Made by a program: the position numbers and the translations under genes | Source of the DNA: a virus | Reading direction: 5' to 3' (one strand) | IMG/VR virus record: IMGVR_UViG_3300020057_001232 | Span: 54,062 to 118,061 of that record | Length of the DNA stretch: 64,000 bases | The notes under the pieces: generated by a model | The model's database searches: none | What the model was told of the DNA's origin: nothing | Seen by the model: only the letters and a program-made list of their open reading frames with translations | In this document: positions 1 to 64,000 of the stretch, one piece after another | Layout: every line of letters starts with the position of its first letter | Numbering within the stretch: the stretch's first letter is position 1

Positions 1-56
1 TCCGCTGAGGAAGACAATTCGGCTTGACGTAGGCTTCTTTTTTTGGTCTCATAGAC

Positions 57-194
57 GTGAGGTGGTCCCCTCAGCTTACGTTTACAAGCAAAAGTAGCTC
101 ACTTGGTAGAGCAAGACTCGTTCAAAGTTTAGGTAATCGGTTCAACTCCGATCTATTGCAACAATATAAAACGTAGACAACTTGGACCACCTAC
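57..194 (+). ncRNA. Y RNA-like structured RNA #1 with a canonically ordered tRNA-like domain (88-160) inside a long closing stem
   Basis: AGGTGGTCC (60-68) pairs with GGACCACCT (184-192). CCTC/ACTT internal loop; TACGTT/AACGTA stem; TACAAGCA. Cloverleaf: GCAAAAG/CTATTGC acceptor (1 mismatch), GCTC/GAGC D-arm, AGACT-CGTTCAA-AGTTT anticodon arm (TTC, atypical G33), ATCGG-TTCAACT-CCGAT T-arm. No CCA. Confidence 0.8.
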
Positions 195-200
195 TCTCAT

Positions 201-226
201 AACCCGCACGAGCGGGTTTTTCTTTT
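201..226 (+). terminator. intrinsic terminator after RNA #1
   Basis: AACCCGC-acga-GCGGGTT followed by TTTCTTTT. Confidence 0.8.
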
Positions 227-235
227 GGTGAAAGC

Positions 236-1096
236 ATGTTGAATTTTACAGCACTAGCCAAACCCGTAAGAGTCGTTGTCCCGATTCTCAACCGCTCTTT
301 TACTTACAACAAGAAGCTTTACAAAATAGGTGTAGACGATGGCTGGTGGCAGGTGGAGCTTCAAGGCAATAAAGCGACGGCTATTGAAACACATCTATGG
401 ACCGACCCCCCTCGGAATGCTTTACGGGGGGTTAGTTACGGCACGAGAGTTGTTTTTTCACATTTTGAAGTGGCTCGCCGCAAATATTCGCTGGACGTTA
501 TAGCCCCTCTTGAATTTCCTAATGTTGAAACTTTCGCAAGTATTTTCGTCATGGTGTGGGAAGATAACCGCACCTACTACGTGATGCCTTGCTACGCAGA
601 CTTCAAGACGGTCTACATCAAAGATCTCCTTGACGACAATTTAACCCTTGAAAACGTGAAAGAGATAACTCCCGAGCTGCGGACAGTGTTTCTTTTTCAT
701 GCACTTGAACGCATCGAGATTCGCAAAAAGCTCGAAGAGCTTGAGAAGATCAAACATGAAGAGGAAATGAAACAGACCGTAGAAGGTCGCCTTCGGTTTG
801 CCTTTGATCGCTCTGGAGCTACGATCACTGAGTATCACGTAGGCAATGGTCGCATTGAGGTGACATGGAGCGTTCCGGGAGCAGGCAGTTTCAACTCTGT
901 CCTCGATGACAAAACCTTTATGGTCCTCGAAGCGGGCTACTGTATGTCAGGAGATGACCGTCGTCACAACGTCACAAGTATGGTAAAGACGGCGGAAGAC
1001 TACCACGCACGCCGTCTCGTCCATAGAACTCGTGGTCGCACGTTCGACCGCACCTTAGACCCTCACGAGGAACGTGATTATGACTACGACGATTAA
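236..1096 (+). CDS. conserved hypothetical protein next to the JAB/E1 module
   Basis: 286 aa with a coiled-coil and C-terminal 'VLEAGYCMSGDD' motif; first gene of a tightly packed operon. Confidence 0.7.
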   Translation: MLNFTALAKPVRVVVPILNRSFTYNKKLYKIGVDDGWWQVELQGNKATAIETHLWTDPPRNALRGVSYGTRVVFSHFEVARRKYSLDVIAPLEFPNVETFASIFVMVWEDNRTYYVMPCYADFKTVYIKDLLDDNLTLENVKEITPELRTVFLFHALERIEIRKKLEELEKIKHEEEMKQTVEGRLRFAFDRSGATITEYHVGNGRIEVTWSVPGAGSFNSVLDDKTFMVLEAGYCMSGDDRRHNVTSMVKTAEDYHARRLVHRTRGRTFDRTLDPHEERDYDYDD

Positions 1097-1100
1097 TGAT

Positions 1101-1571
1101 ATGCCGACTTTTCACCGAGAGAGCAGCCTCGTCACGTACTCTTCTCTGCCGCAAATTCTGCGGAAGAAGGTGTCGCTAAGCTTAGGCACGCCGGGAACCG
1201 TAGAGTTCGACTTCTTAGAAGTGTGGGAGTTCTTCAAAAAAGTGAAGACGCACGACGACTACGAGTTCTCCAATTGGCAGTTTTTCCACGTCCACCCTCC
1301 CGGACTTAACTGTGCGTCGGGGCTTGATATCGAATGTGCTAAGGGTCTAGCTTTAGCTTTCGGTCACCCGCTCTACTTCAGCATTGTGACCTTTGGAGCC
1401 AACGCCGAAGAACGCACGGTAACAAGCTTCGTCGCTTCGCCAAGCGGGCTAGAGCAGCTCTCTCCTACGAGTAACATCAATTACTTGAAGGCTTCTTATT
1501 TAAGCAAGTCAGAAGCCGAAGATCTATATTGGATGAGTTACACAAGCGGGGAAGATTTGTGTCAGAAATAA
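1101..1571 (+). CDS. JAB/MPN-like metallo-isopeptidase (deubiquitinase-like)
   Basis: HVHP-x5-S-x2-D matches the JAMM HxH-x(n)-S-x2-D pattern; directly upstream of E1. ORF is open from 1074. Confidence 0.65.
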   Translation: MPTFHRESSLVTYSSLPQILRKKVSLSLGTPGTVEFDFLEVWEFFKKVKTHDDYEFSNWQFFHVHPPGLNCASGLDIECAKGLALAFGHPLYFSIVTFGANAEERTVTSFVASPSGLEQLSPTSNINYLKASYLSKSEAEDLYWMSYTSGEDLCQK

Positions 1572-2146
1572 ACAAAGTTACAGTGCTTGGTCTAGGAGCA
1601 ATCGGTAGCAATCTTCTTCTACAGTTAGCTAAAACACTTCCAGATTTGCAGTATGTCGGCATCGACTACGACAAAGTGGAAGTGCGTAACATTGGTCCGC
1701 AAGCTTACATGACGGAACACGTAAATGCACCTAAGGCAAAAGCTTTAGCAGCAGTTATTGCAAGATATGCAAGACGTGCTCGCTACCAAGCTGTAGATAA
1801 GAAACTTACTGAAGTCTACAAGCCGGAACCGAACGAACTCGTCCTTGATTGCTTTGACAACACAGCTTCTAGAAAGCTGACAACCGTCGAAGGTCATGTG
1901 CTCCATGTCGGCTTTTCCCCTTTCTATTCGGCGGAAGCTATATGGTCGCCGCACTTTGAGCCAGCGGGGGATGTTCCCGCTGATGCTCCCGACATCTGTA
2001 CGATGGCTGGTGCTACACCCTTCATCCACTTCGTTGTAAACGCGGCAGCTTTACTTGTCGTAAATTTTGTCTTGAACGGAATCAAGAGAGACCTTATAGT
2101 GATCGGATCAATCCAAAACGGTTTTAACTTGAGGTATCTATCTTGA
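1529..2146 (+). CDS. ThiF/E1-like adenylyltransferase
   Basis: GLGAIGS, IDYDKVEVRNIGPQ, KAKAL, DCFDN..SR motifs; candidate catalytic Cys in 'DICT'. Likely GTG start at 1559. Confidence 0.88.
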   Translation: MDELHKRGRFVSEINKVTVLGLGAIGSNLLLQLAKTLPDLQYVGIDYDKVEVRNIGPQAYMTEHVNAPKAKALAAVIARYARRARYQAVDKKLTEVYKPEPNELVLDCFDNTASRKLTTVEGHVLHVGFSPFYSAEAIWSPHFEPAGDVPADAPDICTMAGATPFIHFVVNAAALLVVNFVLNGIKRDLIVIGSIQNGFNLRYLS

Positions 2147-2547
2147 CGACATATTGGTCGGATGTTGACAGGTTCAACGAAATTTACAAGCTACCTAGAC
2201 CTGTCAAACCGACTAATCCAGCGAACGACCGTTTGGACTTCTTTAAGCAAATTCTTTTAGAAGAAGTCGAAGAAGTTGAAGCGATCAAGGCTAAAACCGA
2301 TCCTCTTGAGCGGTTGACAGATCTTGGCGATTGGCTTGCGGACATCATCGTCTACTGCTCAACGGAGGCTCGCCGCCATGGTCTCCCCATTGAAAAGATC
2401 CTCGATGTAATAATGCAGTCGAATTTTTCCAAGCTCGGTGCAGATGGGAAAACGATCTACGACGAGCGAGGTAAGGTTCTCAAGGGACCTAACTACTGGA
2501 AACCAGAACCGTCTATCCAAAAACTTATAGAGAAGGAGTTGGCATGA
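2143..2547 (+). CDS. MazG-like all-alpha NTP pyrophosphohydrolase
   Basis: EExxE...D..AD and SNFSKLGADGK...GKVLKGPNYWKP signature. Confidence 0.85.
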   Translation: MTTYWSDVDRFNEIYKLPRPVKPTNPANDRLDFFKQILLEEVEEVEAIKAKTDPLERLTDLGDWLADIIVYCSTEARRHGLPIEKILDVIMQSNFSKLGADGKTIYDERGKVLKGPNYWKPEPSIQKLIEKELA

Positions 2548-2903
2548 AGTTCAAGTTGATTTTAGCATTTATGGTTCTTGTGGTCGGCGTTGGCGTCTGT
2601 GGATACTTCTACAGCTACGTCTTTGCCCGCACCGTCGTCGGTGAGATCGTAGACGTAAAACATGCAGGTGCCACAGGCTTTGCGGTGAATCGTGAAATCG
2701 CTTTTTCCATGGCAGTAGCCGTTAAAGACGGAACATCCGGCGAGATCGTTACCGCAAGCACGGAAGACCGCCAATGGGCGGTTGCTAAAGCAGGCATGTG
2801 CGCTGAAGCTAAATTCTTCCCGTATCCGCCGTGGGATCTTGAGAAGTCTGGAACGTATTATAATGCTCGACTGGTAAAGTTGAGTGAGTGTCCGGCGAAG
2901 TGA
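2544..2903 (+). CDS. membrane-anchored hypothetical protein
   Basis: N-terminal hydrophobic helix; ATGA coupling to the upstream gene. Confidence 0.7.
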   Translation: MKFKLILAFMVLVVGVGVCGYFYSYVFARTVVGEIVDVKHAGATGFAVNREIAFSMAVAVKDGTSGEIVTASTEDRQWAVAKAGMCAEAKFFPYPPWDLEKSGTYYNARLVKLSECPAK

Positions 2904-3906
2904 CCGCAGCGGCAACGTCAGGACTTTGCCACTTCTTGACGCTGCCTTTGACCCAAACAAGTCGCAGCTCTTTTCGCCCCTCGCCACAATACCGCCAACC
3001 TAAATGGGCAGCGGAAGACCAACTATCGTCTTGATAGTTTTTGTCTTTTAGCCAGTTGTAACCGATGAGCATGATCTTAGCTTGGCTGAGGTCTTTGTCT
3101 GCTCGTAGGATTTCCTTGCCGCTAGCAGATTTCAATCGAACTTCGTTTACGAACTCTCTGATATCAGGTTTGCCGCTGTGGAGATAAGCGACGGTGTTGA
3201 GCATGATAGGTACGTGGTAGACGTAGAAGTCTTGTCCTACGATTGTCTTCTCTTCGGGGTGGTCAACCAAGAACTCCATCTTCTTGTAGCCTTTGCCTTT
3301 GAAGGCGTCCGACAAACGGATCTCTTTGTCTTTAGGCACCGTTTTAAACGTGTAACAGCGGTTGTAGTTTTTGTCGATCCAAGCAAAGAAGATTACGCTG
3401 TCGTCGGGTGTGGCGTTAGGGTAGCCGCCTTTGACACGGTGATGAGCAGGGATCTTGTTGAAAGGTCCGATGTAATACCAAAAGCTGTTTAACTCGTCTC
3501 CGTCATCGTCTTTGATGTAGGAAGGCAATTGCACGAAGCCGCTCGCGAACTCCGGCATGTCGGCAAAGCGTAGCTTGTCGAGGCACACCTTCTTGAACTT
3601 CTCAAAGAAGCGGTCTTCGAAGAGGTGAACTTTTTCGTCGCCGTAAGCATCGTAGCAACAAAGCACGTTGGCGAAGAAAATGCCTACGTCAGTGAAGAAA
3701 AGTTTCCCAAACAACATCTCGATCATCATGACGAGCTGCGGTCTCTTCTCTTCCACCTCGTACTTGCCCGTTCTTACGTGATCTACAAGCTTCTTCGTCA
3801 AGTAGTTGACACACCCTTTTGACGGGACCAGATCCCGCATTAGCGATTTCCAGTCAGGCTCCCGCTGCTCTTTCAAGATCTCAGGCAAAAACTTAGTAAC
3901 CCGCAA
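2809..3906 (-). CDS. hypothetical protein
   Basis: 365-aa ORF, GGAGG RBS upstream of a TTG start. Confidence 0.65.
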   Translation of the reverse strand: MRVTKFLPEILKEQREPDWKSLMRDLVPSKGCVNYLTKKLVDHVRTGKYEVEEKRPQLVMMIEMLFGKLFFTDVGIFFANVLCCYDAYGDEKVHLFEDRFFEKFKKVCLDKLRFADMPEFASGFVQLPSYIKDDDGDELNSFWYYIGPFNKIPAHHRVKGGYPNATPDDSVIFFAWIDKNYNRCYTFKTVPKDKEIRLSDAFKGKGYKKMEFLVDHPEEKTIVGQDFYVYHVPIMLNTVAYLHSGKPDIREFVNEVRLKSASGKEILRADKDLSQAKIMLIGYNWLKDKNYQDDSWSSAAHLGWRYCGEGRKELRLVWVKGSVKKWQSPDVAAAVTSPDTHSTLPVEHYNTFQTSQDPTADTGRI

Positions 3907-4086
3907 GACGTAACCTCCAAAGCTTGTTGGCTTCTTCTAACATACCTAGCCTGCCTAAGCCCTTAAAAAATAACACCTCTTATAAATCAGGTGGTTAAGT
4001 TATTTACTCTAAAGCTTACAATAAAGATGCCGATACAATAATAGGCATTTACAATATTATTAAAGGGGTTCTTATAATCCATTTAC

Positions 4087-4145
4087 CGAAATTCGGCGTA
4101 AAGCCCCTAGCTTTAGCTATGGGGATATAAGCCGTCCTAGTTCAC
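4087..4145 (+). mobile_element. IS200/IS605-family palindromic end remnant (mini-element)
   Basis: TTAC|CGAAATTCGGCGTAAAGCCCCTAGCTTTAGCTATGGGGA...TTCAC; same hairpin family as the three 48-bp copies. Confidence 0.7.
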
Positions 4146-4148
4146 AAC

Positions 4149-4724
4149 TTGCTCTTTTTCTACACACAGCCCCCGATGTTTGATCGAAAGCAAACTTGGG
4201 ACTACATCAAAAACCAGTGTACAGGCGAGCGGACCTTCAGCTTGAAGGGTCGCACGCCGGAGTCGCTTTTGCGGCTTGTAACAGCTTGGCATCGAGATCT
4301 AGCACACGACAGGCAGTTAAAGTCATTAGGCATTAGAAAAGATGCGAAATGGGAACCTTCCGGCATAGGAGCGTTCGAGAAACAAACGGGCTCCATTGAA
4401 GAGAACAATTATAAGCTGATCCAGATAAAGGAAATCACCTCTTATAAAGGGCTTGCAGAAGAAGGCAGACGCATGAAGCACTGCGTCAGAAGCTACGCCC
4501 AATCATGTATCGACGGCAGACGAGCCATATTTTCTTTCGTCCGAGCCGACCTCTGGAATGCAGCAGAGGGGAAAAACAGCTTGACGTTAGAGGTAGACCT
4601 CAATGTCCGCAGCATCTGTCAGATCCGTGGCTTTGAAAACCGCAAGCCGCTAAGTAGCGAAATGAAGTTCATTCAGGAATGGGCTCAAGTAGAACGCTTA
4701 ACTGTATCGAGATATCTTTCATGA
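4149..4724 (+). pseudogene. PcfJ-like domain protein, apparently 5'-truncated
   Basis: 'EEGRRMKHCVRSY...TLEV...QIRGFEN' PcfJ-like motif; begins 3 nt after the mini-element with no RBS. Confidence 0.55.
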
Positions 4725-4860
4725 GAAAGAAGATCTTCTTTTGACATTAAAGGACACGGTTTATTCATATAGCGGTTCATAAACCGTGGGTTTGACTATC
4801 TAAAAAAGTATAAAATATAGGGGCAACTTATATTTTCATATGTTTTGATAGGAGGCTCTA

Positions 4861-6198
4861 ATGAAGTTCTATTCCCTTTTATTTGCGGTCTTGATGACCG
4901 CCTCAGGATGTGTAACTACACCCGACGAAAAGCCCACGACGGCGAGCAACCGCCCTCGACACCGACCTGGAAAACCTTCCGTCTCGGCTGCGGCAACTAC
5001 GACGAAACTAGTGGCTGCATCTTTAGTAATGAACAAGGGTTCGAAAAGCTCGCAGCCGCTTTCCGTGCTCTCGGTTCAAGATCAGTCCGGGACGGTGGAC
5101 GGCTGGAGCAAGTACATCGAGTTCACGCCGGTCTCGACAGGCTTAACGGCGAACTTTATCTTCAATGTCCCCGCAGGTGTTACGCCTACGGCGTTGACAG
5201 TTAAAACAAACTACAAAGGACGCCGAAAAGGATCTCAACTGTGGGGTTGGAAACTTTATAATTTTACAACTGGAACTTGGGTAACTGTAGGTGACAACAC
5301 GCCTGCCGCATCTTGGACGTGGACACCGATGTCCTTTCCTGTACCGGCTCCGCTTAGCCGCTTTATGAATGCCTCACGGCAGATAAAACTACGCTTCGAC
5401 ACCTTTTCAGGCGTAGACCTTTGCGACATTGATTACCTCGTAATTGAAGCGACAACGGATGTTGTGCCACCGCCTCCACCTCCACCCTCAGGTACTTGGT
5501 GGAAACCAACACCTGGGATCAAGTGGCAGATGCAATATACGGGCACCATTGACATCAACGTAAATGCGCCCGTTTACTTCCTAGATACGTTCTTCTCGTC
5601 TAAGACCTTGATCGACCAAGTTAAGGCTAAAGGACGCAAAGTCATTTGCTACATCAATGGCGGCAGTTGGGAAAGCTACGCCCCTGACGCTGCCAGTTTC
5701 CCGGCTTCTGTGATCGGTAAGGGAGTCAGCGGGTGGGCGGACGAGAAGTTTATCGACATTAGGCAGGTCGATATTCTTTGGGCGATTATGCTTAAGAGAA
5801 TCGACATGGCGCAGCAGAAAGGCTGCGACGGCTTCTACCACGATTGGGCTCACATCTTCACCGAGGACACGGGCTTTCCGATCACGGCAGCGGACCAAAT
5901 CAAGTGGAACACGCTTTTCGCCACCGAAGGTCACAAGCGAAACATGAGTGTGGGGCTTATCAATGATCTTTTACAAGTAAAAGAGCTTGTAAACTTGTAC
6001 GATTGGGGCATGATTGAGTCTTGCAATGTATACAACGAGTGTGCTTACGAGAACCCCTTCATCGCCCAAAACAAAGCGGTCTTCGCCCTTGAGTATCAAG
6101 GCGATCCCGCCGCCGTCTGTCCGAAGCTGAACGCTTTGAACTTTGACGGGCAGTACAAGCACCTACTTTTAGACGCCTGGAAACAAGACTGTAGATAA
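4861..6198 (+). CDS. lipoprotein with C-terminal GH114 endo-alpha-1,4-polygalactosaminidase-like domain
   Basis: Lipobox-like ASGC, poly-Pro linker, WQMQY, VICYINGGSWE, GCDG, 'ESC....EC', 'KAVFALEY'. Confidence 0.8.
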   Translation: MKFYSLLFAVLMTASGCVTTPDEKPTTASNRPRHRPGKPSVSAAATTTKLVAASLVMNKGSKSSQPLSVLSVQDQSGTVDGWSKYIEFTPVSTGLTANFIFNVPAGVTPTALTVKTNYKGRRKGSQLWGWKLYNFTTGTWVTVGDNTPAASWTWTPMSFPVPAPLSRFMNASRQIKLRFDTFSGVDLCDIDYLVIEATTDVVPPPPPPPSGTWWKPTPGIKWQMQYTGTIDINVNAPVYFLDTFFSSKTLIDQVKAKGRKVICYINGGSWESYAPDAASFPASVIGKGVSGWADEKFIDIRQVDILWAIMLKRIDMAQQKGCDGFYHDWAHIFTEDTGFPITAADQIKWNTLFATEGHKRNMSVGLINDLLQVKELVNLYDWGMIESCNVYNECAYENPFIAQNKAVFALEYQGDPAAVCPKLNALNFDGQYKHLLLDAWKQDCR

Positions 6199-6316
6199 GT
6201 ATTGATCTTTTAGACGCCGCATTGACCCTAGATCAATGCGGCGTTTAACTTTAATCCTCTTTGAGGTAAGCTGTCCCCTTCAGAAACCCAGCGAAGCGGT
6301 AAAAAAGGTTCAAGAC

Positions 6317-7312
6317 ATGAGAGAAAAGATCTTTCAAGCCGTCATCGGCTCACATCTTTATGGAACAAGCCGTCCGCAGAGTGACGAAGACTTTTTAGGA
6401 GTTTACTTGCCTACGGCGGAAGATCTTTGTTCGATGCAGAGCCCTCCCGGTGAAATCAGCGAGAACGTCAAACTGACCGAAGGGCGACGTAATTCTGCGG
6501 GTGATGTTGACAGCAAATTCTTCAGTGTCAAACGCTTCTTCGAGCTAGCTCTGCAAGGTCAAACAACTGCTATCGAGCTGTTCTTTGTCCCTGACGAATT
6601 AGTAACGATCAAGACACCTCTTTGGGACGAGATCAAAGCGCACCGCAGTCTCTTCTTGTCGAAACAAAGCGTAGCTCCGTTTGTGGGCTTTTGCCGTTCG
6701 CAAGCGGGCAAAGCTACGCTTAAAGGTCAGAACTTAAAGCAGCTCCAAAAGCTGATAAAGGCTCTTGAAGCGTTGACCGAGAACGACAAGAAAAGAAAGA
6801 TCATGAGCTTTGTCGATATGGACGACGTTTCGGCGGCAGAAGCACTAGGGGAGGGAGCCATGCTTTTTGGTATGGAGTTCCCGGTCTTCTTAGATCAGAA
6901 CGGCATCTTCCATTTGGTCGTCTGCAACAACCGTAAACTCACCATAAACAACACGGCGGAATCGTGGCTGACGACAGCTCGTATTCTAGAAGAACGCTAC
7001 GGCACAAGGGTTCGGACGGCGGCTGACACCCACTACGATTACAAGTCGCTTTACCATGCGTTTAGAATCGCTGGCGAAGCTGAAGAGCTTTTGGTCGAGG
7101 GGCGCTTGAGCTTGCCGAGACCACAGCAGGAGTTGGAGTTTTTAATGGCGCTACGTGCGGAGACTTTTGCCCCCGACTACATGGAGCAGTTAGAAGCCTG
7201 TATTGCCAAAGTCGAAGCACTCAAAAGCAAAAGCTCTTTGCCTGATAAGCCTGACTACGACGCCGTTGGAAAACTCTGCATTGACTTACACCGTAAACTT
7301 TTTAACGCTTGA
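6317..7312 (+). CDS. Pol-beta-family nucleotidyltransferase (RlaP / T4 NrdC.11-like)
   Basis: GSHLYGTSRPQSDEDFLGVY; 'YDYKSLYHAFRI'; C-terminal 'SSLPDKPDY'. Confidence 0.85.
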   Translation: MREKIFQAVIGSHLYGTSRPQSDEDFLGVYLPTAEDLCSMQSPPGEISENVKLTEGRRNSAGDVDSKFFSVKRFFELALQGQTTAIELFFVPDELVTIKTPLWDEIKAHRSLFLSKQSVAPFVGFCRSQAGKATLKGQNLKQLQKLIKALEALTENDKKRKIMSFVDMDDVSAAEALGEGAMLFGMEFPVFLDQNGIFHLVVCNNRKLTINNTAESWLTTARILEERYGTRVRTAADTHYDYKSLYHAFRIAGEAEELLVEGRLSLPRPQQELEFLMALRAETFAPDYMEQLEACIAKVEALKSKSSLPDKPDYDAVGKLCIDLHRKLFNA

Positions 7313-7321
7313 GGATTTACA

Positions 7322-7900
7322 ATGACTATAGCCGATGCTGTGTTTGACCCAAACGTAAGACCTAAGCTCCGCTGTGAAGAGACTTGGAAACATGTAGCTA
7401 AGATCCTAGCTCCTAAAGTTTCGGAGTGGGCAGGTGAAGAAGTTCTAGAAGGTGAAAGCTTCGAAGACGAAATATTTCAAATTTTAGACGACGCCTTCAG
7501 CTTAGATGGTTTCAAGCTTGCCAAAGAGTTCGATGACCTCGGCTATGAAGCCGACTTAGATCTTGTAGAAATTTTAAACGAAGTAGAATACCTCGCCATG
7601 AATTTTAAGGCGAAGCAGGAACAGGCGTGGGTAGTTCACTTCGGAGCCAAAGCCAAACTGCTAGTCGGAGCCGTTGTCAAAGTTAAGCATAGACACGACG
7701 ACCAAGTGGGCACCATCGTTGAGATCGACAAAAAGCGGGGATACTACACCGTACAAATAGACGCTTTAGGGCACGGTGTTCAAAAAGTAGGCAGCCGAAC
7801 GGTTGGCTGCAATTACGCTTTTGAAGAAGTGGAGAAGTGGAATGCAGAGCTACAAAATGGAGATACCGTTTCTAGCACAAAGCCCGGAGCAAGCCCATGA
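7322..7900 (+). CDS. hypothetical protein
   Basis: GAGG RBS, 192 aa. Confidence 0.7.
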   Translation: MTIADAVFDPNVRPKLRCEETWKHVAKILAPKVSEWAGEEVLEGESFEDEIFQILDDAFSLDGFKLAKEFDDLGYEADLDLVEILNEVEYLAMNFKAKQEQAWVVHFGAKAKLLVGAVVKVKHRHDDQVGTIVEIDKKRGYYTVQIDALGHGVQKVGSRTVGCNYAFEEVEKWNAELQNGDTVSSTKPGASP

Positions 7901-8021
7901 AGCTCATGGAGAAGCTGGCGATACTCTGCCGGAGTTCGCTCTCGGAAGCGTCAACACCTGACCGTTTCGTCGTCAGCGACTACGACGGCAACCTCATAAA
8001 TCCTGAGTTCCACGAAGAGTT

Positions 8022-8315
8022 TTAGTTGCGTAGAGAGCGCTCGACAATCTTATAGCTCTCCGCTAACTCAAGCGACTCTTCGGTGACATCAGGATAAGTC
8101 CAAAGCTTCTGCTTCTCAAGATATGTGAAGTAGGGGTGCTCGTCTTCGATATATTTTTTAGCATCGTCGTAATCAATGAAAACTTCTTCTACGTCGGAAA
8201 AGCCGTAGGGGAGGTCTTTTACTACGATGTAAACTGTGTCGATTCTCAAGTTGTCTTTAGTGTATTCTTTAGCTGCACTTCCCAATCTACCACCCAATCC
8301 TTTCGTAACAGACAA
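8022..8315 (-). CDS. hypothetical protein
   Basis: ORF following DHFR in a minus-strand run. Confidence 0.55.
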   Translation of the reverse strand: MSVTKGLGGRLGSAAKEYTKDNLRIDTVYIVVKDLPYGFSDVEEVFIDYDDAKKYIEDEHPYFTYLEKQKLWTYPDVTEESLELAESYKIVERSLRN

Positions 8316-8769
8316 CTCGGTAATCTAGACCGGCGTCTTCCCCTTGTTCAATTACTGTCTGGTGCCATTTCTTTTCATCTACCACAGGAAAGAATGTATC
8401 ACCAGCAAAGCTTTGCTCGACATGCGTCAAAGTCATAGAACCGGCGACATCTAAAGCTTCCTTGTAGAGACCTTCGCCACCAATTACGAAACAGTCGAAG
8501 GCACATAACTTCAAGGCGTCGTAGAAGCTAGAAGCTGTCTCGACGCCATCAACTAAACCTTGCTTAGACGTAACTACAATATTTCTACGATTGGGTAGTG
8601 GTCTGCCGATAGACTCGAAAGTCATACGACCCATGACAACGGTGGAACCCTTAGTCAGCTCTTTAAAGCGTTTGAGGTCTTTAGGCATGTACCATGGAAG
8701 CTTTCCAGCAATGCCGATGGCACGGTTGCTGGCAACCGCAGCTACAATTTTAATTGGGAGGTGAAGCAT
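8287..8769 (-). CDS. folA: dihydrofolate reductase
   Basis: IG..GKLPW...DLKRFK..T...VVMGRMTFESIGRPLPNRRNIV, IGG, GDTFFP. Confidence 0.97.
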   Translation of the reverse strand: MLHLPIKIVAAVASNRAIGIAGKLPWYMPKDLKRFKELTKGSTVVMGRMTFESIGRPLPNRRNIVVTSKQGLVDGVETASSFYDALKLCAFDCFVIGGEGLYKEALDVAGSMTLTHVEQSFAGDTFFPVVDEKKWHQTVIEQGEDAGLDYRVVCYERIGW

Positions 8770-8784
8770 ACTGTCAGGTTACGA

Positions 8785-9129
8785 TCAGCGGCTTTTTTTC
8801 GCAAGATGTTTAACGAGGTTTTTGATCTTGATACGTGGACGCTTTTCTAGTGCCACTACAATTTCAATCTCTTCTCCGGACGTGCTTGAATAAACACGGT
8901 GGACTACGGAATGATCGACGACCGACACTCGCCACTGGTCCACTTCTTCGAGTTTCTTTTTTCCAACGACAAGGTTGCGAGTTGTCCCTTCGCTGATCGA
9001 CGCTTCGATGCCTTTAACGGCAAGGGCTCTTACAAGGATTCTGTCGATGAGGGCAGTAACGTCCTTTTCGTATTCACGTCTTTCGTCCGTGCTTGGGAAA
9101 CGGTACTTACTGAGAACTTTGTGCATCAT
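8785..9129 (-). CDS. hypothetical protein
   Basis: Coupled to the caspase-like gene. Confidence 0.6.
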   Translation of the reverse strand: MMHKVLSKYRFPSTDERREYEKDVTALIDRILVRALAVKGIEASISEGTTRNLVVGKKKLEEVDQWRVSVVDHSVVHRVYSSTSGEEIEIVVALEKRPRIKIKNLVKHLAKKSR

Positions 9130-9938
9130 TGGTCAACTCGGTACATAAAAAAGTAATCGTCCATCACTTCCGCTGCGGGATATCCCCGCCACATCGGCGT
9201 GTGACCATATTCGTCATCCGTCAATTGGCTGACTTCGGTGGCGAGATCCCTGAATGTAGCTAGGGGCTTTTCAGTGGTGAATTTTTCTACAGTCTGCCTA
9301 AACGTGTACGTAAACGACCCACCCCGAGCACTACCTAAATCTTGGGAGTTTTCATTTTGCTTAGACGCAGAGAAGATGAAAGCTTGCTTGTAGAGAGTGT
9401 TCGCTTGCTCTTGTAGCGGCTCTTCGATGGTTTCTGCTATGAGAGGGTGCGAACCCGTTTCGGAGTCGGGCTCAGTGACAATTGCGTCACCGTTGCCGTC
9501 AACGAAAGAGCCGGACAGGCAGGAGTCGAGCATGACGATCAAGCGGTCGAAAGGCTCGGTGCGGACTTCAGCGATGGCAGCGATGACTTCCCTGAAGGTA
9601 AACGAGCGGTCGTCCGCCAAAAGGATACCTCTGTTGCCGTGCCCGCTGAAGTAGAAGAGAAAGCTGTCAGCTTCTCTAGCTTCTTGTTTTACAAGATCGA
9701 AGATTTCGCTTGTTGATGCGTTGGCGTCGATGGCGACGTTGAAGTGGTATTCCGGCTTTGAGAAGAGCGTATTCAGCTCTCTGATGTCGGTAGGTACCCC
9801 GGCTAAGCCGTTGGGGGCACCTATGAGGACAGCACGGTTGTTACCACCGCCGTCGTACCCTAAGCCGTTTAAGGACGACGTTGAAGGTGGTTGTCCGCAG
9901 CCTGCTAGAACAAGAACGCTGAGAATAAGCTTTTTCAT
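9126..9938 (-). CDS. caspase-like (peptidase C14) lipoprotein
   Basis: Lipobox LAGC; catalytic dyad motifs YFSGHG and LDSCLSG. Confidence 0.88.
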   Translation of the reverse strand: MKKLILSVLVLAGCGQPPSTSSLNGLGYDGGGNNRAVLIGAPNGLAGVPTDIRELNTLFSKPEYHFNVAIDANASTSEIFDLVKQEAREADSFLFYFSGHGNRGILLADDRSFTFREVIAAIAEVRTEPFDRLIVMLDSCLSGSFVDGNGDAIVTEPDSETGSHPLIAETIEEPLQEQANTLYKQAFIFSASKQNENSQDLGSARGGSFTYTFRQTVEKFTTEKPLATFRDLATEVSQLTDDEYGHTPMWRGYPAAEVMDDYFFMYRVDQ

Positions 9939-9943
9939 ACAGC

Positions 9944-10672
9944 TTAATCTTGGACAAGAGACCCTCCAGGGAAGCACCGCGATTCAGGAAGCATCCACTC
10001 ATCAGCGTAGTCCTTGACGGTGCCTGCCTTGATTCGGGCGTCCAACTCGTACCAATATATTGCCTTCTTCTCACCTACGAAGCACTTGGAAAACGGCTCT
10101 TGCACAAGCCAAGGGATCACCGCTGTCGCATCGACGATAGCCATTATCACTACGTATTCATGGAACTTTTCAGGGGTAAGTGTGAAGGCTATCTTGCCGC
10201 GAGGATCGACAAGAATGGGATCTATTTGTCGCCTAGCGGTCTCTAGTTGAAAGAACCAGCTTGGACCGCCGAACTTTTTACTTTGTGACGTGATTTGTGC
10301 TTTTACAGCTAACTCTTCCTTAAGGGGACCATAGAGAAGGTCTGCCTTGTACGACTTGTAGGCAGGTGGGTAGTAAGTAAAATCAGGCTTACTGCACTTC
10401 GCACCGAGGCTTTTCGAAACACCTTCTTCCCCACGCCCGCCGATATAGCAGTCGTTACCGACCTGTACGGCATCATCTTGTTTGGAGTCGTCGTAGAGAT
10501 CGCCATTGCCCACACGTTCGTTTCCGAAGTTCCGTGCTGCTACGACGCTCTCCGGCGACAGCCGGACGATCCTATCGCTTCTATATATGACCTCGAACTC
10601 GCGCATTTGCCGTGCCGCCATTTGACCGTCTCCAAATAAAAGAAGGATTTCTTGAAGAAGATATGCCAGCAT
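9944..10672 (-). CDS. hypothetical protein (possible PD-(D/E)xK-like nuclease)
   Basis: 'GEE...ADL...LAVK' pattern only weakly suggestive. Confidence 0.55.
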   Translation of the reverse strand: MLAYLLQEILLLFGDGQMAARQMREFEVIYRSDRIVRLSPESVVAARNFGNERVGNGDLYDDSKQDDAVQVGNDCYIGGRGEEGVSKSLGAKCSKPDFTYYPPAYKSYKADLLYGPLKEELAVKAQITSQSKKFGGPSWFFQLETARRQIDPILVDPRGKIAFTLTPEKFHEYVVIMAIVDATAVIPWLVQEPFSKCFVGEKKAIYWYELDARIKAGTVKDYADEWMLPESRCFPGGSLVQD

Positions 10673-10679
10673 CTAAGTT

Positions 10680-10991
10680 TTGTTCAAGGAGAATTTTGCC
10701 GTGGCGGTTCTGGCGTTTAAGCATAAAAAGAAAATGGAGACCTTCGAGATAGACGACGAAGAGCTAGAGAGCCGGTGGGAGGAGTGGGTTGCCAACGGCA
10801 CGAACCCCCACATGAAGGGAATGACGTTTGCCGAATACAACCGTCCGCTCAGAACGAACTTCAAGATTGTAGAGACGATCAAAGATCATTTCATCTACAG
10901 CGACATCGAGTGTCTTTTGCAAAGCGACGACTGTCCCGTGTGGGTCTATGACTACAAAGAAAAAGAAGTCGAAGTGCGGTGGATACCCTGA
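10680..10991 (+). CDS. hypothetical protein
   Basis: Acidic 103-aa ORF between minus-strand genes. Confidence 0.5.
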   Translation: MFKENFAVAVLAFKHKKKMETFEIDDEELESRWEEWVANGTNPHMKGMTFAEYNRPLRTNFKIVETIKDHFIYSDIECLLQSDDCPVWVYDYKEKEVEVRWIP

Positions 10992-10992
10992 C

Positions 10993-13900
10993 TTACTTTC
11001 TTCCGCCCCTAGGTACGAACACGCCTAACACTCTGTTATTGGTCATTACGACATTGTGGGTAGATGAGTTACCTCCAGTGTACTGCCCACCTGAGCGAGA
11101 TCCACCAGCTAAAACCAAGCCTTTTCGTTGTTGCACACGGCGAATTTGAACTCCACCTTTGTACTCGAAGTTGGCTTTATATTTTTCATTCCAAAGGAAG
11201 GTAGCACCAAGAACCATGGCTCTGAAAAGGTCGTCGTGCCCATCCCCTTTTGTAATTTTAGTGCCGACTTCAGATACGGAAAGCATCTGCCAAAGAAGGT
11301 GCATGTAAGGTCTTTTGTAAAGCAACTCTTCGATGGGCTCCGGTCTGTCGTCTACTTCGTCGAGTGGGATCTCCGGGGCTACGGTCTCGAACAAGCCTTG
11401 ATAAAGCTGCGCCCTGAAAGCAATGAAGTCTCTATAGGTAAGACTGTACTGCTGTGCGTCGATACCGAGCTTTCTGATGGCGTCGATCTGCGACTGACTC
11501 TGCCATTGGTCGTAGAGAACCAAGCGGACGTTGACCTTCTCGCAGATCGTAGCGACCATCTTTTGATACATACCGTCGAAGTCAACGACCTCGCCGTGGG
11601 TACGGTCGGGATAAAGAGCCCAAGCACCTGCCACTTGCACAACTTTGAAGTCGTCTTCTTTTAGTTTAAGAAGCGTCAAGGCGTAGCCGCAGTCCGACTT
11701 ACCCATATCAATAGATAGGCAGTAAGGGATCGACTTATCTCTATCAAGCTGTGAGGCATCAAAGAAAGGACCGATGATGCTCTTGTCGATCTTTACGTTC
11801 CAGTAAGGCTCCTCAAGCTTTGCCGACTTGAGAACCAAGTCTTCACTGTCAATAAAAGGATCGTCCGCAAACGGTGGGATAGAGCCATAGTCACGAGCGA
11901 ACGCTTTCGGATCTTTTCTCTTTTCGTTGTCTAAGAAGACGGGATCAATGTCAGGGTTGACCTCCCAACTTGCTTTGTGTGAAGTGACCTTCTTTGGGTC
12001 CGTCTTGCCGGTCTTGATAAGACGCATGATGTAGTCAGACTTCGACATCGTAGACGAAACTGCACAGAGGTAGCCCGTAGGCACGTTGTAGTCACCTTTC
12101 ACAAAGAGCTTGGCTGCTTTGTTACGGATGGTAGCAGCAGACTTTTCGTAGGCGATGTAGGTTTCTTTGGCGTTAGCTCTTTTGGCATCTTCACCACCGC
12201 CGAACCAACCGATTTCGTCGATACAAGAAAAGATACCTGTACGACCACGGGACGTATCTAGGGCAGCTCCTTGGACGTAACCGGAGATGCCTTTGTGAAA
12301 GTAGGAGAACTCCTCCGTCAACCACTTGTAGACCTCAACGCCCTTTTTCTTAGCGTAGAAGTCGAGCAAATCGTGGTACTGCGAAAACCAGTTGGAAGTC
12401 TCTATAGCACGGCAGAACTGCATCCAATTTGATTCTTTAGCCTGCTTCAAAGTGATAGCAATGAAACGCATGTAGAGCTGCTGACCTCGAAGCTGCTCGA
12501 AGTAGCCTGCGGGGTCAGGAAGCTTGAGGTAACGGTGAAGAACGTAGGAGCCAATCATGCCTCCTGCTACAGCCGACTTACCAGAGTTATGGTGTAGGAA
12601 ACCGTCCCCCGTGTAAACGTTCGTGCCTGGAACGTGGATGTCCATCATCTCTTCAATGGGACCGTCCTTGATGACCTTTATCTTTACGGGGAAGTAACCT
12701 TCGTCTATCAACTTCTTCAGCTTTTCAGGGGCGTTTTTGTAGGTGGTCGTCTGAGTCCCCGCAACGGCACCTAACGGAAGTGAGAAGTAGGGACGCCCCT
12801 TTATTCCTTTAGCTTTATCAAGTGTCTTTTTTTTCTGCTCGGAAGCTAAATGTACGTTCTCTTGGAAAATTCGAACAGAATTTGAATTTTTAGTTGAGAT
12901 GTTGAAGGCAACGCCTTTTTCATCGGGATCGTAATTTTTTAAGTAAGTATTAGCTTTTGCAAAACCGTTTAGTCTCATCGTACTACATCTAGTAACGATA
13001 CCTAAATTTAAAAGTAAAATACGAACTTGCTCAGCGAGTGTTTTGGAAACTGTAGTGTAGTAGACCTTTACCTTTTGACGCCCGTTGGGCATCGTCTCAG
13101 CATGGACTCCTCCATCGCCGTCGAAGAGACCTGCAAGAAACTCGCAGACGATTTCTTTAGGGGAGCGAAGGATGAAGTCTGGAACAATCTTGTCGTGGGA
13201 AGTCTCAGGTTTTAGTCCAATCCAATTTAGCCACTCCATTACGGCAACACCATTCAATGTCCAACATTTATAAAATGGGACCGTCGCACATTCCCTGTAC
13301 TCCTCAAGCTTAGGCTCCTCACCGAACACTGCCAGGCAGCACCTTTTGATATCTGCATCAATATCAGGATTGCTAGACACAATCCGTAAGTTGTACTTTC
13401 TGGTGTACTGACCATCAGAGACTAGATATCCAACCAGTCTTGCCAGCTCGGGCGTTACCTCCGTTGGGAAGCAGAAGTCTTTTGCTTGCTGTCCGTGTTC
13501 TAATTTATCTCGGCGAAAAGCCCCCAACTGGAAGCGGCTCTCTGCCCACATGTTTGCGGAATACAGAAGTACAACGTCGCCGACCTTGCAATCTTTCATG
13601 AGCTTGTGCTCAATCTCACAGTCTGTATTAAGTGTCGGCACGATATGGCTTTGCTTGGCACCCGACATGATCCAGTTGTAGTCTGTGGTAAAGCGGAGCG
13701 ATTCCTTCTTGCCGACATATATTTTCTCAGCAACAGTTCCATGTGTTAATTCATCGCCGACCTCTACCTTGTTAAATTCAATAATTCCCCTATTTTTCGT
13801 ATATATTCTAGTATGTTGGGAAACACACCTCATCCCCCACAGAAGATCCACTTCGTCCGGCATATACCAAAAATTGTCGTTGTAGTGATCTAAGCGTGTC

Positions 13901-14220
13901 GTTTTGCACTTTGGGCAGCGACCGTCATCGAGAAGCTGAATGCGGCTTAAAATTTCATCCGACTTTAGATCGGCAGTGAAGTCTTTACTGTAAAATTCCC
14001 AATCTGAGCAGTGCGGGCAAACGTCTCCGAAGAGACGAAGCATACTCTGAAGCTGAATTGGGTATACCGTTTTGGTATCTAGGAAGTCAGAGTCCATACA
14101 CCAACTGACGATATTCTTAGCCCAAGGCAGGTCTCTGTCGTCAAATTCAGTAACGGCACCAGGATCGAAGCCAGCCTTGATGGCGTCTTCGATCATTTTC
14201 GAGGGATTAAAGTCGGTCAT
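10993..14220 (-). CDS. terL: terminase large subunit (intein-containing)
   Basis: Walker A reconstituted as GMR|SGKS; Walker B CIDEIG; RNase H-like nuclease (SIDMG, YDQWQS, HDDL). Confidence 0.88.
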   Translation of the reverse strand: MTDFNPSKMIEDAIKAGFDPGAVTEFDDRDLPWAKNIVSWCMDSDFLDTKTVYPIQLQSMLRLFGDVCPHCSDWEFYSKDFTADLKSDEILSRIQLLDDGRCPKCKTTRLDHYNDNFWYMPDEVDLLWGMRCVSQHTRIYTKNRGIIEFNKVEVGDELTHGTVAEKIYVGKKESLRFTTDYNWIMSGAKQSHIVPTLNTDCEIEHKLMKDCKVGDVVLLYSANMWAESRFQLGAFRRDKLEHGQQAKDFCFPTEVTPELARLVGYLVSDGQYTRKYNLRIVSSNPDIDADIKRCCLAVFGEEPKLEEYRECATVPFYKCWTLNGVAVMEWLNWIGLKPETSHDKIVPDFILRSPKEIVCEFLAGLFDGDGGVHAETMPNGRQKVKVYYTTVSKTLAEQVRILLLNLGIVTRCSTMRLNGFAKANTYLKNYDPDEKGVAFNISTKNSNSVRIFQENVHLASEQKKKTLDKAKGIKGRPYFSLPLGAVAGTQTTTYKNAPEKLKKLIDEGYFPVKIKVIKDGPIEEMMDIHVPGTNVYTGDGFLHHNSGKSAVAGGMIGSYVLHRYLKLPDPAGYFEQLRGQQLYMRFIAITLKQAKESNWMQFCRAIETSNWFSQYHDLLDFYAKKKGVEVYKWLTEEFSYFHKGISGYVQGAALDTSRGRTGIFSCIDEIGWFGGGEDAKRANAKETYIAYEKSAATIRNKAAKLFVKGDYNVPTGYLCAVSSTMSKSDYIMRLIKTGKTDPKKVTSHKASWEVNPDIDPVFLDNEKRKDPKAFARDYGSIPPFADDPFIDSEDLVLKSAKLEEPYWNVKIDKSIIGPFFDASQLDRDKSIPYCLSIDMGKSDCGYALTLLKLKEDDFKVVQVAGAWALYPDRTHGEVVDFDGMYQKMVATICEKVNVRLVLYDQWQSQSQIDAIRKLGIDAQQYSLTYRDFIAFRAQLYQGLFETVAPEIPLDEVDDRPEPIEELLYKRPYMHLLWQMLSVSEVGTKITKGDGHDDLFRAMVLGATFLWNEKYKANFEYKGGVQIRRVQQRKGLVLAGGSRSGGQYTGGNSSTHNVVMTNNRVLGVFVPRGGRK
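12586..13827 (-). mobile_element. intein with LAGLIDADG homing endonuclease, 414 aa
   Basis: Begins CVSQHT, ends GFLHHN followed by Ser; LVGYLVSDG and FLAGLFDGDG motifs. Confidence 0.93.
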
Positions 14221-14432
14221 TTTTTGTCCTTACGACCTAGCCCCATCCTTATTAAGCGTTTTTCTCGTGATTTTTCGAGATCTATGGAGCGCAGACGCCT
14301 TTCTAAATCTTCGATACGTTCTTTAAGCACTTGGATCTCCGCAGAGTGGTCGCAGAGAGGTTCCGCCTTTTCTTCTTGGGTAAGCTCTTTCGAGCCAACC
14401 AACGTCTTTACGAGACGGTCAAAGGTGCTCAC
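14217..14432 (-). CDS. small coiled-coil protein
   Basis: Coupled to SprT-like gene and terL. Confidence 0.6.
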   Translation of the reverse strand: MSTFDRLVKTLVGSKELTQEEKAEPLCDHSAEIQVLKERIEDLERRLRSIDLEKSREKRLIRMGLGRKDKK

Positions 14433-15109
14433 GTAAAAGTTTTCTGTCCTTTCTTGTATAAGGACATCAGGTGTGATTGTGCTTTGGGGTCTCTAGGAAT
14501 TGCAAATTGTGGAATAGGAGTGAAGGCTGGACCCTTAAGAAACCTGCCGTCCGAAGTCTTTATTACCCTAGCTTGATTACTTTTGAGTAATGCCTCTAGC
14601 GCATCCTTTTGCTCGGTGTCAGGGCGTACCATCGTAGCGTAGCCTATTTTACCTTTGTTGTTATAGAGGATGGCGTAGAACTCTTTGTCGGTGGAGTTCT
14701 CGACATAGCTAAAGTCAGACTTTTTCGTTACCCAATTAGAGCCCATCTTCATATTGATACGGCGAGCTTCACGCATGAAGTCTTCATCGTGGGGGTTTTT
14801 GTGCTCGTTCTTTTGCGACGGGTCCAAAGGAACACGTAAGAACTCTTTGTGGTGGATAAGCTCGTGGTCGATGATGCGGGTAAGGGTGTCTACGTCGTTG
14901 ATGATCCTTTTTTGGATCTCAATGACGGACGTGCCTGGCTCTCTCGAACGGTACGTGGTTCGACCTAGCCACTTCGACGAAGGATTGTTGACAATCTTGA
15001 TACGTGGAACGGCAAGGTGGTCTTTTGCAAAGTTCAAACGAAGGCGTTCTTTAACTAGGCGTTCCACTTCAGCCATGTTAGCGGCTTCGACTCTGTAGGC
15101 AAAACGCAT
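14429..15109 (-). CDS. SprT-like zinc metalloprotease
   Basis: HELIH...H...F motif; WLGRT; N-terminal leader MRFAYRVEAA. Confidence 0.8.
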   Translation of the reverse strand: MRFAYRVEAANMAEVERLVKERLRLNFAKDHLAVPRIKIVNNPSSKWLGRTTYRSREPGTSVIEIQKRIINDVDTLTRIIDHELIHHKEFLRVPLDPSQKNEHKNPHDEDFMREARRINMKMGSNWVTKKSDFSYVENSTDKEFYAILYNNKGKIGYATMVRPDTEQKDALEALLKSNQARVIKTSDGRFLKGPAFTPIPQFAIPRDPKAQSHLMSLYKKGQKTFT

Positions 15110-15212
15110 TCGACGCTCTCCAGATAAAATTAAGGTATTTCCAATAGATAATCTTCCGCTTCTTGGGTTTTTTAGTTATGCTCATGGAGACTCTTACCAA
15201 CCGGAGACCAGC

Positions 15213-15914
15213 ATGAAAATAATGATAGGCACACCTGCCTACGGCGGACAGATATTTGCTAGATATGTTAATAGCTTAGTTCGCTCTATCCCCATTCTTG
15301 CAGCTCATAAAATAGAGATTGCTGTGATGACTTTGGAGAACGAAAGCCTGATTACTAGAGGTCGAAACGCTGTAGCTTACGAAGCGATGCAGCGCTCTGA
15401 CATCGACAAGTTGCTTTTCATCGACGCTGACGTAAGCTGGCTAGCTACCGACATTCTGCGGATTGTACAAAGCGACAAGCTCATCATTGGTGGAACTTAT
15501 CCTTTGAAGGCTCTTCCGATCTCAATGAATTTCAACCCTAAGGACGTGGACTCTAGTTTCTTCGATGTGCATAAGAAGACGCCGGAGCTAGTGGCAGAGT
15601 TTGGGGTAAAGCACGGTATTGACGGTGTGGTTGAAGTTCGCCATGTACCAACTGGTTTTATGTGTATTGATACCAGCGTCTTTCACTACTTGAAGACCAA
15701 AGTGCGCTCCTACAAGACGTGGAACGACGACAAGACTGGTCAGATAGACATCCCTGACTTCTTTCAGACCGACGTAAAGCCTGGGGGAAGTTACGAGTCT
15801 GAAGATTGGTTCTTTTGTTCGTTGGCGACCGAAAACGGCATTCCTGTCTACCTCGACACTAAGGTCATGGTGAATCACACTGGTACCTACACCTTCCAGG
15901 TTAAGGAGATTTGA
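15213..15914 (+). CDS. GT-A fold glycosyltransferase-like protein
   Basis: IGTPAYGG, ESLITRGRN, LFIDAD, TGFMCI, SEDWFFC. Confidence 0.8.
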   Translation: MKIMIGTPAYGGQIFARYVNSLVRSIPILAAHKIEIAVMTLENESLITRGRNAVAYEAMQRSDIDKLLFIDADVSWLATDILRIVQSDKLIIGGTYPLKALPISMNFNPKDVDSSFFDVHKKTPELVAEFGVKHGIDGVVEVRHVPTGFMCIDTSVFHYLKTKVRSYKTWNDDKTGQIDIPDFFQTDVKPGGSYESEDWFFCSLATENGIPVYLDTKVMVNHTGTYTFQVKEI

Positions 15915-15915
15915 A

Positions 15916-16527
15916 ATGAAGTTGATTGCCCCACCCTCCATGGATATCCATGTTAAAAAAGTCCTCGACGGTGAATATGAGGTTCCCTACGAGTTTAATC
16001 CACAAGTTATTGTAGACTGCGGCGCTAACGTCGGAGCCTTCGTCTGCTGGGCAAAGTTCACGTACCCTTCTGCTACCATTCATGCCTATGAGCCGATGCC
16101 TGACAACTTCAAGCTACTTGTCAAAAACTGCGCTCGTCTTAAAGATGTTCACCTCTACAACAAAGCGGTTACTCTTTCTGAGATGACCGAGATGTTTGTA
16201 GGCAAACACAACTGCGGCGAAGCTAGCTTTCATGACATAGGGGGGCAAACCCTTGAGAAGGTCAAAGTCACTACGGTCTCTCCTGTAGAGTTGCCTCTTT
16301 GTAACTTCTTGAAGGTAGATACTGAAGGTTGCGAGATAGAGATCTTGACAAGCTACTTAGCTATTCATAAGCCAGCGGTTGTTGCCTTTGAGTTTCATTC
16401 AGCACAAGACCGCAAAGACTTAGATGCTCTTCTTGATGAGCGTTACACACTCTTCGGTGGTGAGATCTACGGCATCGACAGGGGTACTCTGAAGTATGTT
16501 CGCTCTGACACTTTGACTATCGCTTAA
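15916..16527 (+). CDS. FkbM-family methyltransferase
   Basis: VDCGANVG, AYEP, LKVDTEGCE. Confidence 0.9.
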   Translation: MKLIAPPSMDIHVKKVLDGEYEVPYEFNPQVIVDCGANVGAFVCWAKFTYPSATIHAYEPMPDNFKLLVKNCARLKDVHLYNKAVTLSEMTEMFVGKHNCGEASFHDIGGQTLEKVKVTTVSPVELPLCNFLKVDTEGCEIEILTSYLAIHKPAVVAFEFHSAQDRKDLDALLDERYTLFGGEIYGIDRGTLKYVRSDTLTIA

Positions 16528-16529
16528 GC

Positions 16530-16565
16530 AAAAAAAGGAGAGGACTGAGCCTCTCCTTTTCTTTT
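16530..16565. terminator. bidirectional terminator between convergent genes
   Basis: A-tract-GGAGAGG-actgag-CCTCTCC-T-tract. Confidence 0.85.
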
Positions 16566-16580
16566 GTTCCTAAGTAGGAC

Positions 16581-18926
16581 TTAGTATTCCAGGAGGAATT
16601 CTGGGTCGTAAACCATGACGCCAGTGCTGATCGCGCGACCAACAGTGTAGACGATGTAGCCAGCCGCGAAGCCAGTGATGTCGTCTGTGAGAGCGCCTGC
16701 CGTGATGGCACTGACGTACTGCAACTTGCCTGAAGTCATCGTGAGACCGCTGACTTCTGCACCTTGGAGGGTGAAGACCTTACCCGTAGCTGCGTCAGCA
16801 ACGGAGGCATCCGAAACCACGGCTACTTGACGATCCGCAAGAGTCGAGACTTGTGCGTTCGCAAGAGCGATGATGTGGGTAGCGTTGACCGTTACGATCT
16901 GACCTGCGGTGACTGTTCCGCCAGATCCGTTCGTGAGCGTAGACGTAAAGTCGATCTTGCCTTTGGTGACCGAAAGGGCAGCAAGCTTCGCCGTCGTGAC
17001 GTTGCCGTCAGCAATTGCTGCTGTGACAACCGCACTTGTTGCGAGCTTGGCTGCGATGACCGCACCGTCAGCGATGGCTGCCGACGTTACTGCACTTGTT
17101 GCAAGCTTCGCCGCTGTGACGTTGGCATCAGCAATTGCTGCTGTGACAACCGCACTCGTTCCAAGCTTCGACGCAGTGACGTTGCCGTCAGCAATTGCTG
17201 CTGTGACAACCGCACTCGTTGCAAGCTTGACCGCAGTAACGTTGCCGTCAGCAATCTTAGCCGAGGTGACCGAAGAAGTCGTAAGCTTAGCCGCCGTAAC
17301 GTTGTCGTCTGCAATCTTAACCGTTGTGACCGCAGAATCAGCGAGCTTAAGTGTGCCGACAGCGCCGTCATCGATCTTAGCTGAGGTAACGTTACCGTCT
17401 GCAATCTTAGCCGCAGTTACCGAAGAAGTCGCAAGCTTAGCCGCAGTGACGTTGTCGTCAGCAATCTTAGCCGAGGTTACGGCAGAGTCAGCAAGCTTGA
17501 CCGTCGTAACGTTGCCGTCAGCAATCTTAGCCGCAGTTACCGAAGAGGTCGCAAGCTTAGCCGCAGTGACGTTGTCGTCAGCAATCTTAACCGAGGTGAC
17601 CGACGAAGAAGCAAGCTTGACCGCAGTCACGTCGCCATCGTTGATCTTAGCCGAGGTTACGGCAGAGTCTGCAAGCTTCACCGTCGTAACCGACGAGTCC
17701 GCAAGCTTAGCCGTAGTGACGTTGTCGTCAGCAATCTTAGCCGAGGTAACCGCCGAAGTTGCAAGCTTGACCGCAGTCACGTCGCCATCGTTGATCTTAG
17801 CTGAGGTTACGGCAGAGTCTGCAAGCTTCACCGTAGTGACGTTGTCGTCAGCAATCTTAGCCGAGGTAACCGCCGAAGTTGCAAGCTTGATCGCAGTAAC
17901 GTTGTCGTCAGCAATCTTAGCCGAAGTAACCGAAGAGGTCGCAAGCTTGACCGCAGTGACGTTGTCGTCAGCAATCTTAACCGAGGTTACGGCAGAGTCA
18001 GCAAGCTTGACCGTCGTAACGTTGCCGTCAGCAATCTTAGCCGAGGTAACGCCGCTGGCTTTGATAGCAACGTTTCCGCTGCCGTCGATCGTGATACCGA
18101 CTTCGTCAGTACGAACAGCAACACCACCGCTGCGGCGTTCAGCACCACCGAGGGGTGCTACTGCAACGCGGAGCTTGCCGCCGTCGCCAGTTGTGTCAAA
18201 TTCAAGACCAGAGCTACCACCCGAAGAACCTGCTGCGGTAAGACCTGCACCTGTGTCGAGTTCGACAGAGAAGGTGCCAGTCGAGTCAAGAAGACCTGCG
18301 CCTGCCGTAAGAGTACCAGCACCCGAGAACTGAGCGAAGGCAAGCGCCGTCGTGTCTACGGTGATGGGATCATTAGAGGTCAGAACCCAGCCGGAGTCAG
18401 CATAGGTACCTTCTTCAACGAAGGTGAAGAGACCCGCAGAGACTTCGGCAGCAGGAGTGCCGTCGCAGTCTGGGGCACGCTTAAGGATCGCAGGCGTACC
18501 CGCCGAGCCTTTGTCTTGAACGTAATAGATACCGTTGTCAGACGCCGTGCCTTGATCTTTCAAGAGAACGCGGGCAGCGCGTGTCGTAAGCGCGTAGGGG
18601 TCCGTGCTGCCTGCGTCAGCAACAACATCTGTCCAAGCCGAGACACCACCGAGAGCAAGAACGCCGTTAGCGGTTGCCGTCAAGGTTTTGGTTACGCCTG
18701 AGCCCGCCGAAGTAGAGGTGAAGGCAGCGCCGGAAGCCGCTTTCACGCTTTGCTTAGGGTCAAGACCTTGAGCTACGGAGTCAACGTACTCCTTCGTCGC
18801 GGCATGGTTTGGTGCCGTAGGGGTTTGAAGGATTGTGACTACGTTGAAGTCAACAGCCATCGTGTTAGACGGCTGACGCTTTGTCCTGCCGCTTGTATCA
18901 AGCGTCAGTAAATTGAAGTTCGCCAT
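16581..18926 (-). CDS. fibre/decoration-type virion protein with 10-aa repeat shaft
   Basis: 'AATKEYVDSVAQGLDPKQSV', 'RVLLKDQ...NGIY', then long VTxxKI/LAxxx repeats. Confidence 0.8.
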   Translation of the reverse strand: MANFNLLTLDTSGRTKRQPSNTMAVDFNVVTILQTPTAPNHAATKEYVDSVAQGLDPKQSVKAASGAAFTSTSAGSGVTKTLTATANGVLALGGVSAWTDVVADAGSTDPYALTTRAARVLLKDQGTASDNGIYYVQDKGSAGTPAILKRAPDCDGTPAAEVSAGLFTFVEEGTYADSGWVLTSNDPITVDTTALAFAQFSGAGTLTAGAGLLDSTGTFSVELDTGAGLTAAGSSGGSSGLEFDTTGDGGKLRVAVAPLGGAERRSGGVAVRTDEVGITIDGSGNVAIKASGVTSAKIADGNVTTVKLADSAVTSVKIADDNVTAVKLATSSVTSAKIADDNVTAIKLATSAVTSAKIADDNVTTVKLADSAVTSAKINDGDVTAVKLATSAVTSAKIADDNVTTAKLADSSVTTVKLADSAVTSAKINDGDVTAVKLASSSVTSVKIADDNVTAAKLATSSVTAAKIADGNVTTVKLADSAVTSAKIADDNVTAAKLATSSVTAAKIADGNVTSAKIDDGAVGTLKLADSAVTTVKIADDNVTAAKLTTSSVTSAKIADGNVTAVKLATSAVVTAAIADGNVTASKLGTSAVVTAAIADANVTAAKLATSAVTSAAIADGAVIAAKLATSAVVTAAIADGNVTTAKLAALSVTKGKIDFTSTLTNGSGGTVTAGQIVTVNATHIIALANAQVSTLADRQVAVVSDASVADAATGKVFTLQGAEVSGLTMTSGKLQYVSAITAGALTDDITGFAAGYIVYTVGRAISTGVMVYDPEFLLEY
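16975..18055. repeat. degenerate 30-bp (60-bp higher-order) coding tandem repeat
   Basis: Alternating GCAAGCTT../GCAATCTTAGCC.. units encoding VTSAKIADDN / VTAVKLATSS. Confidence 0.9.
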
Positions 18927-18961
18927 TATAGCTCCTAGTTAGAAAAGTTTGATACGTAATC

Positions 18962-20323
18962 TCAGGTCAATGCGTCGTAAATGCGGTAATGTACTTTAAT
19001 CTTCAAAGTCGAGTCACCAGAAGTGAAAGCGTTTGCAGAGATGAGCTTAATCGCTTCGTTAATTCCAAGCTCCACAGTGTCAGGTACTGGATTTGAAGGT
19101 TTTTCAAATCTACGGCTGTTTGCTAAAGCCTTAACCACGCCAGCATCAACACTCAAATTCTGATTCTGCGATGTTTCAAAGTCGATAAGGAGGTCGCTAC
19201 CTGCAATGTAGGGAATGCTGTTAAAAGAGAGAAAGCATTCGACGGCATCTACATCAATGAACTTGCCTGCTCCGGGTGCCGGGACAAGGGTTATCGCAGT
19301 AGTGTGTAGGTTAAGAATCTCAGCGGAGGACACCGTAGTTGTAGCTTCGAGGGAGTTAAGCACTCCAACGACGGCTACTTGGATATTACTGCCTGTCTGC
19401 GTCAGGCTGATGTTTGTGCCTTCAGATAAGGTCACCGAACCGTTGATCGCAGAATCACCAAACTTGGCTACTGACAAGACACCTTTATGGGTGTGGTCAG
19501 CACGAGCATAGAGAGCCGAGACGCCGACCGACCCTGAGGCATTAATGTCAGATCCGGCAGTGATGGAAGGGTTTCCACCGGACGCCGAGATTGTTAAATC
19601 ATTCCCTACTTGAGCGATGGAGACGTTGGAGCCTTCGGTGAAGGTAACGTCGCCGAAGAGCTGCGGACTGCCGGTCTTCTTTACGGAATGGATACCTTCG
19701 TGAGCGTGATCGGCTCTAGCTACATAGGTGGAGACGCCAACTGCGGCTGTTCCTACGGCGGCAGGAGTTGCACTCGCCAAAGGTAAAGTGACACCGATTT
19801 TGATGTCATTCGTTAAGTTCGTTACGGTGACGAGGTTTCCGGCAAGGATTCTCTTAAAGATAAGAGTGTCAATGGCGATCTCTTTGAACACAAGACCTGT
19901 GCCCGTACCCGCAGCGTTGTCAGCGTTGGTGACAGTCCCGCCACCGCCTCCACCAGTCGAACTGATTACAATTGTGTCATCTACGGTGGTGATAATTGTG
20001 TTCGCTCCGGCTTTTAGGGTGCGGAACTCTAAAGTGCTATTGTCTTTGACCTTGAAGACTTGACCCGTACCGTCGCCACGGTTGGCACCGTCCAAAACCT
20101 TGATCGTGTTAGCAGCAGGTGGCGGAGGTGGACCAATGTCGTCATCTGGAGTGTTGTCGATTTCCCAAACACCTTCGACGAGAGGTGGGGAAATAGAAAC
20201 AAACTCTTCGTCCGTTAAGTTGAGGTACTCAAGGGAGAATACAGTGCGTTCATATGTGATATTTGGTCTGACGACCGTAACCGTCTGACGCTGGAGACTT
20301 ATATTTCGTAGGCGAACCGACAT
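18962..20323 (-). CDS. virion structural/fibre protein
   Basis: 'LEFRTLKAG', repeated 'GVS...ARADH.H' motifs, G/T/S-rich. Confidence 0.75.
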   Translation of the reverse strand: MSVRLRNISLQRQTVTVVRPNITYERTVFSLEYLNLTDEEFVSISPPLVEGVWEIDNTPDDDIGPPPPPAANTIKVLDGANRGDGTGQVFKVKDNSTLEFRTLKAGANTIITTVDDTIVISSTGGGGGGTVTNADNAAGTGTGLVFKEIAIDTLIFKRILAGNLVTVTNLTNDIKIGVTLPLASATPAAVGTAAVGVSTYVARADHAHEGIHSVKKTGSPQLFGDVTFTEGSNVSIAQVGNDLTISASGGNPSITAGSDINASGSVGVSALYARADHTHKGVLSVAKFGDSAINGSVTLSEGTNISLTQTGSNIQVAVVGVLNSLEATTTVSSAEILNLHTTAITLVPAPGAGKFIDVDAVECFLSFNSIPYIAGSDLLIDFETSQNQNLSVDAGVVKALANSRRFEKPSNPVPDTVELGINEAIKLISANAFTSGDSTLKIKVHYRIYDALT

Positions 20324-20427
20324 CGCATTACTCCCATGGAAAAGGACGCAGTTTTTACAGACTATTTCTAATCTGTAGAGCTGTTGGCGGTTGCGTTAAT
20401 AGGAGTAAGCGGTTTGAATTTAATCTC

Positions 20428-20928
20428 TCAGTCCCAACCGCCGCCGTCGTCGGAATTACTTTCCCCGTCGTCCTCTTCTGGCTCACTGTAGGTGGGAGCT
20501 ATTCCGATGCTGACGGTGCCTGTAAACTGCTCCCCGAGCTGATTCTTGTCGGGGTACACGTCGATAACAGCCCCGTCCAAGGCGGTAGCTATATGGTTCT
20601 CAATGACCAAAGCGAGCAAGTTGAAGGGTGCCGTGTCGCTAAACTTCAAAGTCAGGGTTGCCTTGCGGGAGGCGTCGAGCCGGACAGTCTTCAGTTTTAT
20701 GAGACGCCCTAAGTCTTCCCTTTGGAAAAATTCCACGAGGGCTCCTGACGAAAAACCAGAGGTCTCTAACGTTACTTCGCAGGGCGTCCCTATGAAGCCT
20801 CGTCCACAAGTCAGAAGCCTGGCTTCTTTCTCCGAGGTAGACGCGGGCATAATACTGCTTAGGGGACTCGCAGCGTAAACGGACGTTGATAACAGCACCG
20901 CAAAAAGGGGTAACAGACGCACAGACAC
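20428..20928 (-). CDS. exported hypothetical protein
   Basis: Signal peptide ending VYA; acidic tail. Confidence 0.65.
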   Translation of the reverse strand: MSVRLLPLFAVLLSTSVYAASPLSSIMPASTSEKEARLLTCGRGFIGTPCEVTLETSGFSSGALVEFFQREDLGRLIKLKTVRLDASRKATLTLKFSDTAPFNLLALVIENHIATALDGAVIDVYPDKNQLGEQFTGTVSIGIAPTYSEPEEDDGESNSDDGGGWD

Positions 20929-20939
20929 CTCTCTTTCAT

Positions 20940-21272
20940 TTACAACCGCAAATTCATAATAGAAAACAAGCTACCGAGCTTTGTGTAGTACGGAGGAAGA
21001 AGAGTAGGAGGATTGAAGGAATTGCAAAAACGGCTTACAAGCTCTACACGGATAATGTCAAGATCTTGAAATGCCGCCTTATCCCAAGGAGGCTGGCAGT
21101 GGAACTCTTGGTACTCACGCTCGATTTTCAGAGTGAGGTCTAAGATGTCGTGAGCATGAAGAAGCCGCTTGATGGCGGCAACGGCGGTGGTGTGGTGAAT
21201 AAGAGTAAGAGTGTCACCTAAAAGGTTTGTCATCAGAACAACTTCGTTGTGCAGGGTGACAATTTCTCCCAT
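20940..21272 (-). CDS. hypothetical protein
   Basis: GGAGG RBS, operonic. Confidence 0.55.
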   Translation of the reverse strand: MGEIVTLHNEVVLMTNLLGDTLTLIHHTTAVAAIKRLLHAHDILDLTLKIEREYQEFHCQPPWDKAAFQDLDIIRVELVSRFCNSFNPPTLLPPYYTKLGSLFSIMNLRL

Positions 21273-21944
21273 TTACCCCTCCTCCGATTCTCCCAACTCT
21301 TCGCTCATGTAATAGGTAATGGTCAGCGGTATAGCTTTCTTGCCGATGGCGAGCTGGACGTAAGAACTGTCCGGGAACTCCATCTCCGCTACCTCAGACC
21401 CGTCAAGCTCGTCGCTCTGCCACTTCAAGCTTGGCAGTCTTACCTGTAATGAATCTTTGATTTTCTGAATGTCTAACTTCTTTTCTTCTTCGTCGTCTTC
21501 GCCGGGGGTACCCTCAGACCAAGTGTAGGTGGGGGGTTTCGGAAGGGTCATTTTCATCGTGGGGAAGATTGCCTTCACGATCTTCAAGAAGTCGTCGAAG
21601 AAGACTCGTTCGGAGGCAGCTTGAACTTTGGCGGCGTATGCGTAAACGTTGGTGTCTTTCATAATATCTTTCAAGTTAAGTGGAACTCGCATGACGGGCT
21701 CCCCAGAAAATGGGAAGCCTTGGTCGTCGAACATAGGTCCCTCGATCAAACCTTTGTAGGGTTTACCCCTGCGGTTGGAGTAATCCGGCAGCTCGACATC
21801 GTTCGCAGGTTCGTCTACGAGCTTGTACTTCCTTTTCAGGAGGCGGAGCTTCTCTTGGTTGATCGGCAAGCCAACACGGTCGAACTCGACATCCATCGAA
21901 ATCGGTTTAAGAGTTGGGGGTCCTTCTGCTTTTATCTTACGCAT
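21273..21944 (-). CDS. hypothetical (putative virion) protein
   Basis: Operonic; MRKIKA leader and internal 'KVQAA'. Confidence 0.65.
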   Translation of the reverse strand: MRKIKAEGPPTLKPISMDVEFDRVGLPINQEKLRLLKRKYKLVDEPANDVELPDYSNRRGKPYKGLIEGPMFDDQGFPFSGEPVMRVPLNLKDIMKDTNVYAYAAKVQAASERVFFDDFLKIVKAIFPTMKMTLPKPPTYTWSEGTPGEDDEEEKKLDIQKIKDSLQVRLPSLKWQSDELDGSEVAEMEFPDSSYVQLAIGKKAIPLTITYYMSEELGESEEG

Positions 21945-22248
21945 CCTCTAATATCCTTATGAGGTATAATAGGTCTGGTCCTGTAATTTTTCTGCCGTAA
22001 GCGGAGGCTTCTCGCATCTCGTGGAGCTTATGCAGTACGTCTGTAACTTTGTCGTCGATGACTTTAAATCCTAAGCTTTCGATTTCTCCCCTAGTGATCT
22101 CGCCGTCGAACCACTGAAGCTTTTGCTGAGTTGTATATGTTGTCCTAATCGTGACGCCATTTTTACTAAGCAGCAATACAGCTCCCTTCATAGGGGAATC
22201 CTCGACCAGCTTTCGTCTTCTAGAACTTTTCTCATGGTGATGTCCCAC
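21937..22248 (-). CDS. hypothetical protein
   Basis: Overlaps both flanking minus-strand genes. Confidence 0.5.
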   Translation of the reverse strand: MGHHHEKSSRRRKLVEDSPMKGAVLLLSKNGVTIRTTYTTQQKLQWFDGEITRGEIESLGFKVIDDKVTDVLHKLHEMREASAYGRKITGPDLLYLIRILEDA

Positions 22249-23177
22249 GAAGTTAGAATATTCTGCGGGTCGTTCTTGCTGACTTCAATGATCTTCCAAC
22301 GGGTCATATCCCACAGCCGAACTACGACATCTTCAAGCGACACCTTCTTCACCTCGTCGGAGAAGACCATGTTGATCTGCTGAAACACTTCGATAGCACC
22401 GTAGTCAGTCAGTACGTCGGACTCCGCACGGCGAGGTACGTCCACTATAAGGATAGGAGGATCTGGCGACACTACTAAGGGACGGAACATAAAATATTGA
22501 AACATCGGCGAAGGATCGGAGGCTACCGCACGCTTTAAGGTCACTCGAAAGCGAAGCCTGCCTCCTTGTGCAACCAAAAGACGCTGCTTAAGAGCAGCTT
22601 CCGAGAAGGGGATAAAGTCGGGATCTGAGTCGTCGAGCATGAATTTGAAATCGACGGTGCCCCCACTTCGACGATACTCGAACTTGGAGATGTCGAGACC
22701 GTAGTAGGTCCCCTGCTCCATGTTTTCAGTCCATTCGACGTAGCCAGAGATGTGGTTTTCTTCGAGGGTAAACCACGGAGGGACGCCGACTAAGTGATTG
22801 ATGAGAGTGTTGACGCCGTACCACTGCCGGGAAGGGTCAAACATGTAGAGGTCCGTGCCCCACTTGAGGTAGCCACCGGCAAAGCCTGTCATAAAACAGA
22901 TAGGGCAGCCATTGTGTGGTGTCGAGTTGACACCTTTCCAGCAAGTGCAGCGGCGTCCTGATCGAAGCCTTTGGTAAAAGAAGACCTGCCTGCCGTCTAC
23001 GCTGATGGCGTTCCGGGTGCGGTTGGCGATTTGAGGGATGAGCTGCTCTTTGGCAACTTGCTTATAAACGTCAACAGCAACGTCCGTTGGATCACCATGA
23101 CTGCGGCTTCCGCTTGGGTCCGGGTTACGGGCGTGGTTGTACATTGTGCTTTTTGTTCTAGGATCACGCAGCGACAT
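22188..23177 (-). CDS. putative neck/head-closure structural protein with Zn-binding motif
   Basis: GRRCTCW...CPICFMTGFAGGY; C-terminal 'EDVVV....RWKI'. Confidence 0.6.
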   Translation of the reverse strand: MSLRDPRTKSTMYNHARNPDPSGSRSHGDPTDVAVDVYKQVAKEQLIPQIANRTRNAISVDGRQVFFYQRLRSGRRCTCWKGVNSTPHNGCPICFMTGFAGGYLKWGTDLYMFDPSRQWYGVNTLINHLVGVPPWFTLEENHISGYVEWTENMEQGTYYGLDISKFEYRRSGGTVDFKFMLDDSDPDFIPFSEAALKQRLLVAQGGRLRFRVTLKRAVASDPSPMFQYFMFRPLVVSPDPPILIVDVPRRAESDVLTDYGAIEVFQQINMVFSDEVKKVSLEDVVVRLWDMTRWKIIEVSKNDPQNILTSWDITMRKVLEDESWSRIPL

Positions 23178-23238
23178 TGTATTCCCACACAAGATTCAAT
23201 TGTTGAACGTCCCTCAAATAATCTAGGGGAAGCTGCTG

Positions 23239-23616
23239 ATGATCCGCATCTCTATAAATTTGACCTATCCTTCTTTTGCAGCCCTCTCGGGGGATGACCA
23301 AAAGCACATCGCCGTGTCGTTAAGCACGCACCTTATCAATTCGTTGCGTTTGAATTACCAATCGTACCCGTTGAATACGGCAACCGTTGGCGACTTCGCA
23401 GTCAACCAGCGTGACTACATCGTTTCAATGAGGCGACCGCTTCTCTTCTCCCGCACTGCCTTCACAATGTTCGGCAACATCAATGAAGACTCCTACCTAG
23501 CCGCACACATGGGGCACCACGTAGCAGCTCTTGTTGAGCAAGGTGTTATCGTTGTCACCGACACTGATACGATGATGGATTTGACTCCAGCCGATATCCT
23601 TACTTTCACTCCTTAA
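23239..23616 (+). CDS. hypothetical protein
   Basis: 125-aa ORF with purine-rich RBS. Confidence 0.65.
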   Translation: MIRISINLTYPSFAALSGDDQKHIAVSLSTHLINSLRLNYQSYPLNTATVGDFAVNQRDYIVSMRRPLLFSRTAFTMFGNINEDSYLAAHMGHHVAALVEQGVIVVTDTDTMMDLTPADILTFTP

Positions 23617-23638
23617 TATCTTCTGGTATTGTTTCAAC

Positions 23639-24181
23639 ATGACAATACCAGAATACGTCCTTTCCTTTGATCCAGGTCAAAAAGACACTACTTGGGCATA
23701 TTGCCTATCGACAGTTAAAGACGGTGAGTTTACGCCCGTAGAAGCTGGCTTCTCTCCCGTTTTTGAAGAACTAGGTACTTTAGACTTCAGCAAGCATTTA
23801 CAATTTAAAGAACGCTTGGTAACTTCATACGGTACAAGTATTGATCTTGTTGCTGAAAGGTTTATAGCTAGAGGCTTTGCGGCGAAGATCGGCGAGTACA
23901 TCCCATTCACTTTGGGTTTTTGGTCACATGCTTGGCAGGTAGGAAACGTGAAGCTTTTAATGGCTTCACAGTGGAAGATCCCCTTCAAGCGGTTCAACTC
24001 CAAATACAAGTTCGAGGATAAGCGGTTAGAAAACTGGTGGGAAGACAGGTTCGCCTATCTGACCACCGAAGAAAACCGAAAGAAGAAAATCGTCCATATA
24101 CAAGATGCTACCGCTATAGGTTTGTTTTATTACCGAAAGATATTGGGTGTAGATTGCAAGCTTCAAGGTCTTCCGTTTTAG
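23639..24181 (+). CDS. RuvC-like (RNase H fold) resolvase/nuclease
   Basis: VLSFDPG, LVAERF, SQWK, HIQDA. Confidence 0.7.
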   Translation: MTIPEYVLSFDPGQKDTTWAYCLSTVKDGEFTPVEAGFSPVFEELGTLDFSKHLQFKERLVTSYGTSIDLVAERFIARGFAAKIGEYIPFTLGFWSHAWQVGNVKLLMASQWKIPFKRFNSKYKFEDKRLENWWEDRFAYLTTEENRKKKIVHIQDATAIGLFYYRKILGVDCKLQGLPF

Positions 24182-24198
24182 GCGAGAACGTTTATTTA

Positions 24199-24807
24199 AT
24201 GAAACACGACTTTAAATGTCCCTACGCAGAAGCCGAGCTGAGACGCCCGTGCGAAGTGGGTAGCTGCAACTTCAACCTTGCGGACAGTCATATTAGTCGA
24301 ACCTATAAACGGTGCTTCCTCAACTATCAAGAGTCGCTCCGCTACAACCCTTTCGCCCTCGAAAAAGACAAGAGCTTCGACTACAACGCCCTCCCTTTGA
24401 AGCAGAAGCACCAACTTGTAGCCTCCTTTTTCAACACTAACTCTCTAGAGGTGGATAGGGTCCACGGCGAATTTTACGCAAGCATCTTCGCCGTTATGGT
24501 GGAAGATACGGTCGTCGGTCTGAAAAGACAGCGGCTTTCCCCCGTGCCTTTTAAACAATGTGCCGTCTGCGGTAACGAGTGCGATCACCTCTACTACCCC
24601 AAGTCAAATGCCTTGCCGGAAGGCTACGGCTACTGTGCCTATACCTGTTTTCAGCTAAAACCACCGCCAGTGCTCGTCGTAGAGAAAAACCTCGAAGTCG
24701 ATTTCTTTGATCTTCTTAAAGCCTTAGCTGCTGAGACAACCCAAGACCGTCCCCGCTTCGTGCGTCAGATTGTGGACTGGATCTTGAGCCGCACGCCTCT
24801 TGTTTGA
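24199..24807 (+). CDS. Cys-rich zinc-binding hypothetical protein
   Basis: CP..C..C..C and CAVC...CAYTC motifs. Confidence 0.65.
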   Translation: MKHDFKCPYAEAELRRPCEVGSCNFNLADSHISRTYKRCFLNYQESLRYNPFALEKDKSFDYNALPLKQKHQLVASFFNTNSLEVDRVHGEFYASIFAVMVEDTVVGLKRQRLSPVPFKQCAVCGNECDHLYYPKSNALPEGYGYCAYTCFQLKPPPVLVVEKNLEVDFFDLLKALAAETTQDRPRFVRQIVDWILSRTPLV

Positions 24808-24897
24808 CTAAAAGATTTGGTTGGTTAGCAAAGAAGAAAGATTCTATGCAAATGGAATCATTAGCGAGCATTACAGTAAAACCCTGAGGACAAAAAA

Positions 24898-25716
24898 ATG
24901 AATAGAATCAACGACAAGATCCTAGACAAGCTTCGTGCGAAGCTTGCAAAGGAAACCCCCTACCGTAGTGACTTCGTACTGGCAGACTTTCAAGTTCTAG
25001 ACGCAGACCGTGGTACTGCCACAGTCCTCGTTCATTATGACGAGAGAGCATTTGGTGTTCCAAGCAAAGAAACCGTAGCCGAGTCCCTTCTTCATCTTTA
25101 CCGTGCCCAAGACGGTCGTCCTCGTTTGCTAGCAGACGCCGCTACTGTTAAGCATTACCCCAAACACCAAGCCGTATCGTGTACGGTTCGCCTTCCAACG
25201 ATCCGTCGTCCAATCGAAGACGTGAAGCGTTTCAACTTGAAGCCAATCGTTGCCGGTACCGTTTTCCTCGGCGAAAACATGGAAGACACTTGGAAAGTTG
25301 GCAAGTCGGCTGAAGGTTCGATCTTTATTGAGCGCCTCGAAGACGACGATATCGACACCATCCTTCGTGAACGCAGCAAGAGCAAAGCATTCCGCACCCA
25401 CGCCACCACGTCCCTTACCCTTAACCGCATCGCAGCGTCGGCTTCCGAGATCAACTACTCGGTCGGTGACAAAGTGAACTGCGCTTACAAAGGCAAAATG
25501 CGTGCAGGCGAGATCGTCGGTCTTTCGGCTCTCGGCGCTCAAGTTCGCTTCGGCGACGGCGAGCAAGCAACTCTAACGACGGCAGCTCTTCACGGTCTTG
25601 TGAAAGCGGCAGCGAAGAGTAACCAAGTCAACAAGCAAGCGTTGAAGGAATACTACCGCAAAGCTTACGGCTTTGGCGAAGCAGAACTAGACAAGCTTGT
25701 CAGCACAATCGACTAA
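24898..25716 (+). CDS. hypothetical (putative capsid-associated) protein
   Basis: GAGG RBS; codon usage suggests high expression. Confidence 0.7.
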   Translation: MNRINDKILDKLRAKLAKETPYRSDFVLADFQVLDADRGTATVLVHYDERAFGVPSKETVAESLLHLYRAQDGRPRLLADAATVKHYPKHQAVSCTVRLPTIRRPIEDVKRFNLKPIVAGTVFLGENMEDTWKVGKSAEGSIFIERLEDDDIDTILRERSKSKAFRTHATTSLTLNRIAASASEINYSVGDKVNCAYKGKMRAGEIVGLSALGAQVRFGDGEQATLTTAALHGLVKAAAKSNQVNKQALKEYYRKAYGFGEAELDKLVSTID

Positions 25717-26242
25717 GTTAGGAGTTGTGGTGGAAGGCTTTAAGCTCAAGTCGCAACCTAAAACGGTTGCTCAGGCAGTTATATTTGCTGAAGCTCACAT
25801 TCGGGCTTTGGGGCTGCCTGAGCTTTCGCCTCTTTCGTTCGTTCAAAAAATCAACGCCAACGAAGTAGTGGCAGGGATCTTTCCGCTGACCAAGCTGCGA
25901 GAGAAGGAAGTTGTTCCGGGGCTTAAGCTTCAGAACGGCTCGTCCGTAATCGAAGTGGTGCGGATGATCCCTACCAACCGTGAGGTGGTTTACAAGAACA
26001 ACAGAGGGGGGCTCTTTCGAATCCCCGCCGAAAAGTTCGTCAAATTAGCTATCCAGCAAGGATACCGCAAAGTCTGGAACATTAGAAACTTCCTTATCAC
26101 ACTGAAGACACTTCTTAAGCCCGTGCTTGATGCCATACCTCTTATGTGGGTATTGAAATGGGTTCTCGGTGCGATACGTAAGCGTCCAGGTGCGTCCTTT
26201 CAGGATAAGCTTCCGAAGCAAACTGATAGGATTGAAAAGTGA
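25697..26242 (+). CDS. hypothetical protein
   Basis: Operonic; AGGAG before GTG near 25727. Confidence 0.6.
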   Translation: MSAQSTKLGVVVEGFKLKSQPKTVAQAVIFAEAHIRALGLPELSPLSFVQKINANEVVAGIFPLTKLREKEVVPGLKLQNGSSVIEVVRMIPTNREVVYKNNRGGLFRIPAEKFVKLAIQQGYRKVWNIRNFLITLKTLLKPVLDAIPLMWVLKWVLGAIRKRPGASFQDKLPKQTDRIEK

Positions 26243-26931
26243 ATGATGACGACTTTACACTTGAGCTGACCAAGCTCGTACAGGAAGCCTCAGACAAGAA
26301 GATCATAAAGCGTGAGCCGAAGATCATTAAGTCTGCGGATATCTCTCGTCTGCCTGAGACCAAAGCCAAAATTGCCAAAATGCAAAAGGACGGCTTTACG
26401 CCGGAGCAGATCGCTCAAGCTATGGGCTTTCCCCAAGAGCAGATCGCCCAATTTTTAGATGACGACGTAGAAGTAGGCACGCCGGAGCAAATTCTTCAAG
26501 AAAGCTTGAAGACATTGTTATCGCTAGTGCCTATTGCGGACTCTGTTTACCGTAACATGCCTACGTTTCAAAACTCGTTGGCGGTTACGGGTCTTATCGA
26601 CTCGTCGAAGTCTTTACTGCAAGAGTTGTCACATCTACAGAATAAAGAAGAGACCTACAGGCTTATCTTAGCAAAAGTCGTACAGCCGATTATCCGAACG
26701 ATGATTAGCGACATGATGACTGAGCTTAGGGTGGTCTTTAAGTCCATTGACAGTAATCCTTCTAAAGAACACCTAGAAACTGATCTACAGACTGCTGCCG
26801 TCAACATAGGTAAAAAGTTCGACGACGCCTACAGGAGATCGAATGAATCCCTTGCTGTTGCTCTCGGCTTAAACCCAGATGCCAAAGCGAGGGTTCTCGC
26901 AGGGATGGCATTAGCAGAGGAAAAGTCATGA
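26239..26931 (+). CDS. HTH-containing protein (possible small terminase)
   Basis: 'GFTPEQIAQAMGFPQEQI' HTH followed by helices. Confidence 0.55.
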   Translation: MNDDDFTLELTKLVQEASDKKIIKREPKIIKSADISRLPETKAKIAKMQKDGFTPEQIAQAMGFPQEQIAQFLDDDVEVGTPEQILQESLKTLLSLVPIADSVYRNMPTFQNSLAVTGLIDSSKSLLQELSHLQNKEETYRLILAKVVQPIIRTMISDMMTELRVVFKSIDSNPSKEHLETDLQTAAVNIGKKFDDAYRRSNESLAVALGLNPDAKARVLAGMALAEEKS

Positions 26932-27992
26932 AATATAAGGTAAGTGCAAAATACAAGCTCGTTGTGGCAAACCGTAAGCAGCGCTATTTCGAAATTCTTC
27001 GTGACGTTCCTTATCCTGACGCACACAAACAGCAAGTTGTAGACCACATCATGAAGCTCTTCGACAGAGAAGACCGCATTATGTGGTACCTGCGTAGGGC
27101 TCGTGCGGCTGACCTTGCTGAAATTTCCTTGAAAGAGCCAGCACACTTCGAACAGTTTAAAGCCGCTCTCGGCGGTGACGAAGCATTACAGAAGCTTCTC
27201 GACGGCAAAGACAAAGCTAAGCAACGTCTCGCCCGTATTGTGAATGCCCCAATCGACACACCAAAATGGACGGAGCGTGTTGAAGCCCTCTACGAAGAGG
27301 GGCAAGCTCTTGCTCGCCACGTCAGCGAGCTTACTAAGATCTTAGCCGAAGCCAAAGAGCTTCAAATGAAAACGGTTCTCGACTACAACTTCCCCGCCGA
27401 ACAAAGCGCAGATGACCTCATTGCACAGCTCAAATCTCGCTATGCTGCGGAGAAAGCACAGCTACCCGACCCACGGCATCTCCGTCCTGTAGACGCCGAA
27501 AAGCCAGTCATTGAGTTCCCAAACGGCTGGGCATGGGTACTTGTAGATAAAGAAACATGTAAACGTGAAGCGGGAGCCATGGAGCACTGCGGCAACTCTA
27601 ATTACAAAGAGGGTGACCGCATTTACTCCCTTAGGGAGCCCATCGAACACGGCAAGAAAAAGGAGCGTCTTTGGAAGCCGCACCTCACCTTCATCATAAA
27701 CAACGGTAACGTTACCGAGATGAAAGGTTTTAGAAATTCTAAACCTAAAAAAGAACTACACAGCTACATCTTAAAGCTTCTAGAAAGCCCTGTCGTAAAA
27801 CATGTCGTCGGTGGTGGCTACAAGCCGCAGAATAACTTCTCTTTGCATGATCTTGACGACGCATTGCTAAAAGCCTTGCTTCGTAAAAAACCTGATATTG
27901 ACAAAGAGAACGACCAGCACGATCATGACGAATATGAAAACGACTTTGATGATAATGAGAACTATGACGATGAGGACGAAGACGACAGATGA
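26928..27992 (+). CDS. PcfJ-like domain putative internal virion protein
   Basis: 'EAGAMEHCGN...IYSLR...PHLT...EMKGFRNSKP'; acidic tail; leader MKYKVSAKYKLVVA. Confidence 0.65.
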   Translation: MKYKVSAKYKLVVANRKQRYFEILRDVPYPDAHKQQVVDHIMKLFDREDRIMWYLRRARAADLAEISLKEPAHFEQFKAALGGDEALQKLLDGKDKAKQRLARIVNAPIDTPKWTERVEALYEEGQALARHVSELTKILAEAKELQMKTVLDYNFPAEQSADDLIAQLKSRYAAEKAQLPDPRHLRPVDAEKPVIEFPNGWAWVLVDKETCKREAGAMEHCGNSNYKEGDRIYSLREPIEHGKKKERLWKPHLTFIINNGNVTEMKGFRNSKPKKELHSYILKLLESPVVKHVVGGGYKPQNNFSLHDLDDALLKALLRKKPDIDKENDQHDHDEYENDFDDNENYDDEDEDDR

Positions 27993-28037
27993 AGTTATTT
28001 CGACTGGTGCCTCGCCGAGATTTAATAAAGAGGCACC

Positions 28038-28616
28038 ATGTTACGCACCAATTTCCAAGACTATGAAATAGTCTTCCAAGAAGCACTTTCCCTTCTGACA
28101 CCAGAAGCGGGTAGCGATCTTGACCTTCACGAACTAGCCCACGAAGTCACTGAGACCTTCCTCTTCAACAACCAGTGCCAATCATCGCTAAAAGTGCATG
28201 TCGCAAAAGTAGTTGAAAAAAACTCTTGCGTTCTCACTTGGGCTGAGCATATGCTGGTTGTAGAAAATACAGATAGAAAATTTGAAGCTGTGGAAGATGC
28301 CGTAGATCTGGGTAGATTATATCTACGCTCATTACCCACACTGAGCCTTGAAGAACGTCGGGATTTCCTGTCGATTCTCGACGGTGACGACATTGACGAC
28401 GCAGCGGTCGAGGCTCTCGCTATCAAATTAAGGAAGACACTAGATGCTCCAGCAAGTCCCAAAAAAGTCCTCTACAAATTCTTCTACAAAGAAGAGCGAT
28501 GCGGGCGACAACTCTGTTACTGGCAAAGTCTCAGCGGTCAAGAAACCGGTCGCAAAAGTTCTAAAACCGATGACAAGAGATCAAATCGAGCACGTCGTAT
28601 CGCCTACTGCCATTAA
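28038..28616 (+). CDS. hypothetical protein
   Basis: GAGG RBS; overlaps next ORF by 173 nt (possible frameshift). Confidence 0.5.
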   Translation: MLRTNFQDYEIVFQEALSLLTPEAGSDLDLHELAHEVTETFLFNNQCQSSLKVHVAKVVEKNSCVLTWAEHMLVVENTDRKFEAVEDAVDLGRLYLRSLPTLSLEERRDFLSILDGDDIDDAAVEALAIKLRKTLDAPASPKKVLYKFFYKEERCGRQLCYWQSLSGQETGRKSSKTDDKRSNRARRIAYCH

Positions 28617-29004
28617 ACAGCAGTTTGACAAGTACGTCGCTCGTGGCATCCTCCCTGAGTCCTCTGTCCCGGCTGAGTTCCGTACCTCTAAAGGTTACGA
28701 CGAACCGCAAGCAATTGCCGCCGACGTAGTGGATGCCGTTAAGTGGCAAGACACTAAAGTCGAAGACCTCCAAGCTATGAAGGTAAAAGACGTAAAGCAG
28801 GAACATCCTTGGGTGGACGAAATCCTTGAGAACTTTGTTGCTTACGACCTATCCCCGACACACAGCAGCGACGAAGCCCGTCTCATTTTAAACGAACTAG
28901 ATAAAGAACTAGAAGCACTTGAAGAGTCTGGTTACGGACCAGACGCTCGTGACTACGTTTTCAAGCTTAAGCGTGAGCTAGAGCTTCTTATTGAAAAGAT
29001 GTGA
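28444..29004 (+). CDS. hypothetical protein
   Basis: 186-aa ORF, natural-looking C-terminal part. Confidence 0.55.
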   Translation: MLQQVPKKSSTNSSTKKSDAGDNSVTGKVSAVKKPVAKVLKPMTRDQIEHVVSPTAIKQQFDKYVARGILPESSVPAEFRTSKGYDEPQAIAADVVDAVKWQDTKVEDLQAMKVKDVKQEHPWVDEILENFVAYDLSPTHSSDEARLILNELDKELEALEESGYGPDARDYVFKLKRELELLIEKM

Positions 29005-29047
29005 TAAGTGGCAATACCGCCGCTAATTATACAATTAGGAGTATGTT

Positions 29048-29293
29048 ATGACTCGTTATACTAATGCCCAAATCGTCGCCGAACTTCGTCGTGTCTTCAA
29101 AGCGAACGGAGAACAGCCGTTTTCCCGCCGTGAGTACCAAGACCTTGGTGAAATTTCCAAAACCACCATCGAAAACCGTTTCGGTACGTGGTCGGCAGCC
29201 CTCGACAAGGCTCGTCTCTTGAATCGCTTCGAGAGAGCTAAGACGGTGAGCAAAAAGGTTGTGCGGAAGAGAAAAGTTTCTCGCCGCAGCTAA
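29048..29293 (+). CDS. stand-alone homing-endonuclease-associated repeat (DNA-binding) protein
   Basis: YTNAQIVAELRR...REY...TIENRFGTWSAAL. Confidence 0.75.
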   Translation: MTRYTNAQIVAELRRVFKANGEQPFSRREYQDLGEISKTTIENRFGTWSAALDKARLLNRFERAKTVSKKVVRKRKVSRRS

Positions 29294-29298
29294 CCCGA

Positions 29299-29338
29299 AA
29301 AACTGGCAGGTGAAGGTCGTTCTTTACCTGCCAGTTTT
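29299..29338 (+). terminator. 17-bp intergenic hairpin
   Basis: AAAACTGGCAGGTGAAG / CTTTACCTGCCAGTTTT. Confidence 0.7.
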
Positions 29339-29364
29339 CATTTGTCCACAGTTTTAGAGGGTAA

Positions 29365-30810
29365 TTGATGCGTGCAACATACACTGATAAGGATATCATC
29401 ACCGAACTGAGACGTGTGTACCAACTGTTCGGCAAGCGTTTTACTCGAAGAGAGTACCGCACCGAAGGACAGATTGCATCGTCCGTCATCGAACATCGTT
29501 TCGGTGGATGGCAACAGGCTCTTGATGCAGCGGTGTCAGAAGACAGATTCACGCCCCGTCGTGAGCCTGCCGTAGCCGCTCCGTCTCAGAAGCGATCCGA
29601 AGAGGTACGGCTCTCTAAAGAAGAAGTCCGTATTCTTAAAGAAGAAGAGAAGATCAGTAAGCACCACGAGCGTATTCGTGAGCTTGAGCAACAACGCCAA
29701 GCTTTCTCGCCTGTGAAAGAGCTAGAGCGTGAGTGGGCAGACGAACGTCGTTCCTTGGTTGAAAAGGCTGAACAGAAACAAGTTCGCTACTTCAAAGACA
29801 AAGCCCACAAAATTGACCTCCTAGGAGAGTATGTCACCGAAGCCGTCAAAGACCTCGAACCTATGACGGTTGTCTACGAGCAACGCCCCCGTCAGCTCGT
29901 TCCTACTTCTAGCAGCGAAAACTGCACGCTTTGGTTTGAGTTCTCCGATCTTCAGCTAGGGACAAAGATGACCTTAGAGGAGATGGGTGGTCTCAACGAG
30001 CACAATTGGGAAATTTGGCGTCGTAAGCTAGAAATCTGGAAGACGCAAGCTATCGAAAAAATCGCTGCCTATGACAGTCAACGACGCCTCGATGCCGTAG
30101 TCCTTGCCTGCCTTGGCGACATGGTTGAAGGTCAAGACATCTTCGCTAGTCAGATTTGGCAAATTGACCGCCCGGTCGTAGATCAAGCCACGCAAGGTGC
30201 GGAAGATACGGCAGCAGCCTTTGCTGAGATCTGCCTGACCTTTCCCCATATCAAATTCAAGATTTTGGAAGTGTTCGGTAACCACGGGCGTATCGGTAAA
30301 AAAGGTGAAACACCTTACGCCAACAGCATGGACAAAGTGTACCAACGCTTTCTTCAGCTACGGCTTGCCGCTATTAGAGAAATCACCAACCTGACCTATT
30401 TTGAAAATGAGTCTTGGTTCTACTTCACACAGCTTTATGGGTGGAATCACCTCTTGCTGCATGGTGACCAAGGCATGTCGTCTTTGTGGTCGAACCGTCC
30501 TACGGTGAACGGTCTTGAAAAGGGCATCACACGGTATAACCAAATGCTCCAAGGGCAAGTTCACTTCGTCCATTGTGGTCACTTTCACAACGACTGGCAG
30601 CTTTCCATGAACATGGCACAGCTACTAATCAACGGATCTTTTATTGGAACCTCGAACTTTTCGGCGTCGAAAATGGTGGCTTCTGGACCTCCGGTCCAAG
30701 TCATGCATGTCTTTGAGCCAAGGGTTGGACTCGCTCGGACGGAACGAATCCATTTAGTGGATGGTGACGTAAGAAATCCAATCAAACCGAAAAGCATCAT
30801 TACAGATTAA
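29365..30810 (+). CDS. calcineurin-like metallophosphoesterase with N-terminal HNH-associated repeat
   Basis: SDLQLG, LGDMVEG, GNHGR, LHGD, GHFH; N-terminus paralogous to 29048. Confidence 0.85.
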   Translation: MMRATYTDKDIITELRRVYQLFGKRFTRREYRTEGQIASSVIEHRFGGWQQALDAAVSEDRFTPRREPAVAAPSQKRSEEVRLSKEEVRILKEEEKISKHHERIRELEQQRQAFSPVKELEREWADERRSLVEKAEQKQVRYFKDKAHKIDLLGEYVTEAVKDLEPMTVVYEQRPRQLVPTSSSENCTLWFEFSDLQLGTKMTLEEMGGLNEHNWEIWRRKLEIWKTQAIEKIAAYDSQRRLDAVVLACLGDMVEGQDIFASQIWQIDRPVVDQATQGAEDTAAAFAEICLTFPHIKFKILEVFGNHGRIGKKGETPYANSMDKVYQRFLQLRLAAIREITNLTYFENESWFYFTQLYGWNHLLLHGDQGMSSLWSNRPTVNGLEKGITRYNQMLQGQVHFVHCGHFHNDWQLSMNMAQLLINGSFIGTSNFSASKMVASGPPVQVMHVFEPRVGLARTERIHLVDGDVRNPIKPKSIITD

Positions 30811-30889
30811 CTGCTACAAGATCTTAACCTTCCTTACCTATAATCATGCATCATGATAAACTGGTACTTGAGTAGCAGGAGGAACAGCA

Positions 30890-31174
30890 ATGGAAGGTTT
30901 AGCAGCAGATAGGATTTTCGAGATCGTAGGCATGATAAGTGCCTGCTCCTTCATCATCATCGCCGTGGGTGACTTCCTGTCACGCAGCATGGACATAATC
31001 GTAACAAGAGTCTTCGCTCCTAAGGAAACGATGCTAGCTAAGCAGGTCGTTTTTACTTGGGGTCTTCTGAAGGCTCTGTACGAAGAGTTTCGTGCGTTCC
31101 TCGACAAGCTAAGTGCCTACTCCCGTCCCCGTGGAGCCATAAATGCACCGCTGAAAGAGGAGCCAAAAAAGTGA
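30890..31174 (+). CDS. small membrane protein (holin-like)
   Basis: AGGAGG RBS, hydrophobic N-terminal helix, charged C-terminus. Confidence 0.45.
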   Translation: MEGLAADRIFEIVGMISACSFIIIAVGDFLSRSMDIIVTRVFAPKETMLAKQVVFTWGLLKALYEEFRAFLDKLSAYSRPRGAINAPLKEEPKK

Positions 31175-31731
31175 GTAACATCCTGAGCGAGATCGAGAGT
31201 GGATATTTAAAACCGTTTCTTGATCTTCTCAGGTCGGGAGGCACGTCTGCTAAAAGACCTGCACCCGAATGGCTGTTAGGGTTCAAGACCAAAGCCTATT
31301 TCAACAGTAGCGATTTTCTGTACGCCTCCTACGCCTCTCTTCTTTCGTCCAACAAGAAACAAAAAGTAGACTTTCACAGCGAGACCGGTCTGATTCTAAA
31401 GCGGTTATATGAGTACGCCAAAGATCTACCTTCTATGACTAGAACGTTTGATTTCTTGGAAGACTTCCGAGCCTTTATGCGGGGAGAGACCGACAAAATC
31501 CCAGCGTTTTGCGGGGGTGCTCAAGAGGCGTATGCGAAGCTGAAATACTTAGAAGGTAGTCCATACGCCTTAAGATTAATTGATGAGTACGTAGACTACA
31601 GCACCTTTTCCAAGCTTAAAACGCAGGACTTCACTGCGCTCTACAGGGTCTCAGTCTACGATTTCGCCGAAGTGATTTTGTGCTCTCTATCTGTCGATGA
31701 AGTTATAAAGTTCGTCGAGAGCAAAAGATAA
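31171..31731 (+). CDS. hypothetical protein
   Basis: GAGGAG RBS with GTG start. Confidence 0.6.
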   Translation: MSNILSEIESGYLKPFLDLLRSGGTSAKRPAPEWLLGFKTKAYFNSSDFLYASYASLLSSNKKQKVDFHSETGLILKRLYEYAKDLPSMTRTFDFLEDFRAFMRGETDKIPAFCGGAQEAYAKLKYLEGSPYALRLIDEYVDYSTFSKLKTQDFTALYRVSVYDFAEVILCSLSVDEVIKFVESKR

Positions 31732-31742
31732 AAAGGTAATTT

Positions 31743-32960
31743 ATGACCATTCAAGGTGCAGCTTTTCAAGGAACCACTCAGGAAACATCGAGGGTCCTGA
31801 AGAGGGGTCAACTTGAATTTTTCTTTTTCAAGTTCTTCTATGACCAAGCTGAAACGCAACCGGTCATGCCTATCGACGCCCAAACCCACCCCAACTTCCG
31901 CATCCTTTCGCCTACGGGAGACATGCTTGCTCAAGGTGTCGCCGTGCCGGGAGCTTCTCCTGGCATTTGGCGGACGGGTTGGGTTGTACCCAGAGATGCT
32001 GCCTTAACTAACGTCCACAAGCGCTACCGCCTTCAAGTGGTAATGGTGGACTCAAACCTGCGCCAGTTTGAGACAAGTTTTGAGTTCGACGTAGTAGAGA
32101 CGGAAGTTCCCGCACAGACGCCCGAGCTTCAACAGCTTATGACGTTCGTCGGCGAGCCGTTGCGTATCAGTTTTATGAATACGGTAAGACCTGAGCTTTT
32201 GCGCCTCAGGGTGTCCCCGAGAGGGTTCGACGCAACCGTTCTTCATTATGCGACTTGGACACCGAACGTAACGGGACCGAACAATCTCATCGAAGTCGAA
32301 AGAGACAACTTCTTCGTCTATTACACGGACATTCCGTCGTTTCCGACTGCTGGCGAATACTCAGCTATTTGGACGGTACGTGACTTCCCGGAGAGTCAAC
32401 AAGAGCTAGAGCACCAATCCATAGAAGTCGTGACGACTACACAGATGCACCTCATTAAGTCGCTACGGATGTTGATTGATAAACTACAGAAAAAGCTTGG
32501 AATTGTTTATGCTTACACCAACGAACAGCTCATCGAATACATCAAAAAGGGTACAGCACTTGTCAACTCCTACTTTCCCCCGACTAACTTTACCCCTAAC
32601 GATATACCTGCGTCTTTAGAGGCGTTTTCGGTACTGGCGGCGGCGTGGTGGGGTCTTAATGCACAGAGGATGCTCTATGCAGAAACTATGTTGGAATTTA
32701 GTGGGCAAACGGTCACTCTCGGGTACAACCCAGGAGCGGAGCTTGAGGGTATTGCCGCAAGCTTTAAAGAAACACTCGACTCGCAGCTTAAAGCCACAAA
32801 GAAATCACTCTTCCGTGCGGGCTCAGCCGTTGGGTTTATTGCGACTCGTCCTCAGCGTAACCGTGGCGGCGTCGTCTTCAAAGTCAGCAATTACTCAGGC
32901 AGCAGCAACAATAATAACATCCTCGGCACCCTGGCTGCATACGGGCTACCGCTCGATTGA
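31743..32960 (+). CDS. putative head-tail adaptor/neck protein
   Basis: Beta-rich N-terminal half, helical C-terminal half ('LRMLIDK...YTNEQL...VNSYFPPT'). Confidence 0.55.
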   Translation: MTIQGAAFQGTTQETSRVLKRGQLEFFFFKFFYDQAETQPVMPIDAQTHPNFRILSPTGDMLAQGVAVPGASPGIWRTGWVVPRDAALTNVHKRYRLQVVMVDSNLRQFETSFEFDVVETEVPAQTPELQQLMTFVGEPLRISFMNTVRPELLRLRVSPRGFDATVLHYATWTPNVTGPNNLIEVERDNFFVYYTDIPSFPTAGEYSAIWTVRDFPESQQELEHQSIEVVTTTQMHLIKSLRMLIDKLQKKLGIVYAYTNEQLIEYIKKGTALVNSYFPPTNFTPNDIPASLEAFSVLAAAWWGLNAQRMLYAETMLEFSGQTVTLGYNPGAELEGIAASFKETLDSQLKATKKSLFRAGSAVGFIATRPQRNRGGVVFKVSNYSGSSNNNNILGTLAAYGLPLD

Positions 32961-33060
32961 CGGTCGGTTAGCTTCTCTTCTTCTATTTATCCCCTTACTG
33001 AAAAAGTTCTTAGGGAGGGCACATTACGTGCTCTTGTCTCCCTATTCCCTGGAGGTATCT

Positions 33061-33438
33061 ATGAGTATGGCTGATGAAAGATTCTACAAACGCAAACTCA
33101 ACGAGATGGAGCAGGACATTAAACGCTTACAGCGTGAGATCCAAAAGCTCCGTGCGATGCAAAAGAACTCCCGTCGAACTCCAGACAAGCAGCTTACGAG
33201 AACCCTTCAACGAGAAGCTGACTTGCAGGAAGTCTTCGACCAAATGCAAGCCGCCGAGTTTCAGCCGGTACAAGTCGAAATTATAAAAGAGAGAAAGTGC
33301 GACAACCGCTGTAAACAATGCCAGTCTGACAACGTGCATCAGATCCAAGCTGGTATGCGTACAGTAATAGTTTGCGGAGATTGCTCTTCCAGGTATACTG
33401 TTAAGACCAAAGAATACGAGGTAGCGAAACTGGCTTAA
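33061..33438 (+). CDS. coiled-coil plus Zn-ribbon protein
   Basis: GGAGG RBS; CKQC...CGDC. Confidence 0.7.
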   Translation: MSMADERFYKRKLNEMEQDIKRLQREIQKLRAMQKNSRRTPDKQLTRTLQREADLQEVFDQMQAAEFQPVQVEIIKERKCDNRCKQCQSDNVHQIQAGMRTVIVCGDCSSRYTVKTKEYEVAKLA

Positions 33439-33439
33439 T

Positions 33440-33847
33440 GTGGATTTTGAAATTCTACACATTATATTAAATGTTATCTCAATTACATTAGGCGTAATAA
33501 CAATGGGTAAACTTTTTTTCGTCCGAAAATCACAAGAAACTATGATGCGTGAGCAAACGGAGCTACTAGCACAGCTTTTAGCCGCTCAACAGCTTGCCAA
33601 TCCTCAGCAGCAAGTCTCCACACACACCATCGTCGAGCGGGTTACGCAGGCACCTGCGGAACAAGTATCGACTCCCGCAGAGTCTATACCAGACTTTCAG
33701 TTCGATGAGCCTGACCTGCCGTTCATTCCTAGAATGGATTTAAAGGGTAAAGCTACCTTAGACGCCGTGTCTGAGGAGACTTCGGACTTCGACGCCAAAG
33801 GCGGTGCTAAGAAGCTCCGTAAAGTGAAAGAAGGTCAGGGTTCGTGA
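33440..33847 (+). CDS. membrane-anchored hypothetical protein
   Basis: N-terminal TM helix. Confidence 0.6.
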   Translation: MDFEILHIILNVISITLGVITMGKLFFVRKSQETMMREQTELLAQLLAAQQLANPQQQVSTHTIVERVTQAPAEQVSTPAESIPDFQFDEPDLPFIPRMDLKGKATLDAVSEETSDFDAKGGAKKLRKVKEGQGS

Positions 33848-34191
33848 AGCAAGTCATTGTCATGCGTACAGACTTGAATATGAGAAAAGGCAAAATGATC
33901 GCCCAAGGTGCCCACGCAAGCTTAACGGCGTGCATTCGTGCTCAGGTTCTAAACGATCCCAGGTACCAACACTGGTTAGACAACGGGATGAAAAAGATCT
34001 GCGTCGGGATCGGCTCGGCAGCGGAGCTTGTAAAGCTCTACACAGACGCAGAAAACTCTGGTATTGTTGCTTCTCTGATCTTAGACCAAGGTCTTACCGA
34101 GTTCAACGAAGAGACGTTTACAGCGGTAGCTATCGGACCTGCTGACGATGAAGCTGTAGATGAATTTACCAGACACTTGAAACTTTTATAA
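33844..34191 (+). CDS. pth2: peptidyl-tRNA hydrolase, Pth2 type
   Basis: KQVIVMRTDLNMRKGKMIAQGAHA...DQGLTE...TAVAIGP...TRHLKLL. Confidence 0.95.
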   Translation: MKQVIVMRTDLNMRKGKMIAQGAHASLTACIRAQVLNDPRYQHWLDNGMKKICVGIGSAAELVKLYTDAENSGIVASLILDQGLTEFNEETFTAVAIGPADDEAVDEFTRHLKLL

Positions 34192-34201
34192 GGAGATCTA
34201 T

Positions 34202-35209
34202 ATGGCTCGTGGACTTGACGTTGGGACATCCAACCTCGTAGCAGCTCAGCTCAATAAAGACGGGCAGGTCGTCACGAAGCGCCTTCGAAATGCCTTCATC
34301 GAAATCGACGAGGAGCAAAAAGCTCGCCTTTCTCAAGGCGGATTGAATGCCGTCCACATCAAAGACCGCAGCTATATCGTCGGCGACGAAGCCATTTCGA
34401 TTGCTCGCATTCTAAATAAAGAAGTCCGTCGTCCGATGGCTAGCGGCGTTCTTAACCCTGACGAGAAAGATGGTCGCTCAGTGATCGGTCTTCTCATCAA
34501 AGCACTTCTCGGCGAGCCGTCAGAAGACGACGAAAAGGTTTGCTTTTCGATCCCTGCCGTCGCCGTCGATGCAGTTACGAAGACAAACAACATTTGGCAT
34601 ACGGGATTTTTTTCGTCCCTTCTTGAAAACATGGGGTACCAACCTGAGCCCATCAACGAAGCCTTAGCCATCGTCTACGCCGAATGTGCGGAAGATGGTC
34701 ACAGCGGCATCGCCATTTCCCACGGAGCAGGGCAGGTGAACGTCTGTGCTTCTTACAAACTTGTAGGCTCGCTTGAGTTCTCCATCGCTCGTTCGGGAGA
34801 TTGGGTTGACCAAAACTCTGCTACGGCGTCCGGTGTCTCAATTGCGAGAGTCCTAAAAGTCAAAGAAGATCCAAACTTCGACCTTCTCGACTACGAAACT
34901 GTGGACGACGAGATCGGTCCAGCTCTTTTCTACCACTACTCAGCAATGATTAAGTACGAGATCATGCACCTTGCTCGTGAATGGATGAAGATGAAGTCGC
35001 AGCTCGACTTCCCGGACTCCATCCCCATCGTCCTCAGCGGCGGTACGGCGTCGATCAAAGGCTTCAAAGAGCTTTGGGAGCTAGAGCTAAACCGCTTTCA
35101 GAAAAAGAACACGCTTCCGTTTAAAATTAAAGAAGTCCGTATGGCGAAGGACCCCTTCGGAGCGGTCGCTAAAGGTCTTCTCACTTACGCAATGTCACAG
35201 GGGAAATAA
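34202..35209 (+). CDS. actin-like ATPase (MreB/ParM superfamily)
   Basis: GLDVGTS phosphate-1, 'INEALA', 'SHGAG', VLSGGT adenosine motif, VAKG. Confidence 0.85.
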   Translation: MARGLDVGTSNLVAAQLNKDGQVVTKRLRNAFIEIDEEQKARLSQGGLNAVHIKDRSYIVGDEAISIARILNKEVRRPMASGVLNPDEKDGRSVIGLLIKALLGEPSEDDEKVCFSIPAVAVDAVTKTNNIWHTGFFSSLLENMGYQPEPINEALAIVYAECAEDGHSGIAISHGAGQVNVCASYKLVGSLEFSIARSGDWVDQNSATASGVSIARVLKVKEDPNFDLLDYETVDDEIGPALFYHYSAMIKYEIMHLAREWMKMKSQLDFPDSIPIVLSGGTASIKGFKELWELELNRFQKKNTLPFKIKEVRMAKDPFGAVAKGLLTYAMSQGK

Positions 35210-35496
35210 TGAAGGCTAGAAAGAAACCAGTCATCATTGAGTGTTTTCAATACGACCCGGCTGAGTCGTTCCCGGTTTGGGCTCAAGGCAAAGCTGTCAT
35301 TGATCCTACGTCTATGCAGATTGTTATCGAGACGCTTGAGGGCACGCACCGTGCAAGTCCGGGTGACTACATTATTCAAGGCGTGAAGGGTGAAGTGTAC
35401 CCCTGCCGTAAAGATATCTTTGAGGAAACTTATGACGTACTCGTGGAGTTTACTACTCAGCCTGTTGTTGGCGTCGTTCACTCTGTCGTCGTGTGA
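35209..35496 (+). CDS. PGDYG-type phage protein
   Basis: RKKPVIIE...TLEG....PGDYII.GVKGEVYPC..DIF..TY. Confidence 0.8.
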   Translation: MKARKKPVIIECFQYDPAESFPVWAQGKAVIDPTSMQIVIETLEGTHRASPGDYIIQGVKGEVYPCRKDIFEETYDVLVEFTTQPVVGVVHSVVV

Positions 35497-35619
35497 GCGA
35501 GCGGATGAAGGCATGTTAGCCTGCCAAAAAGCCTGCGGCGAGTTCGGCGTAGCTACTTACTTGCACAGCACAAGCCAACCTGTTTGCATGTGCAAAGCGG
35601 GCAAGGAATGTCCTATTAA

Positions 35620-35880
35620 ATGAGAGGAGTATTTGTGAACATCAATGCTATCCCTGTATTCGGTTGGTTCCTATCCATAGGACTTGCAGCATCCATCTCA
35701 GTCCCGTTTTACTTTCTGTGGAATTGGCTAGGACCGATCTACTTCTCGTTCCTTCCCCCACTCTACTTACAGCTACCGTTCTGGCATTGCGTTGGCTTGT
35801 GGGTTCTTGTTCCCATGGTTAAGGCTCTGCTTTTCCCGACGATCAGCTCAAGCTCGTCTTCGACGGCAGCTAAGACCTGA
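35620..35880 (+). CDS. small membrane protein
   Basis: Two hydrophobic segments. Confidence 0.6.
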   Translation: MRGVFVNINAIPVFGWFLSIGLAASISVPFYFLWNWLGPIYFSFLPPLYLQLPFWHCVGLWVLVPMVKALLFPTISSSSSSTAAKT

Positions 35881-36001
35881 TCTTTCCCGACAAGGTTAAT
35901 CCTTCAAGATTAACCTGAAGGCAGATCCAATTGCCTTGTCTCGTTGGGGAGTTCACGGTGTTTCCTTTAAAGCAAACAGCTAATCAAGAGCGAGCAGTCT
36001 G

Positions 36002-36403
36002 ATGGCAATTCGGGTCATAAGACAAATCGCAATCGCTATGCCTACGGCGAAGAAGCCGCTGCCGTTTATCTTCTATAAGATGGAAGGTTACCCAGACGGC
36101 GGACACGTCAACGTCAAAACAAACGACTTCATCTTGAGGGCGTTTAGTGCGGGGAAAATCGTCGGCGAAATCGTCGTCATCCACTCCGGCAGGAAGATCT
36201 CTGCCTACAGCGCACACGTTGAAGAGAGCTACCGCCGACGAGGGGTAGCGACCGCCCTCTATGACAAAGCGGAAGAAATAACAGGAAAGGAAATAGTTCC
36301 TTACCCATATTCAACAGACCATCTCAGTTTCGAAGACGACATAACGGAGGAGGCTCAAAAGTTCTGGGTTAATCGTTGGCGGAAAAAAGGTCAGTACGGC
36401 TAA
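36002..36403 (+). CDS. GNAT-family acetyltransferase
   Basis: V.ESYRRRGVATALY motif A; 'AQKFW'. Confidence 0.75.
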   Translation: MAIRVIRQIAIAMPTAKKPLPFIFYKMEGYPDGGHVNVKTNDFILRAFSAGKIVGEIVVIHSGRKISAYSAHVEESYRRRGVATALYDKAEEITGKEIVPYPYSTDHLSFEDDITEEAQKFWVNRWRKKGQYG

Positions 36404-36546
36404 GCAAAATGAACCCCACTGTACTGTAAAAAACGCCTTTGAATCTCGAAATTAGAGCTTTAGAGCGGGTTCGACCTACCTACCCCTCTCTAAGTAAGAT
36501 TCATTGGCATTGAATACGTAACCATTTTCGGTGGGAATCACTTTGC
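36404..36546 (+). ncRNA. candidate rod-like structured RNA (6S-like architecture)
   Basis: GCAAA..TGA..CCCACTG pairs with CGGTGGG..TCA.TTTGC; central bubble; GCC..TGAATCT..TTAGAG pairs with CTCTAA..AGATTCA..GGC. Confidence 0.4.
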
Positions 36547-36640
36547 CTTTTATTGGACGAAATTCTAGCACCGACAACAACAAAATCTGGCGGTTTTCGG
36601 AAGCTAGAGTTGACAGCTTTGTCGGGGGCAGGACGGTAAG

Positions 36641-37318
36641 ATGGCTCCAATAATCGACGTAACCTCCGGCATTGTCCGTAACCTTCTAAAGACTACGTAC
36701 TATCTCCGCATTCCCAGAAAAGACAAAGTTGGAAAGACAGTCCCCCTGCGTCACGACCGGGACGGTCAAACTATCCCACTACCACCTAACGTCGATGTTG
36801 AACTTTTCTGGAAAGACTTCGATGCGATTGAAGAGCAGCTCATCGCTCTCAACCGCGACAACATCGTTAGGATCATCAAACGTCCTACCCACAGCTCTGG
36901 TGTTGGCACCGATAATTTAGACATTGAGAAAGATTCAGTTACGGTAGTGTCGGATGCTCTCTTTTTGAACTTCCACGGCAACGTAGATGTGACCAATGAG
37001 GGAGCAAACCGTGCGGGCGTTACAGTTAGAGCCAACAATCAAGGCAGGGAAGTTTTCTTCACTGCTGGAGATTGGAACGAGCACACATTAGAAATTATCC
37101 CTACCGGCGTTCCGGTAATAGGTCAAATCGGACCCCATCAGTTGCCCGTATCAGGAAAACAATACGACGTAGCTCCCTTTAAGATTCTCAGCGTGGACGA
37201 CAGACGACCGATTGACCTCGATACTTTTGTTAACATCTCAACTGGAGTTATCTCCCTTAAAAAAGCTCCTGCCATTCCAGATTTTGCAGGTCTCGTTATG
37301 CTTACGATGATTCTGTGA
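36641..37318 (+). CDS. virion structural protein
   Basis: C-terminal domain paralogous to 37554 (F.A.DW...GQ.GPH.L...KAP...FAG). Confidence 0.65.
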   Translation: MAPIIDVTSGIVRNLLKTTYYLRIPRKDKVGKTVPLRHDRDGQTIPLPPNVDVELFWKDFDAIEEQLIALNRDNIVRIIKRPTHSSGVGTDNLDIEKDSVTVVSDALFLNFHGNVDVTNEGANRAGVTVRANNQGREVFFTAGDWNEHTLEIIPTGVPVIGQIGPHQLPVSGKQYDVAPFKILSVDDRRPIDLDTFVNISTGVISLKKAPAIPDFAGLVMLTMIL

Positions 37319-37328
37319 AGGGGGTGGT

Positions 37329-37529
37329 GTGAATAACATTCAAGCAGTCAACCGAAGAATCGACAAACTAGAGATAGCATTTGTCCTTCTTTTGAACTGT
37401 TTGCGTGCCACCAAAAAGGTGGAGGAAGACTTCGTTATATTGAAAATCCCTGAAAAAACGCTTGATTCTCTTGAGAAGATGATTCTGGCAAGGATAGGGG
37501 ATGGCAATCAATTAGGTGAGATTAAATAA
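37329..37529 (+). CDS. small hypothetical protein
   Basis: G-rich RBS, GTG start. Confidence 0.5.
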   Translation: MNNIQAVNRRIDKLEIAFVLLLNCLRATKKVEEDFVILKIPEKTLDSLEKMILARIGDGNQLGEIK

Positions 37530-37553
37530 CTACGAAACCACCGAGGAGAGAAA

Positions 37554-38258
37554 ATGGCTAAGTTAATGTACGAACATGTATTCGCGGCTGGCGGCTTCTC
37601 AGGCGAGTCTTTCGACATCGCCGTGGGTCCTGCCAATACAGGTCTAATTGATGTGTTGCTTTCTGCTGGCGACGGCGCTCTAACGGACAATGCTCCCCAC
37701 GCTCTTGTATCGACAGGCGCATTGACGGCAGCAAGGGCTCTCGACATCTCCGGCATGGAGACTGAAGGAGCTGGCGGCGGTGGACAAGCACTTAACGGTC
37801 GCTTCTTCTACCTCTCGGTTCAGAACACCGACATCGAAACTAACCCAATCACAATCAGCAGCTCGACGAGCATCAACGGCGTCGGTACCCTCGTTATCGA
37901 CAACGTCGGTGACTACCTCTTCACGCACCTCTCTGGCGGTGTTTGGAGAGCCAACTTCTTGCCTAGCACTGTTCCTGACACCGCGTCCATGGTCCGTGTT
38001 ACTTTCGCGGCGGCTGACTGGGTTGGCAACGCCATCACGATCCTAAGAACCGGCACTCCAGGTGCGGGTCAAGTTGGTCCCCACGATCTCGCGGCGTACA
38101 ACTCCTACTTGGTGCAGATCATCAACACGGATCAGACGCCTGACGAAATGGTCGATGTCGAGTTGCAGTTCGCTGGCTCGGGTAACATCACCATGCGTAA
38201 AGCGCCAAGAGCGGCAGCTTTCGCTGGTATCGCAGTCATCTCCGGTACTGTTGACTAA
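37554..38258 (+). CDS. virion structural protein
   Basis: GAGGAG RBS, G/A/T-rich, paralogous to 36641. Confidence 0.7.
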   Translation: MAKLMYEHVFAAGGFSGESFDIAVGPANTGLIDVLLSAGDGALTDNAPHALVSTGALTAARALDISGMETEGAGGGGQALNGRFFYLSVQNTDIETNPITISSSTSINGVGTLVIDNVGDYLFTHLSGGVWRANFLPSTVPDTASMVRVTFAAADWVGNAITILRTGTPGAGQVGPHDLAAYNSYLVQIINTDQTPDEMVDVELQFAGSGNITMRKAPRAAAFAGIAVISGTVD

Positions 38259-38270
38259 TAGGGGGCTACA

Positions 38271-38456
38271 ATGGATATGGAAGCTAAAACGAAGGAACTT
38301 CGTCAGGAGTTGGAAGCGATGGGTTCCGAAGAAAGCAAACTTCGTGGACGCATCAAACAGCTCAAGGAAATGATCGAAGAGAAGAAGCGTCGTTCTGCGT
38401 CACTTGCTTCTCTGAGAAAAGAAGAAGAAGCCGTATTGCTAGAACTTCTTAAGTAA
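38271..38456 (+). CDS. small coiled-coil protein
   Basis: Heptad E/K/L-rich, GGGGG RBS. Confidence 0.6.
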   Translation: MDMEAKTKELRQELEAMGSEESKLRGRIKQLKEMIEEKKRRSASLASLRKEEEAVLLELLK

Positions 38457-38477
38457 GTCTGTCGCTGCTGAGGTAAA

Positions 38478-39737
38478 GTGAGTAATGAATTCTATAGCCT
38501 TGCGAGAACTTACGGCGGACTTTCACTTGAGTACGCAGACGTAAAGGAATCCGATTTTGCGTCCGCAGCAGCGTCAGCTTATTCTCCCTCAGAACGTGGT
38601 GACTTTAGACGTGTAGACGGAACAAGAAAAATTCAACTACTCATGGAGTGTCCAGGGGTAGTTGAATCTTTTCAAACTTCAGCGGGTACAATAGTTCTTC
38701 CAGCAAACGACGTATCAACAGCAACAAATGATGCTGGTGATGGACGTCTTTTCTTCTTTAGGAACTCTGGAACAGGTGCGATAGCTATCGAAGACTACTT
38801 CGGAAGCTCCCTGCACTCAGTCCCTGCTAGTACCACAATTATCATCATAGGTAACACCGCCAACACTTGGGACTTCATAGCTCCTAGTGTGACGACCTTC
38901 AATACTCCCTCTACTCAACTCGTAGATCAAGCTAACGCTCAAGGCGTATCGCCAGACAGCAGTCGCGCGGATCATATCCATAGTATACCGACAGCTACTC
39001 CTACAGACGTAGGCTCCGCTAACGCTCAAGGTATTGCTACGACGACGGTCAAGTCTGACCACGTCCACAGAGGCGTGCATAGTCTCAAAGCTACAGCCAC
39101 AGGCACTCAACGCTTTGGTGACATCACACTTGAAAAAGGTTCCAATATTGTCCTCTCAGACAATGGTTTGGGCTCTTTCATCATATCAACTTTAGATCTG
39201 TCTATTACAGTTACGTCAGCCTCCACTCTCACTTTGACTGCCGCATCGACGGCGCAGCAAGTGTTTACGGGAGTTACGGTAGGTCAAAATGTAGATCTTC
39301 CTGACGCGACTACCTTAGATGTTGGTCGTCTATACTTCATCTGGAATGATTCCACCAAAAGCATCGACGTTAGAAACAGCACCAGTGCTTCGATCTTCAT
39401 CGTCCCACCGCACTACCGTGGAATCGTCACCCTCACCACCAACGCTACGGCGGCTGGCGTTTGGACCTGGATGATGATGTCGGAGTCAGAAGATTTAAGT
39501 CTTAAGTCTGGTGTTGCTAGCTCGGGTAGCTTTACTGGAAGCCCTAAAACGGCTCTAATCTCTTTCGCAACTCCATTTTTTTCCAACTTGTACGCAATTG
39601 TTATTACAGGCAGTGATAAACGTTCGTGGTCGTATGACAGCAAGACTGTCGGCGGGTTTACGATAGAAGCAAATGCAGCTACCGCGTTAACCGCAGAAGT
39701 TAGCTGGCACGCAATCTTAATCGGTGAGAATTCATAA
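38478..39737 (+). CDS. fibre-like structural protein (paralog family A)
   Basis: SRADH repeats, 'LPDATTL..G..Y' module, C-terminal 'F.GSPK.A...W.A..GE' module. Confidence 0.7.
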   Translation: MSNEFYSLARTYGGLSLEYADVKESDFASAAASAYSPSERGDFRRVDGTRKIQLLMECPGVVESFQTSAGTIVLPANDVSTATNDAGDGRLFFFRNSGTGAIAIEDYFGSSLHSVPASTTIIIIGNTANTWDFIAPSVTTFNTPSTQLVDQANAQGVSPDSSRADHIHSIPTATPTDVGSANAQGIATTTVKSDHVHRGVHSLKATATGTQRFGDITLEKGSNIVLSDNGLGSFIISTLDLSITVTSASTLTLTAASTAQQVFTGVTVGQNVDLPDATTLDVGRLYFIWNDSTKSIDVRNSTSASIFIVPPHYRGIVTLTTNATAAGVWTWMMMSESEDLSLKSGVASSGSFTGSPKTALISFATPFFSNLYAIVITGSDKRSWSYDSKTVGGFTIEANAATALTAEVSWHAILIGENS

Positions 39738-39794
39738 AACTACTACTGCGCAAGATTAACACGGGTATAATTCATAATATTTGAGGGGGTAGAG

Positions 39795-40397
39795 ATGCCG
39801 CATATTATCGATAGTATAATCATCGAAGGAACAGGTAGGACAAACGCCCTCAGCGTAGACGTAACAAGCACAGTAACTGCGGCAGGTTCGCAAGTTCTAA
39901 CGGCGGCTTCTACCTCGCAGCAAGTGTACACAGGTACAACTGCCGCTCAGTTGATCAGAGCACCAGACGCTACGACGCTTGCGGCGGGTCACACATACTG
40001 GCTTTGGAACCAAGCGACCGTCCCCGTGTCGTTCCAGAACAATACACCAGCCACTCAATTTACTTTGCCAGCCGGAGCTAGAGCTAGGGTTACTGTTACC
40101 GACATTAGCTCTGCGGCAGGTGTTTGGATTTGGTCGATTGAAACTAACTTAGCCGACCTAAAAACAAAAGCGGGGACGATCTCCGCAGGTACATTTACAG
40201 GTACTCCTAGAATCGCCACTGCTACTTTCGCTACCGCCTTCACTGACGCCAACTACAGTGTGTCTATCATCGGACAAGATGGTCGTACTTGGAGATACCA
40301 AACTAAAGCGGCTGGCTCGTTTGTGATCAACACACAAGCAAACACTGCTTTAACCTCCGCAGTTGACTGGATTGCAGTGTTCCAAGGTGAAAATTAA
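39795..40397 (+). CDS. fibre-like structural protein (paralog family A)
   Basis: MPHIID start; same two modules. Confidence 0.7.
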   Translation: MPHIIDSIIIEGTGRTNALSVDVTSTVTAAGSQVLTAASTSQQVYTGTTAAQLIRAPDATTLAAGHTYWLWNQATVPVSFQNNTPATQFTLPAGARARVTVTDISSAAGVWIWSIETNLADLKTKAGTISAGTFTGTPRIATATFATAFTDANYSVSIIGQDGRTWRYQTKAAGSFVINTQANTALTSAVDWIAVFQGEN

Positions 40398-40433
40398 CAG
40401 CTAAATTTTTGAGGAAATAGAGGGGATTTCAAG

Positions 40434-41348
40434 ATGCCGCATATTATTGATACAATGATCTCTGAAGGGCTACTAGATACTAGAAGTTTTAGGACTCAAG
40501 CGGTTGTAGCGGCTACGGCTGCTGCGACTACAACCTTAACGGTTTCCTCTGAACTAGCTCACCTCTACACAGGAACTACTGCTGGACAGATTATTCGTCT
40601 TGGCGATGCAACGACTTACACAGTCGGTCATCAGTACGAGATCCACAACAGCTCTACCCAGAGTATTGCTCTTCAGGATAACGGCGCAGGAGTTCTAGCT
40701 ACACTTGGAGCTGGGCAACGTGCTTCCGTAATTCTCCAGAACATTGGAACTGCGGCGGGTGTTTGGGCAGTCGTAGTTGGTCAAATCATTACCACTGCTG
40801 CTGCCTCAACGCAAAACCTTGAGCAGACGAACGCAGAAGGTACTTCGACTTCCCTAGCTAGAGCCGACCACGTTCACAACATTCCTACTGCTGCCCCGGT
40901 TGCAATTGGTACAGCTAACGCGGCAGGTGCCGCAGTTACTGCTGCAAGATCCGACCACGTTCACCGTGGTATCTCAAGCATCGACGCCAACGCAGGCACT
41001 GACCGCTACGGCGATATCACACTACAGCAGGGTACAAACTTAACTGTTGTAGACAACGGTTCTGGTACGTTGACGTTCAACGCTACTGCCCAAGTTGGTA
41101 CTGGCTTAGTCATCAAAGCAGGTACGGTAGCTGCCGCTACGTTTGCGGGAAGCCCTAAAAAAGCCACGGTTACTTTCGGCGCTGCGTTTGCGGCTGCTAC
41201 TTATTCAATCAACGTAACTGGTGGTGACGGACGCACTTGGACCTTGGAGAGTATTGCAGTTGGATCTTTCGTGATTAATGCTAACGCCAACGCAGCACTT
41301 ACTCAACCAGTACGTTGGGAAGCGATTGCCGCAGGCGAATCTAACTAA
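40434..41348 (+). CDS. fibre-like structural protein (paralog family A)
   Basis: MPHIID start; ARADH repeats; same modules. Confidence 0.7.
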   Translation: MPHIIDTMISEGLLDTRSFRTQAVVAATAAATTTLTVSSELAHLYTGTTAGQIIRLGDATTYTVGHQYEIHNSSTQSIALQDNGAGVLATLGAGQRASVILQNIGTAAGVWAVVVGQIITTAAASTQNLEQTNAEGTSTSLARADHVHNIPTAAPVAIGTANAAGAAVTAARSDHVHRGISSIDANAGTDRYGDITLQQGTNLTVVDNGSGTLTFNATAQVGTGLVIKAGTVAAATFAGSPKKATVTFGAAFAAATYSINVTGGDGRTWTLESIAVGSFVINANANAALTQPVRWEAIAAGESN

Positions 41349-41359
41349 TTTTGAGAGTG

Positions 41360-41395
41360 TATTTGGTTGAGTTCTAAATTAGAATCAACCAAATA
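41360..41395. terminator. AT-rich intergenic hairpin
   Basis: TATTTGGTTGA.TTCTA-aat-TAGAA-TCAACCAAATA. Confidence 0.5.
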
Positions 41396-41426
41396 ACCTA
41401 TAATTATAGTTAAGGACATTTTTTAA

Positions 41427-42743
41427 ATGCCTAATATTGTAGATATTCAAACGGTTGAGGGTCTTACAGACACTCGGAGTTTTAGGACCCAAGCCCTTGT
41501 ACAAGCAACTGCTGCGGTAACCACTAGCCTAACGGTTGCCTCAGAAGCTTCCATTATGTTCACCGGTACAGTGGTGGGACAGATTGTTGCCTTAGGCAAT
41601 GCAACTACTTACACGGTGGGTCACCGGTACGAAATCCACAACAACTCTACCCAAAACGTTGTACTACACAATAACCCAGGTACAACTTTAGCTACAATTG
41701 GTGCGGGGCAGCGAGCCTCAGTTATCCTTCAAAATAACACAACTGCTGCTGGTATTTGGGCTATAGTTCTTGGTGGAGCTAGTGTAGTTACAACTAACCT
41801 CGGTGTAGTTCAAAAGCGAAGAACCACTACTTATACGATGACCGGCTCTTTCGCTAGTATCACATTTAACACACTAGATATCGAATCAAACTCTGCGGTA
41901 GTAGACGCAGACCCTGTTAATACAGACCGTATTAGGATACAGGAAACAGGTCTCTACCAAATATCATTCACGCTAAATACAGAGATAAGTGCCTCCGGAT
42001 CGATCAGCTACAGAGCTTTTGTAAACAATACCACAGCTATTCTAGGCTCCCAGCAGGTGATTGATGGGGGTGACGAACTTTCTGTTGTTGAATGTTATGC
42101 GAACTTAACAGCCGGAGACTTCGTTACAGTCCAACTACAAAACACCGGAGGCTCCGGTACAATAGTAGCAAACGCTTTGTTCTGTATTGAACGATGTACA
42201 GGAGCACAGGGACCTCAAGGAGCAGCCGGTGGTTCAACTATCACTGTCCAAGAAGAAGGTTCAACAGTAGCGTCTAATATCTCACAGATAAATTTCGTAG
42301 GTCCCACCACTACAGTAACTTCTCCAGGGGCGGGACAGATAGTTGTCACTACTCTTTCAGGCGGTTTCGGTGCAAACTACGCCTACATCACATCTGACTC
42401 ACTTGATACTACAAACTCAACTACCTATCAGGTCAAAGCAACTTTAAGCACTGGTTCAATTCCGGCAGGTACTTACAGGGTGGGATGGCACTACAACTGG
42501 TATTACACAAGCACTAGTAGAAGATTTGACGTTAGGGTCAGACTGAATGATACGACCGACATCGGAGAACACCTAGAAGAACCTTCTGATTCGGCTACCA
42601 ACCAAAGAAGGTCACCTGGAGGTTTTGCTAACATAACGGTAGGTGCAAGTACGAACAGTATCACCCTAGAGTACCGCTCTAGTAACGGATCAGACACCGC
42701 AGGGATTGCCAACGCCCGTCTTGAATTTTGGCGGGTACAGTAA
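41427..42743 (+). CDS. fibre/receptor-binding-like protein with C1q/BclA-like domains
   Basis: N-terminus paralogous to 40434; 'ITFNT...I.ETGLYQISF...LTAGDFVTVQ'; short collagen-like GAQGPQGAAG. Confidence 0.7.
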   Translation: MPNIVDIQTVEGLTDTRSFRTQALVQATAAVTTSLTVASEASIMFTGTVVGQIVALGNATTYTVGHRYEIHNNSTQNVVLHNNPGTTLATIGAGQRASVILQNNTTAAGIWAIVLGGASVVTTNLGVVQKRRTTTYTMTGSFASITFNTLDIESNSAVVDADPVNTDRIRIQETGLYQISFTLNTEISASGSISYRAFVNNTTAILGSQQVIDGGDELSVVECYANLTAGDFVTVQLQNTGGSGTIVANALFCIERCTGAQGPQGAAGGSTITVQEEGSTVASNISQINFVGPTTTVTSPGAGQIVVTTLSGGFGANYAYITSDSLDTTNSTTYQVKATLSTGSIPAGTYRVGWHYNWYYTSTSRRFDVRVRLNDTTDIGEHLEEPSDSATNQRRSPGGFANITVGASTNSITLEYRSSNGSDTAGIANARLEFWRVQ

Positions 42744-42768
42744 CAATTTTGTGAAATAGGATACAATT

Positions 42769-44130
42769 ATGTCAGCAACGAAATACACATACTCGATAGC
42801 AGCAGACACCGCCTCTGGGCTCGTTAATACGGATTCCTTGTCTAGTCAAATACAGGCTTCCGCAATTGTAATTGTCCTAGACTACATTAACTCTAGCGGT
42901 GACGTGCTTGATGTTTGGATGAAGGCTGCTTTGTCAGGCGGCGATGAAACTATTCTGGATTCAGTAGTGGAGGCACACCTCGGGGTTGCTCCCCCAGATT
43001 TAGCCCAGCCGGTTGTTGTTTCCAACTTTCCTGCGCAGGTACTAGGTGCTTCAGGTGCTCCCATTGTTGAGCAAGGTCACTTGACAGGGGTCATTGGATC
43101 GAAAGCGGTGTCAATTGTTTCTCCTAACTTGGGAAACCGTTGTACTTGGTATCAAAAGTCAGTGAAGGTTACCGCAGAAACACTCACCAACTCGGGCAAC
43201 GACCTTCTTTTCACTAGCGTCAATCCTTGGTGGATTGACATCTACAACCCCAAGCTAACGTACAGCCACAAGCAACTACCTAAACGAGACGCTTCCTTCG
43301 GCAGGCACTCAGATTGGGCAGTTCTAGTTTATGTTGACGGAGTTCTACAAACTAGTGGTTACACCCTTAATTATGTGAACGGAACGGTTACGTTTGCAGC
43401 GTCTAAAGCAGGAAACACAATCACGACAACTTATTGGCATACCAACGGTGTAGCTAACTGCTCTGAGTGGTTATTTAGTCCAGCAGCAGGGAAGAAGTTC
43501 ATTATCAGTTGTGTTGAACTTCAGTATTCAATGAACATGCCAGCCACCTTCGACACGATTAGGTTTGAGGTATGGGGTGGCGCTCCTCTTGCCCAATATT
43601 CTGGCAACGTAGCTCCCGCTTCTACAGTGTCTGCGGACTCTAGTATTTGTTATCCAGGAATTCAACCTCAACGAACAACCGTAAGCTCAGACTTTACGCA
43701 GCCTGCGGCAGGCGCGACGGTTACTGTAACAGTGGGATCGACCACTGGAATGGCTCCTGGACAAGCCCTATTCATCACAGGTGGTGGGTTTTACGGGATT
43801 GGAGCCGTACTAAACGCAACTACTCTCGTTCTACAAAACTTGGGGTTCGAAAGCTTTTCAGACGCTGTTTACGATTTAGGTTTCGGACAGTTTAGAGCTG
43901 ACTACAGAAACGTCTGGGATATTTTGAATACATCGAACAACCAACAGTCGGGCATAGTTCCTAAACACAGTGATATGCAGAACGACCTATTCATAGCTCC
44001 TTATAACTACACACAGGCGTCGGTATTCGACTCCGCATTAAACGCTACTCTTAGAGTCTGCTTGAAAGCTGATACTCCTATTGCTGATATAGAAATCGCT
44101 TCGGCAACCTTCTACATCCAAATTGTCTAA
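42769..44130 (+). CDS. virion structural protein
   Basis: Beta-rich; 'VYVDGVLQTSGYTLNYVNGTVTF'. Confidence 0.65.
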   Translation: MSATKYTYSIAADTASGLVNTDSLSSQIQASAIVIVLDYINSSGDVLDVWMKAALSGGDETILDSVVEAHLGVAPPDLAQPVVVSNFPAQVLGASGAPIVEQGHLTGVIGSKAVSIVSPNLGNRCTWYQKSVKVTAETLTNSGNDLLFTSVNPWWIDIYNPKLTYSHKQLPKRDASFGRHSDWAVLVYVDGVLQTSGYTLNYVNGTVTFAASKAGNTITTTYWHTNGVANCSEWLFSPAAGKKFIISCVELQYSMNMPATFDTIRFEVWGGAPLAQYSGNVAPASTVSADSSICYPGIQPQRTTVSSDFTQPAAGATVTVTVGSTTGMAPGQALFITGGGFYGIGAVLNATTLVLQNLGFESFSDAVYDLGFGQFRADYRNVWDILNTSNNQQSGIVPKHSDMQNDLFIAPYNYTQASVFDSALNATLRVCLKADTPIADIEIASATFYIQIV

Positions 44131-44142
44131 GGAAGTTTATAG

Positions 44143-44820
44143 ATGCTAACCAAGTTTTTAAATTGGTTCAAAACGACAAGCTTATGGGTAAGACTTGCGC
44201 GTCACACAATTGCTCATTTTACCTTCAGGCTTTTTGGCTACCCCAAATTCCCCATCGAAAAATACTTCGACATCGTAGACGCAATGACGTTAGACCCCGA
44301 CGCACTTTACTCTTTCGTGAGTGCTGACAAGTCGTCTTTAGCTTGGCGTCTGAACCACTTCATCACTGGTGCGTTTTGGGGTCATGCAGGCATCGTCCTC
44401 TTCGAGGGTGGGAAGCCTACGGCGTGGCACATGAAAGGCAATGGTCTTAACGGGTGGCACCTCTTAGACATCCTGAAGGAGTGCGACAACTTCGCTTTGG
44501 TGAAGCTACCCCTCCATGGTGCAGATTTGACTGAAGCCAAAAGACGCCTGGAGGTTCTCAAAAATGCGCCTCTGGTAGCTTACGACTATCAGTTAGAGCT
44601 AACGCCTGATGTTCTAGATTTCTTACAGCTTGGAGCGCCGATCGAAGAAGGCGCGAAGCCTCTAAAGATCTACTGTTCGGAGCTTAACTACGCAATCTGC
44701 TACGGACTGATTAAAGATCCAACTTGGAAAGGGTACTGGGAGCCCCGCGTAAAAGTCGGGATGCACGTCTTTGAGCCTGACCAAGTTTATGCTGGCGGTC
44801 CTGTTGTGTTTGAAGATTGA
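44143..44820 (+). CDS. permuted papain-like NlpC/P60 (YiiX/YebB-like) enzyme
   Basis: WGHAGI (His) precedes YDY and IYCSEL (Cys). Confidence 0.75.
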   Translation: MLTKFLNWFKTTSLWVRLARHTIAHFTFRLFGYPKFPIEKYFDIVDAMTLDPDALYSFVSADKSSLAWRLNHFITGAFWGHAGIVLFEGGKPTAWHMKGNGLNGWHLLDILKECDNFALVKLPLHGADLTEAKRRLEVLKNAPLVAYDYQLELTPDVLDFLQLGAPIEEGAKPLKIYCSELNYAICYGLIKDPTWKGYWEPRVKVGMHVFEPDQVYAGGPVVFED

Positions 44821-44907
44821 CACAATACTTGTTTGACAATTTAAACGTTTGACGAGAAGCTTTGAGCTAAGATCAGACTTGCAATTACCTTTACTTGGGA
44901 GCAAAGC

Positions 44908-46233
44908 ATGGAAGCTATTGAGGGACATTTGTTCTCTCTGTGGGCAGATATCTCGCATTTCTTCGGTCAGTACGAACTCAACGAAGGCATGTTGTGGATT
45001 TTTTTAGGCACTTACGCCTTTACGTTGATCACCGACTTAGGGCGCACGACTCTAGAAGTTTTTTTCAACTTCTTTCGTCGTCCTGGAAATCCGCCTAGGG
45101 TTAAGTTGGAGACCTCTGAGTGCGCTATTGTAATCCCTTGTTACAACAGCGATGAGGTCATCAAAGAAACACTCGACACATTGCCTTCTGGTTACAAGAT
45201 CTACGCCGTAGCGAATGGCTGCACAGACCGCACGATGGCGATTTTGCAGGAGTGCTCCACATATCTCCCGAACCTGGAAGTTATCAACACGGCAGTGCCG
45301 GGTAAGATCCGCGCAGTCCTTTTAGGAGCGCTCAAAGCGCGCAAAGACGGCTACTCACACTTCATGCTGCTCGATGACGACATCCAGTGGTGTAAAGAAG
45401 CTGACGGCTCGCCGCAACCGATCACAGTCTATAACAAGGCAAAAGCTGTAACAGCTCTACCTGTCGTCCCTAGCAAGGTTGATCTCAACTGGATTCGCAG
45501 CGTTCAAGCCGTCGAGTATCAAATGATGTGTGCTTCTAAGAGAGCGCAAGGTAACTTAGGCAACGTGATTATGGCGTCGGGTGCGGCAGGCATCTACACG
45601 CTTAAGACCTTCATCGACTCCATGCAAGATCACGACGGCGAACATGTCGGCGACGACCTTCAGTGCAGCTATATTCACCACGTAAAAGGCTACAAAATCG
45701 ACTTCAACTCGGAGGCGGTGGTCCAAACACACCCGCCTGTTACGCTTGGAAGTTGGTGGAAACAAAGAGCAAAACGCTGGGAAGCATCACCAGTTTTTAA
45801 CCTAGCGTGGTCCGCTAAGATTATATGTGCCCCACTTTCCAAGGAATTAAGCCCTGGGTGGTGGATTAGAGGCGTGACTTTTTATCGTGCCTTCGTAATT
45901 GTGAACGATCTTCTGCGTTGTTACAGCTTACCGTTTGTGCTGCTTTTTTCACCACATCTCGTTTTAGGCGTTTGGGCAATTACTTATTGCAGTGTACTAG
46001 CGAAGCTGGTAGCTTTTAGATACTTTTTCCAACAAGAGAGCTATGTCAAAATTGACGGAATAACCGTTGCTTCGATCCTAACGTATCCCCTCTATGGAGC
46101 TATGATGTGGATGAGCAGGGTTTATGCACTGCCTAAGGGCATCGCTCTTAACTGGAAATATTACGGCAAAGGTTCAAGGAAAGTTTCAACATTGGCATCT
46201 AAAATGCCAGAACTAGAAGGGGAGATCTTATGA
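44908..46233 (+). CDS. membrane GT2 processive glycosyltransferase (PgaC/hyaluronan-synthase-like)
   Basis: IPCYN, LDDD, SGAAGIY, GDD, QRAKRW (QxxRW-like); N- and C-terminal TM helices. Confidence 0.85.
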   Translation: MEAIEGHLFSLWADISHFFGQYELNEGMLWIFLGTYAFTLITDLGRTTLEVFFNFFRRPGNPPRVKLETSECAIVIPCYNSDEVIKETLDTLPSGYKIYAVANGCTDRTMAILQECSTYLPNLEVINTAVPGKIRAVLLGALKARKDGYSHFMLLDDDIQWCKEADGSPQPITVYNKAKAVTALPVVPSKVDLNWIRSVQAVEYQMMCASKRAQGNLGNVIMASGAAGIYTLKTFIDSMQDHDGEHVGDDLQCSYIHHVKGYKIDFNSEAVVQTHPPVTLGSWWKQRAKRWEASPVFNLAWSAKIICAPLSKELSPGWWIRGVTFYRAFVIVNDLLRCYSLPFVLLFSPHLVLGVWAITYCSVLAKLVAFRYFFQQESYVKIDGITVASILTYPLYGAMMWMSRVYALPKGIALNWKYYGKGSRKVSTLASKMPELEGEIL

Positions 46234-46979
46234 AGGCGAAGTTTCTTGGATTGATCTTAGGTGCGAGTCTCGTCTCTGGCGTTGCTCTAGCTCAAGATGA
46301 GTCCGCAATGGTCGTTCCGACCTCACAGGCGTCTACGTTCCGTTACGGTTACAGTGCGGAGAGCTACGAAAAGGCTGACGGCTCGACCGTCGAAGAGTCG
46401 TGGTACAGTGCTCGCTCTGGACACCTCAGCGGTGCTATCGACAGCAAGCTCAACAAGTATCGTTTGAGGCTCAATGCAAACGCAGGCGATCTCGTAGGTC
46501 TGCCTGACAACGCAGCGCTGAAGAAGTTCCAAGTGGAGCTTGGCGGCGAAAGCAACAGAGCGCCATACGGCTTGCTAGCTACCGAGCTTGCGCTCGTTAA
46601 GCATGTCAACCTGTTTGTCGGTACTGTTCACAACCCAGGTGGTTCACAGCGTTTCGTCGTTGGTCCAATCATGTATTGGTCGCAGTCGCACTCGATGCTT
46701 CTCTACTATCCAAAGCCGAGCAAGTCCGAGTCTGTCGTCGAGCATTCCCTAATCCTCAAAAACCGAGTTCGTGAATTTGGTAAGTTGGCTTGGCTAGACG
46801 CTGACGCTTCCTACAAAGTCGTTCCTTCGGACGATCAAGTGGCAGGCTTCTCCGACTACGGCTACGGCTTGACGTTGGGCGTTTGGAAGCTTTACGGTAA
46901 GTATTCCGTCACGCCGTATTGGGAAGGCAACAAAGTCCAAAAGACAGCTTACGAAGCAGGCATCGACGCTAGCTTCTAA
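46230..46979 (+). CDS. putative outer-membrane beta-barrel protein
   Basis: Signal peptide (ALA-Q), amphipathic strands, C-terminal YEAGIDASF. Confidence 0.55.
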   Translation: MKAKFLGLILGASLVSGVALAQDESAMVVPTSQASTFRYGYSAESYEKADGSTVEESWYSARSGHLSGAIDSKLNKYRLRLNANAGDLVGLPDNAALKKFQVELGGESNRAPYGLLATELALVKHVNLFVGTVHNPGGSQRFVVGPIMYWSQSHSMLLYYPKPSKSESVVEHSLILKNRVREFGKLAWLDADASYKVVPSDDQVAGFSDYGYGLTLGVWKLYGKYSVTPYWEGNKVQKTAYEAGIDASF

Positions 46980-47046
46980 TTGCATCTTCTGAATTTTTAT
47001 GCAAGGATTGGCTCACCACCAAGCCTTTTTCTTTTGGGAGTTCCTA

Positions 47047-47631
47047 ATGCTTAAATCCCTGTTCGTCGTTGCGTCTGTCGTCTTCTCTGCTCCTGTAGGC
47101 GAAAGCGGTCGTTTCCTTCTTAACCATACCCTAAGCTCTAACATCATGCTCGAAGGAAGGGCGGATGTCGATGTGGTCGCAGCAAACGATATCGACGCAA
47201 CAGTTGAGCTTGACTGTGCCTTCAAAGTCCGATTCATCGGTGACCTCGGTGGAGCCGCTGCCGAACACCTCCCTCTGACTCTGTTCAACGGCGAGCTGTT
47301 AGACCAACTGAAAAGAGACGGGTCTATTGTAGACGAAGACTTCACCGCCCACTACGAAGGTGTCGAGCTTATCACGCTGCAAAACGGTACCAGCCACACA
47401 GTAGATAAGATCATGATCGACGGCATCAACACGGCAGGAACGGAAGACCACCCCTGCTTTCAACGGCTAGTCACTGCCATGGCGAAGGTCTATGACCGCA
47501 AAGCTGCCGTCAGTAACTTAGTCATCAAAGGCTACGTCGCTCCCGGTCAAATCCTCGGCGGGCTAGTCCGCATCGTAGTCTCAGGACGATCCTCAGGCGT
47601 AAACTTCATCGCAGGTCTCGATAAGGAGTAA
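47047..47631 (+). CDS. exported hypothetical protein
   Basis: GGGAG RBS, N-terminal signal-like segment. Confidence 0.6.
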   Translation: MLKSLFVVASVVFSAPVGESGRFLLNHTLSSNIMLEGRADVDVVAANDIDATVELDCAFKVRFIGDLGGAAAEHLPLTLFNGELLDQLKRDGSIVDEDFTAHYEGVELITLQNGTSHTVDKIMIDGINTAGTEDHPCFQRLVTAMAKVYDRKAAVSNLVIKGYVAPGQILGGLVRIVVSGRSSGVNFIAGLDKE

Positions 47632-47636
47632 GACGA

Positions 47637-47819
47637 ATGCCCGCAGCTCTAAAACCCACTTTGGTCGTCTTCATTGACATCCTCCCCACGGCTAAAGCAG
47701 GGGGTTTTACGCTGAGTTTCGATAAAGATGGCGATCACACCGTCTTCGAAGTCTCTTACAAGAGAAAAGGACATCGGCAGCAATATGCTTTCGTCGTAGG
47801 AGATGCCAATGGCGGATGA
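47637..47819 (+). CDS. small protein carrying an in-frame 48-bp insertion
   Basis: AAGGAG RBS; removing 47674-47721 restores VFNKDG. Confidence 0.55.
   Translation: MPAALKPTLVVFIDILPTAKAGGFTLSFDKDGDHTVFEVSYKRKGHRQQYAFVVGDANGG
47674..47721 (-). mobile_element. 48-bp IS200/IS605-type palindromic mini-element
   Basis: Minus strand TTAT|CGAAACTCAGCGTAAAACCCCCTGCTTTAGCCGTGGGGAGGATGTCAA; identical to 57415-57462. Confidence 0.85.
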
Positions 47820-48132
47820 CACACCGATCAAAGTCACCGTAAGCGGAGAGACCGTCTACAAGGCGGTCAAGAACTTCCTACTTCATGACGACGATTTCCG
47901 TAAGAAGGTTGATGCCGTCTTGGCGAAACTTGAAGTCGAAGAAACCCTTTCGGCGTGTGCGGAGAGGGCAGTCGAAAAGCATCTGTCTGCTAAATTCATG
48001 TACGGCGTCGGCATTGACCGTATGTTGGAGAAGGTGGCAAGCAAGCTCATCGCCGAGAAGTTAGATGAGATCTTGAACAGTAAGATCCAAGAAGCACTGA
48101 AGAACAGGAAATTCGTCGTTTTAGACCCTTGA
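47803..48132 (+). CDS. hypothetical protein
   Basis: AGGAG RBS. Confidence 0.65.
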   Translation: MPMADDTPIKVTVSGETVYKAVKNFLLHDDDFRKKVDAVLAKLEVEETLSACAERAVEKHLSAKFMYGVGIDRMLEKVASKLIAEKLDEILNSKIQEALKNRKFVVLDP

Positions 48133-48166
48133 CTCCAAAAGCTTCTTCTGAGATTATACAACAGCT

Positions 48167-48290
48167 ATGAAAAACTATTTAAACATTTCCATGTGGGTCA
48201 TTAGCTTCGGTTTCACCGAGGTCTTAGCCTGCTTGCGAAATCGACAAGCCCTCTGACTCGGGAAACCGAATCAGAGGGCTTTAAGTTTAT
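48167..48290 (+). promoter_or_regulatory. leader-peptide transcription attenuator upstream of tRNA pair
   Basis: 29-codon ORF 48167-48256; terminator AAGCCCTCTGA..TCAGAGGGCTT; alternative pairing TTCGGTTTC.CCGAG.TC with GACTCGGGAAACCGAA. Confidence 0.7.
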
Positions 48291-48293
48291 TAT

Positions 48294-48370
48294 GGCACCG
48301 TGGGTGAGAGGCTTAGCCACCTGACTCATATTCAGGATTTACGACAGTTCGAGTCTGTCCGGTGCTACCA
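48294..48370 (+). tRNA. tRNA anticodon CAT (elongator Met or Ile2)
   Basis: GGCACCG/CGGTGCT acceptor, CCTGA-CTCATAT-TCAGG, GACAG-TTCGAGT-CTGTC, ACCA end. Confidence 0.9.
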
Positions 48371-48380
48371 TTAGGTTCAT

Positions 48381-48455
48381 CCGCGTGTAGCTCATCGGTA
48401 GAGCACTGCCCTGATAAGGCAGGGGTAGAAAGTTCGATTCTTTCCACGCGGACCA
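48381..48455 (+). tRNA. tRNA-Ile(GAT)
   Basis: CCGCGTG/CACGCGG, CTGCC-CTGATAA-GGCAG, GAAAG-TTCGATT-CTTTC, ACCA end. Confidence 0.93.
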
Positions 48456-48473
48456 CTTTAAAGAAAGAAAAGT

Positions 48474-48716
48474 ATGCAATTCAAACACTACTGTGAAGCT
48501 CCCCATAGACCGCTAGATGCGCTCGCGCCTAGCATCTTTCTTGCTGGTGGCATAACGGGTTGCCCTCAGTGGCAATCCACAGTCACAAATAAGTTGCTGT
48601 CTGAGGATGCTAGCGGAGGCGTGCTCTACAATCCTCGTCGTGCTGATTTTCCAATGAGTGACCCTACAGCAGCTCAAGCTCAGTTCGACGGTTTTCGTCT
48701 TCCCAAGATTAACTGA
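48474..48716 (+). pseudogene. 3'-truncated nucleoside 2-deoxyribosyltransferase-like gene
   Basis: SIFLAGGITGCPQWQ...LYNPRR.DF then ends at 80 aa. Confidence 0.6.
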
Positions 48717-48730
48717 AAAATGGGGTTATC

Positions 48731-49636
48731 TTGAGGTTTGTAAATAAAATTCATGCGGCTCTATCTCGCGTCCTTTACCATAAAACAAATGAAACTAATG
48801 CGATTAAAATTCTAAAAGACCGTAAATTTAGACTCTCCACCTGGTTAGGTGGGTCGGGTGTAGATAAAGGGTCTGAGAAGCTTTGGTTTTTATCTACTTC
48901 TACACGTCCCGGAGCCTTCAAGAAGGGTAGTTCTGGAGTAGTTTTTGTTTTAGATGGAAGCAGTATTAATAAAGACTATGAGGGCGATCCATTTGACTAC
49001 TGGGGGGAGGCTTACCATAAAGCCTCTGGTGGTGACACGGATGAAGCAGAGGAGAGAGTTTACTCAGATAAGCCGCTTATACCTATTCACTATATAACTG
49101 AGATACATGCGGACTGGTATATCGGTAATAAAGGTTATGAAGCTCATGCTTATAAAAGACACCGAGACCTTACCTTACTTGCTAAAAAACTAAATATTCC
49201 AATTTACTGGTACGAGAGCCATAAAAGTTTAGACTCCCTAAATAAACAAGAAGCTAAGAAGTTTTCGGACTTCCCCAAGGGACCAGAACTAGAACCTGAA
49301 GAAAGAGACTACCAAACTGGAAGGTCTAACCGTGAGGGTAGCGTTTCCAAGTATTTCTATGAGAAATGGAAAGCACTACTAAGCATCGAACCCGCTAAGT
49401 CTAAAAAAGACCTACCGTTTAAGAACATGTATCAATACCTCTCTAGCTATAGTGACGGTCATACCGGGTTTAAATCCGATATCCACAATGCCTCTAAAGG
49501 TGGAGAAGCTGGTGAGCTGAAATACATATATAAATTACAAAAACAAATGGAACGTGTGGGAGCTAAAGACTTCAAAGAGTTCTACTGGAAGATGATAGAT
49601 AAACTATATAACAATCTTTTAAAAGAACCTGGTTGA
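48731..49636 (+). CDS. putative virion protein with ADP-ribosyltransferase-like motifs
   Basis: LYHKT, FLSTS, EAEE; leader MRFVNKIHAA; visibly more AT-rich than neighbours. Confidence 0.55.
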   Translation: MRFVNKIHAALSRVLYHKTNETNAIKILKDRKFRLSTWLGGSGVDKGSEKLWFLSTSTRPGAFKKGSSGVVFVLDGSSINKDYEGDPFDYWGEAYHKASGGDTDEAEERVYSDKPLIPIHYITEIHADWYIGNKGYEAHAYKRHRDLTLLAKKLNIPIYWYESHKSLDSLNKQEAKKFSDFPKGPELEPEERDYQTGRSNREGSVSKYFYEKWKALLSIEPAKSKKDLPFKNMYQYLSSYSDGHTGFKSDIHNASKGGEAGELKYIYKLQKQMERVGAKDFKEFYWKMIDKLYNNLLKEPG

Positions 49637-49671
49637 TTCTATTATGAAGTTGTAGGTCGGGTGACTGCCCG

Positions 49672-50358
49672 TCACGCCTGCGTTGTAGGCATAAGCCAAA
49701 GCTTGTTGCCGTAGAAGAGAGCGTCACTGACTGCTGGAAACATAGCTAAGTAGCGCAGAGTCGTAATCGTACTGTGAGCAAAGCAACGCTTTAGCTCTTC
49801 TCTCTTGCGCTCTACGCTCACGCTCTCCTCAAGCTTTCTGACGATGTGCATGTTGTTGATGGCATCTTTCAACTCTTTGTCCATCTGGAAGTCCTTCGTG
49901 ATAGCAAACCTAATTGCACGCAAAACGCGCAAGGCATCTTCGTTCAGACGGTCATACGCAGAGCCTACAGCGCGTAGCGTGAGCATTCGAACGTCTTCAA
50001 GCCCGTTGTGGGGGTCAATCAAGTTGCCGTCAGCGTCTTCTGCCATAGCATTGACGGTGAAATCCCTACGACGAAGGTCGTCATAGAGAGTACCAGGCTC
50101 TACGGTGTCAGGGCGTCTGCCGTCTGTATAGTTGCTTTCTTTGCGGCAAAGTACGTAGTCGGCAGCATCGCCATCGTGAAGCTTTGCGCGCACCGTCAAA
50201 AATTGCGGTGAGGTCAAGAAGATTTTGCCACGCTCTGCGATCCAAGCGACCATAGCCTCAAAGGACGGCGCTTCTACGGCGTAGTCAAGGTCTTTCGGTT
50301 CAATGCCTAAAAGTCTGTCACGGACGCTGCCTCCGACGAGATAAGCTTGGATCGTCAT
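49672..50358 (-). CDS. cca: class II tRNA nucleotidyltransferase (CCA-adding/poly(A) polymerase family), short form
   Basis: VGGSVRD..DLDY, RRDFTVNAMA, EDALRVLRAIRF. Confidence 0.88.
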   Translation of the reverse strand: MTIQAYLVGGSVRDRLLGIEPKDLDYAVEAPSFEAMVAWIAERGKIFLTSPQFLTVRAKLHDGDAADYVLCRKESNYTDGRRPDTVEPGTLYDDLRRRDFTVNAMAEDADGNLIDPHNGLEDVRMLTLRAVGSAYDRLNEDALRVLRAIRFAITKDFQMDKELKDAINNMHIVRKLEESVSVERKREELKRCFAHSTITTLRYLAMFPAVSDALFYGNKLWLMPTTQA

Positions 50359-50474
50359 AAATGCCCTCACAAAAGTTAGCAACGACTACCTTCGCATGAA
50401 TTTTTTGCGGGAAGAAGCGTGGAGTTGCTTGACGCTCACATTTCCTTGTACACTGATCTCAGTCAATCCTTTGA

Positions 50475-50551
50475 GGGTCTGTAGCTCAATTGGCTAGAGC
50501 GCCGCGTTTACATCGCGGAGGTTGTGAGATCGTGCCTCACCGGACCTACCA
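50475..50551 (+). tRNA. tRNA-Val(TAC)
   Basis: GGGTCTG/CGGACCT, CCGCG-TTTACAT-CGCGG, atypical T-loop ATCGTGC, ACCA end. Confidence 0.88.
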
Positions 50552-50589
50552 TTTCCCCGACAAATCTGAAAAACCGCTGGAGACGACGC

Positions 50590-51291
50590 ATGGATCGTGA
50601 AGTTCGAGTCCGCTATTGGCAGAAGGGAAAGCCTAAAGACGAGTTGTGCGGCATACTCGAAGACCTAAAGAAGGGCGACGTTTTCTATCTCGAAGACGGC
50701 GGAAACTCCGACAACCTTCTCATCGCCTTAATGGACGCCGATGTCAAAGAGACATCAGTCCATGTCCCCTGCGAGGATTACAAGAATATTTTCGAGAAGC
50801 TTTTCGGTGAGCGGGAAACCGACTCCGAAGGCTACATGAAGTTTAGCCGCTGCGAAGTAGAACTTTTCAAGCACGGCTTTGAAATAAGTTACAGTGCGAA
50901 AGGTTTCGGCTTCGGAAGTCTTACGTTTGCCTTCCGTGAAGGTGAAGGTGAAGAGAAGACGCTTCGCACCGATACCGAATGCACAGGACTCAAAACCCTT
51001 ACGGCACTCTTCCGGGCAGCAGCTCCAGCTCTTGCACAGCTCGCTTTAGAGCGAGATCCATACTACCGTAGCTCCCACGGACTCGGGACTTTAGCTGAAG
51101 ATGATGCCGTGCGCTTAGCGGCTGCGCTTGCAGCCCATGACAAGATGATGGCTGAGATGGATGAGCAAGTCGCTGAGCACCAAGCTCAAGCGGCGAGCTT
51201 GATACCGGAGTCGGTCTCTTCTACGTCGGCTTCCGCAGGATCTTCAGGGTCAGGCTCGTCTGAACCCCAAAGCGAAACGCCCCCTACTTGA
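50590..51291 (+). CDS. hypothetical protein
   Basis: GGAG RBS before ATG 50590. Confidence 0.6.
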   Translation: MDREVRVRYWQKGKPKDELCGILEDLKKGDVFYLEDGGNSDNLLIALMDADVKETSVHVPCEDYKNIFEKLFGERETDSEGYMKFSRCEVELFKHGFEISYSAKGFGFGSLTFAFREGEGEEKTLRTDTECTGLKTLTALFRAAAPALAQLALERDPYYRSSHGLGTLAEDDAVRLAAALAAHDKMMAEMDEQVAEHQAQAASLIPESVSSTSASAGSSGSGSSEPQSETPPT

Positions 51292-51335
51292 CATCCTCCC
51301 CACGGCTAAAGCCGGGGGTTTTACGCTGGGTCTTG
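51288..51335 (-). mobile_element. 48-bp IS200/IS605-type mini-element (variant)
   Basis: TTGACATCCTCCCCACGGCTAAAGCCGGGGGTTTTACGCTGGGTCTTG|ATAA; 4 differences from the other copies. Confidence 0.85.
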
Positions 51336-51402
51336 ATAAAAACGTCAAAGAGTTTTTAGACTATCTCATGAAGTTAAGCGACCAAGACAACTAAACAGCC
51401 TG

Positions 51403-51945
51403 TCATATCCCCGCAAACCTCTCTTCAATGTCGCTGTTACGCATCATCGGCGAGAACATCGGAAATGAAGCGCGGTTGACAATATCGAGACTGAACGGGT
51501 AGACGCCTGCAAGACTCTGCCAAAGCCGTCCACGAGCATCCCACTTAGCTTTCGTAATAAACGCTGGCTTATCGGCTTCGACGTAATGGAAGTCTTCTAA
51601 GTCTTCTCTCTTGTCTAGATAGGAGAAGACCGGCTTGATAAGTTCGCTCGCCACCGGCACGAGGTAAACTCGCCCAAGCTTTTCGTAGAAAGCGATTGCA
51701 GTGTCGAGATCCCAAGCGGCATCGTTGTCGAGGTACTTTTGATGGACAAGCGAGAAGGTGTCTAAGTAAAGACGGCTCTTCGGCAGCTTGCCTTTGTTCT
51801 CTGGGTTATTGACGATACGGTAAACCACTTCGTCGATGAAAGTGCGAGCTTCTTCCACGCCTTCTTTTTGAACGGAGCGGAGGGTTTCAAAGACATTGAA
51901 ACCCCTCTTAATTACATAAGCCTTAGAACGGTCAAGAGTTGGCAT
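51403..51945 (-). CDS. hypothetical protein
   Basis: Operonic with nrd genes. Confidence 0.65.
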   Translation of the reverse strand: MPTLDRSKAYVIKRGFNVFETLRSVQKEGVEEARTFIDEVVYRIVNNPENKGKLPKSRLYLDTFSLVHQKYLDNDAAWDLDTAIAFYEKLGRVYLVPVASELIKPVFSYLDKREDLEDFHYVEADKPAFITKAKWDARGRLWQSLAGVYPFSLDIVNRASFPMFSPMMRNSDIEERFAGI

Positions 51946-52273
51946 ATTTCTTCCGAGCAAAAGTAAAAGTTAAAATTAATTTGATGCCCCGTTCAACTTT
52001 GGACATCCCGTGTTCCGACGTATCAACTTTGATAAGCTGCATGAACCTATTTCCAAAGACTGGTCTTCCCAAGAAGTGACCGCCCTCGGACGGGTTCCAC
52101 AAGAAAAAGTGCAGCTTCCAGATGTCATAAACCGCATCTGAATCCCGGTGTAGCTCTATGACGCTTCCCGGTAAACACTTCATAAATTCAAGACCAAAGC
52201 TGTGGTGTTTTATCACCACGGCTTTGAAGTACCCATGACCAGCTTTTCCAGAAATCCAATTCATGACAACCAT
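51932..52273 (-). CDS. hypothetical protein (possible 2OG-Fe(II) oxygenase-like)
   Basis: LHRD ... GG.F ... EH pattern. Confidence 0.45.
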   Translation of the reverse strand: MVVMNWISGKAGHGYFKAVVIKHHSFGLEFMKCLPGSVIELHRDSDAVYDIWKLHFFLWNPSEGGHFLGRPVFGNRFMQLIKVDTSEHGMSKVERGIKLILTFTFARKKYANS

Positions 52274-52289
52274 CTTCGCCTTTTTCTGG

Positions 52290-53216
52290 TTAAAACTCTA
52301 CGTCAAACCGCATAGCGTTGTCTTTGACCTTTGCATATGCTGTTGAACGTCTTTCAAAGAAATTCGCTTTACCTTCAAGATCAATCAAGTTCATAAAGTC
52401 AAAGGGGTTCTTCGTTTCGAACAGTGGAGGTGAGTTAAAGGCATAAAGCACCCTGTCCGCCGTGTATTTGATATAGTCTTCCATCAGATCTGCGTTCATC
52501 CCAATCAGCTTCACAGGCAATGCTTCCCGAATGAACTCCACTTCGATACCAACCGCTTCGTCCATGATCTTGTGCATCTCTTCTTTAGAGAGCGATAAGA
52601 ACATGTTTTTGTAGACTTTAGGAGCAAATTGCCAGTGCAGACCTTCGTCACGAGCGATGAGGGTGTTGGCTTCCGCTAAGCCGTGCATAAGACCACGTTT
52701 GCGTAGCCAAAAGATCGAACAGAATGCACCGCTGAAAAAGAGACCTTCAACGACAGCAAAGGCAAAGAGTCGGTGGGCAAAGCTTTTGTCGCTGTTGAGC
52801 CACTTCAGAGCCCACTCTGCCTTTTTGGCGATGGTGGGGTAGTTGGCGATGGCGTCGAAGAGCAGATCTTTCTCTTTGTCGTCTTGGACGTAGGTGTCGA
52901 TTAGAAGGGCATAGACTTCGGCATGGACGGTCTCAATAAACATTTGTGCGGAGTAGAAGGCACGGGCTTCGGGGATCTCACAGTCGATGTAAAAGCGTGC
53001 TGCGAGGTTCTCGTTTACGATGCCGTCTGACTGAGCGAAAAACGCTAAGATGCGTTTGATATAGAACCTCTCGCCGTCGTTGAGCTTGTTACGCCAGTCG
53101 TCTAAATCGACGGTGAGGTCTAGCTCTTCGGCGGTCCAAAAGGCGTGCTCCTGAAGCTTGTATGACTCCCACAGCTCGGGATACTTCACGGGGAGCAGTG
53201 CGTACTTATTACTCAT
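52290..53216 (-). CDS. nrdB: ribonucleotide reductase class Ia beta subunit
   Basis: FWTAEE, FFAQSDGIVNENL, EGLFFSG, RDEGLH, NFFERR. Confidence 0.97.
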   Translation of the reverse strand: MSNKYALLPVKYPELWESYKLQEHAFWTAEELDLTVDLDDWRNKLNDGERFYIKRILAFFAQSDGIVNENLAARFYIDCEIPEARAFYSAQMFIETVHAEVYALLIDTYVQDDKEKDLLFDAIANYPTIAKKAEWALKWLNSDKSFAHRLFAFAVVEGLFFSGAFCSIFWLRKRGLMHGLAEANTLIARDEGLHWQFAPKVYKNMFLSLSKEEMHKIMDEAVGIEVEFIREALPVKLIGMNADLMEDYIKYTADRVLYAFNSPPLFETKNPFDFMNLIDLEGKANFFERRSTAYAKVKDNAMRFDVEF

Positions 53217-53229
53217 TCTAGAATCCTTT

Positions 53230-55524
53230 TCATGCCGAACAGGCGACACAATCTTCTGGGTTATCTAAGGAACATGCCACTTCTTCGACCGGCGTCATTT
53301 CGATTTGCTTCGTAGTGACCTTCTGAGCCTGCATCGACGGCTTCGAGCGGAGGTAGTACATCATCGTCTTCAAGCCTTTGGAATGGCTATAGGCGTGCAT
53401 GGATGCGACCTGAGCTACCGTAGGATTAGCAAGGAAAAGGTTCATCGACTGCGACTGGTCAATGAACGCACCACGATCCGCCGCCATGTCGATGACGGTC
53501 TTCTGCGAAATCTCCCACACGGTTTTATAGATCTCTCTCACTTCGATAGGAATCTCGGGGATGACTTGGACGCTGCCACCACCCGAAATGATCTTATCAC
53601 GCATACTAGAGTTCCATAGACCTAGCTCCATCAATTTCTTTACGAGGTGCTTATTGACGACGATGTACTCACCAGAGAGCGTCTCACGCTTGTAGATGTT
53701 TGAGGTCTGAGCTTCAAACGCTTCGATGTTGTCGAAGATTTGAGCAGTGGACGCCGTAGGCATAGGTGCGACTAGAAGCGAGTTACGCAAACCGTGCTTC
53801 TTAATTTTCTCTTTCAGACCTGCCCAATCGTACTCAGCACTAGGCTCAACGTCCCACATGTCGAACTGCAAAATGCCTTCTGACGCAGGCGACCCTTTGA
53901 AAGTTGAGTAAGCGCCGTCTTTTTCAGCAATCTCACACGACGCCTCAAGTGCTGCGAAGTAAAGCGCCTCAAAGATGTCTCGGTTGAGCTTGCGAGCTTC
54001 CGGCGATTCAAACGGCATGTCTAACATGAAGAAGACATCTGCTAGACCTTGCACGCCGATACCAATCGGACGGTGTTTGTTGTTGGAGTTAGAAGTCTTC
54101 TTGTTGGGGTAGAAGTTTTTGTCGATGACCCTATTTAGAAACTTAACTGTGGTCTTTACCACCTTCTTCAAACCTTCGAAGTCAAATGTTCCATTAACTA
54201 CATGCTTAGGTAGACACTGTGAAGCGAGGGTGCAAACCGCAGTCTCGTCGTCGTTACTGACCTCAACAATCTCCGTACAAAGGTTTGAACTTTCGATGAT
54301 GCCGATGTTTTTCTGATTGGACTTCTTATTGATGGAGTCTTTGTTGAGCATGTAAGGCACACCGGTTTCAATCTGCGCTTGGACGATCTGCGAGAAAAGG
54401 TCTCTAGCTAAGACTTGTTTCTTGTAGCGGCTTTCCGCTTCGTACTTGCAATACAGCTCTTCAAACTCTTTGCCGTAGACTTTGTTGAGTCCTGGGCATT
54501 CGTGCGGACACATCAAAGACCACACACCGTCGTTTTTGACTCTTTCCATGAAGAGGTCAGAAACCCACAAAGCTAAAAAGAGGTCACGGCAGCGGATCTT
54601 GTCTTCGCCTGTGTTGTATTTCAATTTGATGAAGTCTTCGATGTCGGCGTGCCACGTCTCTAAGTAGACCGCCACTGATCCCTTGCGCTTGCCACCTTGG
54701 TTGACGTAGCGAGCGGTCTCGTTCCACAGACGGAGCATGGGGACTAAGCCCTCGGAGTGACCGTTGGTGCCTGCTATGCGGCTTCCTCTTGCACGAATGT
54801 TATGGACGTGGATGCCAATGCCTCCGGCGTACTTACTGATCTGAGCGGTCTCCCAAAGTGAGCTGTAGATACCCTCAAGGCTGTCGTCACTGCGGATAGC
54901 CAAAAGGTAGCAGGAGGCAAGCTGAGGACGGATCGTACCCGCATTGAAAAGCGTCGGCGTGGCGTGGGTGTATTTCCCCGTAGAGATCAAGTCGTAGAGT
55001 TCAAGCACGTCTTCGATGCTGTCGCCACCGAGCGCAAGAGCCACCCGCATCCAAAGATGCTGCGGACGCTCAACGATCTTACTATTGGCTTTCAGGAGGT
55101 AGCTGCGCTCCAAAGTCTTGAAGCCGAAGTAGGTAAAGTCAAAGTCCCGCTCGTACTTGATGTGCTTCTCGATGTCTTTACCGTGATGCTTCAAGATCTT
55201 GATGAAGTCATTTCCGATTACGCCAGCTTTGCTAAGATCCTTCATCGACTGATAAAAGTTCTTGGTGTTCTTGTGGAGGTTGGACACCGCAATGCGGGAA
55301 GCAAGCCGAGAATAGTCAGGGTGCTCCGTCGTAAGCATAGCGGCGGTCTCGGCGAGAAGCGTGTCGATCTCCGACGAAGTGATCTTATCGTAAAGACCTG
55401 ACACGACTTTTTGGGCAATGACTGCTGAGTCTACGGCGAGGTCTTTGGCGACCGCACGGACTCGAAACAGAACTTTGTCAAATTGAACATCTTCGAGAGC
55501 GCCTGAACGCTTCACGACTTGCAT
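53230..55524 (-). CDS. nrdA: ribonucleotide reductase class Ia alpha subunit with ATP cone
   Basis: ATPTLFNAG, SNLCTEI, APMPTASTAQ, C-terminal CxxCSA. Confidence 0.97.
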   Translation of the reverse strand: MQVVKRSGALEDVQFDKVLFRVRAVAKDLAVDSAVIAQKVVSGLYDKITSSEIDTLLAETAAMLTTEHPDYSRLASRIAVSNLHKNTKNFYQSMKDLSKAGVIGNDFIKILKHHGKDIEKHIKYERDFDFTYFGFKTLERSYLLKANSKIVERPQHLWMRVALALGGDSIEDVLELYDLISTGKYTHATPTLFNAGTIRPQLASCYLLAIRSDDSLEGIYSSLWETAQISKYAGGIGIHVHNIRARGSRIAGTNGHSEGLVPMLRLWNETARYVNQGGKRKGSVAVYLETWHADIEDFIKLKYNTGEDKIRCRDLFLALWVSDLFMERVKNDGVWSLMCPHECPGLNKVYGKEFEELYCKYEAESRYKKQVLARDLFSQIVQAQIETGVPYMLNKDSINKKSNQKNIGIIESSNLCTEIVEVSNDDETAVCTLASQCLPKHVVNGTFDFEGLKKVVKTTVKFLNRVIDKNFYPNKKTSNSNNKHRPIGIGVQGLADVFFMLDMPFESPEARKLNRDIFEALYFAALEASCEIAEKDGAYSTFKGSPASEGILQFDMWDVEPSAEYDWAGLKEKIKKHGLRNSLLVAPMPTASTAQIFDNIEAFEAQTSNIYKRETLSGEYIVVNKHLVKKLMELGLWNSSMRDKIISGGGSVQVIPEIPIEVREIYKTVWEISQKTVIDMAADRGAFIDQSQSMNLFLANPTVAQVASMHAYSHSKGLKTMMYYLRSKPSMQAQKVTTKQIEMTPVEEVACSLDNPEDCVACSA

Positions 55525-55832
55525 ATAGACTCCTTAGCTGCCTGCTGCTGGTGTTTTAGTGATAGTAACTGAAAACTTTAGGGCAATCACCGATGGTTCT
55601 CAAGCAGAAGTTAAAAACAAATGACCAGAAGAATACTGGACCACAGAATCTATGAAATCAGAGGTGGAAGCGGCAGTACGGGGTCGGCGATAGCCATTGA
55701 TTTTATTGATCTTTTTGCTTATTGAAAAAGAACGGTTCTGTAACAAATACAACTTGCCTACCCACGTCTACTGTGGTAGTTGGAGGGCACAAACTGTGTG
55801 TTTTCAATTATTTTAAGAAGGCTACAAATCAG

Positions 55833-56378
55833 ATGTACAACTACCTAAACGAGCGGAATATCAAGTCGATCAAGAAGAAGTTGATGAAGGGCATGTCTCT
55901 GACAGAGGTTGCCGAAGACTATGAAACTTCGGTAAGCAACATCGGTCACATAGTCAGCGGCAAGAGCTGGGCAGACATCGTTGTTCCGGGCTTCAAGCAG
56001 TGGCAAAAGAAGAGAGCGACGTTAAAGCTAAAGCGTCGGGAAGCTAGACTTGAAGTAAAGAAGCCCCGCAAGGCAGCCGTTAAGACGGCTAAACGTAAGA
56101 AGAAAGTCGTTGCCCGCAAGGTCAAAGAGGTCGAAGTCAAAGCTCCCGTGGTGAAAAAGACCCCGCTTCTAAAGAAGATGAAGGCGAAGACCAAGAAGAA
56201 GGTCGTAGAGTTCCTTCCTAAGGGAGCGGAAGCCCTGCCCGACGTTCTTCAAGAGCTTCAAGCCGCAACACCTTTAGAGAACTTGGTGATCCGCCTCCGT
56301 AAGAAGACCAAAAAGAAGGCTGACGTTCCACAACTCGAAGCAGCTTCAACCGAAGAAGACACCGACTCGGTTGGCTAA
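55833..56378 (+). CDS. HTH DNA-binding protein with Lys-rich histone-H1-like region
   Basis: 'SLTEVAEDYETSVSNIGHIVSGKSW' followed by K/R/A/V-rich tail. Confidence 0.65.
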   Translation: MYNYLNERNIKSIKKKLMKGMSLTEVAEDYETSVSNIGHIVSGKSWADIVVPGFKQWQKKRATLKLKRREARLEVKKPRKAAVKTAKRKKKVVARKVKEVEVKAPVVKKTPLLKKMKAKTKKKVVEFLPKGAEALPDVLQELQAATPLENLVIRLRKKTKKKADVPQLEAASTEEDTDSVG

Positions 56379-56390
56379 AACAATTACTAG

Positions 56391-56420
56391 AAACCCCGAA
56401 ATCGTTCTCGGGGTTTTTGT
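56391..56420 (+). terminator. intrinsic terminator
   Basis: AAACCCCGA..TCGGGGTTT-TT. Confidence 0.7.
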
Positions 56421-56440
56421 CTTTTCACAGGATTATGTAG

Positions 56441-56743
56441 ATGTCTTTTCACCACCGAACGGTTGCCAAGCAAGAGTTGGAAATCCCCATCTCCCTAACG
56501 ACACGCATCATGCTTTTCATTGGTATGAGGAGAGTCTATCTCGTCTTAGATCCATTCAAATGCACGCACTTCATTGTCTTTAGACCTCAAGACGTAAAAG
56601 ACAACCCTGTCTTAGGCGTGATGTCGTTTCAATGGTCTAAGGGAGCTTTCAATAGAGAGCCCGTAAAAGTCGTCATCGAAGCGGGGCAAGCGATTGTTCC
56701 AAAGCCCGTCCTCAGCTTGGTCCCTAAAACCGTCTCGGAATAA
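56441..56743 (+). CDS. hypothetical protein
   Basis: AGGA RBS, 100 aa. Confidence 0.5.
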   Translation: MSFHHRTVAKQELEIPISLTTRIMLFIGMRRVYLVLDPFKCTHFIVFRPQDVKDNPVLGVMSFQWSKGAFNREPVKVVIEAGQAIVPKPVLSLVPKTVSE

Positions 56744-56924
56744 CTCTACGGAAACGTTCTTTGGTTTCTTTAAGAACGTCTTCCTTAGGCGTAACGACGG
56801 CGTTGCCTGCCCTTAAGGCGTCGAGTTCAGCTCGTGCAATTTCGTACTTACGAGCTTGCTCGACCCTTTCGGCGTCTTCCTTCGCTGTACGGTCTGCTAA
56901 TACTTTGTTCTCGGTGTCTGTCAT
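56724..56924 (-). CDS. hypothetical protein
   Basis: GGAG RBS. Confidence 0.55.
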   Translation of the reverse strand: MTDTENKVLADRTAKEDAERVEQARKYEIARAELDALRAGNAVVTPKEDVLKETKERFRRVIPRRF

Positions 56925-56937
56925 TTCTTCTCCAGGT

Positions 56938-56967
56938 CAAAAAGAAACCCCTCCGTTAAGAGGGGTT
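56938..56967 (-). terminator. intrinsic terminator after RNA #2
   Basis: AACCCCTC/GAGGGGTT stem followed by a U-tract on the minus strand. Confidence 0.8.
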
Positions 56968-56974
56968 AAATTGA

Positions 56975-57112
56975 GAGTTCAAGTAGATCCGGCATTTTTT
57001 GCTTTTGTGCCTGTATTTCAAACGGGTGACTTAACCACTTGTCTACTTTCCCCGAAGAGAAAGGTTGGATTCGAACCAACGGTATGCTTGTAAGCCGAAG
57101 CTGGGGGAACTC
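56975..57112 (-). ncRNA. Y RNA-like structured RNA #2 with circularly permuted tRNA domain (anticodon GAA)
   Basis: GAGTTC-CCCC-AGCTTCGGCT-TACAAGCA; T-arm GTTGG-TTCGAAT-CCAAC; acceptor CTTTCTC-TTCG-GGGAAAG; D-arm; CCCGT-TTGAAAT-ACAGG; then TGCCGGATCT-ACTT-GAACTC. Confidence 0.82.
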
Positions 57113-57414
57113 GTACAAATAAGTGTACACGAGGTCAAAATCAAACACCATACTTTATTCGTCTAGCCCAAATACCGCCGAAGCCACTACAGTTACCAGC
57201 AGTGAAGGTGGCGAAGGCATTGACCGTAGTCGTGTCGGGGTCAGTCGAAGGCAGTGTCACCGTCCTCGTCGTGTTGAAATAGTTGATGTCGTTCGCAGAG
57301 GAAAGAAGCGTGACGTTGGCGTTAGCCAAAAACGCTGACTTAAGGAAATGTCTTTCATTCCCGGTTCAACAAACACGGCTTCGCAATTTCCTGACGGTTA
57401 CACTGGTCTTGGAC

Positions 57415-57462
57415 TTGACATCCTCCCCACGGCTAAAGCAGGGGGTTTTACGCTGAGTTTCG
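57415..57462 (-). mobile_element. 48-bp IS200/IS605-type mini-element
   Basis: Identical to 47674-47721; in frame in small ORF 57348-57494 (+). Confidence 0.85.
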
Positions 57463-57537
57463 ATAAAGATTGCAGTGGAATAGGACTGCTATAAAATCTT
57501 TAGGAAGTGGGGAAGGAGTTAGAAGCAGGAAAAGGGT

Positions 57538-57686
57538 GTAGAACGGTTCAAGTAATGTACGCAAAATTCTTTGCCAGAAAGTATGAGTTTCTGTGCCCTA
57601 CCATTGGGCGAGTTCCCCACAGTGAGGGGAGCCCAGGAATCGAACCTAGATTTGCTTGTATGCGTTCGTCGGGGGAACCGATCTAC
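57538..57686 (-). ncRNA. Y RNA-like structured RNA #3 with circularly permuted tRNA domain (anticodon CAT)
   Basis: GTAGATCGGTTC-CCCC-GACGAACGCA-TACAAGCA; T-arm CTAGG-TTCGATT-CCTGG; GCTCCCC-loop-GGGGAAC; GCCC/GGGC D-arm; CAGAAA-CTCATAC-TTTCTG; then TGCGTACATT-ACTT-GAACCGTTCTAC. Confidence 0.82.
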
Positions 57687-57692
57687 AAAATA

Positions 57693-57722
57693 AGCCTAAC
57701 GTAAGTTCTTACTGGTTGTCAA
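57693..57722 (-). promoter_or_regulatory. sigma70-like promoter for RNA #3
   Basis: TTGACA-N18-TAGGCT, 6 nt before the first paired base. Confidence 0.65.
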
Positions 57723-57737
57723 ACTCTTTTGTGGCTC

Positions 57738-57956
57738 TTAAGCAAGACTATCAAAAACTTCCTTCACACCGTCCCAATAGTCAGCCGTATATTTGGTGTG
57801 GTCAAAGTCTTCCCCGTCTAAGTTCTCGACGAGCATCATATTGAGGTTGTCGTTAAGTTTCTTGTCGAGATCTTTTGCAAGCTCGGAAGCGATCTCTTGC
57901 CCCGCTTTGAAGCCTGGACTTTGTTCGGCTGCCGTAATTTTTTTACAAAAACGCAT
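57738..57956 (-). CDS. small acidic protein with leader motif
   Basis: MRFCKKITAA; coupled to carD. Confidence 0.6.
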   Translation of the reverse strand: MRFCKKITAAEQSPGFKAGQEIASELAKDLDKKLNDNLNMMLVENLDGEDFDHTKYTADYWDGVKEVFDSLA

Positions 57957-58489
57957 CACTTTACCACTTTAAGATGACTGCGCTCTTCCTTAGGAAAGAG
58001 CTTGGCGTTGATAGCACTTTCTACATCTGCCGCCGACTTCTTAAGAACGAGACCTAGCTCTTCTGAGACCAAGCTCATTGACTTATCAAACATCTTCAAT
58101 TCGCCATACGAAAAGTCTTTGTGACTTTTGATACCTGCTAGCTCCATAAGCACTTCGGCGTGATCCTTTGCAGATCCAGTACGAAGCTTATCCATCAAGT
58201 CTCTGAATTGGCGATTCCAAGTCGTAGGACTAGAGTCCTTCGCTTTGATTGAATTGAAAATGCTTTTAGCTTCCGTCTCGGAGATCAGCTTACGGAGCAT
58301 TTCGGCTTCTCTGCCTGGAAGAACGATCAGCGTTGCCGAAGAGTCCGTGATCTTCACGACGATCTTACCCTCTTCAACCTTAGTGATCTTGCCAACGCCG
58401 TGAGCGGGAACAACTACGTCTTCACCGACTTTGTAAGTCGCAGCGGCGACGACGGTGTACTTAGCGGTGATTTTCTTTCTGACGGTCAT
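57956..58489 (-). CDS. carD: CarD/CdnL-family RNA polymerase-binding regulator
   Basis: YKVGEDVVVPAHGVGKI (RID domain), LRKLIS, WNRQFR...KLRTGS. Confidence 0.88.
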   Translation of the reverse strand: MTVRKKITAKYTVVAAATYKVGEDVVVPAHGVGKITKVEEGKIVVKITDSSATLIVLPGREAEMLRKLISETEAKSIFNSIKAKDSSPTTWNRQFRDLMDKLRTGSAKDHAEVLMELAGIKSHKDFSYGELKMFDKSMSLVSEELGLVLKKSAADVESAINAKLFPKEERSHLKVVK

Positions 58490-58550
58490 AGCTGTGCCCT
58501 TTTGGTAGATTCACTTTCAAACTAATCTTCAACTTATTAAGGAAAGTTAT

Positions 58551-58799
58551 ATGCGTAAGGAAGTCATCGCTCTAGGTCAGCATCTCCAAGTTCTCGAAGA
58601 CGCCCGCCGTGCAGGTATCGTATTCGCAGGAAAACTCCGCTCGCTTGCGGCTGATGTTAAGCAGTCTGAGATCAGCGAAAAAGTCTTACAAGAATTTGAA
58701 CAATTTAAAAAAAGTATCAAAAAAGGTCATGAAGTATCAGAAGAGCTAGCCGCTAAGTATTTCCTTAAAGGATTTCAAGAAAGCTACTTCGACGATTAA
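58551..58799 (+). CDS. hypothetical protein
   Basis: AAGGA RBS. Confidence 0.6.
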   Translation: MRKEVIALGQHLQVLEDARRAGIVFAGKLRSLAADVKQSEISEKVLQEFEQFKKSIKKGHEVSEELAAKYFLKGFQESYFDD

Positions 58800-58832
58800 T
58801 GGTAAGCCATAACCCGCAGTATTACCTAGCTT

Positions 58833-58854
58833 CCTGTGGATAACCTGTGGGTAA
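58833..58854. promoter_or_regulatory. tandem DnaA-box-like sites
   Basis: TGTGGATAA (58835-58843, perfect) and TGTGGGTAA (58846-58854). Confidence 0.45.
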
Positions 58855-58869
58855 CTAACTCCTTGAAAA

Positions 58870-60123
58870 TTGCTAGAAATTCGACTACAAGTCCCCCATC
58901 GTCCAAAGCTATTGGTAAAAGGGAGTTTGTCGTTGGGTGTTCAAAATTTCAGCAGCAGCGGCGAGGCTTCGGTTGAGCTTTGGGGAGCCAAAGCTTTTCG
59001 TCTTTTTGAAGCTCGACACTTCTTCTCACACCCCGGCTTCGTCATCACATCGGACGAAAGCCTCACCGTCTTTAAAGAACTAGGCATTGATGCTTTATTA
59101 AGCAGCTTAGATCCCGAAAACCTCGACGAGCTGCTTTTGGTAAGTAGTAAAATCAAGGATCTCGTGGCTGGTTATCCTTTCCCCTCAAGGCTTTCAGAGG
59201 AACTCTCTGGGATTTCCCAGAACAAACGTATTGAATACGCCGTTCGGTCCTCGGCAGTGCTTGAAGATACGCCTCGGCTGAGCTTCGCCGGGCAGTACGA
59301 CAGCTACTTGCATGTCCACCGCAGGGAGCTTGCAGACTACGTTAAGCTCGTTTGGGCATCGCTTTACAGCGCCCGTGCGATCAGCTACCGGCATCACAAC
59401 AACTTGCCTAAGAGTGGGCATTCGATTGCGGTTTTGATCCAAGAGATGTTTGACGGTGTGAGTGGTGTTCTTTTTACGGTGAACCCCGACACGGCTGCTA
59501 ACGAGCTTTTTATCCAAGCTGCTTGGAACGGTGTCGTCAACGGCAAGAGTAATGCTTCGACCTTTATAGTCAAAGATGTCAGCGAGATCAGGGAGCACGC
59601 TCCTTACTTGACTAAGACGGACGTTCAAAGCTTGTACGTCTACGCTCATTGTCTTATGAAGAAATTCGGTCCTGAGCTTGACATCGAGTGGGTAAAAAGT
59701 GAACAGCTCGGCATCATCCCCCTTCAAGTCAGACCTCTTACCAAAGTTAGCTCGGGCACGGTTTATATCCCTTCCAACGGTCAGATCCCTATTTTGATCG
59801 GAGCTGGGATTGGAATGGGGATAACAAGGGGTGAAGTGTACAAACCTGAATCACCATTTGACAAAAACTTTAAACCGGGCTTCATTCTAGTGGCTCGTGA
59901 CACTAGCCCTGATTGGGAACCTCTTATGAGGTTGGCGTCTGCCATCGTAACGGACCACGGCTGCCGGACCTCACACGCAGCTCTCGTTGCGGCTGAGATG
60001 GCTCTGCCTGCGGTTGTGGGTACCAGCGATGCTACTACGTCGCTAGCGAACGGTCAGGTAATTAGTTTGGAAATTTCCGAATCGTTAGGATTCGTTTTTG
60101 GAGGACGGACACACCATGGGTAG
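58870..60123 (+). CDS. PEP synthase/dikinase-like protein (ATP-grasp and phospho-His domains only)
   Basis: AVRSSA..ED...SFAGQY, DIEW, LQVRP, TDHGCRTSHAA; no C-terminal pyruvate-binding barrel. Confidence 0.85.
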   Translation: MLEIRLQVPHRPKLLVKGSLSLGVQNFSSSGEASVELWGAKAFRLFEARHFFSHPGFVITSDESLTVFKELGIDALLSSLDPENLDELLLVSSKIKDLVAGYPFPSRLSEELSGISQNKRIEYAVRSSAVLEDTPRLSFAGQYDSYLHVHRRELADYVKLVWASLYSARAISYRHHNNLPKSGHSIAVLIQEMFDGVSGVLFTVNPDTAANELFIQAAWNGVVNGKSNASTFIVKDVSEIREHAPYLTKTDVQSLYVYAHCLMKKFGPELDIEWVKSEQLGIIPLQVRPLTKVSSGTVYIPSNGQIPILIGAGIGMGITRGEVYKPESPFDKNFKPGFILVARDTSPDWEPLMRLASAIVTDHGCRTSHAALVAAEMALPAVVGTSDATTSLANGQVISLEISESLGFVFGGRTHHG

Positions 60124-60430
60124 CGGTAAAGACAACATGAAGACGACGGCAGCGGCGGACCCCAAAGGAGCGGACACGCTCTTAGGTAAGCTGACAAATT
60201 GGACCAGCAAGAAAGGTGGCGGCAAACCGAAAACAGCAGAGAACTTTGCTGATAACGTCGCCAACGCCCACGCCAAGCTTCAGACTTTGCTTGCGACGAA
60301 GAAAGCCGATCTCCTTAACGAAAAAAACCGTGAGGACTATAACCGCCAAGCTGTGGCAATTTTAAACACGATGAACCATCACCTCGAAGACACGATGGAT
60401 TTGATCTGTGAGTATGCGGAGTTGACATGA
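60116..60430 (+). CDS. hypothetical protein
   Basis: GGAGG RBS. Confidence 0.6.
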   Translation: MGSGKDNMKTTAAADPKGADTLLGKLTNWTSKKGGGKPKTAENFADNVANAHAKLQTLLATKKADLLNEKNREDYNRQAVAILNTMNHHLEDTMDLICEYAELT

Positions 60431-60954
60431 AGCGTCAGGATCTTGAGTGTGGAAGCTGTTCATACGGCGAAGAGCGTTACTGCGACAACGACCAAAGCTA
60501 CGACGGCGATCCTTGCCCGTCATGTCAAAACGATATGTTTGTCAAAAACGAAGCTGCTGATGATGATGATGACTCTTATACTCCTGGCGAGCTTGAAAGC
60601 GAAACCATCTCGCTTACCGATAAGCTCATTAGGGTAACGCAGGGTCATTTCAAAAAAGGTGTTGGCGACAAAGAGATGAGCGTCATCTTAGGAGCGATGA
60701 TTTCCTACGTCGGAAACTCCTGCACTCAGATCTCCGAGGGCTTCTTGGGGATGCCTGAGACGGACGACCAAAGGGCAGCCTTAAAAATGCTTCAGACGGC
60801 GTACATCACTTCGGTACGGGAAGGTTTGGGGTCGGTCTTAGACCACCTCGGCACCTCCGTTCAAAACGCTACCATGCTTTTAGGCTTTCAACCGAGCGGA
60901 GCCGTGAAGATGGAAATGGTCGATAAGACCGTTGCCAAGGAGACGATGAATTGA
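60427..60954 (+). CDS. Zn-ribbon hypothetical protein
   Basis: CGSC...CPSC; coupled. Confidence 0.65.
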   Translation: MKRQDLECGSCSYGEERYCDNDQSYDGDPCPSCQNDMFVKNEAADDDDDSYTPGELESETISLTDKLIRVTQGHFKKGVGDKEMSVILGAMISYVGNSCTQISEGFLGMPETDDQRAALKMLQTAYITSVREGLGSVLDHLGTSVQNATMLLGFQPSGAVKMEMVDKTVAKETMN

Positions 60955-61256
60955 CCGAAGTCAAACGCCGCAAGGAAGAATTTTACTGTGACCCAGGTGG
61001 TGGCGGGTGCGGGATGTATTTCTCGACGTACCTCCGTGACAATATGAACGGTGCGTACACGATACAGTGTCCGAAGCCTGCTTGTAACCATAAGCACTTC
61101 CGTAAGATCGTAAACGGGCTCGTGACGACCGACAGAGACTACTCAGCTCAAAAGCACAACGAGATCTTGGTCGGTCTAGAAAGTACCCTGAGAGCAACCC
61201 CTTTCCACGCCTCGCCTGAAAATAAGCGCAGTGCTATGAGGGCTCTTAGGTCATGA
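60951..61256 (+). CDS. Zn-binding hypothetical protein
   Basis: C..C / CP..C.H.H. Confidence 0.65.
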   Translation: MTEVKRRKEEFYCDPGGGGCGMYFSTYLRDNMNGAYTIQCPKPACNHKHFRKIVNGLVTTDRDYSAQKHNEILVGLESTLRATPFHASPENKRSAMRALRS

Positions 61257-61663
61257 TGATCGTAAACCGTACCACAACGCAAATAGCTGAAAAACGGTTT
61301 GAAGAGTTCAAGGTCATCTTCGGCACGGCTCCGAAAGAAAACGTTGTCAAATTCTTTTCGGAGCTTAACTACCCCAAGCACGATACCGTCAACACGGGCA
61401 ATTCCTCACAAAACGATAAGCATACGTTCTCAAGGCTCCACCACCACAACGAGCCTGAGATCAGGCTTTGTCTCTCAAGCGTCAACGCACGCTTCGGGTT
61501 TAAGAAATACAACGACACCATTGAAGTGACGTTGGAACCTTACGAATTTATTATGATACCAGCCTTTACGCCGCACTACTTCATTGGTGACGGCGAATAC
61601 ATGCGTTTCTTTAAAGAGGACAGCAAAGGTTGGGAACCCCTTTTCGAGGAGATAGCAAAATGA
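61253..61663 (+). CDS. acireductone dioxygenase-like cupin
   Basis: HxH...E.R, IPA.TPHYF, RFF....GW motifs. Confidence 0.6.
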   Translation: MMIVNRTTTQIAEKRFEEFKVIFGTAPKENVVKFFSELNYPKHDTVNTGNSSQNDKHTFSRLHHHNEPEIRLCLSSVNARFGFKKYNDTIEVTLEPYEFIMIPAFTPHYFIGDGEYMRFFKEDSKGWEPLFEEIAK

Positions 61664-62163
61664 ACCTCGCACCGATGATCGTTGAATGGGATGACAACCT
61701 CCCTAAAGAAGTCGAAGACGCCAAAAAGGTCTACCAAGCAGCTAGGGCTCAGCAGCGGACGATAACGACACTTGAAGGGGCTCTAATTGAGCACTTCCAC
61801 CCTCGGCTGTTAGGCTTTCGGATTGAAGGTCCGTCGCTGGCGTCTAACCAATTCGCTGCCCGCTTCTTCAACGAGACCGGCGACGAGACGCTAGTGTGGG
61901 ACTCCTCCGACTCCAAAGAAGTAAAAGAAGCGGCGGAACGCTTCACCAAATATTTGAATAAGGGCTACAGAGCCTTCGCCGTCAGTGCTGACGGTGCCCT
62001 CAAAAGGCAGATCACGCACTTCAATGCCGATCTTGAAGAGATCACCTTCGTAGAAGTTAGGTCGCAAGCAACCTTCACCGAGAAGGTCAAAGACTTCATC
62101 AAAGCCTTCGCACCGCTTCCTGCACCGGTTGTCCAAGTTCTTCCACCTACATATCCGGGGTAA
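61660..62163 (+). CDS. hypothetical protein
   Basis: GAGGAG RBS. Confidence 0.65.
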   Translation: MNLAPMIVEWDDNLPKEVEDAKKVYQAARAQQRTITTLEGALIEHFHPRLLGFRIEGPSLASNQFAARFFNETGDETLVWDSSDSKEVKEAAERFTKYLNKGYRAFAVSADGALKRQITHFNADLEEITFVEVRSQATFTEKVKDFIKAFAPLPAPVVQVLPPTYPG

Positions 62164-62166
62164 CTT

Positions 62167-63117
62167 ATGGCTACCAATGCAAACCTTATGGTGTTCCCCG
62201 AAGTCGAAGCTCCGGCAAAATGGGCTGCGGTGGAAAAGCCGACCTACACTAAGGCATTCCCAACGCTTGACGGTAACGACCGCTTTTGGTCGTCTCTCAG
62301 TGGGACGGGGACTTCTGAGAATTTGCTGAAAATTTATACGGGACAAAACGGCTACACGGCTAGTACGGTGGGTGACGTAACGTGGAGCACGGGTGCTACT
62401 GCCGTTACAAGCAGTAGCCTTGGTAGGACGATCTCGATAGGTGACAAAATCGAATCGTGGATGACCGACAGCACTGGCAGCATTTCTCTTATCACAGGTG
62501 ATAGTGTTAGAATTGACGGCAGCCAAGTTATAATTACTAACGGAAGCCACTACAACTACATCTATGGTCCGTCACCTGTTCAACAGGCTTACCTTAGGCA
62601 GCAGCAGTTACGGCAAGCCATACGAAGCAACCTCCTCATCAGAGTTCGAGGGGGGAACCGTAGTGCTCTAGCTAACGGCGTCCCGCCTCAGGAGCTTAAA
62701 GCACGCAACACGTTGAGAGACATGCTGTCGGAAGCTGAGTACCGCCGTTACCTCACCAACAGCTTCATCATGGTTCGGGGAGCCTCTAACCGCTGGTACC
62801 AGATCTTCAACGACAGATCGCGTATTGTGCAGGTCTACGAAAAGAACGTGAAGGTTGGAACGCTTTGCATCCACACCCTCCGTGAGTGCCCACCTTCTGA
62901 CCACGTCATCAACATGAAGGTGCTCATCGAACTTGATGAGGCAGGCTTCCTGAAGCTTGGCAACTACCGTGACTTCACGAAGGACGCAGCCTTTTCTTTT
63001 GGCGTCACAGCAGATGGAGCTAGGCGAGAAGGTGAAGCTTTAGCCAAGTTTGCTCAAAGGCTTCGCGTCGAACTGCCATCGTTTACGATAAGGGAAGGAA
63101 TTTCTCTTGCCTGCTAA
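62167..63117 (+). CDS. hypothetical protein
   Basis: 316 aa; C-terminal 'LCIH...PPSDH' motif. Confidence 0.65.
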   Translation: MATNANLMVFPEVEAPAKWAAVEKPTYTKAFPTLDGNDRFWSSLSGTGTSENLLKIYTGQNGYTASTVGDVTWSTGATAVTSSSLGRTISIGDKIESWMTDSTGSISLITGDSVRIDGSQVIITNGSHYNYIYGPSPVQQAYLRQQQLRQAIRSNLLIRVRGGNRSALANGVPPQELKARNTLRDMLSEAEYRRYLTNSFIMVRGASNRWYQIFNDRSRIVQVYEKNVKVGTLCIHTLRECPPSDHVINMKVLIELDEAGFLKLGNYRDFTKDAAFSFGVTADGARREGEALAKFAQRLRVELPSFTIREGISLAC

Positions 63118-63346
63118 GACACCACAAGACTGCCTCCACTGCGAGGGTCTAGCGAAGTGCGTTAAGAGCCATATTACGAAGCTGTGGGATGTCTGCTGCA
63201 TTGAGTGCGGCATCTCGACGCCTCCCACTGACACCAAAGAACGAGCGCTCAGCGTTTGGAATAGAAAGGTGGGAGAGCCATGTTCGGAGGTGCGGTCACC
63301 GTTACGCCAGACTTCAAAGTCCAAAAGCAAATCAGTGCCCTTTTAA
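63107..63346 (+). CDS. Lar-like (restriction alleviation) Zn-finger protein
   Basis: CLHC...CIECG....T.E.A...WNR. Confidence 0.5.
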   Translation: MPAKTPQDCLHCEGLAKCVKSHITKLWDVCCIECGISTPPTDTKERALSVWNRKVGEPCSEVRSPLRQTSKSKSKSVPF

Positions 63347-63536
63347 AGGAGTCATCGTCACTTTCATATGGATGTTCTCGCCATCTGAAAGCCTAGGGAG
63401 TTGAGGACCATTCGTTCAAAGTAGTCATAACTTTCTCACGCATTGCGCCACCTGACGATCGCGTGGTCACAACCCTAGCTTCAAGATAAAGGAGAATCAG
63501 CTTATGAAGCTTTCGTCCCGTTTTTTCCGCACAAAA

Positions 63537-63818
63537 ATGAAATACGTAATCGTCCGCACACAATCTGCCGGCGTCTTTGCTGGCGAGCTAGAGTCACGCA
63601 CAGGACAAGAGGTCGTCATGCGAAACGCTCGAAGGTTGTGGTACTGGTCCGGCGCGGCGAGTCTCAGTCAGCTCGCAGTGGACGGACCGCAATGCCCTTT
63701 AGATTGTAAATTCCCTGTCGCAGTCGAGCGCGTTGAGCTGCTACAGGCAGTCGAAATTTTAGACGTGACGCCGATTGCGCGTTTGGCGATTGAGAGCGTG
63801 CCGGTATGGAAACGATGA
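63537..63818 (+). CDS. DUF6948-like phage protein
   Basis: YVIVRTQSAGVFAG...ARRLWYWSGAASLSQLA. Confidence 0.75.
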   Translation: MKYVIVRTQSAGVFAGELESRTGQEVVMRNARRLWYWSGAASLSQLAVDGPQCPLDCKFPVAVERVELLQAVEILDVTPIARLAIESVPVWKR

Positions 63819-64000
63819 CCGGCGAAGGCTACGGCTACGACTCCGGCGAAGGCTACGGCTTCGGCGAAGGCTTCGCCTTCGGCGAAGGCTCCGACTCCGG
63901 CGAAGGCTACGGCTTCGGCGAAGGCTCCGGCTTCGGCTCCGACTCCGGCGAAGGCTCCGGCTCCGGCTACGGCTCCGGCTCCGGCTTCGGCTCCGACTCC
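63815..64000 (+). CDS. Gly-X dipeptide repeat protein (partial)
   Basis: ATGA coupling; GGC-NNN hexamer repeats (GEGYGYDSGEGYGF...); runs off the window. Confidence 0.7.
   Translation, partial: MTGEGYGYDSGEGYGFGEGFAFGEGSDSGEGYGFGEGSGFGSDSGEGSGSGYGSGSGFGSDS

Follow-up and report, generated by a model that had tools for sequence, protein, structure and literature searches.

Gene neighbourhood and the two tRNA genes

Two tRNA genes and a leader region upstream of them occupy a 341-nt gap (48133-48473) within a long array of plus-strand genes. Coordinates are those of the analysed window, the final 64 kb of a 118-kb viral record (IMGVR_UViG_3300020057_001232), which is classed as a provirus in IMG/VR and has a CheckV completeness estimate of about 49%. 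The first tRNA gene (48294-48370, plus strand) has the anticodon CAU, and the second (48381-48455, plus strand) is tRNA-Ile(GAU). Both have an encoded CCA end and were detected by ARAGORN and Rfam (49.1 and 68.8 bits, respectively). The tRNA(CAU) is a candidate for either a Met tRNA reading AUG or an Ile2 tRNA reading AUA. It has no match among E. coli tRNAs, and its matches among Vibrio phage tRNAs are only 28-34 nt long and belong to tRNAs annotated as Ile or Thr.

The gene preceding the gap (47803-48132, plus strand) is the last of a long co-directional array. It encodes a 109-aa protein that belongs to no family and has itself as the sole match among 5.8 billion proteins searched. Downstream, an ORF of 80 aa (48474-48716, plus strand) starts 19 nt past tRNA-Ile. 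Its match to PF15891 (25.6 bits, under the cut-off of 30) suggests a nucleoside 2-deoxyribosyltransferase-like domain of which an N-terminal fragment is present. As no terminator was found in the 19 nt between tRNA-Ile and this ORF, the latter is probably co-transcribed with the tRNAs. A tRNA nucleotidyltransferase gene is located 1.2 kb further on, on the opposite strand. The nearest phage counterparts of the CCA-adding enzyme are at most 49% identical and come from Microbacterium and Arthrobacter phages, and a homology search with the CarD protein of this phage returned only the protein itself.

Promoter candidate and predicted leader RNA

A sigma-70-like promoter candidate was found at 48129-48157 on the plus strand (TTGACT, a 17-nt spacer and TG-n-GATTAT), its -35-like hexamer overlapping the TGA stop codon of the 109-aa gene. 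It has 9 of 12 consensus matches plus the TG. Promoter-like sites of equal quality occur 7 times per 10 kb as against 8.7 times in shuffled sequences, and the call alone is not significant. The combination of TTGAC with an acceptable -10 hexamer is rarer, with four sites in 118 kb, among which only 48129-48157 has the TG extension. No recurrent phage-specific promoter motif covering the candidate was found. Judging from the GATTAT -10 hexamer, transcription is predicted to start near 48164.

In the promoter scan, 48129-48157 was the sole promoter-like site near the tRNAs. A tRNA promoter downstream of the terminator-like hairpin (hp2, 48246-48281), which the initial annotation had listed as an observation that would count against its proposal, was not reported by the scan, and just 12 nt of room are left between hp2 and tRNA(CAU). 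Transcription of the tRNAs must therefore run through hp2. The distance from the promoter-like site is 165 nt here, compared with ~46 nt for a TTGACG upstream of tRNA-Val in the same phage.

The predicted leader RNA (48164-48293, plus strand) is ~126-130 nt long and would consist of an unstructured A/U-rich 5' end (48164-48184, unpaired in the minimum free energy (MFE) fold), hairpins hp1 and hp2, and a tail. A second site with the order promoter, ATG AAA and hairpin was noticed at 27898, and it was rejected because it lies within a coding region and is out of frame. A 13-nt repeat also raised the idea that the leader is a decayed copy of tRNA(CAU). Local alignment revealed no significant similarity (83 of 1000 shuffles), the figure for shared k-mers was 69-111 of 1000 shuffles, and chained alignment of the two sequences gave 6/500 and 2/500 shuffles under two cheap-gap settings and 61/500 under a third one. 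Since the analysis was post hoc and parameter-dependent, this reading was not adopted.

Alternative RNA conformations of the leader

The region 48160-48295 has an MFE of -53.6 kcal/mol (z -6.2), and none of 200 shuffled sequences folds as well. Two hairpins account for the predicted fold of the plus-strand transcript. The first one, hp1 (helix 1:2, 48185-48241, -20.9 kcal/mol), has a self-complementary apex at 48204-48222. The second one, hp2 (helix 3:4), is the strong hairpin that the initial annotation had placed at 48246-48281 just before the tRNAs. It is indeed there, with a free energy of -26.7 kcal/mol and a stem of 11 bp, a 1x1 mismatch and 4 bp closed by a GAAA loop, and it ends 12 nt before tRNA(CAU).

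The same annotation had pointed to complementarity between codons 14-19 of a short ORF and the interior of hp2, and our calculations agree: the duplex between 48206-48223 and 48255-48271 reaches -22.7 kcal/mol with 14-16 pairs and two bulges. Within the plus-strand transcript this complementarity could form a long alternative hairpin (helix 2:3, the potential antiterminator, 48206-48270) of about -31 kcal/mol, in which 48206-48214 pairs with 48262-48270 and 48216-48220 with 48257-48261, leaving an apex at 48231-48249. That the antiterminator and the terminator exclude each other, as had been claimed, is borne out by the alternative folds computed here, with the choice depending on prior formation of hp1. 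In silico, the leader thus has three mutually exclusive helices, 1:2, 2:3 and 3:4, which is the predicted anatomy of an attenuator.

The preferred conformation depends on the length of the transcript. In the full-length leader at equilibrium, the fold with hp1 and hp2 is dominant (P(terminator) = 0.97), and forcing the RNA into the antiterminator yields -37.1 against -49.3, that is, 12 kcal/mol worse. In nascent transcripts ending at 48266-48274, the 2:3 hairpin is the favoured fold and the MFE (P 0.84-0.94), and the leader flips from it to the terminator after 48278 has emerged. This preference for the 2:3 helix at intermediate lengths holds whether a ribosome mask is applied or not. According to Findpath, leaving hp1 for the 2:3 fold means crossing a barrier of 12-16 kcal/mol, and passing from the 2:3 fold into that of the terminator one of 21.5 kcal/mol. 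These barriers, together with the length-dependent folds, imply that the outcome in silico would be set by whichever helix forms first.

The significance of the 2:3 pairing was estimated in two ways. A duplex of leader against hairpin at least as stable as the observed -31.0 turned up in 4 of 1000 dinucleotide shuffles and in 15 of 1478 natural windows. A stricter measure, the 'gain', takes into account the energy needed to open structure upstream; 12 of 500 shuffles and 33 of 1388 natural windows equal or surpass the observed -9.2, which is the top value among 13 terminator-like hairpins of the genome, the other 12 ranging from 0.0 to -6.9. The 2:3 pairing is uncommon at the 0.4-2.4% level against these controls, which is moderate evidence, weakened by the fact that the site was chosen by eye out of 64 kb.

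The terminator-like hairpin upstream of the tRNAs

The stem of hp2 is the strongest among the 13 terminator-like hairpins of the genome, with a G-C core of -24.2. Its tail is of a different kind. An interrupted T tract fills the plus-strand segment between hp2 and the tRNA (48282-48293) and reads, with the two Ts at the end of the stem, TTTAAGTTTATTAT; it has just TTT ahead of AAG, compared with 4-8 contiguous T in other terminators of this phage. The tail scores 2.67, the lowest of the 13, as against 3.10-4.49 for the other 12 hairpins, by a formula after d'Aubenton-Carafa and colleagues that was assumed for this comparison. The terminator scan did not report hp2. Judged by its sequence, hp2 would be a partial terminator at best.

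The 29-codon open reading frame

The ORF that the initial annotation had placed at 48167-48256 is present on the plus strand, with 29 codons reading MKNYLNISMWVISFGFTEVLACLRNRQAL and a UGA stop codon (48254-48256) within the 5' arm of hp2. It is probably fortuitous. A complete ATG ORF of at least 29 codons is found in 331 of 5000 shuffled sequences (6.6%) and in 97 of 1466 natural 161-nt windows, and there is no Shine-Dalgarno (SD) sequence upstream of it. With an assumed anti-SD string, the SD duplex of the ORF has -2.7, compared with a median of -5.4 for genes and -2.1 for random sites; an SD of -4 kcal/mol or better was scored for 60% of 125 crude gene calls and 19.7% of 1000 random sites. 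The AUG would lie ~3 nt past the predicted start at 48164, which makes the ORF neither leadered nor cleanly leaderless.

The codon content of the ORF is ordinary as well. Codons 1 and 9 are ATG, codons 7 and 12 are ATT, and the second codon is AAA. The two ATG and two ATT codons that had been noted among the first 12 codons as matching the downstream anticodons are therefore present, but one of the ATGs is the start codon, none of the codons are tandem, and there is no enrichment: Ile and Met codons make up 3 of 28 (two ATT and one internal ATG; P=0.30). P falls to 0.035 only if the count is limited post hoc to codons 2-12. The stretch in which sensing would take place also holds two Asn AAC codons, and the ORF has no ATA codon. 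The possibility of a type I toxin-like peptide was considered by eye and not adopted; the hydrophobic stretch is broken by T and E.

Search for related loci and known RNA families

Comparative searches returned no second copy of this arrangement. Megablast and blastn against phage records gave only a 65-nt match to tRNA-Ile, in two Aeromonas phages with a different tRNA layout. Exact patterns derived from the hairpin and the tRNA had no matches in viral contigs or in genome contigs. For the 109-aa upstream protein, none of 52 pattern matches in viral contigs was a relative. A downstream protein of 301 aa likewise has no relatives in viral contigs. It was found in 14 metagenome loci, none of which contains tRNAs and in which none of 13 other neighbouring proteins matched.

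The CCA-adding enzyme has 153 relatives in viral contigs, and 80 of these were kept for comparison. While tRNAs are present in 10 of the 80 loci, a CAU tRNA followed by Ile(GAU) was found in none; two loci (L089 and L090) have Ile(GAT) followed by Met(CAT), inside an array of 12 tRNAs. No synteny or leader similarity was detected in the 80 loci, where blastn gave at best a 19-nt match (E 0.23).

No Rfam family matches the leader. The Rfam T-box covariance model gave no match to 48125-48300 at E up to 10, where only spurious hairpin matches appeared. At the level of abstracts, the literature offered no account of leader-peptide attenuation of phage tRNA genes.

Untranslated leader or RNA switch

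The reading that we prefer, and to which we assign about an even chance, is an untranslated structured leader in which hp2 is a leaky terminator and processing hairpin and the ORF is fortuitous. The segment 48133-48293 would serve as the 5' leader, strongly folded and not translated, of a phage RNA that includes tRNA(CAU), tRNA-Ile(GAU) and probably the genes downstream of them. RNA polymerase could enter from the site at 48129-48157, by read-through from the upstream operon, or by both routes. The RNA would fold during synthesis, hp1 first and hp2 next. The latter may mark the operon boundary as an intrinsic terminator of the leaky kind, letting a fixed fraction of read-through pass into the tRNAs; leakiness is suggested by the very stable stem combined with a short and interrupted U tract. 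Following RNase P cleavage at the 5' end of the tRNA, the upstream RNA would retain hp2 as a hairpin protecting its 3' end. The 29-codon ORF would go untranslated, and its 2:3 complementarity would be incidental.

In favour of the untranslated leader are the fold with z -6.2, the strong stem and weak tail of hp2, the missing SD, the ordinary length and Ile/Met content of the ORF, the stop codon in the hp2 arm, the P(terminator) of 0.97, and the lack of both a promoter-like site between hp2 and the tRNA and a terminator between the tRNAs and the next ORF. Several points count against it. The 2:3 complementarity beats 97.6-99.6% of controls, and the modelled alternative fold is kinetically trapped, as would be expected of a designed switch. 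A promoter leading straight into a terminator is odd unless termination is regulated or a small RNA is made; the promoter call, taken by itself, is not significant.

A rival reading is a translation-independent RNA switch, in which the choice between hp1 plus terminator and the 2:3 hairpin is set by an RNA-binding antiterminator protein of phage or host, by pairing of a tRNA or small RNA to segment 1, or by polymerase speed. We consider such a switch unlikely and keep a low but tangible probability for it, since the 2:3 complementarity is hard to dismiss: the pairing is unusually strong, its 'gain' is the greatest of the 13 hairpins, and with high barriers in both directions an early folding choice would persist. 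A leader of 126 nt is also long for a tRNA gene, as the comparison of 165 nt with ~46 nt for tRNA-Val illustrates, and the arrangement fits the general scheme of terminator/antiterminator riboregulators (compare PMC5314783). On the other hand, neither a ligand nor a protein site can be named, the U tract is weak, Rfam has no matching family (T-box included, E up to 10), and P values of 0.4-2.4% are modest for a site picked by eye from 64 kb.

A further reading, in which a bistable switch gates the phage tRNA genes, appears decidedly unlikely. Formation of hp1 first would lead to termination and formation of the 2:3 helix first to read-through, and a ribosome on the nearly leaderless ORF would tip the choice and couple the output of tRNA(CAU) and tRNA-Ile to decoding.

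The oddity of a promoter that runs into a terminator would disappear if the leader were a small RNA gene in its own right. Bounded by the promoter at 48129-48157 and the hp2 terminator, its product would be a small RNA of ~125 nt with a single-stranded A/U-rich 5' seed, and the tRNAs would be made only from the read-through fraction. The layout is the usual one for such genes, with a promoter-like site, 20 unpaired nt at the 5' end, one hairpin inside and a strong one at the 3' end. Against this stand the short and interrupted U tail and the promoter call, which alone is not significant, and neither an Rfam match nor a target was identified. We regard a small RNA gene as having a slim chance.

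Models that involve a translating ribosome

The initial annotation had proposed that ribosome stalling, when host tRNA-Ile or tRNA-Met is cleaved or depleted, switches on the phage replacements. In the corresponding leader-peptide attenuator, a stall at codons 7, 9 or 12 upon depletion of host tRNA-Ile or tRNA-Met would block hp1, so that 48206-48223 could pair with the hp2 interior and allow read-through. Part of the geometry is consistent with it. The leader has the three exclusive helices and no promoter downstream of hp2, the second codon is AAA, and codons 7 and 9 fall in segment 1. With an assumed footprint from -15 to +14 around the A-site, masking by a ribosome placed on codon 7 or on codon 9 blocks the outer stem of hp1 and favours the 2:3 helix (P 0.92-0.94 for ends at 48266-48274). 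Once formed, this helix would be held from the terminator fold by ~21.5 kcal/mol, and in the model hp1 forms first if there is no ribosome, at 12-16 kcal/mol from the 2:3 fold.

Other parts do not fit a stalling ribosome. At codon 12 the mask covers the 5' strand of the antiterminator, and the terminator forms (P 0.93). The 2:3 helix is favoured at intermediate lengths regardless of the mask. Classical attenuation requires that the terminating ribosome leave the terminator free. Here the UGA lies in the 5' arm of hp2 and a ribosome at the stop (48239-48268 masked) gives a P(terminator) of 0.00, so that an unstalled ribosome would also block termination and the system would have no OFF state in normal decoding. 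In addition, there is no SD and the AUG is ~3 nt from the predicted start; the 28 codons hold 2 Ile and 1 internal Met (P=0.30), none tandem, with Asn AAC twice within sensing range; the U tract is weak and the ORF of ordinary length (6.6%); and the CAU tRNA may be Met or Ile2. The proposal of stalling on Ile or Met shortage is accordingly not upheld, and the idea of a ribosome sensor for tRNA shortage is poorly supported. We consider the leader-peptide attenuator very unlikely.

If the ORF were translated, the modelled geometry would be rather of the ribosome-occlusion (pyrBI-like) kind, which we hold to be marginally less plausible still: a ribosome reaching the UGA inside the hp2 5' arm would cover that arm, as in the 48239-48268 mask that abolishes the terminator, and expression of the tRNAs and downstream genes would require a ribosome translating the leader right behind RNA polymerase. 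The A/U-rich and unpaired 5' end of the leader (48164-48184) would suit it, but there is no SD, the start is nearly leaderless with ~3 extra nt, no U-rich pause run is read in the sequence ahead of the terminator, and such control would cut phage tRNA synthesis when decoding is impaired, with no evident benefit. Taken jointly, the two ribosome-based models are quite unlikely.

Phage control of their own tRNA genes is, to our knowledge, little studied. A conditional terminator before phage tRNAs, if true, would imply an ability of phages to sense the state of translation or an attack on host tRNAs, and to respond. The present leader alone cannot carry a claim of translation sensing: its RNA fold is suggestive, its translational sensor is not. 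Its value is that of a testable candidate, and it also serves as a caution that the combination of an ORF, a hairpin and complementarity is insufficient to claim an attenuator.

Comparison with known regulatory systems

The mechanisms of trp-type and pyrBI-type attenuators and of T-boxes, the processing by RNase P and the U-tract needs of terminators are textbook knowledge, and the genes under T-box control are those for synthetases and amino acids and not those for tRNAs. The T-box riboswitch resembles the leader studied here in being an RNA leader with a terminator/antiterminator choice tied to tRNA biology. In contrast to T-boxes, no specifier loop or UGGN bulge is seen here by eye and the Rfam T-box model does not match. 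With pyrBI-type attenuators the leader shares an ORF that enters the terminator hairpin, so that a translating ribosome would prevent termination; it differs from them in having no translation start signals and no evident nucleotide-sensitive pause region.

Leader-peptide attenuators of amino-acid operons, of the trpL, hisL and pheL type (compare PMC3082878), have a short ORF over segment 1, three exclusive helices and a terminator-like hairpin before the genes, and all three features are found in the leader. Unlike them, it has no SD, no run or enrichment of regulatory codons and a weak U tract; its stop codon is in the 5' arm of the terminator, not before or in segment 2; and the genes that would be regulated are tRNAs, not biosynthetic enzymes. 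The terminator/antiterminator riboregulators in 5' leaders predicted by PASIFIC (PMC5314783) likewise have two exclusive folds upstream of genes, one of which is terminator-like, whereas the present leader has no identifiable sensor domain or ligand and no Rfam match.

A further likeness is to the elements at mRNA-tRNA junctions cut by RNase P that act as leaky intrinsic terminators or stabilise 3' ends. Like hp2, these are G+C-rich hairpins with a partial U tract, placed just upstream of co-transcribed tRNAs within a co-directional gene array. What sets the leader apart from ordinary junction hairpins of this kind is the promoter-like site upstream and the second hairpin with its unusual complementarity.

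Relation of the leader to the adjoining tRNA gene

The predicted structured leader that precedes tRNA(CAU) shares short collinear motifs (positions 48192-48277 of the window) with the 5' half of this tRNA (48294-48343). In tRNA(CAU), these motifs lie in the region of the D-loop and, within the anticodon stem, on the 5' strand. The significance of the similarity varies with the gap settings: 83 of 1000 shuffles equalled it in one comparison, and 6, 2 and 61 of 500 did so in three others. Judged by its sequence, the leader may be a decayed partial duplicate of tRNA(CAU).

In the stretch 50429-50551, the hexamer TTGACG occurs approximately 46 nt before the start of tRNA-Val, and in the stretch 24-160 approximately 64 nt before the start of a tRNA-Glu-like gene, in both cases without a canonical -10 hexamer at a distance of 16-18 nt. 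For comparison, the distance from the leader's promoter-like site at 48129 to its tRNA is 165 nt.

Gene neighborhood and other features of the window

The tRNA-Ile gene is followed by an 80-aa ORF (48474-48716) that matches PF15891, a nucleoside 2-deoxyribosyltransferase-like domain. The match covers only positions 1-43 of 105 and, at 25.6 bits, does not reach the cut-off of 30; the ORF stops at TGA and is followed by an unrelated 301-aa ORF. From its sequence, the 80-aa ORF beside the tRNAs looks like a truncated gene remnant. The 301-aa protein (48731-49636) belongs to no family in Pfam or PHROG. Its ten metagenome homologues, with identity of 44-58%, have approximately 40 invariant residues in common; an IH..K motif belongs to this set, as do several W and Y. 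Their gene contexts are unrelated.

Elsewhere in the window, ARAGORN calls a 'tRNA-Met(CAT)' on the minus strand (57522-57620), whose 99 nt much exceed the normal length of a tRNA. Domain matches identify a 1075-aa protein with a LAGLIDADG domain (10993-14220, minus strand), which may mark either an intein or the insertion of a homing endonuclease, and a 417-aa protein combining the PPDK_N and PEP-utilizer mobile domains (58870-60123, plus strand).

In the upstream portion of the viral record, beyond the window, ARAGORN reports a CTA-anticodon tRNA, labelled 'Pyl' (3115-3185 in the numbering of the parent record, G000:C1). This tRNA is of the amber-suppressor type and may hint at TAG read-through or recoding in some of the phage; gene density in the window looks normal under code 11.

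A tRNA nucleotidyltransferase, recognized by the head domain of the CCA-adding enzyme, is encoded on the minus strand (49672-50382), opposite to tRNA(CAU) and tRNA-Ile and 1.2 kb from them. Its closest phage homologues, with identity of at most 49%, are found in large Microbacterium and Arthrobacter phages.

What the first reader, a model, noticed from the sequence alone, without database searches (positions are those of the whole stretch)
56975..57686. Family of three scaffolded tRNA-mimic RNAs sharing one protein-binding-like module, with canonical or permuted tRNA cargo
Seen: three loci (57-194 +, 56975-57112 -, 57538-57686 -) share the same architecture. Each has a closing stem, a 4x4 internal loop CC(C/T)C / ACTT, exactly 10 nt of second stem, then invariant TACAAGCA before a tRNA-like domain. 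The stems differ in sequence but keep pairing (GGTCC/GGACC, GAGTTC/GAACTC, CGGTTC/GAACCG; TACGT/ACGTA, CGGC/GCCG, ACGCA/TGCGT). Two have terminators and one has a TTGACA promoter. Known: bacterial Y RNAs (YrlA) join a Ro60-binding stem to a tRNA-like module. Inference: this is a divergent Y-like or new phage RNA class. A fixed handle would bind a protein (Ro60/TROVE or other) and display interchangeable tRNA domains, perhaps as anticodon-nuclease decoys or tethers for repair/decay enzymes. The handle lacks the GNCGA-type Ro site I would expect.
Basis: partly seen in the sequence, partly recalled or inferred. Interest (0 to 1): 0.93.

Follow-up and report, generated by a model that had tools for sequence, protein, structure and literature searches.

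The report
Phage Y-like RNAs carrying tRNAs
Three small phage RNAs that join one conserved stem ("handle") to a tRNA or a rearranged tRNA belong to a large undescribed family encoded beside a very distant relative of the RNA-binding protein Ro60, so they are most likely a new form of Y RNA.

Summary
The three loci share stem 1, an internal loop (5' CCYC / 3' ACTT), a 10-nt stem 2 and TACAAGCA. This combination occurs exactly 3 times in the 118-kb record.

The cargo is a normal tRNA-Glu (A) or a circularly permuted full tRNA: B is Phe-GAA and C is Met-CAU.

The same record encodes a 543-aa protein 8.7 kb upstream of the window. Pfam TROVE and DUF2828 miss it, but it has the Ro60 fold:
- Foldseek's first 12 listed matches are all Ro60/TROVE structures.
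- A family profile hits human Ro60 at E 1.2e-5.

Across 73 loci encoding relatives of this protein:
- Strict descriptors find 64 open and 24 closed (permuted) handles on the gene's strand. The opposite strand gives 1, and shuffles give about 0.
- Both stems covary.

Rfam YrlA/Y_RNA and the GNCGAA Ro motif are not met.

Most likely these are Y-RNA-like partner RNAs of a divergent phage Ro60, in which the handle is a portable docking tag grafted onto tRNAs in several topologies. Binding and expression are untested.

Earlier notes of this scan describe the same kind of system on other phage DNA. I found no publication describing it.

The parts
57..194 (+). Handle RNA unit A (open handle flanking a complete tRNA). 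Stem 1: 60-68 with 184-192. 5' loop CCTC: 69-72. Stem 2: 73-82 with 170-179. Motif TACAAGCA: 83-90. 3' loop ACTT: 180-183.
88..160 (+). tRNA-Glu(TTC) enclosed by unit A. Its first base G88 lies inside the motif (TACAA|GCA).
   Evidence: ARAGORN; Rfam tRNA 51.4 bits
201..228 (+). Terminator-like hairpin plus T run after unit A.
56975..57112 (-). Handle RNA unit B (open handle). Stem 1: 57112-57107 with 56980-56975. CCCC: 57106-57103. Stem 2: 57102-57093 with 56994-56985. TACAAGCA: 57092-57085. ACTT: 56984-56981. Cargo 57084-56995 is a circularly permuted tRNA-Phe(GAA) whose 7-bp acceptor stem is closed by a UUCG loop.
56946..56967 (-). Terminator-like hairpin plus T run after unit B.
57538..57686 (-). 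Handle RNA unit C (open handle). Extended stem 1: 57686-57675 with 57549-57538. CCCC: 57674-57671. Stem 2: 57670-57661 with 57563-57554. TACAAGCA: 57660-57653. ACTT: 57553-57550. Cargo is a circularly permuted tRNA with CAU anticodon and a closed 7-bp acceptor stem.
   Evidence: partial Rfam YrlA match at 57595-57650, 17.9 bits
236..1096 (+). 286-aa protein of no known family, directly after unit A. It is a conserved neighbour of the Ro60-like gene in all 7 viral loci tested and could be a second partner. Context, not shown to act on the RNAs.
1074..2146 (+). Two overlapping genes. 1074-1571 encodes 165 aa with an HxHx7SxxD JAMM-like motif seen by eye and no Pfam hit. 1529-2146 is a ThiF/E1-like gene. 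Context of the conserved module.
   Evidence: (ThiF PF00899, E 8.1e-12)

Best explanation
The three loci are genes for Y-RNA-like small RNAs. Their partner is a very divergent phage Ro60-type ring protein (HEAT-repeat TROVE-like ring plus vWA domain, 543 aa), encoded in the same phage genome 8.7 kb upstream of the window.

The conserved handle is the docking module. It has two sequence-conserved elements:
- an asymmetric internal loop (5' C-N2-4, 3' ACUU) closed by a conserved C-G pair;
- a single-stranded UACAAGCA.

A stem of fixed 10-nt length, about one helical turn, separates them, so both would face the same side of the helix for one protein surface (inference).

The cargo is modular. The handle is a portable tag grafted onto a tRNA body at different sites: around a complete tRNA (A), or out of the variable-loop position of a tRNA whose acceptor stem is sealed (B, C).

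By analogy with M. smegmatis YrlA, B and C have 7-bp acceptor stems and are predicted to be cut by RNase P and given CCA. The two halves would be held together by the handle and bound to the ring protein (inference).

The RNP would then tether or present a tRNA-shaped module to tRNA-recognising host or phage enzymes. Which enzymes is unknown.

Shown here: the RNA family, its covariation, its link to the gene, and the protein fold. Inferred: binding, processing and role.
For: (1) Uniqueness. The handle is specific and three-fold in the record. No closed copies occur in the window (R1 model, 0 hits at E<=1 with filters off).

(2) Partner protein. L016:785-2413 (P0001):
- The AlphaFold model built with 43 homologs has pLDDT 84.7.
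- Foldseek's first 12 listed matches (ranks 1-13) are all Ro60/TROVE structures over the full length: phiLo 9kop E 1.3e-10, Xenopus 1yvp 8.8e-8, human 9nen, Deinococcus 2nvo 1.7e-5.
- The family profile's only PDB hit at E<=1 is human Ro60, 1.2e-5.
- 12 of 43 members hit Pfam vWA_Ro60.
- The MIDAS residues D354, S356 and S358 are invariant.

(3) Association.
- In 73 loci (550,726 nt) encoding relatives, strict descriptors give 64 open and 24 closed handles on the gene's strand.
- The opposite strand gives 1 and 0.
- Three shuffles give 0 open and 0.33 closed per replicate.
- 34 of 73 loci have at least one hit, and 80 of 88 hits lie within 2.5 kb of the gene.
- Model R1, run on 55 of the 73 loci, gives 42 hits at E<=0.01, all on the gene's strand. 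22 of them were not in the training set.

(4) Covariation.
- 18 open handles: 90.5% of stem cells pair, against 58.7 +/- 2.8% with swapped partners (maximum 72.9% in 2000 trials).
- 20 closed handles: 88.4% against 55.7 +/- 2.2% (0 of 500 shuffles). Covariation score 0.854 against 0.263. Slid registers give 35-44%. All 16 pairs change on both sides.

(5) YrlA-like anatomy. T-arm, closed acceptor and D-arm match Rfam YrlA positions 30-81: C scores 17.9 bits and relative L005 scores 28.8 bits, E 0.005.

(6) Precedents read in papers.
- Y RNAs lie next to Ro60 in more than 250 bacteria and phages. M. smegmatis YrlA is cut by RNase P and receives CCA, and both halves stay Rsr-bound (PMC4201824: abstract, sections 6 and 8, passages).
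- Phage phiLo Ro60 binds two Y-like RNAs encoded upstream of its gene (PMC12135203, passages).

(7) Non-tRNA cargo. 16 of 64 open units carry only hairpins, like non-tRNA Y RNAs. This fits a docking tag better than a tRNA-processing signal.
Against: - There are no binding data and no expression data.
- In this genome the units are not adjacent to the gene. A is 8.7 kb away; B and C are about 66 kb away.
- The canonical Ro-binding motif GNCGAA is absent (0 of 64). Neither Rfam YrlA nor Y_RNA is matched at the handle.
- Pfam TROVE and DUF2828 do not recognise the protein.
- One contig with a genuine unit (L005's record, 88.7 kb, rated 32% complete) holds no Ro-like gene.
- 21 units enclose apparently ordinary tRNAs whose 5' end lies inside the motif. 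RNase P would cut such cargo off the handle, which suits a precursor reading.
- The handle joins the tRNA body at different sites, so there is no single rigid geometry.
- Other conserved neighbours (the 286-aa protein, Ubl-like, JAB-like, ThiF-like) could be the true binder.
- The units used for the covariation counts were picked by descriptors that demand pairing, so the paired percentages are partly built in. The strand bias and the shuffles are the independent controls.
Confidence: 0.66

Rival explanations
1. The handle is a maturation signal for a private set of phage tRNAs, not a stable RNP module. It pairs leader with trailer (A), joins the two ends of permuted genes (B, C), or sits as an intron-like insert (closed forms). 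It is cut away, or holds two halves together, so that functional decoding tRNAs result. The Ro-like protein is at most a chaperone of these precursors.
For: - The three topologies (flanking, permuted, inserted) parallel those served by the bulge-helix-bulge motif in archaeal and algal tRNA genes (recalled; listing only).
- 21 open units hold normal-order tRNAs with ordinary anticodons, and the tRNA 5' end falls inside UACAA|GCA.
- 17 of 64 open cargos are complete permuted tRNAs.
- 20 of 22 closed units give a tRNA once the handle is removed in silico.
- In 2 of 4 informative loci the tagged anticodon is missing from the ordinary tRNA array.
Against: - 16 of 64 open units carry only short hairpins.
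- In the other 2 of 4 informative loci the tagged tRNA duplicates an untagged one.
- Insertion sites vary, and the joiners left behind are long and not conserved.
- The loop geometry (3-5 nt by 4 nt, then 10 bp) is not a bulge-helix-bulge motif.
- No RtcB or Rnl-type ligase is in the 118-kb record, although that record is only about half a genome.
- The conserved sequence lies inside the handle, not at would-be splice junctions.
Confidence: 0.17
2. The handle is recognised by another protein of the conserved module: the 286-aa protein that directly follows unit A, or the Ubl-like / JAB-like / ThiF-like set. One possibility is a Ubl/E1-dependent tRNA modification pathway of the TtuB-TtuC or Urm1-Uba4 type. 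In this reading the Ro-like protein is only a neighbour.
For: - The 286-aa gene accompanies the Ro-like gene in 7 of 7 viral loci, and ThiF-like does so in 6 of 7.
- A Ubl-like ORF ending ...STAG/SVAG lies upstream of the Ro-like gene in 44 of 73 loci.
- Unit A lies directly in front of the 286-aa gene.
- Ubl/E1 pairs are known sulfur carriers for tRNA thiolation (recalled; PMC3980101 seen in listing only).
Against: - The 286-aa family has no detectable RNA-binding or enzyme fold. It gets no Pfam hit, no PDB profile hit better than E 0.14 and no usable atlas hit.
- In most loci the RNAs cluster immediately beside the Ro-like gene.
- Ro60 is the one fold in the module with an established stem-binding role.
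Confidence: 0.12
3. The shared architecture is a repeat without RNA function: a chance similarity or a small mobile or duplicated DNA element near tRNA genes.
For: None beyond the lack of expression data.
Against: - Stem sequences differ while pairing is kept.
- 88 hits lie on the gene strand against 1 on the other, and shuffles give about 0.
- The family is conserved across contigs whose Ro-like proteins are only 26-59% identical.
Confidence: 0.02

Closest known systems
Bacterial and phage YrlA-type Y RNAs with Rsr/Ro60 (Rfam RF02553; Chen et al. 2014, PMC4201824)
   Same: - A long stem formed by the 5' and 3' ends joined to a tRNA-like module, in the order T-arm, closed acceptor stem, D-arm.
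- Several different RNAs per genome.
- Encoded next to a Ro60-fold gene.
- A 7-bp acceptor stem as in M. smegmatis YrlA, which is cut by RNase P and receives CCA.
   Different: - The handle has no GNCGAA motif. It has an ACUU/CNNN internal loop, a 10-nt stem and UACAAGCA instead.
- Rfam YrlA scores 17.9 bits against a gathering score of 69.
- B and C keep a full anticodon arm, and the handle leaves from the variable-loop position.
- Other members enclose complete tRNAs, or sit as a closed arm inside a normal-order tRNA.
- The protein is missed by Pfam TROVE.
Thermus phage phiLo Ro60 with Yrl1 and Yrl2 (PMC12135203; PDB 9KOP, 9L5Y)
   Same: - A phage-encoded Ro60 ring with Y-like RNAs encoded next to the gene.
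- It is the best structural match of the protein here.
   Different: - phiLo Yrl RNAs carry the CGAA motif in a bulge and were not described as tRNA-like in the passages I read.
- Sequence identity is only 15-16%.
- No Ubl/E1/JAB neighbours were mentioned in those passages.
Metazoan Y RNAs with Ro60 (Xenopus structure 1YVP)
   Same: - A terminal stem with a conserved distorted helix as the Ro site, plus a variable loop module.
- By recollection only, vertebrate Y RNAs carry CUUGAC on the 3' strand of that helix, close to ACUUG(A/G)AC here.
   Different: - The 5' strand GGUCCGA is not conserved here.
- No Rfam Y_RNA match at E<=10.
- The cargo is a tRNA, not a pyrimidine-rich loop.
Circularly permuted, split and intron-bearing tRNA genes of archaea and red algae (bulge-helix-bulge dependent)
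   Same: One helical element appears in flanking, permuted and inserted positions relative to a tRNA body.
   Different: - There is no bulge-helix-bulge geometry.
- No splicing endonuclease or RtcB was found in the record.
- Many units have no tRNA at all.
- The context is bacterial-virus, beside a Ro60-like gene.

Membership tests
Rfam YrlA (RF02553) | Covariance-model score at or above the gathering score of 69 bits | tested here: not met
   No hit at gathering in the window or the record. Best partial hit is C at 17.9 bits, E 0.9, model positions 30-81 only. Nothing at A.
Rfam YrlA (RF02553) | GNCGAAN0-1G motif near the 5' end, the presumed Rsr site (PMC4201824, section 6) | tested here: not met
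   Absent in A and B. C has GACGAA inside stem 2. 0 of 64 related open units have it.
Rfam YrlA (RF02553) | tRNA-like domain in the order T-arm, closed acceptor-like stem, D-arm | tested here: met
   B and C. Not A, which holds a normal-order tRNA.
Rfam YrlA (RF02553) | Encoded adjacent to a Ro60 ortholog | tested here: inconclusive
   Adjacent in relatives: 34 of 73 loci, and 80 of 88 hits within 2.5 kb. In this genome the distances are 8.7 kb (A) and about 66 kb (B, C).
Rfam YrlA (RF02553) | Bound by Ro60/Rsr in vivo | not testable with these tools
   No RNA-protein binding tool is available, and no RNA run holds the stretch.
Ro60 / TROVE proteins | Match to Pfam TROVE (PF05731) | tested here: not met
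   No match in six frames of the record or in hmmscan of the protein at E<=10. DUF2828 is also negative.
Ro60 / TROVE proteins | Ring of HEAT-like repeats followed by a vWA domain (Ro60 fold) | tested here: met
   Model pLDDT 84.7. The first 12 listed Foldseek matches are all Ro60/TROVE, 517-621 aligned columns, TM 0.45-0.63. The family profile hits Ro60 at 1.2e-5.
Ro60 / TROVE proteins | MIDAS motif DxSxS in the vWA domain | tested here: met
   D354, S356 and S358 are invariant in 43 sequences. 12 of 43 members hit PF25045 vWA_Ro60.
tRNA (RF00005) | Cloverleaf in normal order at or above 29 bits | tested here: met
   The core of A scores 51.4 bits. B and C fail in native order (B 14.5 bits, E 9.2) and pass only as rotated cargo in ARAGORN.
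BHB-dependent permuted or intron tRNA genes | Bulge(3 nt)-helix(4 bp)-bulge(3 nt) motif at the junctions (definition recalled) | tested here: not met
   The internal loop is 3-5 nt by 4 nt, followed by a 10-nt stem.
BHB-dependent permuted or intron tRNA genes | RNA ligase (RtcB or Rnl) available for joining | tested here: inconclusive
   No RtcB or RNA_ligase in the 118-kb record. The record is about 49% complete, and host enzymes are unknown.

The most novel reading that the evidence does not exclude
The handle is a portable Ro-docking tag on real, chargeable tRNAs. After RNase P and CCA addition, permuted units such as B and C would become two-piece tRNAs clamped by the handle, and closed units would become tRNAs with a giant extra arm. 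The phage's Ro60-like ring, possibly under control of the neighbouring Ubl/E1/JAB system, would then guard, store or license a private pool of tRNAs during infection, for example against host anticodon nucleases. That would be a Ro60 RNP acting directly in translation supply, and the first functional split or permuted tRNAs in a bacterial virus.
Probability: 0.12. Interest if true: 0.92.

Novelty: new variant of a known kind. Interest (0 to 1): 0.74.

Why it matters
Ro60-Y RNA particles are known from animals, about 5% of bacteria and a few phages, and what the tRNA-like module of bacterial Y RNAs is for remains open.

This family offers four things:
- It extends Ro60 to a protein clade that domain models miss: 155 or more metagenomic members, many on contigs above 100 kb.
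- It has a different, sharply defined docking handle.
- It spans a natural series of cargos, from bare hairpins through tRNA mimics to complete tRNAs, joined in three circular permutations.
- It shows arrays of up to five or more units per locus.

That series amounts to a natural structure-function experiment on what a Y RNA must present. It also links Ro60 to phage tRNA biology and, through conserved synteny, to a Ubl/E1/JAB module.

On the practical side, the handle explains "broken" or permuted tRNA calls in large phage genomes, and it gives a simple descriptor for annotating them.

Tried and rejected
Steps that led nowhere or were set aside:
- blastn of 56000-59000 against the phage collection: no match.
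- Rfam at gathering and at E<=10: only tRNAs and weak chance hits at the handles.
- Six-frame searches of the record for Pfam TROVE, RtcB, RNA_ligase and DUF2828: none found. The record is about half a genome.
- Single-sequence AlphaFold model of the Ro-like protein: too poor to use, pLDDT 46. It was replaced by the alignment-based model.
- First viral pattern scan: 15 loci, of which 13 were chance matches without a 3' half.
- MAFFT alignment A3 of 19 open units: it scattered the 3' strand of stem 2, so pair counts for open units were done by register in a script.
- 286-aa protein: no Pfam hit, no usable atlas hit, and the profile against PDB gave only E 0.14 to an Ig-like chain. It remains unidentified.
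- Test of whether tagged tRNAs complement the ordinary arrays: 2 of 4 informative loci overlap and 2 do not. Inconclusive.
- L005's record holds a unit but no Ro-like gene. It is a fragment.
- The look-up of sequencing runs: no RNA holder listed, only DNA metagenome runs.
- Complex prediction was not used, because it takes no RNA and I claim no protein-protein contact.
- Paper searches for phage Y RNAs, phiLo, Ro60 with Ubl/ThiF/JAB, permuted tRNA in bacteriophage, and Ro60 with metagenomes listed no description of this handle or of handle-tagged tRNAs. Supplements of Chen et al. 2014 (phage YrlA lists) were not seen and might bear on this.
- The 2026 preprint on three tRNA-mimic families concerns other RNAs (passages).
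Full report
**What is in the window**

The three loci exist as described. Each has, in order:
- a closing stem;
- an internal loop (5' CCTC or CCCC, 3' ACTT);
- a second stem whose 5' strand is exactly 10 nt;
- the octamer TACAAGCA;
- a cargo of 79-90 nt;
- the 3' strands in mirror order.

The 5' half, CCYC-N10-TACAAGCA, occurs three times in the whole 118,061-bp virus record and nowhere else. The window is bases 54062-118061 of that record.

Unit A encloses a normal tRNA-Glu(TTC) at 88-160 (51.4 bits). Its first base lies inside the motif (TACAA|GCA).

Units B and C run T-arm, 7-bp acceptor stem closed by a loop, D-arm, anticodon arm. When the cargo is rotated in silico, ARAGORN calls tRNA-Phe(GAA) and tRNA-Met(CAT). 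So B and C are circular permutations of full tRNAs, opened at the variable-loop position where the handle emerges.

Terminator-like hairpins follow A and B. The TTGACA before C is visible, but the scan does not call a full promoter there.

**The partner protein**

Pfam TROVE finds nothing in the record. A relative's locus (L007/L019) gave the lead: there a tandem array of four handle RNAs lies directly after a vWA-like gene.

That gene has a 54%-identical homolog in the window's own record at 43784-45415, which is 8.7 kb before the window. Evidence on this 543-aa protein:
- No Pfam family at E<=0.001, and not DUF2828.
- It belongs to a family of at least 155 unnamed metagenomic proteins.
- The family profile's only PDB sequence hit at E<=1 is human Ro60 (E 1.2e-5, collinear).
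- 12 of 43 members hit Pfam vWA_Ro60.
- The DxSxS MIDAS motif is invariant.
- An AlphaFold model built with the alignment (pLDDT 84.7) matches full-length Ro60/TROVE structures in its first 12 listed Foldseek rows: phage phiLo, Xenopus, human and Deinococcus.

It is therefore a Ro60-fold protein outside the reach of the current domain models.

**Link between RNA and protein**

I collected 73 loci encoding relatives: 7 viral, 4 from MAG contigs and 62 metagenomic.

Strict descriptors for the open handle and for a closed, permuted form gave these counts:

| Sequence searched | Open | Closed |
|---|---|---|
| Gene's strand | 64 | 24 |
| Opposite strand | 1 | 0 |
| Shuffled, per replicate | 0 | 0.33 |

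- 34 of 73 loci have at least one hit, and many of the rest are fragments of 1-3 kb.
- 80 of 88 hits lie within 2.5 kb of the gene.
- A covariance model built from 20 closed handles found 42 hits at E<=0.01 in 55 of the loci. All 42 are on the gene's strand, and 22 were outside the training set.
- The same model found none in the window.

Units often stand in arrays with gaps of 8-100 nt.

**Structure support**

- 18 open handles: 90.5% of stem cells pair, against 58.7 +/- 2.8% when the 3' strands are swapped among units. Most positions show 3-6 pair types.
- 20 closed handles: 88.4% against 55.7 +/- 2.2% (0 of 500 shuffles). Covariation score 0.854 against 0.263. Sliding the partner by 1-3 columns gives 35-44%. 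All 16 pairs change on both sides.

Caveat: the units were chosen by descriptors that require pairing. The strand bias and the empty shuffles are the independent controls.

Conserved sequence:
- 3' loop: ACTT in 66 of 80, ACTC in 9, CCTT in 5.
- 5' loop: 3-5 nt, starting with C in 76 of 80.
- Closing pair of stem 1: C-G in 54 of 80.
- Position 8 of the motif, which the descriptor left free: A in 57 of 80.

Positions 1-7 of the motif and the 3' loop were partly fixed by the descriptor.

**Cargo and topologies**

Of 87 non-identical units:

| Class | Units |
|---|---|
| Open, enclosing a normal-order tRNA (Met, Arg, Phe, Ile, Cys, Leu, Val, Gln, Asn, Glu) | 21 |
| Open, starting with a T-arm | 27 |
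| Open, hairpins only | 16 |
| Closed | 23 |

- Of 64 distinct open cargos, 17 are complete permuted tRNAs.
- 21 of the 23 closed handles have a T-arm just downstream.
- Closed handles sit inside normal-order tRNAs. 20 of 22 give a tRNA when the handle is removed in silico.
- Their insertion site varies: variable loop, anticodon loop, or upstream of the anticodon arm.

The handle therefore behaves as a portable tag attached wherever the tRNA fold has a peripheral loop or end.

**Comparison with known systems**

YrlA-type Y RNAs share several features: the tRNA-like T / closed-acceptor / D order, the multiplicity, and the position beside Ro60. M. smegmatis YrlA, with a 7-bp acceptor stem like B and C, is cut by RNase P and receives CCA while staying Rsr-bound (PMC4201824, sections 6 and 8). 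Phage phiLo Ro60 binds two upstream Y-like RNAs that carry CGAA (PMC12135203, passages).

The defining GNCGAA motif is absent here (0 of 64). Rfam YrlA reaches only 17.9 bits, and only on the tRNA-like part. So these RNAs work like YrlA but are not members of that family.

**Rivals**

- *tRNA-maturation signal.* Favoured by the ordinary-looking enclosed tRNAs and by the three topologies. Weakened by the hairpin-only units, by duplicated anticodons in 2 of 4 informative loci, by the non-BHB geometry, and by the lack of a ligase in the record.
- *Another module protein as binder.* This remains possible. The 286-aa gene after unit A accompanies the Ro-like gene in 7 of 7 viral loci, ThiF-like does so in 6 of 7, and a Ubl-like ORF ending in Gly lies upstream in 44 of 73 loci.

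**Limits**

- No RNA run holds the stretch.
- Binding, processing and function are inferred.
- Earlier AI notes of this scan report the same kind of system in other phages. I used them as leads only.

Noticed in passing
window 236-2146 (+), plus G000 43358-45415 (outside the window): A conserved module is split into two sub-loci here. The first holds a Ubl-like ORF ending ...PNSTAG followed by the Ro60-like gene. About 9 kb later come unit A, the 286-aa protein (invariant C236, D241 and H244 in a ...GYCMSGDDRRHN... block), a JAMM-like 165-aa ORF and a ThiF/E1-like gene. In relatives these genes lie together. This suggests a link between a Ubl conjugation or sulfur-carrier system and the Ro-like RNP.
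   Followed up: partly
window 57424-57467 (-), and L005 3873-3916 (+): A 44-nt block (TTTATC.AAAC.CAGCGTAAAACCCCCTGCTTTAGCCGTGGGGA) lies downstream of unit C and is nearly identical downstream of the L005 unit, while the flanks have diverged. The 31-nt core tested matched none of the other 88 loci at up to 3 mismatches. The roughly 430-nt gap between C and B has no convincing ORF. Function unknown.
   Followed up: partly
G000 3115-3185 (outside the window): ARAGORN calls a tRNA with a CUA anticodon (amber-suppressor type) in the first part of the record.
   Followed up: no
L020 55-2761, L021 205-2678, and L048, L053, L037: Relatives carry very large ordinary tRNA arrays (15-27 genes within the fetched flanks). 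L020 also carries a tmRNA gene, a few kb from the Ro-like locus.
   Followed up: no
L017 5806-6005 (+): A small ORF that looks by eye like a cold-shock-domain protein (MSQGKVKWFNEKKGFGFI...) sits between handle RNA units in the cluster upstream of the Ro-like gene. It was not tested against any library.
   Followed up: no
L080 1310-1391 and 1895-1964; L030 3376-3443 and 3467-3535: The closed-handle model also scores across the junction of two neighbouring open units, that is the 3' half of one plus the 5' half of the next. Tandem arrays might therefore fold in alternative registers, or the closed forms may have arisen from such junctions.
   Followed up: no
G000 48580-51685 (outside the window): Between the Ro-like gene and unit A lie an AAA+ (MoxR/CobS-like by eye) gene and a long acidic, CobT-like protein. 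These were judged by eye only.
   Followed up: no
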